The notes under the pieces were generated by a model. It worked only from the letters and a program-made list of their open reading frames with translations, was not told the DNA's origin and did no database searches. Made by a program: the position numbers and the translations under genes. From Callorhinchus milii (lineage: Eukaryota), in the NCBI RefSeq assembly GCF_018977255.1, contig NW_024704761.1, positions 3,286,001 through 3,350,000 of the forward strand: a DNA stretch of 64,000 nucleotides, given 5' to 3'. Positions 1 through 64,000 of this stretch are shown in pieces. Position 1 is the first letter of the stretch. Each line of letters begins with the position of its first letter.

Positions 1-181
1 GTGAGGGTTGTGTGTGTGTGTGGGGTGGGGGTTGTGTGTGGGGGGGGGTGGGGGCTGTGTGTGTGAGGGTTGTGTGTGTGGGGTGGGGGTTGTGTGTGTG
101 TGTGGGGGGGTGGGGGTTGTGTGGTGGGGGCTGTGTGTGGGGGTGTGGTGGGGGGTTGTGTGTGTGTGTGGGGGGGGGGGG
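1..181. repeat. GT/G-rich low-complexity tandem repeat
   Basis: Repeated gtgtgtgtgtgggggtgggggtt-type units. Confidence 0.9.
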
Positions 182-273
182 TTAAGAGCCCGGGCGCCTG
201 TTAAACGCCCGTGTAATTCTGACGTGTGTTTCCCTCCGCCCTCGTAGGCCGCGGTTTTGCTGTGGCCGCCGCC

Positions 274-3200
274 ATGTGCCTGCTGCTGGGCGCCACTGGG
301 GTCGGGAAAACCCTCCTGCTGAAAAGATTGCACAATATCCTTTCGCTGAACCTCCCAACGACTCCCGCGTTCCCTTCCTGCCGCAGCGGGTGGCGCTTCT
401 CGCCCCTTGCGTCCGGGAAGGTCGGGGGTTCGAGTCCCCGCTTCGCGACTCGGAATCGCTTCAGGGTCTTAAGAGACGACGCTCCAATGATGCGGGGGGG
501 GGGGGCGCGCGGCGCGCGTTGCATTGCATGGCCGGGGGGTGCCGTCCTTCGGATGAGACGTTAGACCGAGGTCCCATCCGCCTGTTCAGGTGGAGTTAAA
601 GATCCCATTGGCACTATTCGAAAAGAGAGTAATAATAATACTCGCATTTGATACAGCGCCTTTCACGTCGGGAGGACGTCCCAAAGCGCTTCACAGAACA
701 TTCTGTAAAGTGAATTGACTGTATATTTGTGGGAGTTTCTCTCGGTGTCCTGGCCAACAAGCCCCACCCCTCATCAGCCCCAGTGGGTATCGTTGGCAGA
801 CTTTTGCCAGATCGTTCGGCTGTAGAGGATGTCAACAGTGGAGCCTGACGGCTTCTCACCTGGTTGACGCACACACACACACACGAGCAATATAGGGTGA
901 TGTAGAGGGACCGGAAGCAGTAACACTGACTGGTTCAACCAACTCTTAACCCAGGGAAGGCCAATTCCTTTTTCCTTTCCTAAGCGTAAAGAAATTGTGC
1001 AAGAGGTTTTGTGATGTCGTAACAGCACCTCGTGCAGCAAACAAAATGTGTGTGACCGCAAGCCTCCCGTAGATATCTTAAAGATCTTCAGTTTCATCAA
1101 CTGGTGCTAAAACAGTCAAGCTTTGACTGATTATAGGAACCCATGGTAAACAGATTAACCGAATGTAATGAACCATTTTGTAATAGCATGGATTTACATA
1201 ATTATAGAAGCTGCTAAATTATTTTCTCCCAGGAATCCAAATTGCATTTTTCCCCAAAATAATTGGAATCTCAGCTTGTGGTGTGAAAGATATGAATTTG
1301 TACTGCTTTAATTCAGCACACCCGAATATTTCAGATGTGCATCATCCTTGACAAAAACTTACAGTTGAGTCTCAAAGAAAATGTTGCTGATTTAGGAGAA
1401 CCTCCATCTACATTGCCCACGGTATATTTTGAGTAATATAATGTATTAATATTATGGTTGCATTAAAAGCTTTACATGTTAGTACAGTATTCCTAACCAT
1501 CATTAGGAGAAAACAAGAAGCTGGATGATACATTGGTTCAATTACTGTCCTTCCACATCTGGGATCCAGGTTTCAATCAAACTCACAAGTTTCCCCTCTG
1601 ATGGGTGTGAGGATCTTAAATGAAGTATGTTGGTAGACAGGAATTAATCCCATTTGTACTAAATTGGCACTGAATTATTGAACTCATTGCAGAGAAGTCA
1701 CATACTGGTATGGAGGAACATTGTTAATTTGGCTTGGTTGGCAGGACTCAATCCTGAGTCAGAAATTTGGGCTTGAGCTCAAAAGTCTTGCCTGACCCTG
1801 CTGCAATTTTTATTCTGTACATAAAACTGCCTCACACCTCTAGTAAAGCTTATTGGATACAAAAATGTTATACACCAATGATAATATTCCTTCCCAACAC
1901 TGATATTCGGAGAAAAGCCTTGTATACATTTGTTAAGGGATGGGAAGTTGGTAGGGCAGGCCGGGCAGGGGACGCGGAGCAGGCCAGAGTCTGCTGATCA
2001 GAGGGAGCGGACAAGTCGATATGGCGTTAGCAGGTCACAGAGGTAGGAAGGAGCAACATTGTGGAGGGCTTTGAAGGCAAGGACGAACATTTTGAACTCT
2101 ATCCCCTAGGGGATGGGGAGCCAGTGGAGCCCGGTGGGGGTGATAGGGTCATAGAGCCTGGTGTGAGAGAAGACACGAGCTGCAGAGTTCTGAATGATCT
2201 GGAGAAAAGAGTTGGGAAGGCTGACAAGCAGAGTTGGCGTAGTTCAGCTTAGATGTAACAAATGCATGGATGAGTGGCCTGAGGAGAGGCAGTGGCGGAG
2301 CCGGGCAATGTTGAGGAGTGGGTCATGGCATAGATGTGGGATAGAAAGGACAGTTGAGGGTCAAGCAAGATGCCAAGGCTTTGGACTGGCTCAGTGAGGA
2401 GTGTGCATCCATAGATTAATCCATGGGGACATTAATTAATTGCACAGCAAATGCTTTCTATTTAATCCATGTGTTATTTTCAGGTGGGGACTAATTTAAC
2501 GGACCTCACAGTTAATAAAAAGAAGATCACTATTCGGGAACTGGGGGGCTGTATGGGCCCCATCTGGTCGAGTTACTATGGAGATTGTTCAGCTGTCATA
2601 GTGAGTAGTAGCATATTGCCTTCAGAAAGTGAGGTCCTATCTGCCTATTCAGGTGCTCTATTACAGATCCCATGACACAATTCGTGGAGATTCATGGGCT
2701 ATTTCTGTGATCTTGCTGTGTGCAAAATGGTTGCTGTGTTTGACCAGTCACTATAGTACAGGTAAATAACTTGTAAAATACCTGACGTGAAAGGCGCTTT
2801 ACAAATGTAATTTGTTGTTATCAAATGCGAGGATTATATTATACACTTACAGCTTGACTCTGGATCTATAATTAATGAATGCTTTTCCTCTTAGTTTATG
2901 ATCGATGTTGCCAATTCCACTCAGATTTCAGCTTCCTGTATGCAGCTTCTTTCAGTCCTTGCAGCTGAGGAACTACAGCAGACCTCAGTCCTAATTCTGT
3001 TCAACAAAATGCAAGTAGTTTTCTTCTAATACCCCAACCAAGCTCTTTAAATCAGAAGTCAGTATTTATGCATCAAAAATTAAGTTAACGAGACGGGGGG
3101 AAAGAGAGGATATTAGGTGTGTGGGTGAGGGGTGGGGTGGAAAATAAATTAATTTAAGAGATTGGGTGACAGTATGTTAAACGCAACTGATGACTGAAGC

Positions 3201-3655
3201 AGGAAAATGTCCCTTTTGATTACAGGCTGATGCTACTGACTGGAAGATATCAGCCACTGATAGTGGTAGTGAATAACAACCTCTTCACTGGCTGGTTAAA
3301 CAGTTAATGTAACTGTGCCAAAAGCTTTGTCACATCTCTTGGCTTGCATCCTAAGTGCCCAGTAGTGTTGAGAAGAGATAGAGAGATACAGAAATGGAGA
3401 GGTCAACAAGTAATGCTTTGGGAAGGGCAGCTTTGTACTGGACTGTTGTCAGGAATAAAACATAACCAAGCTTTCCTTTTACATTGCAGTGACCTTCCCT
3501 GTCCCATGTCATTCGTGGAAATGAAAAGTCTATTCAGACTGGACGACATCATAGCGTGTGCTAAACAGCCCCTCAGTGTGCTTGAAGTTAGCTCTCGAGA
3601 TGGCAGTGGACTGCAGGAGGTCCTAAAATGGCTTCGCTCACATTTCAAGGATTAG
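274..3655 (+). CDS. ARL16: ADP-ribosylation factor-like GTPase 16, 5 coding exons, 172 aa
   Basis: Exons 274-334, 1363-1421, 2484-2600, 2895-3010 and 3490-3655 splice in frame. Peptide: MCLLLGATGVGKTLLLKRLH-KLSLKENVADLGEPPSTLPT-VGTNLTDL..RELGGCMGPIWSSYY..-..VLILFNK-IDLPCPMSFVEMKSL..WLRSHFKD*. Start context gccgccATG. Intron 1 is AT-AC and intron 4 is GC-AG. Confidence 0.95.
335..1362 (+). other. ARL16: U12-type (minor spliceosome) AT-AC intron
   Basis: 5' site ATATCCTTT at 335, branch site TCCTTGAC at 1345-1352, terminal AC at 1361-1362; this junction restores the frame. Confidence 0.92.
395..760 (+). mobile_element. tRNA-headed Deu-domain SINE with a nested inverted SINE/LINE 3' tail (about 630-730)
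   Basis: Contains GGTTCGAGTCCC B-box-like motif and gccgtccttcggatgagacgttagaccgaggtccc...aaagatcccattggcacta, resembling the DeuSINE/AmnSINE core; the core resumes at ggagtttctctcggtgtcctggccaac. Confidence 0.7.
1940..2400 (-). mobile_element. L2-clade LINE ORF2 3' fragment, degenerate
   Basis: Reverse strand 2129-2041 reads LHWLPIP*GIEFKMFVLAFKALHNVAPSYL, a typical L2 ORF2 C-terminal motif with an internal stop. Confidence 0.75.
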
Positions 3656-5036
3656 CACCCACCTCTGCAGTCAAGACACTGTGAATCAGACCCAGAACAA
3701 ACTTGCCCTAGACCAACCTATTTCAGGAAACAGTCGGCAGATTTTGAAACAGTCATGTTGTTGAACTGCACAATTCTTTGTATTTCCTCTATGGGTGACT
3801 CACAAGTCCCCCAGGGATCCAAGATCACAAACTCACCAGTCCATTGTTCAAATTTAAGTTTTTTCAAAAGGTGATTTAAGCATCCACGAATCCACTTGGC
3901 TAATTAGTAGGTGCAGACTGGTCAAATCATCCTCATAACTTTGAGGGAGATGAGTCAGCATTTATTTGGTTTCTCGGTTGATTCCAGGAATACTTTAATG
4001 AGGTAACGTTTTCTGTGAAGCAAAGCAGTGTCTACACACTCATTTCAACTCTGGAACTATAAAACATTTCAGAAAGAGTCGAGACAAATGTCCTTGCATT
4101 CATCCCTTTTCCCAGGCACAGGTTACTTGTAAGATTGGACTGAAAGACAAAAAGGTTGAGACTTTAAACAAACCTGGAGCTACAAACATTAAAATATGCT
4201 TAGTAAGGTATTTATTTCTCAGTCAACCATTGACCAATACAATATTTACAACCAGTTTGAAATGTACAAATTACAAAGTCCATGTGTTGTTTAGTCAGAC
4301 AGTACTCCAGATTCCCCAACGGGAGCCTGTAGATAATAATACGACTGCAAACATGACTGGCAGACCTACTGCTGGCAATTGTAAACCATTAATCTACTCT
4401 TGCTAGTTCAATCACAATTCAATTGTGTATTAAAATTGCACTATGAATAAGATCTCTACAATCAGGACTAAATTAGCAGCAGCAGCAGGCATGAGAATCG
4501 AGGCAATTTAATGGAAGGTTAAATACTTTTATCTAAGGTTTACTTTTTAGTTCTCCCCTCCTCCAGTCAGTCTCTCTGTCTCTAAGCACTGGGGAAAAGA
4601 TAATGAACATCTGTACCTAGAGGTAGGAGAATTAATGGACACCTTACAAAAGTTTAGTCACTACTTGAAGATATAGAAATGGACAAGTGTATTTAATACG
4701 AGTGCATCCCAGGGAGAGATTATACACTTTAAACACATGAGGATTAGATAACCAGATTGAACATACAAAAATAAATTAGATTGTGCAAGTATAGTGTACC
4801 ATCTCTGGAAGACGTGGGAAATGATACACTATTTTGTAACTCTTCATTAGCCAGATAACCATTCAGTCAAGTCATTGCTTGTGATACTGCTACACTTTAC
4901 TCAAAGAGTCAAGTGAACAAAGTAAAAGCACTGCATATCACTAAAGGAATGACTGGCAATTCCTTCCATCAATTTCTAGTGATGAGAAGAGAGAATGGCT
5001 CCTGGAATCGACAGTATTTGATGAGTAATGTTCTGA

Positions 5037-8000
5037 CTAGGAATAAAATGTCATGTTTCTGTTAATAAGCAGAGGTTTCTCACTCCCATCCAGGTCTTCT
5101 ATGTGGTAATCTGTAAAGGACAGAATGATAAGAGGAAAAGTGTTTTATGAATAAAGTTCTCTACACGTTCAAACACTATGAATGAGAAGTGTATTTTTTC
5201 CGAGAAAGAATTCAAATGCATTGTACCTGGATTTAGATTAACAAGGGATTTTGCAGTGCTCATCCCTCCAACCACACTGGCGGTCTCACCTAAAATATCA
5301 AAGGAATGATGAGATTAATTAAGATTACAAAAAGCGCAATGTAGGAATAGAATGTTGCATGGCAGTGCCTTGATGTGGGGGGGGGGGGGGGGGGGGGGGC
5401 GTAGGTCTGGAATTCAAATACTCCAGTCCCTTTCGCTGAGGTTTATTCATGTTAAACTGAATGCTGACTGTGTTTCTTCTGCACATGGTGGGTGCACGTG
5501 TCTCCTTCAAGGCATGTCTCAAGACCCTCTTCGCTCACCCTACTACCCCTACCCTCCAGATCCTGATTTATTATGGGTTTCATCATGGTCCTCTGATACA
5601 AGGCTGCATTCCAATTTTCTCTATAGAGACCAAGGTACCAATGTTCTACCAAACAAATGTATTTTGTCAGTTTTTAAAGGTGAAATATGACACAAGTATG
5701 GAAAGTTACGTGCTTTCTTTAGTCTTTCTCTTGATTATATTTGATACAGCACCTTATGTCATTGAGGCGTCTCAAAGCACTTCACTGTATATATTGTAAA
5801 GTGGAGTGACTGTATTTTAATAATAATTTTGTGGTACACCACTGTAAGCTGAACATTTGTGATAGGTCGTGTACTGAGTGTTTTGGCAGGGCCTGTGTAG
5901 ACCACATGGGCTTTGAGTGTGGTACAAACACATGAGCACCTCTGCCCCAGTTCTCTCCCGTGAGTTTGTACTAACAACTTCTCCACAGTGAGGTTCTTGA
6001 TCTCAAGCTGGAACCACTAGGTGAGGTCAGGGGCAAAACGTAACGAGAAACAAGAAATGTCAAGGATGAGTGAGTTTCATCACCGGATACATGAAGTGCT
6101 GTCTCTGTATCATCAAAGTATCTCAGTCCCTTTATATCCGCTGAAATTAGGATGTCCAGAATTTCAAGCTAAGTGAGAGAAAGATACACATAGATATTAG
6201 TGTGGCCACATCATTCACACTGGCCATCTTTGGAGACAGAATCCATTAGGAAGGATATTCAATCACCCAAAAAAGTACACTTAGAATAATGGTTAGCATT
6301 CAAAACAAGAGGAAAACATTAGGCTGTTCAGTGGGTTAGCACATTCATTCCATCTCTAGAATAGCCTCCAAATCAGATCAGTCTGCCGCCATGAGAGAAA
6401 CCTCTAACATTTGCCACTTGGTGGAAAGGCCATGGGTTTGAAATACAGAACAATCATTTGAATCACTGGCATGGGGAATGGAAATAAAGTTCACACCCAG
6501 TAAAGCTTGTTCACACTGTGGTTAAAGTAGAAAAGGAGGGAGCTTCACTCTGTATCTCGTGCTACAGTGAACTTAAGAACATTTAACATTTACATTCGGT
6601 AGAAAATAGTTGTCTGAATGGCTTGAAATAGACATCCTTGTACATTGAATGTCAAGTTTCTGTTAAAAAGTAGAGGTTTCTCACTCCTGCCCAGATCTTC
6701 TATGTAGTAATCTGTAAAAGCCCATTAAATTGCTGTGATTGCATACCCGCAAATTAGAGAAGAGCAAAGGTACGGCCTTCTCTTGGAACTCCGAGATCAG
6801 CTCTCGTAAGAGGTTCACTGCTGTGTAATCGATGCTGCTCACATGAACACAGTCCAGAATTACAGAACGAGGAGCCGAGGCTGTAGAAAGAAACAAAAAC
6901 AGAATTAAGATTCCACGATATTCCCAAAATGGTTCCATCGCTCAACTCTACATGCACAGAGCTTAAACAAATCCTGAGCGAAGAACAGTCAATCATTTTT
7001 GACAAAGCTGAAGAGCCAGTCCATCAATTTACAGGGAACCTCACATCATGCTTTGAATACCCAACCCTGATCTAGTCTCAGCTTTTCTCTAGCATTCGCA
7101 GTAGCGCTAGCAAGTTCCAACAAGCAGCCAATTAGTCTGGAGGATTAGATACGTTTTCTTATTGGAAATAACATTATGGGATATTGTACATAGGTAGTTC
7201 GGGACATAGGTGCATGCGACCGCCAGGAAGGTGGAAGACGAACTAGACGGACCTTGGGCTTTTTTTCGTCTAGCATTTCTTATGTTCTTATATTATGTTA
7301 TGATTTCTGGTCAGGATACCAGGAAATGCTTCCTTTTCCTTTGGAGCAGGAATGGGACCTCAAGTTTGATATCTCACGAAGAAGCTTTCACCAAAGTGGA
7401 AAAAGTTACAGATCCATCCAGGCCCGTCAGAATGGTTGACAAGGAGCCCCACTGCAGCTGTACGTGCCTTCTAAACCGTGCCTGTACAAAAGGTTCCGGA
7501 CATACTCAACAGCTGGGAAATTGAGACCACTTTGCAACTGGATCACCACAACGCCATGATCTGTAATCTAGAACACACACACAGGAAATTGGAAGACAGA
7601 TCAATCTTTGGAGAGTTTCTCTATTGTACACTTTAGAACTCTTCCCACAGTATAAGCACGCCCCCCAACGGTTTAATGTTGAAGTGCGATGATTAACAAG
7701 AGGTTCAGATGAAGAAAAAGCATTTTGAACTCATCCTTCTAAAACACCAACCCAATCATCCTCCCAATACTGCCTTCAGCAGTTTCTTGAATAAAATCGA
7801 GACTCCAGTTCCATATCTTTATTACTCTTGTGTGAAGAAATACACCTTTGTGTCTTTTCTGAAATTGTCCTTCAACTCAACCTGTGCCTGCTAGTCCCAC
7901 TGTCTTGGTTTGTCTGAAAGTACTCTTCTGGTTTTAATTTTTCAATCCTACTCGGCAGCATCTAGAAGCGTTCTGCTTGAAGACGGACGTTTTCGATGCT

Positions 8001-11000
8001 GATCCAGTCCTCATTCCTCATCGTCCATGCTTCTCAACTGGAGATCATCTCCTTTGTTCCCTTCTACATTGCTTCTATCATCAGACTTGGTCTGTCTCTG
8101 AGATCCCCACAATTCTGGGTTCCCAGGTTGGAGGGAAAATACCTTGTTGAGTTTCAATATATACTTAAGCTTCAACAGGAACAGATCCTGCAAGATAATT
8201 ACCTCAGCACACAATCATTTGGAATTTGGGACCTTCCCTGTCTCTATGGCTCAGCGACTCACTGGGAAAAAGCCCTATGCCACATAGATGGACATACTGT
8301 ACTGCATGCTAATGTTCACGTGGTTCTACAGTTAAATTTAACTACATCCTTACCTTAGCGTCTGGTCTGGCAATATTGTAAAACAGGATGATCCCAGACA
8401 AAACCATTCCAGCCAAAATTCCATACTGGATTTCCCAGAAACAGCCCAAAAAAGATGCAAAGAAAGGCAACAAGTCCAACTCTGGAGAAACCAGAATAGA
8501 AACAGTGGTTATATTACTGTCCTCAATAGTCACATGATGGCCAAGTACCTTCTACAATGCATGGTTTACATTTCAGCTGTTCCGGGATGCTACGCTGCAT
8601 GAAGGGTGCTGTATAAATGCAAGTTGTTGTGGTTCAAACAATGTTTTTAATTCAATGGAAAAATCCAGTTGAAGGACAAGGACTCTGCCCAACGCTGGGG
8701 AGAAGATGAGATGCAGTGAAGTGAAGCAGTTAGATGAAGACAGGATTGAATTTTAAGAAGCGAATTGTAGGAAGGGACGTCTGGCAAAATGGCAGCTGAG
8801 GGAAACTGTATTATACGAGTGAAGCTCCCAACTCTCAATTCAATCCAGCACTTACTTTTCACTTTCCACAGCTTGGCAATGATCCCGCCGTCAAACACAG
8901 GCAACACGGCACAAATGATAACGGCCGCCAGCGCTGCCTTTGGGACGTAGTAGAAGAGAGGAGTCAGAAAGGCCAGAGACAGCAGCACAATGGTACCTGG
9001 ATGGAAAAGGGCAGAGAATTGCAACCAATGCAAGTGAAAGACTTTGGACCTTTTTGTAGCGCCTGTTTTATCACGATTGGCAGAGCGGAAGGAATAGATG
9101 GGGGAAAAGAGTGGGATCTCAGCACATCAGGGGTAAAGTGGGGCAAGGCATCCCAGGCACCTGAAGGTAAATACGAAGCAAAGAATGTCAGAGCCATTAA
9201 GAGATCAACATGGCCTGTCACCAAGTACCAAGACTCATTGAAGTCTGAGTTACTCAATGAGAGCTACCTCAGTCAATTACACCTCAGTTTAGGTTAAATG
9301 TCTGAAAGAACTTTAACATCCACCTCAAGCTTTTCATTAAAGACGCAGTTACTGAAACTAATCACTCACCAGTAATTATTCCCCCAGCAGGACTGCATAC
9401 ACCTGTCTGGGAGTTCACTGCTGTTCTGTAAAGAGATTATATAAATTAATGATGGATCTCGCAACGAGAGAGAGGTGAATTATTGATCAGCAGATAGATT
9501 TGCACAGAGATGAAATTACATCAAATGAGTTACACCAAGATGAAATTACATCGAGTTAACCCAACACATTCTCCTGTTGGGCTCAGGAACAAGCTCAATC
9601 CATCATCTTCCCAGGACTCACTGCATCAACTAACTAGCTACTGAATGGTCTCCGCCTAAATTGCTCACATTGAAGTTCCAGGTGTAGGATCCACATCCCA
9701 ATACATGGGAGCGATACTCCATTGTAGGGTGGTAGCCCCATTGGGAAAGTCATGCATAAAATCCCCAATACCCACCTGCCGAAACTCCCTGTAACTGGGT
9801 ACGATGAAACAAATGAGCCCAGGATGTTGGTGCTACCTAGATTGAAAAGAGACACGGTTTTAGGGGTAGAGATGGGGCGTTACAACCATGCCTAAAGGGT
9901 CCCATTAAGCATTTAAAGGTGTTCCAATCAATAATAAGAAATAACTCACCGATTGCTATGAGCTCCTGATTTGGATCAATTCTATAGTTGTTCTGGCTTG
10001 CTGTGGGAACACAGACTTTTCAGATCACAGTGTCATGTCAACCATTTATACAATATTCGTGCATTTTTAAAAAATAATACATATGTACATATCAGCCTAG
10101 AGTGCGAGTTTAAACTGGTGATGCGGGGCTTGAACCCACCTTCTGACCAAGGAGAGAGAGTGCTACCGTTTGCATGAAGACTCCAAATAAATCAAAGTGG
10201 TTCTGCATCTCAGCAATCGATTGCCTCAGGTCTACGGGAATCAAATGAGCCGATCATGTGAAGTCTAACTGGAGGGTCACTTACCGAAGGCTTTGGCTAT
10301 TGCAATACTTTCCAAAAATCCAACTAGTGGCACCACAGCCAGACCCGCTCCCATGTCCTGGAAAGATCAGAGGGTGTCGAGAGAGCCTTGCATGTTAAGC
10401 AGTTCAATTTTTTTTTACTAAGTTGCTAGTTTCAAAGTTGCCCCCCCCCTGAGCCCAGCAGCTTTCACTAACACCTAGCCAACTTCCCGTTGCTGAGCTC
10501 CTGTCTAGGTTGAGCTGATTAATGGGTTCTGAGCACTTGTGAATTTGGGCATTATTAACAGTATGAAGCAGTTGTCAATCTAGAACTGCTAACCCGCTCG
10601 GGCTTTGCCCTCCAGTTGAAAACATACTTAACCTTCCAAGCCTCATTGATAATAATGATAACTCTTGCATTTGATATAGAGGTTTCACATCATCGAGACA
10701 TTTAAAAAATACTATAGAGGGGATAACTGTGCATTTTATCCACTTTGTGAAAAGACAAGGGAGAAACTCCCTTCTCTTTTCACATAGTGCCATTGGGATC
10801 TTTATCCTCCCTGAACAGGCAAACGAGACCTTGGTTTAGTGTCTCTTCCGGAGGACGGGCAGTTTAACTACCCACAGTGTTTTCGATTCATTGCGGATTT
10901 GCCAGGTCTCAATAGTGTGCACACACTTCATTTTCCCTCTATGTGGATGTTCGTACCTACAGCTTACCCAGACCATCTTGTCAAAATGCACGGTCCCATT

Positions 11001-14000
11001 GGGCGATACTTTGGAGAATGGTGGCGGGCGAAAGGGAGGGAGCCCACGATCGGTTTTGCCAGTCAGCACAAACACGTGGAGCCCTTGATTTTCAAAGCTG
11101 TAAGCGACGATGCCTGCAGCTACCACCACCACCGCATTGCGAGCTGCGAAAAGAACAAGGAACACCTTCTCAGTGAAACAGCTGCACGGGTTGTGAACGC
11201 AGATTGACAAAAGAGACATTTTGAAAAAAAATGTTTAAGTGTCACACTGACCTGTTGCTATAGACCGGACGATTGTGCGACAAACTTGGTAGAGAGATGA
11301 CTCATCTCCAGAGTCCTCAGCCAGCTGTCCCTTCATCATCTTCAGAAGCACCAGCAGAAGAATGCAGCTTACACCCAGCACAAGGTCACCTACTCTGAGT
11401 GAGCGCACAAGGAAAGCACAGTCAGAAACAATTTAGGCGTTAGCCTGGCTCAGTTGGTAGCACTTTCGCATTGGAGTAAAAAGGCTGCGGGTTCAAGCCC
11501 CACATTGGGTCTTTGAGCTCATCGTCCAGATTGACGTTTCATTGTAACGCTGGGGGAAATGCGCGCATAACAGGGTCCCAGATATTTATCTGGAGGACCG
11601 TTGACCAGAACCTTGGATGAAACCCCCCCTCCTGTTTTCAAATAGTTATTCATTTTGAACAGCAGAGTTGTGAAACCAGGAGGGGGCACTCTCACTGCAG
11701 CACAGACGCAAGGGAAGTGTAAGTGTAGGCAGGATCATAGAGTGTGCACATCCAGAGTCACGGCTGATAACTTTAGAACTGTCCGGCAGTTCAGAATGTG
11801 AGATAATAAGGTACCAACCTGGTTTCCATAATATTGTGAAACGTATAATAAACCTCCAGGAAAAACTGGCGTGGGATGTCACGAAGCCCAAGGATGTTCT
11901 GTTTGCACAGAGAAGAGATCAAGAAAGTTAACAACAACAACAACAACAACTTGCGCCTTTCATGCAGGATAGCATCTCGGAATGCTGCGCAGCGGATGCC
12001 GAGCAAGGAAGGAGGAGGAAAGAACCACAGATGCAGTTTTAATAATAAGTCACTCATTGATTCATAACAACAAGCCACAAAGTCAGCTCCATCACACTGA
12101 GCTAAAGGGGAAATTAAGAAATATTCCATTCCATTTAATACACTAGCTTGTTATCTCCAGATTAAATTAGGTCCACAGAGCAGAATGATCTCAATGTCAA
12201 GTACAACAAATCTTGCATTATAATGAAATTAGCCCATTATAAAAGCACATCAAAGGCAACGGGGGGGGAATGACAGTCACCATCACATCTTCCTCCTGTG
12301 GATTTCTGGGATTGAGGAGGAGTAATCCGAGAAGACAAGTCTGTCAGATTAAGGTTCATTAACCTTGTCCATTGAGTGTCTAGTTCTTGACTGCTTTTCC
12401 CATGGGAAACTCACTTAATCCCATGGGAAATTCACTTAATCACTTGGAATCTCGTCTACATTTTGGTCTGAACGTTTTAACCCTTTAAAGACTGGGCAGG
12501 GTTTAATAGTTTACAACAATTTCATTAATTGGTGCAAGTCAGTGGTGGTTGAACGTTAACCTCTTCAACCCTACCCACCAAAATCCCAGCCCTGACAGTG
12601 GGTCAGTCACATTTGCACAGCAAAATACGCCACACTTGTTGGGCAGAGCAGATGCACGGCCACAAGGCATTTCATCTCAGATTGATAGGGAAGGGAGGAG
12701 ATTGGGAGACTTGTTCCATGCTTGCAATGGTCAAGAGACTTTGTTGACCAAAGAGCACTTCAGGGTCAAGATCATCCCAGCCTCAAGAAGGAAGACCTAG
12801 GCTTGGACGAGCGACATTGGGGCAGTACTCCTCCTGCAACCCATTGGATGAAGATCTGATCGGAGTTTATTCTATCTTTAGTCATGGAGCGATCTTATGT
12901 TTGGAAGTCATTCATTATCCACCCAATAATTGTTCTCAACTACAAAAGCATTACCATCTTTTGTAAGAAGACTCTCAGATGGCAGCAGAAATGGTAATCC
13001 TCTATTGGAGCTCACTGCCAAGTAACATGAGCCCCAGGTCTTCTAGTGGGTCTCCTTACCTTCACTTGCCCAAAGCCAATGGTCAGTGCAGCAGAAGAGG
13101 TGAATCCCTTGATGACCGGTAAAGAGATGAAGTCAACAAGGAAGCCTACGAGGGGAGATAATCGAGTTACTGTTTGATGCAAATGCAGTGAATTATCAGA
13201 TCTGGTAAGACAAAGTGTGTTGGCAATTTACCAGAACAACCAGCAAACAGGTCTCAGAAAAAACAATTGTATTACATTTGTATAGCGCCGGTATCCACCC
13301 TGTGAACTGCCCAAGATTAGATTACATCATGTGAGGAAACATTGGAGGGCGAAAGGAATTGGTTCTACTCATGTCAATGGCTCATAATCATCATCTGCTC
13401 TGGAGCCACCAGCGTGGGCTAACTCGGGTTTGGTGCACCCAATTCTTACCGAGGCGGAGAATGCCCATCGCGAGCTGGACACAGCCGGAGAGGAATGCCA
13501 GGAGTACAGCATACGCCGGATCATGGAATGCGTAGATGGAGACCAGGAGGGACATGATGGCTGTGGGACCCAACGTGATGTCTTTGGAAGTGCCAAGTAG
13601 GCAGTAAACAAAGCTGCCCATAAACGAGGAGTAGAGTCCATACTGAGCACAAAAGAAATGGTAATGAGTCTCTGAAATGAGCCCCCACCCCCAACCCCCC
13701 AGCCACTCAGAATGGTGTGGGCAAGCTTCCCACCCCCCTCTCCCTTGCTCGGTGTCCAACCCCATCATCGTGCAGCGCTCCAAGACACTATCCTGCGTGA
13801 AGGGCACCATGTAAAAGCAAGTTGGTATTGCAAATAGTTACTCCTTCCTAGGCCAGTGTTTGGGGATCAGTATTAATGTGACTGGGACCTGATTTCCATT
13901 CCCCATCAGAAACCGTGTTGCCAAGTGACACTCGAGACAGAGAACTAACACCACCAAAAAAAACACAAATTGCATTTTACACAGCGTCTTTCATATCAGG

Positions 14001-14643
14001 AGGATGTCCCAAGGCACTGGACAGTGAAATATTTGCATCCGAGCTGGGTCTTTTAGTCAAGAGCGGTGGAGGGCAAGAGGAGTGGGAGGATGGATGAAGG
14101 CACGGTCAAAGAGGTATTTCTTGGGACCGATGGTAGAGAGGGTGGGGGGGGTTGGTCATGTGTGACAGGGACAGATTAGCGGAATACCCAAACTGGGCAT
14201 CTGACATGGGCAAGTCTTTCATTGTTCGGCGATAACATCCCATTATGTCAAACTGGGGGCAGACCTCAAGAGGCTTTTTTTTTTGTGTGTGTGGGGGGGT
14301 GGGCAAACCAAAGTGGGGTGGGGGGGTCAAGAGGGGGGGGGATTGTGGGAGAGAACAAACATGTAAAAGAAAAGCAAAAGAGCAAGGGTGGAAAACAAAC
14401 AGCCAGAGCACCAACCTGGACGGGAAGTCCTGCTATCTCGGCGTAGGCTAAGGCTTGGGGAACCACAGTCAGTCCCACCGTCACACCCGCCAGTAGGTCC
14501 ATGCGCAGCCAGTGGCTGGAGTAGCGGGGCAGCCAGCCCAGTATCGGGAACACAGCCCGGAAGGTTCCGTAAGAGCAGCATTTCCTCAGGCTGGCAATGG
14601 CTGCACCAAACAGGCATCTCGCTCGAATCCTCGCTCGGTCCAT
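5037..14643 (-). CDS. SLC26A11: Sodium-independent sulfate anion transporter (SLC26/STAS), 16 coding exons, about 602 aa
   Basis: Exons in transcript order: 14643-14416, 13642-13450, 13145-13060, 11898-11819, 11394-11252, 11143-10968, 10357-10285, 10000-9950, 9836-9776, 9425-9370, 8996-8856, 8481-8354, 7567-7468 (GC donor), 6880-6747, 6168-6084, 5110-5037. Motifs DLLAGVTVGLTVVPQALAYAEIAGLP, YGLYSSF, NQELIAIG, YPVTGSFGRTAVN and STAS VILDC..SSIDYT. The 6084 donor is weak, so the last junction is less certain. Confidence 0.93.
6590..6711 (-). other. SLC26A11: Duplicated copy of the SLC26A11 last exon; candidate alternative terminal exon
   Basis: 6648-6718 matches 5047-5117 with 8 mismatches in 71 nt; acceptor ttttacag is retained; frame open to TAA: (D)YYIEDLGRSEKPLLFNRNLTFNVQGCLFQAIQTTIFYRM*. 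Confidence 0.6.
7195..7295 (+). mobile_element. CR1-like LINE 3' end fragment; similar copy at about 36400-36495
   Basis: gaagacgaactagacggaccttgggc...tttcgtctagcatttcttatgttctta, recurring in the window. Confidence 0.5.
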
Positions 14644-14663
14644 TGCTCTCCCTCCTCTCAGCC

Positions 14664-14678
14664 TCAGGAGCCGGTCAT
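14664..14678 (-). other. 4-codon upstream ORF (MTGS*) in the SLC26A11 5' UTR
   Basis: aaaccATG ACC GGC TCC TGA ends 20 nt before the main ATG at 14643, in the same predicted exon (acceptor near 14714). Confidence 0.55.
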
Positions 14679-14855
14679 GGTTTGTTCACGCAACCGCTCC
14701 TCCGAGAGGCCACTGTGCAATAGGGACACGCACGGCTCCAGGCGTGACCGAGGGCTCTGGGCACGAGACACAGGTGCGGTTAACTTGGTGGGGACCACAC
14801 CTCAAATATACATAAAATACAAAATACTGCAGGTGCTGGAAATCTAAAACAAACA

Positions 14856-14909
14856 CAGAGAGGGCTGGGAACACTCACCTGACCTGCTGAGTGTTCCCAG
14901 CCCTCTCTG
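14856..14909. repeat. Perfect 22-bp inverted repeat with 10-nt loop, probably a remnant of a palindromic element
   Basis: cagagagggctgggaacactca / tgagtgttcccagccctctctg. Confidence 0.85.
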
Positions 14910-15492
14910 ATTTTGAGTCAAATATACACGGTTATTCCACATGGGGGGGGTGGAGAGGGGGAGAGATTTGGAGACTTTTTTTAAAAAATATATCATTCCT
15001 TATTTTTTTAGATCAACTTTCAAATAGTCAGGACTATTCGCCTCCACCGTCTCCCACACGATTAGACGCAACTGATCCAAACACCTTCCACGAAGCGAGA
15101 CTTGGGGGGGAGATTCCTGGGACACGCGAAAGGGAAATGCAAATAACACAGAGGAAGAAAATATCCGGGAAAGTTGCCCGGATACGTCGAGGAAAGGAGG
15201 AGGAGGAGGAGGTGGTGGAGGAGGAGGAAGTGGTGGTGGGGATGGGGAGGAGTTCAGAAAATACTTTTGATTTAGGGCAGAGGGGGGAATGAGAAGGAAA
15301 GGTTTGCGGGGACGAAAAGAAGCCAATGTGTACAGGGCATCGGTGTCCGTGAATGTCCACATATATATATTATATATAATAAATAAATCAAAGTGTTTAC
15401 AACGAAAAAGCGTCGGGAACCCCCTTTGAGACTTCAGCTGAGAAGGAAGGAAATAAGTGTCACAGTCAATAAAAACTCTGGAGTCAGTGAGA

Positions 15493-15740
15493 GGTGGGGG
15501 GGGGGGAGAAGTGGGGGGGGGGTGAGGGGAAGTGGGGGGGGGTGAGGGGGAAGTGGGGGGGGGTGAGGGGGAAGTGGGGGGGGTGAGGGGGAAGTGGGGG
15601 GGGGTGAGGGGGAAGTGGGGGGGTGAGGGGGAAGTGGGAGGGGGGGGAAGTGTGGGGGGGAAGTGGGGGGGGAAGTGGGAGGGTGAAGTGGGAGGGGGGG
15701 AGGGGGGGAAGTGGGAGGGGGGGAAGTGGGGGGGTAAGAG
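15493..15740. repeat. G-rich minisatellite (gggggggtgagggggaagt-like units), G-quadruplex-prone
   Basis: Direct inspection of tandem G-run units. Confidence 0.85.
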
Positions 15741-15864
15741 GGTGAATTAATTCTATTACATTCCCCCCCAAAAAACCCCCCCACAGGTGCTGCTAAATTC
15801 ATATACCAACCAGAGCCCCACACGGCCGGAGATGGGGACAGTCGGTGCAGACAGAAGTGATTTG

Positions 15865-16010
15865 GAGGGGGCGGGGCCGGGGGAGGGAGGGGCGGGGCCG
15901 GGGGAGGGAGGGGGCGGGGCAGACCGCGTCACGTGACCGTCTGGTCACACGGCGACAAAGTATCCATTTTCACTTCCGGGAAAGCAATGCGGAGTCACGT
16001 GTCAGTGTTC
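15865..16010. promoter_or_regulatory. Bidirectional SLC26A11/SGSH promoter with GC boxes, CLEAR E-boxes and an ETS site
   Basis: Repeated GGGGCGGGGC; perfect GTCACGTGAC at 15928-15937; GTCACGTGTC at 15994-16003; CACTTCCGG at 15971-15979; CpG-rich; lies between divergent genes. Confidence 0.8.
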
Positions 16011-16293
16011 AGCCGCCGCCGTCTCTAATGCCCATTGACGCCGGTGATGAAAAGGGCCTTTCATTGACTTTAAAGGGCCGCCTTCCCGTCACGCTCGGTC
16101 CCAACCCATCAGCGGATTGGCACCCAACCCCCTCCCCCCCCCACTGACCCCCCTCCCCCCCCCACTGACCCCCCACCCCCACCCCCTCCCCCCCCCCACC
16201 ACAAGCTGCGGATTCATTCAGTTGCATCTGTCAATGTTGTTATTCCTCAGTTAAGCGGTGCTGTGCTGTGTTGTGTTGTGTTGTGCCTTCAGG

Positions 16294-19200
16294 ATGTTTG
16301 GCTCGTGGCTCCGGGTCAGCGCCTGTGCTGTTTCCCTGGTGCTCCTCCTGGGCTCTCATGCCGCCCAACAGAAGAGGAATGTGCTTCTGATCGTTGGTGA
16401 GTTAATACTGCGACAGGATTGCTTCACCCACCCCACCCCGAGGTGCGACCGAGGCGGTCCCATCAACCTGTTCGGGTGGATGGCTCGAGAGCCCGTTGGC
16501 GGTATTTCGGTGCGCTGGCCAACAGCCCACCGAATAAAGTTGGCCGCTCACTCCGTAGCTGCTTGTGGGACGTTGCTGTGCACGAGTTGTCCGGCCGTGT
16601 TTGCCAACAAATACACAGTCACTCCATTTCGCGGTAAATCCTGCGAAGCGCCTTGAGACGTCCTTCCGAGACGTGATAATGCTCAACACTAAATGCAAGG
16701 ATTACTATTCCAAAACAAGGGTTCATATGCTGCGCCACCACCCCACTGCCAATTTGTGATAGAGGTGACAGGTGTGATGCCCCATCCCCTCACACAATCA
16801 TTCCCTTTTTGCAAGCCCAGGGCCAGTGAGGCCATTCTCACTGTGTAATACTCCCCCAGCCCAGTCTCTCACAGTGTCACCACTCTCCTCCGGCTCCTAC
16901 GACTCGTGGGGATGTGATGAGGTTGTAGCCCGTGGGAGTTGGGGAGTCAGCGGGTTAGTGTGATTGACAGCTGACTTGTACGTGTGATTGACAGCGGATG
17001 ACGCCGGCTTCGAGACAGAGGTGTACAACAACAGCGCAGTGAGGACGCCGAGCCTAAGCCAGCTCGCCTCCCGCAGCGTGATATTCCGCAATGCCTTCAC
17101 CTCCGTCAGCAGCTGCTCCCCAAGCCGGTCCACCATCCTAACTGGACTCCCACAGGTACCGTCACTGCCTGACTCTGCACAATCTCCCAGCCCCCCACCC
17201 TCCTCCTGGTTCCTCCTGGCTGGAGCCACACTGATCTGTTCTTTCTGCTCCCACCCTCTCAAACTCCATCCCACAGTCTGTCTGCCTCAGCCCCCTAACT
17301 TTCCTCCTCCAAGGCCAGGCTCAAGACCCTCCTCTTGGACTGCGCCTTCAGTCACCCTCCTACCCCCACCTTGCTCAGGCTATACTGTAAAGTGGAGTGA
17401 CTGCATATTTTGTGGGAGAAATCCCGTGTTTCTGCGCCCTCGCTCAGCCTCGCCTCCTCTTGCAGCACCAGAATGGGATGTACGGACTACACCAGGGAAC
17501 CCACCACTTCAACTCCTTCGACAACGTCCGCAGTTTACCGCAGCTGCTCAGCCAAGCTCACATCAGGACAGGTTGGCGAGAAAAAAACTTTTTTTTAATA
17601 TATACACACACACACACACTCGCCTCATTTCCCGCTGAAACTCCTCGAAGAACTTTACAGCAATTCCTGCGACTGTGACGACTCTTTACAGACAAAAGCA
17701 GAAGAGGAGGAGCAGAAAGAAGGTCCTGCAAACAGTCACAAAGTGAACAAGCAAATGTTCCATTCTCCACGAGGAACAGTCAAAACACATTCAGAAGAAC
17801 GTGTGTGTGTGTGTGAGAGAGAGAGACAGAGACACACGCACACATACCCACACGCACAGCCAGCAACAGCAATAACAACAATTTGCGCTTACACAGCATC
17901 TTTCATGTAGGACAATATCGCAGAGTGCTTTACGGAGATTTGGTGTCAAGACACTCAGCAGGGAGGGTGGTGATCGTAGACACGGCCGAACAACGAGGCA
18001 GGATTTTTTCAGGAGGAGGCTTTTATCTACAGATAGATAAAGTGGGGAGCGAGTGAGTCGGAGGGAGTTTCAGTGATGGGGGGTTTGCAGTGGTCAGCGG
18101 CTGTCACCAGTTACCGGCAGCGAGCTCTGGTTTAATTGCCCGCCGGCGCCTGTCTCTGTTTGAAGGTATAATCGGGAAGAAGCACGTGGGGCCGGCCTGG
18201 GTTTACCCGTTTGACTATGCCCAGACCGAGGAGAACCACTCCATCCTGCAGGTCGGGAGGAACATCACGAAAATCAGACAGCTGGTGCGGGACTTCCTAC
18301 ACAGCTCCGATCCCAGGTGAGTCTCGCTTGTGGAGTTCTGTAGCTCAGGGATTAGAGCGCTCGCTTCGCAAGCAAGACCACCCGGGTTGGATTCCCAGGC
18401 AGGGCAAAACCTTAGGCAAGTTTCCTTACTCCACACGCCTCTGTTAACCCAACAGTAAATAGGAACCCGGTTGTTTGTCAATTGGCGGATCGCTTTCCGG
18501 GGGTAATAATCCCACCCAGAAAAAAAAATGGTCACTCAATCCAAAACCCGTTTTGCTCTGCGCAGTTTGGGTGCCGTGTTTCACCCACAGTATATATAAA
18601 TATATAGTCAATTCACTTTACAGTATATTCTTCAACGATGTGATAAGGCACCATATCAAATGCAAGTATTATTACACATCTCCCCCAACGCTCCTGCACT
18701 CTAACAAACCTCCTTCATTCCCTCTCTCTCTCTCTCTCTAGTCCCTTCTTCCTCTACGTAGCTTTCCACGATCCCCATCGCTGTGGTCACTCCCATCCCC
18801 AGTACGGACCATTCTGCGAGAAATTTGGGAACGGGGAGAGTGGGATGGGCTGGATCCCGGACTGGAAACCACAGCATTACACCCCGGAACAAGTCAAGGC
18901 GAGAAAGAACAAAGTTACACTTTTTTACAGGCAGCTTATCCCATCTCAAAACACTTCCCGCGATTCACGTTAAAGTGTTGTGACTACGTGCTTTGTAGGT
19001 GACTAAACAAAGCCAATTTGCACAGAGCGAATGTTCCACAAACTTTGAGACGTTGCAACGATGTGATAAGGCTCTGTATTCAAATGCAACGATTGTCATT
19101 ATTGTAAGGTGGGGGGAGAACATTCCGACAGGAGAGTGACTGATGTGCCTCTCATTCTGCGTCTCTCTCCAGGTCCTGCACTTTGTTCCTGACACACCGG

Positions 19201-20817
19201 CCGCCCGCGCTGACCTGGCCGCTCAGTATACGACAATCAGCCGCCTGGACCAAGGTAACCTCCCACGACACATTGACACAGCGACCGGCAGTAAGTCTCT
19301 TCCCCCTCCCCACCCTGGTTGCCACAGTTCCCCCAACCCCCACCCGGCTCACTGCAGCGAGTGACTGCGCGTTGCCCTATCGTGTCTCCGTGCTGCGTTG
19401 TTGCTCACGTTCCAGGTCGCGCCTGAAGACCTTCCTCTTCGACTGTGCCTACGGTCACCTCCTCTTCCCACGGGCTCGGTGTCAGGCTCCGCCACTGTCA
19501 AGCGCTCCGAGACACAACCCCAAGTGAAGGGTGCTATCGAAATGCGAGTTGTTGTTGCTGACGTTTCCTGTTCGTGGCCGGGGCAGGGATCGGGCTGGTG
19601 CTGAAGGAGCTGCGGGAGGCCGGGCACCAGGATGACACGCTGGTCATTTACAGCTCCGACAACGGCGTCCCCTTCCCCAACGGCAGAACCAATCTGTACC
19701 GGAGCGGAGTGGCCGAGCCTCTGCTCGTCTCGTCCCCCGAGCATCGCCAGCGCTGGGGGCAGGTCAGCGCCTCCTACACCAGCCTGCTCGGTAATCAGCC
19801 GTCACAATAATCCTGGCTAATAATAACAATAATAATAATATTCCTGGCTGTACAGCGTCGCAAGCAAGAGGACACGGGTTCGATTCCCCGGGCAGGACAA
19901 AACCTGTGCGCAATGGGCTGCCGTGTCTAACACACGCGGGAACCCATCACCGTGTTTGAGAGTATCCAAACCAAGCTGCGAATTCCGGGTGTCCCAACGA
20001 CACATGGAAAATTCCAGAGATAGATTGTTGGAATGGAATGCGCTCTCTCTCTCTCTCTCTCTCCTTGGAGGACACATCCTGTTTACCCAATTCTGGGAAG
20101 TATTAGGCGCAGTTTGGCAAGAGCCAAGCCTTGGGTTGCCCAGAATGTGCGTCCCCGTGCTATAGACGCTGGTGGTGGGACCCACCCCAAGCAGACGCTT
20201 ACTGTTTTAACCGTCTCTTTCCTGGTGTTTTCAACCCCGCAGACATAACCCCGACGATCCTGGACTGGTTCTCCATCCCTTACCCGGCTTACTCCATATT
20301 CGGGAAGGGCACCGACGTGCAGCTGACGGGAAAATCCCTGCTCCCGGCTCTGGTGTCGGAGCAGCCGTGGGCGACGGCCTTTGGGAGCCAGAGTCACCAC
20401 GAGGTCACCATGTACTACCCGATGCGAGCGGTGCACAGCGGCCAATACCGGCTCCTCCACAACATCAACTACAAGATGCCCTTCCCCATCGACCAGGACT
20501 TTTACCTGTCGCCCACCTTCCAGGACCTGCTGAACAGGACCGAGTCGGGGAGACCCACCCACTGGTACAAGTCGCTGGCTGGCTATTATTACCGGCAGCG
20601 CTGGGAGCTCTTCGACCTCGACACCGACCCCACCGAGATCCACAACCTGGCCGAGGACCCCCAGTACCAGGACACTCTGGCCCAGTTGAAGGGGCAGCTG
20701 AGCAAATGGCAGTGGCTGACCTCGGATCCCTGGGTTTGCGCCCCGGACGGTGTGTTGGAAGACCAGGGGGATTACAAACACGACCCTCAGTGTCGGCCGC
20801 TGCACAATGACCTCTGA
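16294..20817 (+). CDS. SGSH: N-sulphoglucosamine sulphohydrolase (sulfamidase), 8 exons, about 512 aa
   Basis: Exons 16294-16396, 16995-17155, 17466-17571, 18166-18316, 18742-18898 (GC donor), 19173-19254, 19587-19790, 20243-20817. Signal peptide, NVLLIVADD, formylglycine motif [31 protein letters not shown]-terminus CRPLHNDL*. Confidence 0.96.
18336..18675 (+). mobile_element. tRNA-derived SINE, older copy
   Basis: tRNA-like head (gtagctcag...agagcgctcgcttcgcaagc...gttggattccc) and shared tail ending atcaaatgcaagtattatta. Confidence 0.75.
19955..20125 (+). repeat. Unclassified interspersed repeat; other copies at about 26665-26880 (-), 28350-28530 (+) and partially 37870-37910
   Basis: Shared blocks gagtatccaaacc...attgttggaatggaatg(ct)n...ttggcaagagccaagg. 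Confidence 0.65.
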
Positions 20818-20939
20818 GCTGGGGTATTGCCACCCGCGGGCGGGAGGGGAGGGATGGGGGGGGGGGGAGAAGGAGAGATTGTAAAATATGTTTCTAAAAG
20901 TGTCACAAAGGCGGCTGGCGCCTTCAAGAAGTTCGACCT

Positions 20940-21210
20940 TCGCCCGTGCACCTCACGGTCGGAGGCGCCGTCCTTCGGATGAGACCTGTTCGTACCTGTT
21001 TCAGGCCGAGCGTTAAAAGATGCCGCGAGAATATTGGAAACGAGAAGGGAAGATTCTCCCAGTGTGCTGACCGAGAATCCGGGGGGGGCGGGGGGGGGGG
21101 GGGGAAAGGTGGTCACTCGCTCACTTTACTTCGCCACATTTTCCCACAAAAAACGGTCCACGCCACTTGTGACTGTAAAGCGCTGTGATATCGTAAGGCG
21201 CTGGAAAATC
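20940..21210 (+). mobile_element. Deu-domain SINE fragment
   Basis: gccgtccttcggatgagac...ttaaaagatgcc core followed by a degenerate shared 3' tail. Confidence 0.6.
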
Positions 21211-22734
21211 GAGGCGAAATAATTCTTGTGCTGTCAGCATTTTAGACCGGACAAGGCAGCATTAATACCAGAGGATGGCCCCCGGAGGGCGCTACACGAC
21301 AGCCTTATCGGCGACTTTCGACACAGGTTTTTAGGAATAAGAGACTTTAGTGGGAGATCTTTAAGATTAGAATCTTTGCCTTTAACCGATCGGGAATGGG
21401 AAGCGGGGAAAGAGCAAAAAAAAAAAAACAATGGCATTAGAGTCCAGCATTGATGACAGCAACTCGCATGTTCGATGGGAATGACAATAATAATAATCCT
21501 TACATTCGATGTAGCGCCTGATCGCGTCATTGAGACATCACGAAGCGCTTCACAGAAATATATTGTGAAGTGACTGTATATTTTTGTGGGCGAAACGTGG
21601 CGGCCAGTTTCACGAGCAGCCGTTTTGTTACAAGAGGTTTTTTTTGTTTGAGGGATTGTTGGCCTGGACAGTGGGAGAAACTCCGCTCTCCAGAATCCAA
21701 TAATACTTAAATAGAAATACAAGACAGATGGGATCACAGGGGCAGAAATTCCATTTCACCTCGGTCTCGATTTGCTCTATTCATAACGTGGCATTTCAGA
21801 GCATCTGGGATTCAGCAAATTCTCTAACATTGCCTCAATTTTGAAGCCATGTTTCTGTACGTTTCTTTTAAGAACCGGGGGTGGGGGGGGGTGGGGGGAG
21901 AACAGACAAAAAAAAATAGAAAGTGAAGAGTGAATTCAACAATTTGCTCAATCTTTGGATGTTCCGAAATGCTGCATAAATAATAATGATCCTTATATTT
22001 AATATAGCGCCTTATCACGTCCTTGAGACAGAATCATTCTAGACCCGGGTGGAATTCTCCACCTTACAACATACAAGCAAAGACACGCCACACACATATA
22101 CACGCAGAATAGCAACAAGAACAAAATTATATTTGTACAGCGCCTTTGACGTTGGTAGGACATCGCAAGGTGCTGGACAGTGGAGGCTTTGTACCAGAGC
22201 TGGGGGTTGATAGTCGATTGAAATGTAATATTTCTCAATAAAGGGATTGCGATGTACAAACTGGTTGTGTTTAATCTCTCGGGGCAGGCTGGGCGGTGAG
22301 GAGTACGGATCACGTTGCTCACGGCTACATTTAATCTCTACCATCTAATAAAAGGAGTAGTAATGCCATCTGCTATGCAAATCGCAACTGCCCGCAGTCA
22401 GAGCGAGGTAATTCCATTTGATAGGGGTAATGGAGCAGAACGGCAGCAATATGAAACTTCACACAGAGGTGTAGAGAGATTAGACACAGCGTCTCGCTCA
22501 CCACCCTGCGTCTTTACTAACAAGATATTAACCAGTTACAGTCAGAGCACGGTTACTGGTAACTGACATCCCCCCCCCATCCATTCCTTCTCTCCACCTG
22601 ATCTACTGCTTGAACAACCTGTTTATTAATATAGCAGGACAGCGTCTCACAGCGCTTAAAGCATTAAAATAAAACTCCCATATGTCTGATCTGTATGAAT
22701 TCTACAATCCAACTCGTATTAAATGTATACGACT

Positions 22735-22871
22735 GAGAGGAGGGGGCTGGGAGAGGGGCATTTAAATAGAGCTGGAGATGAGCGTTTGCTTCACATTCAC
22801 AGCTTTGCATTTGGTGCAGGAAGCAGCGAGAGAGAGACAGACAGAGAGAGACTTGACTTCACAGTAAAGTC
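22735..22871 (+). repeat. Exact 137-bp duplicate of the NPB core promoter/5' UTR (23677-23813)
   Basis: Identical from gagaggagggggctgg to cacagtaaagtc, including the TTTAAATA box. Confidence 0.9.
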
Positions 22872-23676
22872 TCTGGTGTGGCATTCATTACTAATTGTTA
22901 TTAATAATACTAATTATTCTTAAGCATGTGCACTACTCTTACATCTCCCAACTCTTCTCTTTACAGTAACAAAAGCCCCTCCCATTTACAAACACTCAAA
23001 TTGCTAAAAAATAATCCTCGAAGAAAAGGAAATGAATAAACACCCTGAAAATCAGAAGCCATAAATATAAAAATAACCAAAACTTTCTCTCCCTGTAACC
23101 AGGAACAGATGCCGAGTGATGGGTTTGATGCCTTCATCCCCCTCTCTCTGTATTCGCCCACAAAATAGTCAATTCACCTTACAGTATATCCTGTGAAGCG
23201 CTTTGAGACGTCTCGAAGACGTGATAAGGCGCTATATCAAATGCAAGGATTATTATTGTTATTTCACTCTTTTTATAATTCATCTTTTTGCTCCTGTCTT
23301 TATTTCCTTTCTTGCCTCTAATCCGAGTGCCTTCTCCCTCTCAGTCAGAAATTACCCTTCGAACTGCCCTGTCCAAGAAAAGTGACTATCACTGAGGTGA
23401 CGCTTAAATGATTAAAATTCTAATGCATCTGAGAATCACAAAAAGCTGGAGGGGCAGAGAGAGAGAGACGGGGGAGAGAGAGAGAATATGTATACACACA
23501 GTATATTAAAAAAAATCTAAACGAATATTCATCCCCAGTTTGTTAATTGGAGATTTTAATCGCCCACAACGTGTCAGGGTGTCTGGAGAATGCAGATTAA
23601 CTATGCATCAGATGTGACGGAATTGTCGTCAATAAATGGAAGTGTGTGTGGCGGGGGGGGGGGGGGGGGGGGGCGG

Positions 23677-23813
23677 GAGAGGAGGGGGCTGGGAGAGGGG
23701 CATTTAAATAGAGCTGGAGATGAGCGTTTGCTTCACATTCACAGCTTTGCATTTGGTGCAGGAAGCAGCGAGAGAGAGACAGACAGAGAGAGACTTGACT
23801 TCACAGTAAAGTC
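23677..23813 (+). promoter_or_regulatory. NPB: NPB core promoter and 5' UTR
   Basis: TATA-like CATTTAAATAG near 23701, downstream of a G-rich/GC-box tract, about 105 nt upstream of the ATG. Confidence 0.55.
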
Positions 23814-25100
23814 ATGCTCGCCCTGGAATGCTCAGCCAGAATGGCTGTTCTGAGTGTGCTGTTCTCCTCGCTGATCTGCAGCCCCGCTGACGCCTGGTAC
23901 AAGCAAACGGCTGGTCCCAGTTACTACTCCGTGGGTAGAGCTTCGGGTCTCCTCTCGGGCATCCGTCGCTCCCCCTATGTGCGTCGTTCCGAGCCCAGCG
24001 AGGGGGCAGAGACAGGTGAAGGCCACCTGTACCCTGAGCTGACACAGCCTCAACAGAGCACGCTGATCAAAAACATGGTGAGTATAGATTCCCTCTCCAC
24101 AAACAATTCCTCATTTCATTGAGGAATCCTGTAGTGCAGTGGTTAGAGCAAGCGAGAGGACCCGGGTTCGATTCCCAGGCAAGTTTCCTTACTCCACAAC
24201 GCCTGTCTACCAGCGAATCACTTTTTGGGGGTAATAATCCCTCCGAAAAAATTGGGTCACTCAATCCACGGCTGTTTATGGGACACTACTGTGTGCAATT
24301 GGCTGCCATGTTTTGCCCACAAAATACAGTCAATTAATTCACTTTACGATATATTCTGTGAAGCGCTTTAAGACTTCTCAACGATGTGAAGGCACTACAT
24401 CAGGTGCAAGGATTATTATAATCATTATTATATCACTCAGTCAGTCAGTCAGTCGCAATCTCATCAGCACCTTGAATAAGATTAGTCTCAAATCAGCTAA
24501 ACTAAGTATTTCAGTCTATTTCACATTTAAATACTGTGGTTGATTTTTAAAAAAATAGCCTGCAGTTTAAACCCAAAAAATCTACGAGACCACAATGTTA
24601 AAGTTGATAAATATTAATTTTAAATACTGTTCCGATTTGGGGAGGGAGGAAAAAATCACTATATATATATATATTAAGACCATGAGTGAGAGGAAATTTT
24701 TATATTTGGGTTTTTGTTTTTGGGCGTTTTATTAATTTCAAATTGATTAATTTCATTTTTGGAGTTTTATCTTTTTTAAAAAAAAGCTATTTCGATGCCA
24801 CAATATGAGCTACGAACATAACCAGGGATTGTTACAATTGGCACTTAAGTTTGGAAAAAAGGGAGGGAATGGTTATTGAAACTATTTTATTACTTTTATG
24901 TAAATAAAGGCACTTGTATTAAACACGAGTATTATTTTCGTTGCTGATTTTGCCTTTGCTCTGGTTTGCAGGCTGTGTGTGTGAAGGACATCTCTCCAAA
25001 CCTGCAGAGCTGTCAGCTGCTGCCCGACAACCTCAACACTTTCCAGTGTAAAGCAGACATTTATCTGTCGCTGGGCTCGCAAGACTGTGTTACTGCTTGA
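23814..25100 (+). CDS. NPB: Neuropeptide B precursor, 2 exons, about 130 aa
   Basis: Exons 23814-24077 and 24972-25100. Signal peptide ends SPADA; mature peptide [29 protein letters not shown] then RR; Cys-rich C-terminus [30 protein letters not shown]. An alternative ATG lies at 23841. Confidence 0.93.
24125..24430 (+). mobile_element. tRNA-derived SINE in the NPB intron
   Basis: cctgtagtgcagtggttagagc...gggttcgattccc head and caaggattatta tail. Confidence 0.8.
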
Positions 25101-27055
25101 TCCTCGTTTTCCCCCCTTCTTCAACACCTCCCACCCCAGCAACCACCCCACCCCACCCTACCCACACACACACACACACGCACGCACACACACGTATGAA
25201 CTGGTCTCATCAATTCCTGACACTGAATGTTACATTTTCTGCCCGTGTGTCGACCACCTAAACACAATCCAAAGCTCTTGTGTGTCTCTCTCTGTGTGTA
25301 TGTGTGAGTGAGTGAGTGAGTGAGTGAGACAGATTTACTGGATGTATCATTGTATTGAAAAAGGTCGGAAATGTTTTTACAGCTGATCAACTGATCAGTC
25401 TTTCTCCCCCCCACCCCCTTTCTCCTTTAATGATCGATCATGATATATTAAAAAAAGTACCTCATTCTGTGTATAAAGCAAAATTCGCTGTATTTAAGTT
25501 GTAGGAATGATTTCGTGATTCTGTGAGTTTTTTTTTGGTCTCTGGAAATGAAATGTGAATTATATTTCAGCCTTAAAAAATGCGTCTTTGACTCCTGGTA
25601 TTTTTCTTCGATTGTTTATTTCAATCACACTCCTTCCCACCCTCCCTCACACTCACTCCCTCTCACAGTCACTCCTTCTCTCACAGTGGTTATCTATTTA
25701 TCTCAACGACAAAAGTGTGTGATTCACAGCGGGGATATTGACACACGAAATGTACAAATGAATAAAAAAGTCAGCAAAAGTGGCCAAAGATACTCACATG
25801 GTCAGAGTAAGCCCCGAGCCCCGGCAGATAGAGAGAGAGAGAGACAGACAGACCCGGTTACTGTACCCCCGGGGAATCTATGTCATACATTGAGAGGGGA
25901 AACGGTGAGAGAGAGAATATTTGCACAACCTGGAAAGGAAAACCTGAACAGTTATTTGGTTAAAATAGGAGAACGGGTTTACAGAGCCAGCTGGCGAGGA
26001 TTTCTATGGTTAATTGAAAGAGATCTATACTTTAAATCCTTCTCCTGTGTTGCTTTAGAACATTGGGCTGAGCCGCACACACCTCAGACATACACACATA
26101 TATAATATATATATAATATGCACTCATACACACACACATAAACATATATGTACAGTACATATATATATTTTACAGGGTGTTTTCAGTCATAGATAAGTTT
26201 TCATTTTATTCTGAATTTCACTCCGCACTCAAAGTGTCACTCTCCAAATCAAACAAACATCTGAACAACCTTCAGTTATTTTTAATTAATTACTTAATTA
26301 AACACAAAAATGAACATACTTACAGATGAAATTCCTTTAAAAAAAAGCAAGGAATTTGAAGGGGTGGTGTGTGTGTGTGCGTGTCTGTGTGTGTGGGGGA
26401 GGGAAGACTATGGAATGCAATGTTTGAGATAGAAGTTTTCAGAAGTTTTGAAAACTTAGGCAACAGTATAATGGATGGTCAATTATATAACTTGCAGCAA
26501 ACGGGGATAGGGTTGGCGGGAGGCGTGAAAATACCCCGACCCACCCACACACCTCCGTTAATAAAATATCCATCACATCAATCGGATTTCACAATCCCTC
26601 CAGGAGCAAAGCTGATGCAGCCGTTCTCTCTGTGTGCACAGTACGGAGGGTGTGACTGTGCAGTGTGCGCTCTGGGCTCCCCCAAGCCTTGGCTCTTGCC
26701 AACCTGCTCCGAGTACTCTCCGGAATCAGGTAAGCGGGAGGTGTCCCTCCAGTGAGAGACAGAGACAGAGAGAGAGAGAGAGAGAGAGCGCACATTCCAT
26801 TCCAATAATCTCTCTCTCTGGAATTTCCATACTGTCGGTGGGATGCACGGAATTCTCAGGTGGGTTTGGAGACTCTTAAGCAGGAGTTTCCGCACGTGTC
26901 AGACGCCCACCCGGCTGACCAAAAGAAAAAAAAAAGGTGCGCCAGTGCGCACGCAAGTGCGTACTCACTAGCGGCCTGTGGATTTGCACGCACGCACATC
27001 TCGGGGAGAGTTGCCGGGCCGCTCGCTTTGATGGGCGGGAAAGGGACGAACTTCA

Positions 27056-30000
27056 TTAAAGCAGAGAAACGGCCTCGAGGTTCTCCTTGATGATGGTATC
27101 CATGACGACCTGGAAGACCACTTGCACGTTGGAGGTGTCGGTCGCCGTGGTGAAATGGTGATAAACCAGCTTGGCCACGTTCCTGTTCAGGCTGAGAAAC
27201 TGATTGGCCACGAACCGGGCGCCGGCATCTACATCACAGTCAGCGCCTGGCACAGCGAGAGCAACAATAGCACTGATGGTCACACGAGTAACACGACCAG
27301 TCACACCGACACTCACAGTCACACGAGGGACACGAGCAACAAGAGTCGCGCTAAGAACCACCACCGAGAGTAACGGCAACAACGAACAAGAGTAACAGCA
27401 GCACGAGCAATAGTGGTGAACAATATCAACAGCAATTAGTAGCAGTAATGGTAGCGACGGCATTAACAATAGAAACAATAATGCTGGTAAAAAAGCAACT
27501 TACTCTTAGTAAGAGTAATAATAATATTAGTAACAACAGCAACAGCAATAGTAACAATAGTCCGCGTGTGTGCGTGTGTGTGTGTGGAGAAGACGAATGT
27601 TTGGTACCTCTGTATTCGGAGAAATACAGCCGGAGATGCCTCTCGGAATGTAAAATCTTCTCTTGGAAAAGATCGATTTTATTCAGGAACAAAATCTGAA
27701 AGCGATTTTTTGAAAAAAAAACGAAAATAAATGAAAATAAAAACGAGCGCGACAGATTAAACAGACCCCCACCCGCTCGCCCGGAGTCCAACTGATAACA
27801 TTTCCATTGTTTTTTTTATTTTATAGAGAAACAACAACAAAAAAATATCAATCAATGAATCAAACGCCGCATCGATCGTTAAGAGAAACAGACAAGATTT
27901 GTCAGCGGACAAAAGGACTGATTCTCTCCTGCGGGCAAGAGGCTGTCCAGATAGAAGGCGAAATCTCCGAGATTATTCAGCCCTTTGGAGAGATTTGTCA
28001 CTGAATAATATGTTATTAGAGGCAGTAAATGGAACCAATTAAAGGGAACCTTCAGATAGACGGGAACTGTAAGCGGGGTTGCCAGGCAGAACGAAAAATT
28101 ACCGTCTGCCGGACATTATTGGCTCCGAGTTAATGACAAACGGCAGCCACTGGAGTTCGAAGTGGAACCAGGCTAATTGCAGGTCAGAGGTGAGCGGCTC
28201 TGAGCAGCTCTCCAGAGGAGACTCATTTGCTTGGTGCCTGGGGTAGGGTGGGGGGGGGGGGAGAGGCAATCTCCCTGTGGGGTGGGGGTAACTTCACTCT
28301 GCACATGGTTAGCTGGGAGCCTGACACACGTGGCAGTCCATCACTGGAGGGTCTCCAAAGCAAACCCAAGTTCCGCTTATATCACGCAGGCTCCCCTCAA
28401 GGAAATTCTCCTGTGCCTGGATCAGAATACACTCTCTCTTCCCGGAGGGAGGGTGTTTAACTGCTCAACTGATTCCTGGAGGGTATTGGCCACAGTTTGG
28501 CAAGAGCCAAGGCTTTGGGGCAACCCAGAGTATGGGTGAACGAGTGTGTGTGTGTGTGTGTGTGTGGGGGGGTGTGGGGGGGGGTGGAGAGAGGCAAAAG
28601 TACATCGCCTCAAAGCCAGCTCTGTTCTGAGTACAGGAGGACACTGGGACAAACTCCCTTCTCTTTTCCATTAGGGTGGTGAGATAATAATATTAATAAT
28701 CCTTGCATTTGGCAGAGCCCCCCGTCACATTGTCAAAGCGGAGTGACATGTGGATGGCGAACATTCACATGAACAGGCGCAGACGGGACCTTGGTTTAAC
28801 ATCCCTCCTGAAGGATGACATCAACATCCATGCAGTGCTCCTTCCCCCCCTTCACTGCACTGGAGCAATTGCCTGGACTGCACGAATCCTTCACGCCTGA
28901 ACTACGTACCATAGATGTGCTCCTGAAGAAAACATTATTGCAGATGGAAGAGAAAAGCTTCAAACTCTCCTGTAGTCGATTCTGCGCGAGAGAGAGGGGT
29001 GGGGGGAGGGGGGGGAGAGAGAGAAAAAGAGCAATGTAAATAAACCCTGAACAGGGAGTTAGTCGAACGACACTTCACTTCATTTACAACTCAGCCCCAT
29101 GAATATTAATCACAAACGATAATTGCTTTTCTTGTCCAAGCCTTTTGTGTTTGAAATGGGTTAAATACCATTAGCATTGAGCGGAGGAAATTATAGCCTG
29201 TAATTTTTATATCATATCTGATCACTTTTCCTTCCATCTCACTCCCTCCCCCCACACCCGCAGCCCCCCACAGGACACCCCTGCTGGGAATGTGTGTTAG
29301 CGAGGGAGGTGTGGAGTGAGGTGGGGTGGGGGGGGCGGGGAGGGGTGGTGAGAGAGGGGGGAACGAGGGTCTCACCACAGTCAGCTCCTCCAGTAGTGTC
29401 ATATCATATCCACTCAGTGCGGCCACGTACAGCACCGCTCGCACCTCCTCGAAACAGCCGATCCACTTCCTGCGCTCCGTCCTCTGCCCCCCCACGTCGT
29501 ACATCCTGGGAAACAGAGGAAACACGACTGTTTGGGTGTCAGCCGGGCGCAGCGGGTAGCGCTCTCTCCTGCCAGCCAGAGGATTTCGCCCACAAAATAC
29601 ACAGTCCCTCCACTTTACAGTATATCCCGTGAAGCGCTTTGAGGCGTCTCGAAGACGTGATACGGCGCTATAGCAAACATAAGGATTATTTTTTTTATTG
29701 TGACTAAGATTGCGGGTTCGAGCCTTCACGTCGGGGACTTGGATTCACAGATGATGCTCCAATGCAGCCCTGAGGGTGTGTTGCATTGTCAGAGGTGCTG
29801 TCCTTTGATGAGATTTTTTTTAACATATATATATACACACACACATACACACACACAATTTAACATATAATACATATATTATATGTTATACCAAGCTCCT
29901 GTTCAGGTAAGCATTAAAGATCCTGTGGCACTGTTTGAAAAGAAGGGAGTGACTGTGTATTTTGTAGGCAAACACGGCAGCACTATTGCACACCGCCGTG

Positions 30001-33000
30001 TCCCACAAACAGCCACGGAGTGAGTGAATAATTTTATTTGGAGGATTGTCGGCCAGGATACCGGGAGAAAGAAACTCTCCCTTTTCAGAGTTTCTGTCTC
30101 TTTTCGAATAGCGCCACAGAATCTTTAACGTCCGCCTGGACAGACAGACGAGCCCTCGGTTTAACGTCTCGATCAAAACGAGTGAAACGAGGAAAGTTTC
30201 CGCTGCCGAAACGAACATCTCTCACCTTGAGACGGAGAGAAAAAGAATCACGAAATGATAAAGAAACGAGTTCTTCCCCCACATCCGAATAACATTAACC
30301 TATAGAGGGCTAAAGAGGGAGCGAACAAGACAGTTCATTTGTACAGACTGCGTCAGTGTGCAGTAAAGCGGAACGTTTAATTCCATTGCAGAAATGAGTA
30401 ATCCTTATCCCGCCATTAAAAAGAATTTCAAATCAACTTCTAATCCTGCCCATTAATTGTTAATCACCAAACTCCCTGCGGCATTTCCAGGACCTTTTGT
30501 AAGGTTTCGAAATACTGTGTACACGTACAAAATCAATATATAATACAATACAGAATGTGTCTAAACACACACAGTATCCAGATACACATTACACTTTACA
30601 TATAATAAACATGCAAATATCTATAATAATCCTTGCATTTGTTAAAGCACCTTAGCACGTCTCAAAGTGCTTCACAGTATACATTGTAAAGTGGATTTTT
30701 GGGGGCGAAACACTGCAGCAAATTGCACACAGCAGTCCCACAGACAGTCGTGGATTGAGTGACCAAATTATTATTATTTCTTTTTCTTTTGAAGGTAGTA
30801 TTTTTACAGGCATTATGGAGTCGGTGTTTAACTTATTCCCCATGAGGAGATGATCTGATTTGAGTTTGAGTTTCTTACAACATAGAGATTAAAATCTGCC
30901 CATCATCAGCAGCGAGAAATCAAATCAAAGTTTTAATAAATGCGGATTCAATCAATCCCATTATCTCTGGGTTTAATGGTTAAAGGGGGTGAGCCACATC
31001 CTTTTGTTTTGTTGCTGAGCCCAACATCCTGTCATACTCCCCCTCAACATCGACAATTTTTGCCACAAGATACATAGTCACTCCACTTTACGGTATATTC
31101 TGGGAAGCCCTTTGAGGTGGTAAAACACTATATCAAATGCAAGGATTATTATCAGTAATAACAAAGTGAGTGTGACAGAGAGAAAGAAAGTCAGAGATAG
31201 ATGGTGAGAGTGAGACAGAGCGAGAGAGAGAGAGAGCGCAAACGAGAGACAGAGGGAGAGAGTCAGAGCGAGGGCGAGAAAGAGGACGGAGAGAAAAGAG
31301 AGACAGAACGAGACAAAGCGAGAGGGTGAGAGAAATGACAGACAGATTGTCAGCGAGTGAGTGAGTGCGAGGTGCACGGTGAGGGTGGGGGGTCAGGGCT
31401 CCACAAGGCGGACAGTGAATGTTACAGTGTCGGGCTGTGATCAACCGTGGGGGTAGGGGGAGGGAGGAATGGAGGCTTCGCTCACAGAAAGGTAAGCCGT
31501 GCGCTGGGGTCACCAGCGACCACAATTACAGCTTCGCAGGTTCAGGCTGTGAAAACAAGTTACCTTCTCATTACAGTCATTAGCGCGGAGTGGAGAGACA
31601 GGCGGGCGGCACGAAGCCCGTCCATCACTGCCGAGGGGAGCTGCCAGCTTCAATTACTGCTGACCTTCTCAGCCTGAGATACTGTATGACAGCAGCAAAT
31701 ATAGATAGAAATAAACACTGGGGGTCAGCCTGGCACCCCAGCACTGCCCGACACTGAACCCACTCCCCACACCCCCCCCCCCCACACTTACACACACACA
31801 CACACACAACTTCTCCCTCAAACCCTCTCCTCCCAACCGCCAAAGCTCCAGCCCCCATTCCTCCGCCACAGCAACTGGCTGGTGAGGGGGTCAGAGAGAG
31901 AGAGAGAGAGAGAGAGAGTGCGAGTGTGTGAGGATGAAAGAAAAGATAAAAGTGAGACAGAATAAAGAGAATGGAAAACGGAAAGAATCAGAAAGAACGA
32001 GGGAGAAAACAGAAAGTGTGAAAAGAGAAAGCCGAGAGAGAGAGAGAGAGAAAGAGAGAGAAAAAGAGGGAGGGAGAGGAAGAAAGAATAGAAAGAAAAA
32101 GAAGAGGAAAAAGAAATAAAAAAAGAGTAAATGTGAAACGCAGTGGGTGGAACAAGTCACCTCTCGGACAGCAAACGTCCTCTACACTCGGTGTGACCGA
32201 CACTGTATCAGCCCCGAGGCTATTTTACCCTCCATTCTCTCTAGTAATTATTTCACTATTAAAGGCTGACTCACTGCAGGGACGTTGTGAGCTGTTGCTG
32301 GCCTCGCACCACAAGCGTTAATAAGAGCTTCAGCTTCCTTCATTATCACTGGTGGAACGTGAGACAGGAGCCACAGTGGGGTGGGAGTGGGGGGGAAGAA
32401 GCGAGGTGAGGAGAGGGGTGTGTGGGGGGCAAAAGCAAAGTTAATTGACTGTATATTTTGTGGGCAAAACACGGCAGTCAATGATGCACAGGAGTGTCCC
32501 ACAAACAGTCGTGGATTGAGTGACCAATTTTATTATTATTATTATTATTATTTTGGAGGGATTATTACCCCCGGAAAGCGATCTGCCAATCGACCAACAA
32601 GGAAACTTGCCTATGGCTTTGCCCGGCTTGGGAATCGAACTACATTACAGGACCTTCCACCTCGCGCACCCCCCCCCACTCCACCCCACCCCACAGACTC
32701 AGTGCCATCTTCTCACCTGAAAATCAAGTTGTTGATTTTGAACTGAGTCTCGATGACGCCTGCTGTGCGGAGTCGGACCCGCAGGAGGTCAGTCTGGGTG
32801 GGTCTGTAACCCGGAGCCGTGATCCGGTTAATGTTTACGAAGAAACTGCGGGAGGGGAAAAAACACACACAAATACAAAGGAATAATCTTTCCATTTGAC
32901 ACAGTGCCTTTATCACGTCGTCGAGACGTCTCGAAAGCGCTTCGCAGGACACGCTGCAAAGCGGAGTGACTGTTTATTCTGAGGACAAGATGCGGCAGCC

Positions 33001-36000
33001 AATTTTGCGCAGCCGCAGGGTGAGCGCGAGGGAGATTGTTGGCCAGGTCACCAACTGGGGAGAGAGAAACCGGGTGCAATTGCGCTGCGGTGTTTGCCTA
33101 CAAAATACAGTCACTCCCTTCTCTACATGAACAGCGCCGCAATATCTTTAACATCCACCTGAGCAGACAGACGGGGAACTCGGTTTAATGTCTCATCCGA
33201 AGGATGGCACCTCCGTCAATGCAACACCCCCCACCCCAGCAATGCATAGGTGCGCATTTATTAAGATAAAATGGGCAAAAAAGGAGAGCGGAGAGACAGA
33301 GAATCTTCAGCTCCTCCACCCATCAGCCCCCCCACCCCCAACCTGCTGGGTTCCTCGCTCCCCGGGACACGATTCCTGGCTCAGCCGCGATGTTGGTGTT
33401 CCGTCTGTCAGTCTCCGCGCTGGAGCCCGAAATTGACATTAAGCAGAGCTCCGGGCAGAGGGACGAGCGACAGACGTCAATCTCAGCCTCAAATCTGATC
33501 TGACACCTGTCAGGTTTTGGCTTGTTTTATGAAGGGGCGGGCGGCGGAGGGAGAGAGAGCGGGGTTGGGGTGGGGGGAGGGGGCAGAGGGGGTTTAGGAT
33601 GTTTTGTCCTCTTTCCTTGTGGCAAAGTGCAGCCCATGCCTGTTGCTCAGCGATCAGCCAGACCGTAACCACAGCCGTCTGTGCCGACCACAATCAACAC
33701 TGGCGACACCTCCCATCATCCAACACCCACTCGCGGAGTGTCAGGAGGCTGTGGTGGAGTGGGGTGTTGATCGCGGATATAAATATCTTGGCTGTGGGGG
33801 TGGGGGGGGGGTAAGGAAAGAGTGACAGCAACCAAGAAACCATTTGCTGAGATAAAAGGAAGATCCGGTGATGTTTTTCTGTCTCGTCAAACGTGTTTGT
33901 TTTCCACAGAAAACACGCCCGAGACAAACAGACCAGACGGGAGAGAAACCCACCGTCCTCCCCAACCCTCGTCACCTCCCCACCCACCCTCAAGACGTGA
34001 CGAGCATCGCTTTAAAACCCCTCCCCTCCCCAGGGCTTGACGATTGCGTCACAGCGATCAGCGGGTTTGACACTTGTGCTGGACCCTAATCCGTTTCCCG
34101 ACTCCGAGAGAGTAGACGCACAATATTCCTGCTAATGCCATATCCTCCCCGTCAATCAACGGCGATAAAATAATAATAATAATCTTTGCATTTGATATAG
34201 CGCTTTTCACGTCGGGAGGACGTCCCAAAGCGCTTCACAGAACACACTGTAAAGTGAATTGACTGTATATTTGTGGGCGAACGCGGCAGCCAATTGCGCA
34301 CTGCAATGTCCCACAAACAGTCGTAGATTGAAAATGACCAATTTATTATTGTTTTTGGTTTTGGAGGATTATTATTAGGCTCTGTGTGGAGTAAGGAAAC
34401 TTGCCCAAGGTTTTGCCCTCTGCCTGGAATTAAACTCAGTTCTTTCGCTTGCAAAGCGAGTGCTCTAACCATTGAACTACAGGACCCGACTCAGTGTAAT
34501 GTGAAGGTGGAGGGTATCTGAGGGCTGGCTCGCTCTCTGGTCATTACAGGGACTTTCGCTGGTGGGGATGGGGGTGGGAGACAGACACACAGCCTGGACT
34601 GGGAAGCGTATGTTTATCTGTAAAGTGAGTCACTGCACACAGCGTCTCAGGGGTAACGAGAGACAGCAGCTCGAGCTCGCAATCGCGTTAGCGCTCTGCC
34701 AGCCTCCTCCACTCCAGCTTTTAATATTGCGCCCTCCCTCGGGCTGGTCCCTCGCCTCCCATTGCACACCAAATACATTCCGCCCGTAGTATATTCTACA
34801 GATGGCAAGTGGAGCGAGAGCCAGTAAATGGGGGATACCAGCCTCCGACACTGCCCAACGCCCCCCCACCCACCACACACCCACCTCTCCCCCCGCCCAC
34901 ACCCCCCACCACACAAACACACACCCACCCCACATGCAAACACCACACAGACAAAGACACACACACACACGTTAAAGATCCATGAAGAAGAGAAGTTCCT
35001 CTCTCCAGATGTCCTGGCCAACAATGCCGCAAAATCAAATTGGTTGCTCACTTCGTAGCTGTTTGCGGGACATTGCTGTCATGTTTGTCTGCAAAACCCA
35101 CAGTCACTACACTTGACAGCAATCAAGGTGTTTTGACAGTAAAGTCATGATATTGAATGCCAGGATTATTGGAGTTATGTAATTCCCTGTGAGGAGATTT
35201 GACTGACCAAAGCCACCCCCCGGGACACACAAACACATTGATCCTCCGCACTATGTAGTTACCAGAAAGGACCCCTTCTCCACTGGGACCCCCACCCCCT
35301 CCGGCCAAACTGCTCAGTGATCGTGTGATAATCATATCAACCTCTGCAAAGCTCGTGTCACCTATGAGTCAGTGTAAATGGCACACGGTTGTTTAAGGAG
35401 TATAAAAGGACCAATGTTTTCACAATCAGCGGGCTGTGACCTGCACCTCCCTGGACCCTGCTTAATGTCAAAGGCAGTAATTAGCTCATTTCATCTCCAA
35501 AATTACAACCCAGACACTGCCCGCGAGTTCCAATTACACATTGTTTCACAAATGTCACTGGCAGCTCCGACAGAATCATAATAATAATCCTTGCATTTCG
35601 ATACAGCGCTTTTATCACGTCATCGAGTCGCACCAAAGCGCTTCACGGGACATACTGTAAAGTGGAGTGACTGTGTATTTTAATGGGCGAAACGCAGCAG
35701 CCAGTTTTGCACCCAAGCAACGTGCCACAAACAATGTCCCGGACAAAACAGCCATGGAGTGAGTGACAGATGTTATGTTGGGGATTATTGGCCAACACAC
35801 CAGGAGAGAGAAACTCCCTTCTCTTTTGGAATAGCGCCGCGGGACCTTTAACGTTCCACCCCCCCTCCACCACCCCCCAGTGCTGCGTTGGAGCGTCAGC
35901 TTAGACGGTGCGATTCCAATTCCTGACGTGGGGGCTCGAACCCACAACCTTCTGACTTGGAGGTGAGAGAGAGCGCTACCAATGGGCTGAGCTGACACAC

Positions 36001-39000
36001 TTTCTGATCAGGAATCGACGACGACAGATCCACGCAGGAGGGGAGGAAGTCACTCACTAGTGGGCGGAGTCGTTCAGCTCGTATTCGTAGCCGCGACTGG
36101 CCGCCAGCCGGACCGCGGGATCCGCCCACAGGCAGCGCAGAGCGTGACCAACGAACGGCAAAAGCGTCTCATCCTCGTCAAAGCAACGACCGCACGACAG
36201 CACGGTCTGCGCGTGAGTCTGAAACACAAACAAACCAGCCGGGAGTCAGAGTCGTGGGGTTGGGGGGGGGGGGGCGAAACCAGGCACAGGCTCATCCAAC
36301 TCCCACCCCTCCCAACCCTTCACCCCCAGCCCCAAACATTAAAAAAAAATATTTCAAGCGAGAGATTGGGGCTAAACGGGCTCTTGCACTGACACGAGGG
36401 TCTACCAGCTTTAATGCGCCAGCGGCTGCCAGGATCGTGGAAGGCAAACTGGATGGACCTTGGTCGTCTTTCGTCTGGCAATTCCTGTGTCCTTATTAAC
36501 TGGGGCTGTTCTCTCCGCACCACCCACCACCAGAAGGACTGAGGTCCAGGACTGCAGGAACCAGAGGAAAGTTGTAACTGACTCCAGAGCCAGGTTTCTC
36601 TCCAGCTGGTCCTGACTCACTGAGAAAATCTACCAGCTGATAACTGAAGCGTTCCTGCCACCTTCTGGAGGTAATCGGGTCACTGCAGGTATATTTTCAT
36701 TATAATAATAATAATCCTTGCATTTGATATCGCGCTTTTCACGTCGGGAGGACGTCCCAAAGCGCTTCACAGAACACACTGTAAAGTGAATTGACTGTAT
36801 ATTTGTGGGCGAACGCGGCAGCCAATGGCGCACAGCAATGTCCCACAAACAGTCGTAGATTGAAAATGACCAATTTATTATTGTTTTTGGTTTTCGAGGG
36901 ATTATTATTAGGCTCTGTGTGGAGTAAGGAAACTTGCCCAAGGTTTCGCCCTCTGCCTGGAATTGAACTCCAACCACTGAGCTACAGGACTCCACAAATC
37001 AGGTGGGGAGGGAAGGAAGAAGAAAATAAACAAGTCTCTGCCTCGGATTGATTCCTCTGATGGGAAATTCGCCCCCCTCTCCCCTGCGCCTCCTCCACCC
37101 GAGCTCTTACCGTGTTCCTGGGGATGGCGAGGTTGATCCGGAGGATTCCCATGCCCTGCAGCACAAACTTCATGGAACTCAGGAGATTGTCCAGAACAGC
37201 CGGCTGTGAGCGAAAAGGGGGGGGGGTGAGGGCAGAGAATAAACCAGAACCTTTGTAGAGATGAGAATCGCAAAGAGTTACGGCCGATAGCATCAGCTGA
37301 ACGAGTGGAAAAGGGAGTTTCTCTCTGCCCCACCCGGCCATAAATTGTTCGCTCACTTCATGACATTTCTGTGCGCAAACTGTCTGTCGAGTTTCTCCCG
37401 CAGCGCACACAGTTATTTCGCTTGGCAGCGATTGCCTGTGAAGCACTTTAAGGCTGTAACTGTCCAGCGCCTTGGGACGTCCTCCCGACGTGAAAGGCGC
37501 TCTATAAATGAAATCTTGTTGTTGGTGTTACAGACACTGGGTTATTTATCACTTTGGATATTTACCCATTGACTTTGGTAAAGACACGAGGTTTGCCCTC
37601 CGTCTCCAACAGGGACACGAGGGGGGGAGGGCTGGCGCCTGACCTCTGCCGGTCCCTCGAGCCCAAACCACAAGCAAAGCCACATGACAGGAGAATCCAC
37701 CACCAACAAAACCCCTCTTTCTCCTCCACCCCGACACCAGGAAAAATACAGCCATTGTCCCCCGGAGACCCAGTGTTGGCCTGAGGTGCCGAGCAATGCC
37801 AGCTCCTCAATTATCCCATGAACTAACCGTGGAAACGGCTTCAGGCCATGTGCAGGCCTTCAAGATGGGAGTATCCAAACCAAACAGAGTTCCGTGCATT
37901 CCACCTACACAGGTTGTGGTTTGACGCCACAAAACTTTGACAACAAAACAGGTGTAGAGATTGCAGCTCACAGGTTTCCATTATAACCTGTTATACTGTT
38001 ACATTCAGGACAGCACAAGTTCTGACACGCTCTATTCAACTGGGCGTAGCAGCTCTCATTTACCACACAACGCAACTCCCCAGAGATCCCGTCACTGTGA
38101 CATTCTAGGAAATGGAAGAAGGATCCTCCTCCCTCGCTGCGTCCTGGCCAACACTCCCCAGGTCCCTGGTTGAGTTAACCATCTAACAATCAGCCCAGAC
38201 CAATGCTGAGTTCGCAAACCTGGAGCCCTCTAAAGCTTGGTTCAAGCCACACAATGTCGCCAACCAGGCCACTGGGGGGGCACCCTACACACCCACAATC
38301 AGCCCCACCCAACAAGTTAAAGACTCTTACCATATTATAGTTGAGCTCTGGCTTTCTAGTAAAGCAAGGAACGTTACAGGACAAGAGGCCATTCAGCCCC
38401 TTGTGTTTGTGCTCTATTCAATAGCTCTGCACTTAGTCCCAATCTCCCACCTTCTCCCCCTCGGTCTCCCTCACCTCCCGCGCCCCACCTATTTAATAAT
38501 AATCCTTGCATTGGATACAGCGCATTTCACGTTGGGAGGACGTCTCAAAGCGCATCGCTGTTTTTAGCCGCAAAGTGCTATCTTTTTGGATATTTCTGCT
38601 AATTCCCCTCTTAAAAGCTCACGTGGATTGTGCTTCAACTAACTGCACTTCCAGCTCAGGCATTCCACATTCCAACACCCCTCGGTGTACAACAGCTCCC
38701 CTGACCTCACTCCCTTTGTTTCTTTGTTCAAATAAATAACTCGAAGATCACTGCTTAGTGGTTATGTTCAAGCTCGCTCGCTGTTACTGTGTTGGAAAGG
38801 GGAGGGGGTTGTGCGTGTGTGTATATATGTTTTATACATTACATATATGTGCGTGGGTGTGTTTATAGTGTGTTTGTGTCTGCGTGTGTCTGTCTGTCCG
38901 CCTGCACATGCAAACAAGGAGCTGTCAATCATTCTTCAAAATCACAGGACCTGGAATGTAGTGGAACGAGTTGCTATGAAACTCAGACGATGATTCACCC

Positions 39001-42000
39001 TGGAGCTGGCTCTCAGCCAACATTAGGAACCAGGGAATCTCCAGATAATAATAATCCTTGCATTTGATATAGCGCCTCATCACGTCTTCTAGATGTCTCA
39101 AAGTGCTTCACAGGATATACTGTAAAGTGGATTGACTGTGTATTTTGTGAGAGAAACGCGGCAGCCAATTGCGCACAGCAGTATCCCAGAGTCGTGGATT
39201 AAGGGACCAAATTTTGGGGGGGACGGATTATTGCCCCTGGAAAGCGATTCCGCCAATTGACTAATAACTGGGTTCCTACTTACTGCTGGGTAAAAACAGA
39301 GGTGTGTGGAATAAGGAAATGTTAAATACTCCTTCCTCACTAATGAACACAGAGCATCTCTCCATCTACGCTGTCTCTTTCAGCCTTCTCACTCACCCCT
39401 ACCCCCACCCCTCGTCCATGATAAGCCAATCAGCCCCTCGAGCCTGTTCCGCCATCTTATTAGCTCAAGGCTGATTGTATCTCAACTCCATTTACTCGCG
39501 TTCATCCCATATCCCTTGATACCCTGACCTAATAAAAATCTATCGATCGACCTCAGTCTTGAAAATCTCAATTGATCCAGCGTCCACAGCCTTTTAGGGG
39601 ATGGAGAGTTCTGGATTTCCACTGGCCTTTGTATGGAAAAAGTGTTTCCAGATTTCACTCCTGAATGGCCTTTGTCATTTTAAACACCTCAATTAGATAA
39701 CCCAACCTTCTAAACTCAAGGGAAGGTATGATAGGTATTATAAATAATATATTATTTGTAGGTATTACATATGTTGGATATTGTACATAATACGCTTTAC
39801 AGTACATCCTGTGAAGCATTTTGAAACATCTCAAAGACTTGATAAGGCGCTATATCAAATGCAAGGATTACTATTATTATGGCTGGGGGTGGGTGTGGGG
39901 ATAGTTTAAATTAAACAGTGGGAACTGATGACCCTCAGTGACTGATGTGGCGATGGTTTTGTTTTACAGGTTACAACAAACTCTCACTAACCTGGACTTG
40001 CATCAAACGTTCCCTGGGGGCTTGAAAAGACTTTTAATCAGGAAGCAAAGTGACGGGCTGCGGTTCCCGTGCCTCACTCCCGCTGTTTATGAGACGCAGC
40101 TGGTTCAGAGCCTCAGACTACCGAGTTCTCCACCTTCCTGGCTTTATTCCTCCCCCTCCCCCCACCCCCAGTGAAAATCTGCTCCATGTTTCATCTCTTA
40201 GCCCACAAAATATACATTAACCACGCCTCACAGTCAACTCTGTCAAATGCTTTGAGACGTCGTCCTGACGTGAAAACTGTACCCCTCCCCCCTGACTACC
40301 TCGCTCAACATTCCTGGCAATGCAACAACACTGACATTCCAGGATTGGTGAAAAGCCATGTGGGAGTGGAAGCCACTTACAGCTATTTAAGGCTGCCAAG
40401 AATTCCCTGAAATCACAGCCACTACACTTGACAGCAATTCCCAGTGACACACACGCTTGGAGGTATTTTGATGCACTGGAACAAACACAAGGATCGTCAT
40501 TACTAACATTAGGAATTCCTCATCGAACCTGAGTCACACTGAGTCTTTTTTTTCCCTCTCTTTCTCGCTCTCTCTCTCTCTCTCTCTGAGTCGTTACCTT
40601 GAAACTTGCAAGTTCTTCATCGCTGAACCCATGACTGTGGATGATCTTCATCTGTTTGACCAGAGTGCTCTTCCCACTCTCCGCTGCACCTGGAGAAAGG
40701 TCGAGAAGTTCTTTGAAGAGTTTACATACAAAGGACATCTCCTAGATTCTGCACTGGGCCAATGGCAACACTAGTGGTTGTGTGTTCAAGACTCGAGGAG
40801 TTAGTTAGTTCCCTCAGCAAAGGTGAGGCAACCTCACAGATAACGTTCCTCTGCAGTCACTTTATTTCACAGTAAATTCTGTGAAATGCTTTGAGATGTC
40901 CTTCTGACGTGATAAGGGGCTAATACCAAATGAAAAGATTGTTATTATTGGAGACGTTTTTGTGGGATCAGGCACCGTGTCTAACGCAAGGACGGTTATG
41001 GCTGGTGCCTTTTTTCTTCCCATTCATTTTCAGCTTCCCAGTCACCACGGAGCAGTTGTACAATGACGCCCTTGGATATTCCCGACATAGCACTAACGAC
41101 CACTTAGCATGGCAGTCAGAAAAGGGGCAGTGGGGGAGGAAGAGTTCAGTCGAAAATAGTGTACAATATAGCTTTAATTGGTTACAGTAGGACTCTCAAG
41201 CCTTCCATTAAAACTTGCCTTCAGAAGCAACAATCCTCCTCTCTTTTTTAAAAAAAAAACCTCAGCAAGTTTGTCAGATGAAACTTTTTCCTCTTGCACA
41301 AAAGGCTTCTTTTATTGGCTGGGCTGGGGCTGGCCAAACTGGCTCTGGTTTTATTCAATAAAGAGAGCAACTGAGATTTGATCAACGATGTGATGGTAGA
41401 TTGGGACATCACAATCTAACTCGAAATTGGAAAGTAATTGGCTTTTAAAGAGATGAGGTCGATTCTGGTGTGTGTTGTGTGTGTGGTTTTTGGGGGTTTG
41501 ATGACCAAACTCTATGAGGTCATGTCACAAATACACTCGCTTGTCACTAGAAGCTTTTGCTTGGTTCTTGTTCCTCCTAATTTAAAAGCCCCACATTTTT
41601 TTGGGGGGTGGGTCGGTGCTAACTTAACCTTAGCCCCCAAAGAACGACTCTGCTGTACCCCAATCTGGTGGGGGGTGAACCCCCACACACGTGTCTATTT
41701 ATTTACTATACTTACAATACACAAGTTATTCTCCGCTCGCCTGTGATCCCAGTTACACGCCCCATAAAAGCAACATACAAATCATCCGCAGCGGTGCAAC
41801 TTAGAACATTAATACATATATTTATATAAAGAAAACATAAGAATACCTTCAGAGCAGGCAGCATCAGGTCAGACTTAAGGTAACTGCATTTACAGGGGGG
41901 AGGATTTCTTTTTTTTAAAAAAGGGAGTAAATTAAATTCTCCTAAAAAATCAAAGCAAAAAAAAATCCCAACCCATAACATTAACATTAGTCCATTTACA

Positions 42001-42780
42001 GTAGAAACAAATATAAACCAGTGGGAAAGTTTAGGGGGTAGTTTTGAAGACAGTCCGGGTTTGGACTGTCAGGTCACACATTCCACCTTCCCTTTCCCTG
42101 GTTTAGCAGCCAGACTGTGTGTGTGTGAATGAGTGAGTGAGTGTATGTGTGAATGAGTGAGTGTATGTGTAAATGAGTGAGTGTATGTGTGAATGAGTGT
42201 GTGTGTGAGTGAGTGAGTGTATGTGTGAATGAGTGAATGTATATGTGAATGAGTGTGTGTCTGAATGAGTGAGTGAGTGAATGAGTGTGTGTGTGAATGA
42301 GTGAGTGAGTGTATGTGTGAATGAGTGTATGTGTGTGAAGGAGTGTGTGTGAATGAGTGAGTGAGTGAATGAATGTGTGTGAATGAACGAGTGAGTGTGT
42401 GAATGAGTGTGTGAATGAATGAGTGGGTGTGTGAATGAGTGTGTNNNNNNNNNNNNNNNNNNNNNNNNNNNNNNNNNNNNNNNNNNNNNNNNNNNNNNNN
42501 NNNNNNNNNNNNNNNNNNNNNNNNNNNNNNNNNNNNNNNNNNNNNNNNNNNNNNNNNNNNNNNNNNNNNNNNNNNNNNNNNNNNNNNNNNNNNNGTGTGT
42601 GTGTGTGAATGAGTGAGTGTGTGTGAGTGTGTGTGTGAGTTTCTACTTACCCAGAAGTAGGATTTTCACTACGTTGAACTCTTGTTTGGCGAACTCGTAT
42701 AACGCGCGGTCGATTTTCTCGCTGCGTATCCGCGCCTCGCGCTCCTCAGCGCTCGCATCCGACCCCAAGCAGAGCCCCAT
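27056..42780 (-). CDS. GNAV1: Heterotrimeric G protein alpha subunit, Gv class, 9 exons, 361 aa
   Basis: Exons 42780-42651, 40689-40598, 37203-37111, 36218-36058, 32845-32717, 29505-29376, 28981-28910, 27695-27608, 27246-27056; total 1086 nt, all GT-AG and in frame. Motifs [37 protein letters not shown] and C-terminus [10 protein letters not shown] match the Gv class. Confidence 0.92.
27255..27590. repeat. Low-complexity (AAC/AAT/AGT-rich) degenerate repeat in the last GNAV1 intron
   Basis: Runs such as agcaacaatagtaacaat. Confidence 0.6.
29570..30230. mobile_element. Cluster of SINE fragments, both Deu-type and shared tail, on both strands
   Basis: Recurrent cacaaaatacacagtc...gtgaagcgctttgag tail and Deu core. 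Confidence 0.6.
31890..32130. repeat. GA-rich polypurine low-complexity tract
   Basis: (GA)n and GAAA runs. Confidence 0.8.
32880..33245 (-). mobile_element. Deu-domain SINE
   Basis: Reverse complement contains gtgccatccttcggatgagacattaaaccgag...caggtggatgttaaagat plus the shared tail. Confidence 0.65.
34168..34487 (-). mobile_element. Young full-length tRNA(Ala-like)-derived SINE
   Basis: Head gggtcctgtagttcaatggttagagcactcgctttgcaagcg with a TGC anticodon-like loop and a (TTA)n tail; nearly identical to 36702-36990 and 56546-56846. Confidence 0.85.
35577..35995 (-). mobile_element. tRNA-headed Deu-type SINE, near full length
   Basis: Head ...ggtagcgctctc..gtcagaaggttgtgggttcgagcccc and tail ...aaatgcaaggattattatt. 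Confidence 0.7.
36702..36990 (-). mobile_element. Young tRNA-derived SINE, same subfamily as 34168-34487
   Basis: Near-identical body and tail, with a short deletion in the head. Confidence 0.85.
39046..39330 (-). mobile_element. SINE, 3' portion
   Basis: Shared tail aataataatccttgcatttgatatagcgcc on the + strand. Confidence 0.7.
39420..39720 (-). mobile_element. CR1-like LINE 3' fragment
   Basis: cagcccctcgagcctgttccgccat...cccatatcccttgataccc...tccacagcc...ggagagttc, typical of inverted CR1 3' regions. Confidence 0.6.
42115..42640. repeat. (TG/TGAG/TGAA)n microsatellite with assembly gap, GNAV1 intron 1
   Basis: Direct inspection. Confidence 0.9.
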
Positions 42781-43118
42781 ATCCGCAGACCATTGCTCCC
42801 CGAGGTGGGAGGGGGGGAGAGAGAGAGAGAGAGAGAGAGTCGTTGGGGGTAGGGATGGGGGTGAATGATGAGATGGAAGAAAACTTGTACAATCCGACCA
42901 GGTCGCCCTCACTCCCCGACCAGTGAGCGAACTCCTTTCCCCCAACTTAATGCTGTTAACATNNNNNNNNNNNNNNNNNNNNNNNNNNNNNNNNNNNNNN
43001 NNNNNNNNNNNNNNNNNNNNNNNNNNNNNNNNNNNNNNNNNNNNNNNNNNNNNNNNNNNNNNNNNNNNNNNNNNNNNNNNNNNNNNNNNNNNNNNNNNNN
43101 NNNNNNNNNNNNNNNNNN

Positions 43119-43590
43119 ACACAGTACTCTATCCTCACACACACACACACGTACACACACCCTTACACACACAGTACTCTATCCTCACACACACACACAC
43201 ACACACGTACACACCCCCTTACACACACATACAATACTCTACCCTCACACACACACACACACGTACACACCCCCTTACACACAGACACACACACAGTACT
43301 CTATCCTCACACACACACACGCGTACACACCCCCTTACACACACATACAATACTCTACCCTCACACACACACACACATACAATACTCTACCCTCACACAC
43401 ACACACAGTACTCTACCCTCACACACACACACACACACACAGTACTCTACCCTAATAAACACACACTCACATAACACTCTACTCTTGCACACACACACAC
43501 ACACACACAGAACCCTACCCTTATAAACACACACCCACACAGCACGCCACTCACATACATATACACACACACACACTCACACACACAGCT
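43119..43590. repeat. CA-rich minisatellite upstream of GNAV1 exon 1
   Basis: Units of agtactctaccctc(ac)n. Confidence 0.9.
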
Positions 43591-44484
43591 CCACCCCTGT
43601 AAACACCAACTCGCCCTAAACTTCTCTTAAAAAGAAAAACTCCAAAAACTTTGAAAGCGCCGTCTACTGCTGGTGGTGGTTACATTACACCCNNNNNNNN
43701 NNNNNNNNNNNNNNNNNNNNNNNNNNNNNNNNNNNNNNNNNNNNNNNNNNNNNNNNNNNNNNNNNNNNNNNNNNNNNNNNNNNNNNNNNNNNNNNNNNNN
43801 NNNNNNNNNNNNNNNNNNNNNNNNNNNNNNTGGCAACTTTCAGAGGAAATGACGTCGGATTGTTCAATGGACTTAACTCTTTTTTGCTGTGGGAATAACT
43901 GGAGTTTCAAAGTAAAAAAAAAAGGAGGTTATGGACCGTTTTGCAACTGTTTTGTTGCGTTTCCAACAGAATGCATTCGGTCACCACTTTGCAGCGATCA
44001 ATCACTGGGTTAACTGGATGGACACCTGTATTAAGCGTTATAATGACCAGGCACTGATTTCGACCCCCCACCCCCCCCCCCATCCCCCCACCTCCACTCT
44101 TCTCCCCCATTGATTAAATGTCCATGATGTCTCTCTGTCTTCCCTCTCCCACAACCCACCCACCAATGTCAAGGCGCGGACACTAAAGCGGCTAATTTCT
44201 ATCGGGATCAGGAATGCAGCATTTCTGCACCAGTACTTCTTTGTGTATTTTTTTCCACGCATAAATATGTGAAATATATATTTACAAAGGCGGCGTTATT
44301 ATAATTCGCAACAGCTCCCTGATCCTGGGCATATCTGCCCCGCACCCCCCCCCCTCCCGACTGCTGGTCACTGATGATGGGAGACTAGGGATGGGGGGGG
44401 GGGGGGAAAGGGGATAATTTGGTACGTTTGATCTTAAACCATCTGATGCCCACACTGTTGAACCATTAAATAAATAAGTAATAA

Positions 44485-44665
44485 ATTGGTCTCTCAATCC
44501 ACGACTGTTTGTGGGACACTGCTGCGGTCAATTAGTTGCCATGTTTTGCCCACAAAAATACACAATCATTCCATAGACAACATATTCTGTGAAGCGCTTT
44601 GAGACGTCTCAATGTTATGGCTCAACGTGATAAAGCGCTATATCAAATGCAAGGATTATTATTTT
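44485..44665 (+). mobile_element. SINE 3' portion
   Basis: Shared tail ending atatcaaatgcaaggattattatt. Confidence 0.7.
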
Positions 44666-47251
44666 CTCGTTTGTTTGCTGACCGGAGTATTTAAGATAAT
44701 GCTATTTGCCTTTGTATTGGAATAAAAGCCCGTGTTACATTAATCACTTGTGATACTAAGCGGCCAAAACATTTTTTACTGTAAAGGTATTTTTTAGATA
44801 ATTCTTTGGGAGTTTGAAGGTTCTAGAGCACTGAATAGTCCGTGATGTTTGTGTAAAATTACACTTTCACCCTTCACCTAATGCTGTACTTATTCCCTCG
44901 GAAATAAACAGAAAATACTGGAAATGCACAGCTGATCAAACACTTTCACCTCCGGGTCAGAAGGTTGTTGCTCCACAAAAGGACTTTGCAACCTGCTGGA
45001 ATGTGAACTCAGTCCCACAAACATAAAATGAAAACCAATTTTTTCTTAAAATCTCAGACTGTTGGTCCAGATGCCGGGATAAACGCCCTTCTCTTTTCCA
45101 AATTCTGCCATGGGATCTTTAACATCCATCTGACCACGCAAACAGAAACACTTCTTAACATCTCGCCCTGAAGGATGGCGCTTCTGACAATGCTGTGCAT
45201 TGAAGTGCAAGTCTAAGACAGGAAGGAAGCTCAAAGTCTCGAGATGGACCTTGAACACATACCCGAGGCAAACGCACAACCAACTGAGCCAGTGGAAAGA
45301 TGGTAAGTTATTTGATAAAATATTTTAAATATAGTTAATCCCATCGGCAAGATTGCACAAAATGGCAGACTCTCTCCGGGACTATTTTGACATGGGGCTG
45401 AGTGCACAAGGAAAATAACCTGACCTAACAGAATGTTCTCACTGAGAAGCAAACATCTGGTTCTGGTTTGCAGTAATTTATGGGTAAAGGCCGACTTAGA
45501 GGAACACTTCTCAGAACTTCAATGCCATACTTAACCCCACCCAAACCTGTGGTAACCCACAGGCCTTTAAGGCACAACCAAAAGCCATCAAGATAGATAG
45601 CCGAATGCAGCTGCACTGTGAAGCACTATCACTTCAGGGCAGTTAGCATAGGTCATTGCATCTTCACCTTGCACAATGAACCTTGCATTCTCTATATGTA
45701 CGTGGAATACACAATTATAAATTTAAAGTGTGAATATCATTATTTTGAAGTCATAAAATCATACATATCACACAAGATGCTTTTTTGTTTTAATTGTTTC
45801 ACCAGCATACATCGCACAACATACATTTACTTAACATTTGGACAGAAAGTTCAAAAGTTATTTATAGACCAGTTTAGGACATCCATTCATTAAAACGGCA
45901 CACAAACAGCAAAACGTTTTTTATGAGAATTACAATTTACAAACTGAACAGTTTAAAAGGAGGTCATGGTCGCTGTATCCATTTTTAAAAAGCAATGCTA
46001 CAGCCTATTGTACGCTAAAAGCTAACAGATAAAAACACACCATGCACGCACAGTGCTCTCCAGAACCAGCGAGGAAACAAATAATGGAAGTACAAGTCAT
46101 TTCTGAGGTGAAATCAGCAAAGGTCTGTCTCAGAGGCGTTAAAAAGATCGGTTTAATTGTCAAACAACGATAATCACTGCCACTGACATGATAATGAATC
46201 ACCACCAAGAACAATAAGGATGCACAATAAAAAGGTTTTAAGGAATTTTGAAATACAAAAAATTTGCCAAACCTATAATTTTCATTATACGATGCCCCTC
46301 AAAAGTCTTCAGAATTTGCTCCAAGTTTCTTTGCCGCCCTCCCTCCCAACCCCAGTGTAGTGGAAGAATAGGTTTAACATGCTACCCTGCATACATGCTG
46401 GCTTTTATTTTTTTTTAAACATTGATTCAGATTTCACTTGCAAACCGTTTGAGATCACATCAACTGTGCATAATGGTGACAGTAACTCGACACTGGGACC
46501 TTCAATATTGTACACTCCCAGAGAATAAATTCCGAACACACACTGCACCCAGGGATTGTAGTAAAAAAGAGTTTGAAATGAAATGCCTCAACTTTCCATT
46601 CAGCTACATTGTGGAGGAGAGAACAAAATGGAATTTGGCTCATAATTTTATGGGTCTAGAGAACAACAAGGGGTGAGTCAATTGCCTTCCAGACCAGGAT
46701 AAAATAAAATCATGTTTCACTATCTGAGGACCAGTTAAAGTCTAAAATTTAGAAAACACCAACAACGCTTGTATTTTAATTGTTGATCTTAAAAAAAATC
46801 TTTAAATAGAAATAAGCATGATATATATATTTATATTATATATATAAAATCCATTTTCTGCAAAAACATAAGATATTTGAATAGTCTACAGTGTTAGACT
46901 TTCTCCAAGTCAACAGAACAAGAATAAATAGAATTTATAACTAATTTAAATTACACATAGAACGGATTTGTTTTTACAGCGCGGGACTCTATAATCACAG
47001 TTATTTGGATATTTACAAGTAATTTGGTTTAGTACATGCAAAGTCTTTAGAATGCCCTTCAGTGCACATCATTTTAGCGGTTAGAACTATTAAAAAGTAT
47101 TCATATTTTGTCAAGTAAAATGCATTGTAAAGTTAAAATGCCAAAACACGGTAAACCTTAAAAACCGAGTGTTAAAGAAAGTGTTTGTAAAATGTAGTGT
47201 GTTGGTGTAAACAAACATCACAAGTGGATATTTCAGTTTTGTCAGAAAAGT

Positions 47252-51433
<4,182 letters not shown>

Positions 51434-54400
51434 CTTTAAGGAAAAAGGAAAACAGATTTACTTTGAACACTTCCATTAAATTAATGCGTTCTACAACATT
51501 GCCCTTTTTCTAATAGATTTGTTAAGTGTGTATATATAAAACACACATTAAATTGTTCATCTGGGCTAGACACTGTGCCCCGCCCAACACGAAGGCTGGC
51601 AAAACTGGTCTTTATCATGTAAGGAACAACAATTTAGATAAGTGTAGTTTGTTTGACTGGACACAGATAACGCCCTTATCAACAATCAGAACGTTTTGTA
51701 CTTACAGAAAATATCCTGGCTGCCAACTAAAATTGTAATTCAATTCTAGTCAAAAGTCAGCACTTAAAAAAAAATACTGTCAACACAAGGAGCACTTTCA
51801 CTTTACAAGCACCTGTATGGTACTTAAGCCGAGCACAAGTCCTTCTCCACAAAAATGCATGCAATAATACATCGATGTTAATAGGTGTTAGCCTCAGCTA
51901 AGTACCGTGCATTTCCACTTTCAGGAAACATTTGTTAAAGAATTTATAGCAAAATTAAAATGACCCACAGTTTTGAAAGTCCCAGGAAGAGAGGCTAGAG
52001 CCCCCCACCCATACCAGGACAGGCCAGAGACGGGCTCTGTGCACCCTCCTCCAGGAGGGCTGGTTGGAATACAGTGTTTAATAGCTATAAGCCTGTGCAG
52101 TTGCTTGCCTCCTTTTCTTCACAGCTTATACTTAAGTTATAACTCCGAATGTATCAGAGGGAGAATGCCCAAGTGTCCAAATGACACAAAGTTGTGTAAG
52201 AAAGAAGGACGTTCAGAAAGAGCTGCTAGTATTTAGCAACTGGTAAGTAGTGCACAATCCTGAAAAGAAGCAATATGTAATTAATGTTAATTAACAAGCG
52301 ATTAGAAACAAAGGGAATATTCATCGTGTGAAGTGCAGAGGGAAGAGATTTTGTGCCAGGAGACCACATGGTGTGCAGCAATGGTTTAGAACAAGTGAGG
52401 TGTTGATGTTTAAATATCTCGCATATTTTGGACTCAGACAAATGCTTTAGATGGTACAATACAGCAATGTGGAAGTATAAGGCAGATTTGTTGGACAAAT
52501 GCAGACTCAAAGTTGAGTTCTGTACGATTGGGAAATGCACACAAGCAATTCTGCTCATTGGGTCTCAAATATCGGAGATATATTAAATTAGAACAGAACT
52601 GCTGGATGGTGGAGCTCGCATCTGAATTCCATTATATTTCAACATTTGTCTTTCTCGTGTGAAAGCCTCATCTGATACGAGCAGAAAAGTGCCACCTGGA
52701 TGTGAATTTGGCAGGTTACATTGGACGCTCAAGGGTCTGTGTGCACAAAAATGCTTTGTTGCAATCTGACATATTAAGAGTGTTGAGTACATTGCTCGCT
52801 GCAGCCACATTTGCTTTAACCATTGCAAGCGGTGCCGCTCTTTAAATTGGTAAACTATGGAAGCAGCCAAGCTTATGGGGAAATAATATGAAACANNNNN
52901 NNNNNNNNNNNNNNNNNNNNNNNNNGACGCCTTGCTTACTTTTCCTCGCTCCACTAGCGGGGAGCGCATGTCCTCTAGTCTCTTCGACCAAATTATGGGG
53001 GGTGAGGGCAGAGAATAAACCAGAACCTTTGTAGAGATGAGAATCGCAAAGAGTTACGGCCGATAGCATCAGCTGAACGAGTGGAAAAGGGAGTTTCTCT
53101 CTGCCCCACCCGGCCATAAATTGTTCGCTCACTTCATGACATTTCTGTGCGCAAACTGTCTGTCGAGTTTCTCCCGCAGCGCACACAGTTATTTCGCTTG
53201 GCAGCGATTGCCTGTGAAGCACTTTAAGGCTGTAACTGTCCAGCGCCTTGGGACGTCCTCCCGACGTGAAAGGCGCTCTATAAATGAAATCTTGTTGTTG
53301 GTGTTACAGACACTGGGTTATTTATCACTTTGGATATTTACCCATTGACTTTGGTAAAGACACGAGGTTTGCCCTCCGTCTCCAACAGGGACACGAGGGG
53401 GGGAGGGCTGGCGCCTGACCTCTGCCGGTCCCTCGAGCCCAAACCACAAGCAAAGCCACATGACAGGAGCATCCACCACCAACAAAACCCCTCTTTCTCC
53501 TCCACCCCGACACCAGGAAAAATACAGCCATTGTCCCCCGGAGACCCAGTGTTGGCCTGAGGTGCCGAGCAATGCCAGCTCCTCAATTATCCCATGAACT
53601 AACCGTGGAAACGGCTTCAGGCCATGTGCAGGCCTTCAAGATGGGAGTATCCAACCAAACAGAGTTCCGTGCATTCCACCTACACAGGTTGTGGTTTGAC
53701 GCCACAAAACTTTGACAACAAAACAGGTGTAGAGATTGCAGCTCACAGGTTTCCATTATAACCTGTTATACTGTTACATTCAGGACAGCACAAGTTCTGA
53801 CACGCTCTATTCAACTGGGCGTAGCAGCTCTCATTTACCACACAACGCAACTCCCCAGAGATCCCGTCACTGGTGACATTCTAGGAAATGGAAGAAGGGA
53901 TCCTCCTCCCTCGCTGCGTCCTGGCCAACACTCCCCAGGTCCCTGGTTGAGTTAACCATCTAACAATCAGCCCAGACCAATGCTGAGTTCGCAAACCTGG
54001 AGCCCTCTAAAGCTTGGTTCAAGCCACACAATGTCGCCAACCAGGCCACTGGGGGGGGCACCCTACACACCCACAATCAGCCCCACCCAACAGGTTAAAG
54101 ACTCTTACCATATTATAGTTGAGCTCTGGCTTTCTAGTAAAGCAAGGAACGTTACAGGACAAGAGGCCATTCAGCCCCTTGTGTTTGTGCTCTATTCAAT
54201 AGCTCTGCACTTAGTCCCAATCTCCCACCTTCTCCCCCTCGGTCTCCCTCACCTCCCGCGCCCCACCTATTTAATAATAATCCTTGCATTGGATACAGCG
54301 CATTTCACGTTGGGAGGACGTCTCAAAGCGCATCGCTGTTTTTAGCCGCAAAGTGCTATCTTTTTGGATATTTCTGCTAATTCCCCTCTTAAAAGCTCAC

Positions 54401-56367
54401 GTGGATTGTGCTTCAACTAACTGCACTTCCAGCTCAGGCATTCCACATTCCAACACCCCTCGGTGTACAACAGCTCCCCTGACCTCACTCCCTTTGTTTC
54501 TTTGTTCAAATAAATAACTCGAAGATCACTGCTTAGTGGTTATGTTCAAGCTCGCTCGCTGTTACTGTGTTGGAAAGGGGAGGGGGTTGTGCGTGTGTGT
54601 ATATATGTTTTATACATTACATATATGTGCGTGGGTGTGTTTATAGTGTGTTTGTGTCTGCGTGTGTCTGTCTGTCCGCCTGCACATGCAAACAAGGAGC
54701 TGTCAATCATTCTTCAAAATCACAGGACCTGGAATGTAGTGGAACGAGTTGCTATGAAACTCAGACGATGATTCACCCTGGAGCTGGCTCTCAGCCAACA
54801 TTAGGAACCAGGGAATCTCCAGATAATAATAATCCTTGCATTTGATATAGCGCCTCATCACGTCTTCTAGATGTCTCAAAGTGCTTCACAGGATATACTG
54901 TAAAGTGGATTGACTGTGTATTTTGTGAGAGAAACGCGGCAGCCAATTGCGCACAGCAGTATCCCAGAGTCGTGGATTAAGGGACCAAATTTTGGGGGGG
55001 ACGGATTATTGCCCCTGGAAAGCGATTCCGCCAATTGACTAATAACTGGGTTCCTACTTACTGCTGGGTAAAAACAGAGGTGTGTGGAATAAGGAAATGT
55101 TAAATACTCCTTCCTCACTAATGAACACAGAGCATCTCTCCATCTACGCTGTCTCTTTCAGCCTTCTCACTCACCCCTACCCCCACCCCTCGTCCATGAT
55201 AAGCCAATCAGCCCCTCGAGCCTGTTCCGCCATCTTATTAGCTCAAGGCTGATTTGTATCTCAACTCCATTTACTCGCGTTCATCCCATATCCCTTGATA
55301 CCCTGACCTAATAAAAATCTATCGATCGACCTCAGTCTTGAAAATCTCAATTGATCCAGCGTCCACAGCCTTTTAGGGGATGGAGAGTTCTGGATTTCCA
55401 CTGGCCTTTGTATGGAAAAAGTGTTTCCAGATTTCACTCCTGAATGGCCTTTGTCATTTTAAACACCTCAATTAGATAACCCAACCTTCTAAACTCAAGG
55501 GAAGGTATGATAGGTATTATAAATAATATATTATTTGTAGGTATTACATATATTGGATATTGTACATAATACGCTTTACAGTACATCCTGTGAAGCATTT
55601 TGAAACATCTCAAAGACTTGATAAGGCGCTATATCAAATGCAAGGATTACTATTATTATGGCTGGGGGTGGGTGTGGGGATAGTTTAAATTAAACAGTGG
55701 GAACTGATGACCCTCAGTGACTGATGTGGCGATGGTTTTGTTTTACAGGTTACAACAAACTCTCACTCACCTGGACTTGCATCAAACGTTCCCTGGGGGC
55801 TTGAAAAGACTTTTAATCAGGAAGCAAGTGACGGGCTGTGGTTCCCGTGCCTCACTCCCGCTGTTTATGAGACGCAGCTGGTTCAGAGCCTCAGACTACC
55901 GAGTTCTCCACCTTCCTGGCTTTATTCCTCCCCCTCCCCCCACCCCCAGTGAAAATCTGCTCCATGTTTCATCTCTTAGCCCACAAAATATACATTAACC
56001 ACTCCTCACAGTCAACTCTGTCAAGTGCTTTGAGACGTCGTCCTGACGTGAAAACTGTACCCCTCCCCCCTGACTACCTCGCTCAACATTCCTGGCAATG
56101 CAACAACACTGACATTCCAGGATTGGTGAAAAGCCATGTGGGAGTGGAAGCCACTTACAGCTATTTAAGGCTGCCAAGAATTCCCTGAAATCACAGCCAC
56201 TACACTTGACAGCAATTCCCAGTGACACGCTTGGAGGTATTTTGATGCACTGGAACAAACACAAGGATCGTCATTACTAACATTAGGAATTCCTCATCGA
56301 ACCTGAGTCACACTGCGTCTTTTTTTCCTCTCTTTCTCGCGCTCTCTCTCTCTCTCTGAGTCGTTAC

Positions 56368-58869
56368 CTTGAAACTTGCAAGTTCTTCATCGCTGAACCC
56401 ATGACTGTGGATGATCTTCATCTGTTTGACCAGAGTGCTCTTCCCACTCTCCGCTGCACCTGGAGAAAGGTCGAGAAGTTCTTTGAAGAGTTTACATACA
56501 AAGGACATCTCCTAGATTCTGCACTGGGCCAATGGCAACACTAGTTGCCATTGCTTTGCGAGCGAGAGACCCGAGTTCAATTCCAGGCAGAGGGCGAAAC
56601 CTTGGGCAAGTTTCCTTACTCCACACAGAGCCTAATAATAATCCCTCCAAAACCAAAAACAATAATAAATTGGTCATTTTCAATCTACGACTGTTTGTGG
56701 GACATTGCTGTGCGCAATTGGCTGCCGCGTTCGCCCACAAATATACAGTCAATTCACTCTACAGTGTGTTCTGTGAAGCGCTTTGGGACGTCCTCCCGAC
56801 GTGAAAAGCGCTATATCAAATGCGAGGATTATTGTTATTATTATTATAGTGGTTGTGTGTTCAAGACTCGAGGAGTTAGTTAGTTCCCTCAGCAAAGGTG
56901 AGGCAACCTCACAGATAACGTTCCTCTGCAGTCACTTTATTTCACAGTAAATTCTGTGAAGTGCTTTGCGATGTCCTTCTGACGTGATAAGGGGCTAATA
57001 CCAAATGAAAAGATTGTTATTATTGGAGACGTTTTTGTGGGATCAGGCACCGTGTCTAACGCAAGGACGGTTATGGCTGGTGCCTTTTTTCTTCCCATTC
57101 ATTTTCAGCTTCCCAGTCACCACGGAGCAGTTGTACAATGACGCCCTTGGATATTCCCAACATAGCACTAACGACCACTTAGCATGGCAGTCAGAAAAGG
57201 GGCAGTGGGGGAGGAAGAGTTCAGTCGAAAATAGTGTACAATATAGCTTTAATTGGTTACAGTAGGACTCTCAAGCCTTCCATTAAAACTTGCCTTCAGA
57301 AGCAACAATCCTCCTCTCTTTTTTTAAAAAAAAACCTCAGCAAGTTTGTCAGATGAAACTTTTTCCTCTTGCACAAAAGGCTTCTTTTATTGGCTGGGCT
57401 GGGGCTGGCCAAACTGGCTCTGGTTTTATTCAATAAAGAGAGCAACTGAGATTTGATCAACGATGTGATGGTAGATTGGGACATCACAATCTAACTCGAA
57501 ATTGGAAAGTAATTGGCTTTTAAAGAGATGAGGTCGATTCTGGTGTGTGTTGTGTGTGTGGTTTTTGGGGGTTTGATGACCAAACTCTATGAGGTCATGT
57601 CACAAACACACTCGCTTGTCACTAGAAGCTTTTGCTTGGTTCTTGTTCCTCCTAATTTAAAAGCCCCACATTTTTTTGGGGGGTGGGTCGGTGCTAACTT
57701 AACCTTAGCCCCCAAAGAACGACTCTGCTGTACCCCAATCTGGTGGGGGGTGAACCCCCACACACGTGTCTATTTATTTACTATACTTACAATACACAAG
57801 TTATTCTCCGCTCGCCTGTGATCCCAGTTACACGCCCCATAAAAGCAACATACAAATCATCCGCAGCGGTGCAACTTAGAACATTAATACATATATTTAT
57901 ATAAAGAAAACATAAGAATACCTTCAGAGCAGGCAGCATCAGGTCAGACTTAAGGTAACTGCATTTACAGGGGGGAGGATTTCTTTTTTTTAAAAAAGGG
58001 AGTAAATTAAATTCTCCTAAAAAATCAAAGCAAAAAAAAAATCCCAACCCATAACATTAACATTAGTCCATTTACAGTAGAAACAAATATAAACCAGTGG
58101 GAAAGTTTAGGGGTAGTTTTGAAGACAGCCCGGGTTTGGACTGTCAGATCACACATTCCACCTTCCCTTTCCCTGGTTTAGCAGCCAGACTGTGTGTGTG
58201 TGTGTGTGAATGAGTGAGTGAGTGAGTGTATGTGTGAATGAGTGAGTGTATGTGTGAATGAGTGAGTGTATGTGTGAATGAGTGTGTGTGTGAGTGAGTG
58301 AGTGTATGTGTGAATGAGTGAATGTATATGTGAATGAGTGTGTGTGTGAATGAGTGAGTGAGTGTATGTGTGAATGAGTGTGAAGGAGTGTGTGTGAATG
58401 AGTGAGTGAGTGAATGAATGTGTGTGAATGAACGAGTGAGTGTGTGAATGAGTGTGTGAATGAATGAGTGGGTGTGTGAATGAGTGTGTNNNNNNNNNNN
58501 NNNNNNNNNNNNNNNNNNNNNNNNNNNNNNNNNNNNNNNNNNNNNNNNNNNNNNNNNNNNNNNNNNNNNNNNNNNNNNNNNNNNNNNNNNNNNNNNNNNN
58601 NNNNNNNNNNNNNNNNNNNNNNNNNNNNNNNNNNNNNNNNNNNNNNNNNNNNNNNNNNNNNNNNNNNNNNNNNNNNNNNNNNNNNNNNNNNNNNNNNNNN
58701 NNNNNNNNNNNNNNNNNNNNNNNNNNNNNNNNNNNNNNNNNNNAAGTAGGATTTTCACTACGTTGAACTCTTGTTTGGCGAACTCGTATAACGCGCGGTC
58801 GATTTTCTCGCTGCGTATCCGCGCCTCGCGCTCCTCAGCGCTCGCATCCGACCCCAAGCAGAGCCCCAT
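56368..58869 (-). pseudogene. GNAV1: Truncated second copy of GNAV1: exon 1 (58869 to the gap at 58744) and exon 2 (56459-56368), no exon 3 onward
   Basis: Same [10 protein letters not shown]... and [15 protein letters not shown]... exons; homology ends at 52997, about 17 nt before the exon 3 position. May be an assembly duplicate rather than a true pseudogene. Confidence 0.6.
56546..56846 (+). mobile_element. SINE insertion present only in copy 2, slightly 5'-truncated, with TAGT target-site duplication
   Basis: Copy 1 empty site is aacactagtggttg at about 40767-40780; copy 2 reads ctagt-[SINE, tail tattattat]-tagtggttg. Confidence 0.9.
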
Positions 58870-61800
58870 ATCCGCAGACCATTGCTCCCCGAGGTGGGAG
58901 GGGGGGAGAGAGAGAGAGAGAGAGAGAGTCGTTGGGGGTAGGGATGGGGGTGAATGATGAGATGGAAGAAAACTTGTACAATCCGACCAGGTCGCCCTCA
59001 CTCCCCGACCAGTGAGCGAACTCCTTTCCCCCAACTTAATGCTGTTAACATCTCCCCCCCACTCCCCCCCCCCACCCCCCCCCACACACACACACACACA
59101 CGTGCGCACACACACACACAGTACTCTACCCTCACACACACACACACACGTACACACCCCCTTACACACACACACACAGTACTCTATCCTCACACACACA
59201 CACGTACACACACCCTTACACACACAGTACTCTATCCTCACACACACACACACACGTACACACCCCCTTACACACACATACAATACTCTACCCTCACACA
59301 CACACACAGTACTCTACCCTCACACACACACACAGTACTCTACCCTCACACACACACACACACAGTACTCTACCCTAATAAACACACTCACATAACACTC
59401 TACTCTTGCACACACACACACACACACACAGAACCCTACCCTTATAAACACACACCCACACAGCACGCCACTCACATACATATACACACACACACACACT
59501 CACACACACAGCTCCACCCCTGTAAACACCAACTCGCCCTAAACTTCTCTTAAAAAGAAAAACTCCAAAAACTTTGAAAGCGCCGTCTACTGCTGGTGAT
59601 GGTTACATTACACCCCCAACACCCCCCACCCCCCCCACACACCCCACCCCCCACACACACACACACCCCCACACACACCCCCCCACACACACACACACCC
59701 CACACACACACACACACACCAACCACCCAAAAACTGGCAACTTTCAGAGGAAATGACGTCGGATTGTTCAATGGACTTAACTCTTTTTTGCTGTGGGAAT
59801 AACTGGAGTTTCAAAGTAAAAAAAAAAGGAGGTTATGGACCGTTTTGCAACTGTTTTGTTGCGTTTCCAACAGAATGCATTCGCTCACCACTCTGCAGCG
59901 ATCAATCACTGGGTTAACTGGATGGACACCTGTATTAAGCGTTATAATGACCAGGCACTGATTTCGACCCCCCACCCCCCCCCCCCATCCCCTCCCCCCC
60001 ACCCCCACTCTTCTCCCCCATTGATTAAATGTCCATGATGTCTCTCTGTCTTCCCTCTCCCACAACCCACCCACCAATGTCAAGGCGCGGACACTAAAGC
60101 GGCTAATTTCTATCGGGATCAGGAATGCAGCATTTCTGCACCAGTACTTCTTTGTGTATTTTTTTCCACGCATAAATATGTGAAATATATATTTACAAAG
60201 GCGGCGTTATTATAATTCGCAACAGCTCCCTGATCCTGGGCATATCTGCCCCGCACCCCCCCCCCTCCCGACTGCTGGTCACTGATGATGGGAGACTAGG
60301 GATGGGGGGGGGGGGGGAAAGGGGATAATTTGGTACGTTTGATCTTAAACCATCTGATGCCCACACTGTTGAACCATTAAATAAATAAGTAATAAATTGG
60401 TCTCTCAATCCACGACTGTTTGTGGGACACTGCTGCGGTCAATTAGTTGCCATGTTTTGCCCACAAAAATACACAATCATTCCATAGACAATATATTCTG
60501 TGAAGCGCTTTGAGACGTCTCAATGTTATGGCTCAACGTGATAAAGCGCTATATCAAATGCAAGGATTATTATTTTCTCGTTTGTTTGCTGACCGGAGTA
60601 TTTAAGATAATGCTATTTGCCTTTGTATTGAAATAAAAGCCCGTGTTACATTTACTCACTTGTGATACTAAGCGGCCAAAACATTTTTTACTGTAAAGGT
60701 ATTTTTTAGATAATTCTTTGGGAGTTTGAAGGTTCTAGAGCACTGAATAGTCCGTGATGTTTGTGTAAAATTACACTTTCACCCTTCACCTAATGCTGTA
60801 CTTATTCCCTCGGAAATAAACAGAAAATACTGGAAATGCACAGCTGATCAAACACTTTCACCTCCGGGTCAGAAGGTTGTTGCTCCACAAAAGGACTTTG
60901 CAACCTGCTGGAATGTGAACTCAGTCCCACAAACATAAAATGAAAACCAATTTTTTCTTAAAATCTCAGACTGTTGGTCCAGATGCCGGGATAAACACCC
61001 CTTCTCTTTTCCAAATTCTGCCATGGGATCTTTAACATCCATCTGACCACGCAAACAGAAACACTTCTTAACATCTCGCCCTGAAGGATGGCGCTTGCTG
61101 TGCATTGAAGTGCAAGTCTAAGACAGGAAGGAAGCTCAAAGTCTCGAGATGGACCTTGAACACATACCCGAGGCAAACGCACAACCAACTGAGCCAGTGG
61201 AAAGATGGTAAGTTATTTGATAAAATATTTTAAATATAGTTAATCCCGTCGGCAAGATTGCACAAAATGGCAGACTCTCTCCGGGACTATTTTGACATGG
61301 GGCTGAGTGCACAAGGAAAATAACCTGACCTAACAGAATGTTCTCACTGAGAAGCAAACATCTGGTTCTGGTTTGCAGTAATTTATGGGTAAAGGCCGAC
61401 TTAGAGGAACACTTCTCAGAACTTCAATGCCATACTTAACCCCACCCAAACCTGTGGTAACCCACAGGCCTTTAAGGCACAACCAAAAGCCATCAAGATA
61501 GATAGCCAAATGCAGCTGCACTGTGAAGCACTATCACTTCAGGGCAGTTAGCATAGGTCATTGCATCTTCACCTTGCACAATGAACCTTGCATTCTCTAT
61601 ATGTACGTGGAATACACAATTATAAATTTAAAGTGTGAATATCATTATTTTGAAGTCATAAAATCATACATATCACACAAGATGCTTTTTTGTTTTAATT
61701 GTTTCACCAGCATACATCGCACAACATACATTTACTTAACATTTGGACAGAAAGTTCAAAAGTTATTTATAGACCAGTTTAGGACATCCATTCATTAAAA

Positions 61801-63157
61801 CGGCACACAAACAGCAAAACGTTTTTTATGAGAATTACAATTTACAAACTGAACAGTTTAAAAGGAGGTCATGGTCGCTGTATCCATTTTTAAAAAGCAA
61901 TGCTACAGCCTATTGTACGCTAAAAGCTAACAGATAAAAACACACCATGCACGCACAGTGCTCTCCAGAACCAGCGAGGAAACAAATAATGGAAGTACAA
62001 GTCATTTCTGAGGTGAAATCAGCAAAGGTCTGTCTCAGAGGCGTTAAAAAGATCGGTTTAATTGTCAAACAACGATAATCACTGCCACTGACATGATAAT
62101 GAATCACCACCAAGAACAATAAGGATGCACAATAAAAAGGTTTTAAGGAATTTTGAAATACAAAAAATTTGCCAAACCTATAATTTTCATTATACGATGC
62201 CCCTCAAAAGTCTTCAGAATTTGCTCCAAGTTTCTTTGCCGCCCTCCCTCCCAACCCCCAGTGTAGTGGAAGAATAGGTTTAACATGCTACCCTGCATAC
62301 ATGCTGGCTTTTATTTTTTTTTAAACATTGATTCAGATTTCACTTGCAAACCGTTTGAGATCACATCAACTGTGCATAATGGTGACAGTAACTCGACACT
62401 GGGACCTTCAATATTGTACACTCCCAGAGAATAAATTCCGAACACACACTGCACCCAGGGATTGTAGTAAAAAAGAGTTTGAAATGAAATGCCTCAACTT
62501 TCCATTCAGCTACATTGTGGAGGAGAGAACAAAATGGAATTTGGCTCATAATTTTATGGGTCTAGAGAACAACAAGGGGTGAGTCAATTGCCTTCCAGAC
62601 CAGGATAAAATAAAATCATGTTTCACTATCTGAGGACCAGTTAAAGTCTAAAATTTAGAAAACACCAACAACGCTTGTATTTTAATTGTTGATCTTAAAA
62701 AAAATCTTTAAATAGAAATAAGCATGATATATATATTTATATTATATATATAAAATCCATTTTCTGCAAAAACATAAGATATTTGAATAGTCTACAGTGT
62801 TAGACTTTCTCCAAGTCAACAGAACAAGAATAAATAGAATTTATAACTAATTTAAATTACACATAGAACGGATTTGTTTTTACAGCGCGGGACTCTATAA
62901 TCACAGTTATTTGGATATTTACAAGTAATTTGGTTTAGTACATGCAAAGTCTTTAGAATGCCCTTCAGTGCACATCATTTTAGCGGTTAGAACTATTAAA
63001 AAGTATTCATATTTTGTCAAGTAAAATGCATTGTAAAGTTAAAATGCCAAAACACGGTAAACCTTAAAAACCGAGTGTTAAAGAAAGTGTTTGTAAAATG
63101 TAGTGTGTTGGTGTAAACAAACATCACAAGTGGATATTTCAGTTTTGTCAGAAAAGT

Positions 63158-63747
63158 CTATTCATTGCTGCCCTCATCAGGGACATCTTCCTTCAGCTGT
63201 TCGTTCCTCTTCCTGACGGCCTGGATAGCCGCCAGCTCCTTCGCTTCCTTCTTCTGATTCCTCGCTTCAAACAGCAGCCTTCAATGACAACAGAAAGGAA
63301 GATTGTTTTTTACAATGGGAACAAAAAAGAACACCGAACAAAAACAAATGTACTGCTGCAGAAATTAATTCTTAATGCATTTCTCAAACACAGGTGACGA
63401 ATGCATTAAGAAAGCAAGTTGAAAAGAGAAGCCTTAAAGCTGCCAACAGGAAAATGCCACTCTGCAAACCAACATTTCTAATAGGTTTCATCAGCGAGCT
63501 ACCAGGTATCTTGATCAACTGAGAAACATTTCAGCTATCGCTTTCATACCACAACCTTCTTCACAAGACATCGCTGGCTTAAAGCCAGTGATATTACAGA
63601 GTGATCCCAATGTATCTGGTGTTGCAACATAGTAGGAAAAGACTCTGCCCTCACTCACCTGTTCTTGATTATTCTTTGAACAATGTGATCTGTAGTGAGC
63701 TCATTGCCACTGTGGATGGTTTTGAAGATGTTGCGTTGCTTGGCTTC
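63158..63747 (-). CDS. PCYT2: Second copy of the last two PCYT2 exons (63747-63659, 63278-63158); gene continues beyond the window
   Basis: Same sequence as 47843-47755 and 47372-47252. Confidence 0.85.
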
Positions 63748-64000
63748 CTGAGGTCAGAAATGAAAGGGTATTACAACAGGGATGGAATTCTAAACCAGAC
63801 TCAGTGGCTCATCAAACTTAAGCACCACGGCAATTTTTGCTGGATTTGTCAGGAAAGCTGCCTTGCAGATGGCTGGAGCTCGCTGTTATCTCAGTTACTT
63901 GGAGAAGAGCACTGTGCATGAGCAATTCTTCAGATGGCGCCAAGTTTTAACATACAACAGACAATGCTGCTGAAGTAGGTGTGTAGTATAAACGATGCAG

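What the first reader, a model, noticed from the sequence alone, without database searches (positions are those of the whole stretch)
27056..42780. Intact Gv-class G-alpha gene between NPB and PCYT2, a candidate site of Gv loss or a second Gv paralog
Seen: a complete 9-exon, 361-aa G-alpha with Gv hallmarks (GAAES P-loop, TTATDT G5 box, C-terminus EAVSLL with no pertussis-toxin Cys, MGLC acylation motif). Established: Gv is the poorly characterised fifth G-alpha class, absent from mammals. ARL16, SLC26A11, SGSH, NPB and PCYT2 are human 17q25.3 genes, and NPB and PCYT2 are adjacent there. Inference: this window preserves an arrangement showing where a Gv gene was deleted in the lineage to mammals. 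If teleost gnav1 has different neighbours, this could instead be an undescribed Gv ohnolog. A GPCR ligand gene (NPB) lying tail-to-tail with an orphan G-alpha also invites a test of NPBWR-Gv coupling.
Basis: partly seen in the sequence, partly recalled or inferred. Interest (0 to 1): 0.72.

Follow-up and report, generated by a model that had tools for sequence, protein, structure and literature searches.

The report
Known chimaera Gv; turtles kept theirs
This is the ordinary, already annotated elephant-shark gene of the little-studied fifth G-protein class (Gv), but its database relatives include full-length proteins from four turtle species, so a class said to be lost in all land vertebrates likely survived into reptiles and is likely decaying there now.

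Summary
The gene is real: nine GT-AG exons, 361 aa, identical to the NCBI protein 'G protein alpha v1' of Callorhinchus milii. Spliced contigs from two studies join exons 2-9. It is the only Gv found in the genome and is sister to shark and ray Gv. Its link to NPB recurs in 25 of 27 other fishes and is in print for gar and teleosts (PMC6684226). So it is a plain ortholog, not an ohnolog. A second copy of exons 1-2 in the window is an assembly artefact. Nothing supports NPBWR-Gv coupling. The surprise lies elsewhere. Four turtles have full-length Gv, misnamed 'G(o)-like', and three more have damaged models, although PMC5896119 places the loss at the base of tetrapods. Differences among turtles ignore conserved sites (9 of 24, against 38 of 497 in fish), which suggests ongoing decay. 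Turtle synteny and expression are untested. The scan's earlier notes hold one invertebrate Gv finding, none on this locus or on turtles.

The parts
42651..42780 (-). gnav1 exon 1 (ATG at 42780; MGLCLGS, Gly2 and Cys4)
   Evidence: protein identical to P0003; intron 1 not tested with reads
40598..40689 (-). gnav1 exon 2 (P-loop GAAESGKS, Ala46)
   Evidence: (records 16, 19)
37111..37203 (-). gnav1 exon 3
36058..36218 (-). gnav1 exon 4 (helical domain)
32717..32845 (-). gnav1 exon 5 (switch I: Arg183, Thr186, Ala187, Gly188)
29376..29505 (-). gnav1 exon 6 (DVGGQ, Gln209)
28910..28981 (-). gnav1 exon 7 (first half of the exon that is single in Gi/Gq)
27608..27695 (-). gnav1 exon 8 (NKID)
27056..27246 (-). 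gnav1 exon 9, coding part (TTATDT, EAVSLL, stop); contigs run on to at least 26799
23814..25100 (+). NPB, two coding exons (23814-24077, 24972-25100), 130 aa
   Evidence: identical to P0177; Pfam NPBW E 6e-50
47256..51400 (-). 3' exons of PCYT2, first copy (upper limit approximate); the 5' exons lie once, beyond the window
   Evidence: motif positions; name from recalled motifs, no Pfam hit on two fragments
52926..64000 (.). false duplication: second copy of 37221 onward (Gv intron 2, exons 2 and 1, PCYT2 3' exons), running to window-equivalent 68833
16255..20817 (+). SGSH (limits approximate), part of the conserved block
   Evidence: ORFs; Pfam SGSH_C E 4e-11
6684..12410 (-).
   Evidence: ORFs; Pfam STAS E 1e-6

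Best explanation
The locus is the single, spliced elephant-shark gnav1 gene, a plain ortholog of shark, coelacanth and fish Gv, lying in a likely ancestral jawed-vertebrate block (SGSH, NPB, Gv, PCYT2) from which Gv was likely lost several times in land vertebrates, with turtles still carrying it. Shown: gene structure, splicing, tree position, intact G1-G5 motifs with Arg183, Thr186 and Gln209. Inferred from family knowledge: it is a membrane-anchored G-alpha GDP/GTP switch (acylation predicted at Gly2/Cys4), activated by a still unknown GPCR and predicted insensitive to pertussis toxin (no Cys at -4). By analogy with the zebrafish mutant (PMC11087313) it most likely feeds ion-transporter regulation. 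Ala46, at the position of Gi1 Gly42, would probably slow GTP hydrolysis somewhat, and Ala187 may weaken RGS binding; both are untested. The neighbourhood with NPB is most likely inherited gene order, not a receptor-G-protein link.
For: Identity with annotated C. milii alpha v1. Spliced contigs in two studies. One Gv-like last exon among 15 matches in G000, next best 54%; the 13 other G-alpha loci I sampled group as Gi/Gt/Go/Gz, Gq or G12, split from all Gv at 100/100. Gv-only tree follows the species tree: cartilaginous fishes 99/97, bony vertebrates with turtles 95/88, ray-fins without turtles 95/99. Nine exons with split exon 7/8 and shifted intron 2, as PMC5896119 defines GNAV and reports for ghostshark. 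Same-length contig for Gv and NPB in 25 of 27 other fishes; adjacent tags SKAU_G00116680/690 and EPR50_G00157900/890. Turtle proteins.
Against: Synteny outside this genome is indirect (contig lengths, locus tags, accession numbers, one paper's text); Umbra and Sebastes did not match. No turtle neighbour could be checked, turtles with lobe-fins has only 61/35 support, and a turtle position outside all other jawed-vertebrate Gv is not rejected (AU p 0.087). No Gs row was in the tree. The genome search scores only the best candidates (78). No Gv structure was among the best 60 of 353 PDB hits and I found no biochemistry; Gi1 G42V is GTPase-deficient but G42R hydrolyses normally (PMC3285607), so the effect of Ala46 is open.
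Confidence: 0.9

Rival explanations
1. The window gene is an undescribed second Gv ohnolog, distinct from gnav1.
For: A second Gv clade exists in teleosts (100/100), and the window holds second copies of exons 1-2.
Against: The second clade is teleost-only, is also linked to npb-like genes and is already reported as a teleost-duplication pair (PMC5896119). The window protein is sister to shark and ray alpha v1. The extra exons are an assembly overlap.
Confidence: 0.02
2. The 15.7-kb repeat is a real tandem duplication giving a truncated Gv (exons 1-2) and a partial PCYT2.
For: The copies differ by a 300-bp SINE-like insertion and some substitutions. The read laying tables are cut, so a bridging contig could be unlisted.
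Against: Copy 1 ends exactly at the N gap and copy 2 starts 71 bp after it. Contigs of 12,231 and 5,058 nt run past 52895, and one runs past 52997, into sequence not on the assembled junction. At the listed differences near the copy ends, four DNA runs show one version at full depth, that of the other copy.
Confidence: 0.05
3. Gv sits beside NPB because it is the transducer of NPBWR1/2.
For: Tail-to-tail linkage is kept across jawed fishes and in both teleost duplicates. No Gv receptor is known (PMC11087313).
Against: The whole block is conserved, housekeeping genes included; NPBWR1/2 couple primarily to Gi (PMC6684226); NPB stays next to PCYT2 in humans (PMC5607249), a lineage reported to lack Gv.
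Confidence: 0.05
4. The turtle proteins are not vertical descendants of this locus but contamination, or a separate ancient paralog, so the published single loss of gnav1 at the base of tetrapods stands.
For: Long turtle stem (0.41); AU test does not reject a place outside other jawed-vertebrate Gv (p 0.087); no turtle synteny seen; no other tetrapod among the best 120 of 788 hits.
Against: Seven turtle species, five on contigs of 42-58 Mb; their branching matches the turtle relationships I recall (Chelydra outside the emydids); about 68% identity to every fish Gv, so no close fish donor; the best tree places them among bony vertebrates and outside ray-fins. Even a separate paralog would still be a tetrapod Gv.
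Confidence: 0.12

Closest known systems
Callorhinchus milii gnav1, 'G protein alpha v1' (XP_042198321.1; ghostshark GNAV in Lokits et al. 2018, PMC5896119)
   Same: Identical 361-aa protein; nine-exon structure as described.
   Different: None at protein level. Two UniRef models of this gene (P0001, P0002) have wrong starts and miss exon 7.
Zebrafish and other teleost gnav1 (Abu Obaid et al. 2024, PMC11087313; synteny in PMC6684226)
   Same: About 78% identity to a cyprinid gnav1; same motifs; same neighbours npb, sgsh, slc26a11, pcyt2.
   Different: The window gene predates the teleost duplication, so it is co-ortholog of both teleost copies; Ala187 replaces the Thr/Ser/Cys of relatives; no functional data in cartilaginous fishes found.
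Gi/Go/Gt class (best PDB matches gustducin, Gi2, Go)
   Same: Same Pfam G-alpha domain, same catalytic Arg, Thr and Gln; several shared intron positions.
   Different: Separated by a 100/100 branch; Ala in the P-loop, no Cys at -4, split exon 7/8, shifted intron 2.
Turtle 'G(o) subunit alpha-like' proteins (XP_053903106.1, XP_005283122, XP_034646388.1, KAG6936821.1)
   Same: 361 aa (373 in Trachemys), MGLCLGS start, Ala at the P-loop position, all G boxes, about 67% identity to the window protein; inside jawed-vertebrate Gv at 100/100.
   Different: Named Go-like; long stem; differences among turtles are not depleted at conserved sites; three further species have damaged models.

Membership tests
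Heterotrimeric G-alpha | G-alpha domain with intact G1-G5 boxes and catalytic Arg and Gln | tested here: met
   PF00503 E 3e-111; motifs
Gv (GNAV) | Falls in the Gv subtree, apart from Gi/o, Gq and G12 | tested here: met
   100/100 against 13 G-alpha loci of the same genome; no Gs row was included
Gv (GNAV) | Nine coding exons, exon 7 split in two, intron 2 shifted relative to GNAI (PMC5896119) | tested here: met
   Introns after codons 74 and 269; the genome's Gi/Gq genes break near 58 and have one exon over 246-299
Gv (GNAV) | Class-specific residues listed by Oka et al. 2009 | not testable with these tools
   Paper not held; only motif counts within the hit set were made
gnav1 ortholog group of jawed vertebrates | Single copy with conserved NPB/PCYT2 neighbourhood | tested here: met
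   PMC6684226. Indirect outside this genome
Gi/o class | Cys at position -4 (recalled) and grouping with Gi/Go/Gz/Gt | tested here: not met
   Val358; tree
Gv (GNAV), turtle proteins | Fall in the Gv subtree with intact G boxes | tested here: met
   for Chelydra, Chrysemys, Malaclemys (Trachemys in 61 and 74 only)
Gv (GNAV), turtle proteins | Nine-exon structure and position between NPB and PCYT2 | not testable with these tools
   No turtle DNA reachable; no turtle NPB among the best 120 of 426 hits
Heterotrimeric G-alpha | GTP binding, hydrolysis, acylation and GPCR coupling | not testable with these tools
   Needs bench work

The most novel reading that the evidence does not exclude
Gv was not lost at the base of tetrapods. 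It stayed under selection through the amniote stem into turtles, where it is still an open 361-aa frame in snapping, painted, slider and diamondback turtles and is breaking down in others. The NPB-PCYT2 interval marked by this window is then the site of repeated independent losses (mammals, lizards, birds and crocodiles, amphibians), and turtles catch a whole G-alpha class in the act of disappearing.
Probability: 0.7. Interest if true: 0.55.

Novelty: new member of a known kind. Interest (0 to 1): 0.38.

Why it matters
The window gene itself is already known and ordinary; the novelty grade is for the turtle proteins reached from it. Two papers state that Gv was lost in tetrapods (PMC5896119 section on G-alpha-v; PMC11087313 introduction), and the second cites this loss as ground for an aquatic role. 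Turtle Gv would move the loss from one early event to several late ones, give an amniote in which to look for Gv expression, and let the timing of loss be tested against habitat. The window gives the landmark (between NPB and PCYT2) where remnants should be sought.

Tried and rejected
Second Gv in the genome: none in two protein searches. Tandem duplication: rejected. The look-up of sequencing runs listed no holder on record as RNA; the spliced joins are the evidence for a transcript. Turtle synteny through NPB: no turtle among the best 120 of 426. ESM Atlas gave only generic G-alpha clusters. Defining papers by Oka et al. were not held. The Lokits supplement gave 145 characters and four unreadable files, so I do not know which turtle, if any, they examined; this bears on the novelty claim. 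Earlier scan notes by sequence, place and relatives were empty; a word search gave seven unrelated notes. A scan of stop-to-stop frames in 120 kb of flank named no further neighbours. No structure or complex was predicted, since no binding claim is made. The re-rooted print shifts support labels; I quote the Newick string.
Full report
Observation. The minus strand holds nine coding exons from 42780 to 27056, all eight introns GT-AG, giving 361 aa. The protein equals P0003, NCBI 'G protein alpha v1 [Callorhinchus milii]', XP_042198321.1. Contigs from runs of two studies skip introns 2 to 8 at these coordinates: one record joins exons 9-8-7-6-5, one joins 6-5-4, two join 4-3-2 (table 8). The runs are only guessed to be RNA by the tool, but the joins are spliced; intron 1 was outside the stretch laid. 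The one substitution listed inside a coding exon (32812) is synonymous. NPB is on + at 23814-25100 and equals P0177. PCYT2 ends at 47256 on -; that name rests on recalled motifs. SGSH_C and STAS domains confirm two upstream neighbours; the ARL16 fragment scored only E 0.032 for Arf.

Class. In a 263-column tree of 41 Gv-like rows and 13 partial G-alpha rows from this genome, all Gv rows are split from Gi/Gt/Go/Gz, Gq and G12 at 100/100, and jawed-vertebrate Gv from invertebrate Gv at 100/100 (no Gs row; labels of the 13 rows are mine). Introns after codons 74 and 269 match the GNAV definition in PMC5896119 (passages and sections 6 and 15 read), while the genome's Gi/Gq genes have one exon over 246-299. 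That paper already lists ghostshark GNAV with this structure.

Copy number. Fifteen last-exon matches in G000 include one at 100%, the rest at 38-54%; the full-length search adds only second copies of exons 1 and 2 inside the window. These belong to a repeat of 37221-52895 at 52997-68833, 97-99% alike, that meets at the 30-N gap. In four DNA runs of one study, contigs of 12,231 and 5,058 nt pass 52895 and one passes 52997 into sequence not on the assembled junction, and none is listed on 52926-52996 (tables cut). At differences near the copy ends (52288, 52303, 52374, 52385, 52406; 53652, 53872, 53897, 56003, 57159) all four runs show the other copy's letters, at or near full depth. The 5' PCYT2 exons occur once, beyond copy 2. 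This is an overlap of two contig ends, so the true order is NPB, Gv, PCYT2, once each.

Orthology and synteny. A 28-row full-length tree follows the species tree: window plus four sharks and rays 99/97, bony vertebrates 95/88, ray-fins 95/99. For 27 other species in which I saw both a Gv and an NPB row with a usable contig length, 25 share the length; Umbra and Sebastes do not, which two teleost copies of each gene could explain; lungfish was left out because its length is capped (numbers from 13, 17, 53, 55, 64). Locus tags are consecutive in Synaphobranchus and Perca, accessions three apart in Cetorhinus, and both genes share a 2.9-Mb scaffold in Amia calva. A salmonid Gv model is named PCYT2 in UniRef, as expected of adjacent genes. 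PMC6684226 (passages) states that teleost npbb lies with slc26a11, sgsh, gnav1 and pcyt2 and gar NPB with all of them, and that NPBWR1/2 couple primarily to Gi. PMC5896119 (passages) already gives two GNAV copies in Euteleostei. PMC5607249 (one passage) lists NPB and PCYT2 consecutively in human 17q25.3. The ohnolog reading therefore fails and the place of loss is plausible.

How it likely works. Shown: intact G boxes with Arg183, Thr186, Gly188 and Gln209. Inferred: a GPCR-activated GDP/GTP switch, acylated at Gly2/Cys4 (Ser is at 7, not at the recalled consensus position 6), with no Cys at -4. The zebrafish mutant shows lower Ca, Mg and K and altered ion-transporter expression, with receptor and effector unknown (PMC11087313; abstract, introduction and most of the discussion read), so ion homeostasis is the best guess here. 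Ala46 matches the Gi1 Gly42 position (numbering recalled, register). It is Ala in 92 of 110 non-turtle v1 rows (13 gaps), 42 of 46 v2 rows and all 6 turtle rows that cover it, but Gly in 12 of 14 invertebrate-group rows, at least one of which is probably a misplaced fish row. G42V lowers GTPase activity strongly, yet G42R does not (PMC3285607, passages), so I give slower hydrolysis about even odds. Ala187, at a Thr recalled as an RGS contact, occurs in none of the 181 other rows.

Turtles. The first search returned a snapping-turtle protein. Following it gave full-length proteins in Malaclemys, Chrysemys and Chelydra (361 aa) and Trachemys (373 aa, a 12-residue insert at the exon 2/3 joint), all named Go-like, on contigs of 14-58 Mb. 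Three further models look damaged: Emys (frameshift-like tail), Caretta (switch regions out of frame, G4 and G5 altered) and Platysternon (178 aa, short G5); these could be annotation or assembly errors. Turtles form a 100/100 clade with a 0.41 stem among bony vertebrates, outside ray-fins. Their union with coelacanth and lungfish has only 61/35 support, and a place outside all other jawed-vertebrate Gv is not rejected (AU p 0.087). Of 164 columns invariant in 18 non-turtle Gv, Chelydra against Malaclemys differs at 9, of 24 differences, no depletion (p 0.53). Twelve control fish pairs put 38 of 497 differences there (p 9e-5 for the contrast; pairs not fully independent). Malaclemys against lungfish is still depleted (25 of 123 against 63 of 152, p 0.0003). 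I infer selection along most of the stem and relaxation in crown turtles. No other tetrapod was named among the best 120 of 788 hits; fragments under 167 aa were not searched there.

What is in print. PMC5896119 says GNAV was lost at the base of Tetrapoda; PMC11087313 repeats loss in tetrapods. Searches for gnav1+turtle (0 papers), GNAV+turtle+G protein (3), Galphav+turtle (1) and a broader one (25 listed, titles unrelated) found no report of turtle Gv; in PMC5896119 'turtle' occurs only in a reference. The library lacks subscription papers, both Oka 2009 papers could not be fetched, and the species table of PMC5896119 was unreadable, so absence from print is not proven. PMC11344465 and PMC12716839 (passages) add nothing on this.

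Verdict. The window gene is known and ordinary (alone about 0.12). The turtle result is unverified for synteny and expression but contradicts a repeated statement about a whole G-alpha class; overall interest 0.38.

Noticed in passing
window 37221-52895 and 52997-64000 (on to G000:C20 window-equivalent 68833): 15.7-kb false duplication at a 30-N gap, doubling Gv exons 1-2 and the 3' half of PCYT2; ends of both copies carry indel errors.
   Followed up: yes
window 22735-22871 and 23677-23813: A 137-bp stretch directly before the NPB ATG, with a TATA-like TTTAAATA, is repeated at 100% identity 942 bp upstream: a duplicated promoter or an assembly slip.
   Followed up: no
window 56546-56847: SINE-like insertion present in copy 2 only; one run has a contig across the empty site and another has the filled junction, so it is likely polymorphic. 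Near-identical copies lie at 34165-34457 and 36699-36970.
   Followed up: partly
window 52926-52996: 71 bases after the gap match neither copy, and no contig of four DNA runs is listed on them.
   Followed up: partly
window 32761-32763: Ala187 in switch I, seen in none of 181 other Gv-like rows; the position varies (Thr, Ser, Cys, Asn) across Gv.
   Followed up: partly
P0338 (Labeo rohita), P0155 (Chanos chanos): Divergent Gv-like proteins outside Euteleostei; Chanos groups with the second teleost clade, so that copy was kept more widely than PMC5896119 states. P0338 was not put in a tree.
   Followed up: partly
searches hit lists: Many Gv proteins (lungfish, skate, sturgeon, amphioxus, horseshoe crab, insects, velvet worm) are named 'G(o) alpha-like', which hides the class in name searches.
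   Followed up: partly
L030-L032 (G000:C14:14170000-14197000): Two alternative pairs of last exons in the GNAO-like gene, as described for vertebrates in PMC5896119.
   Followed up: no
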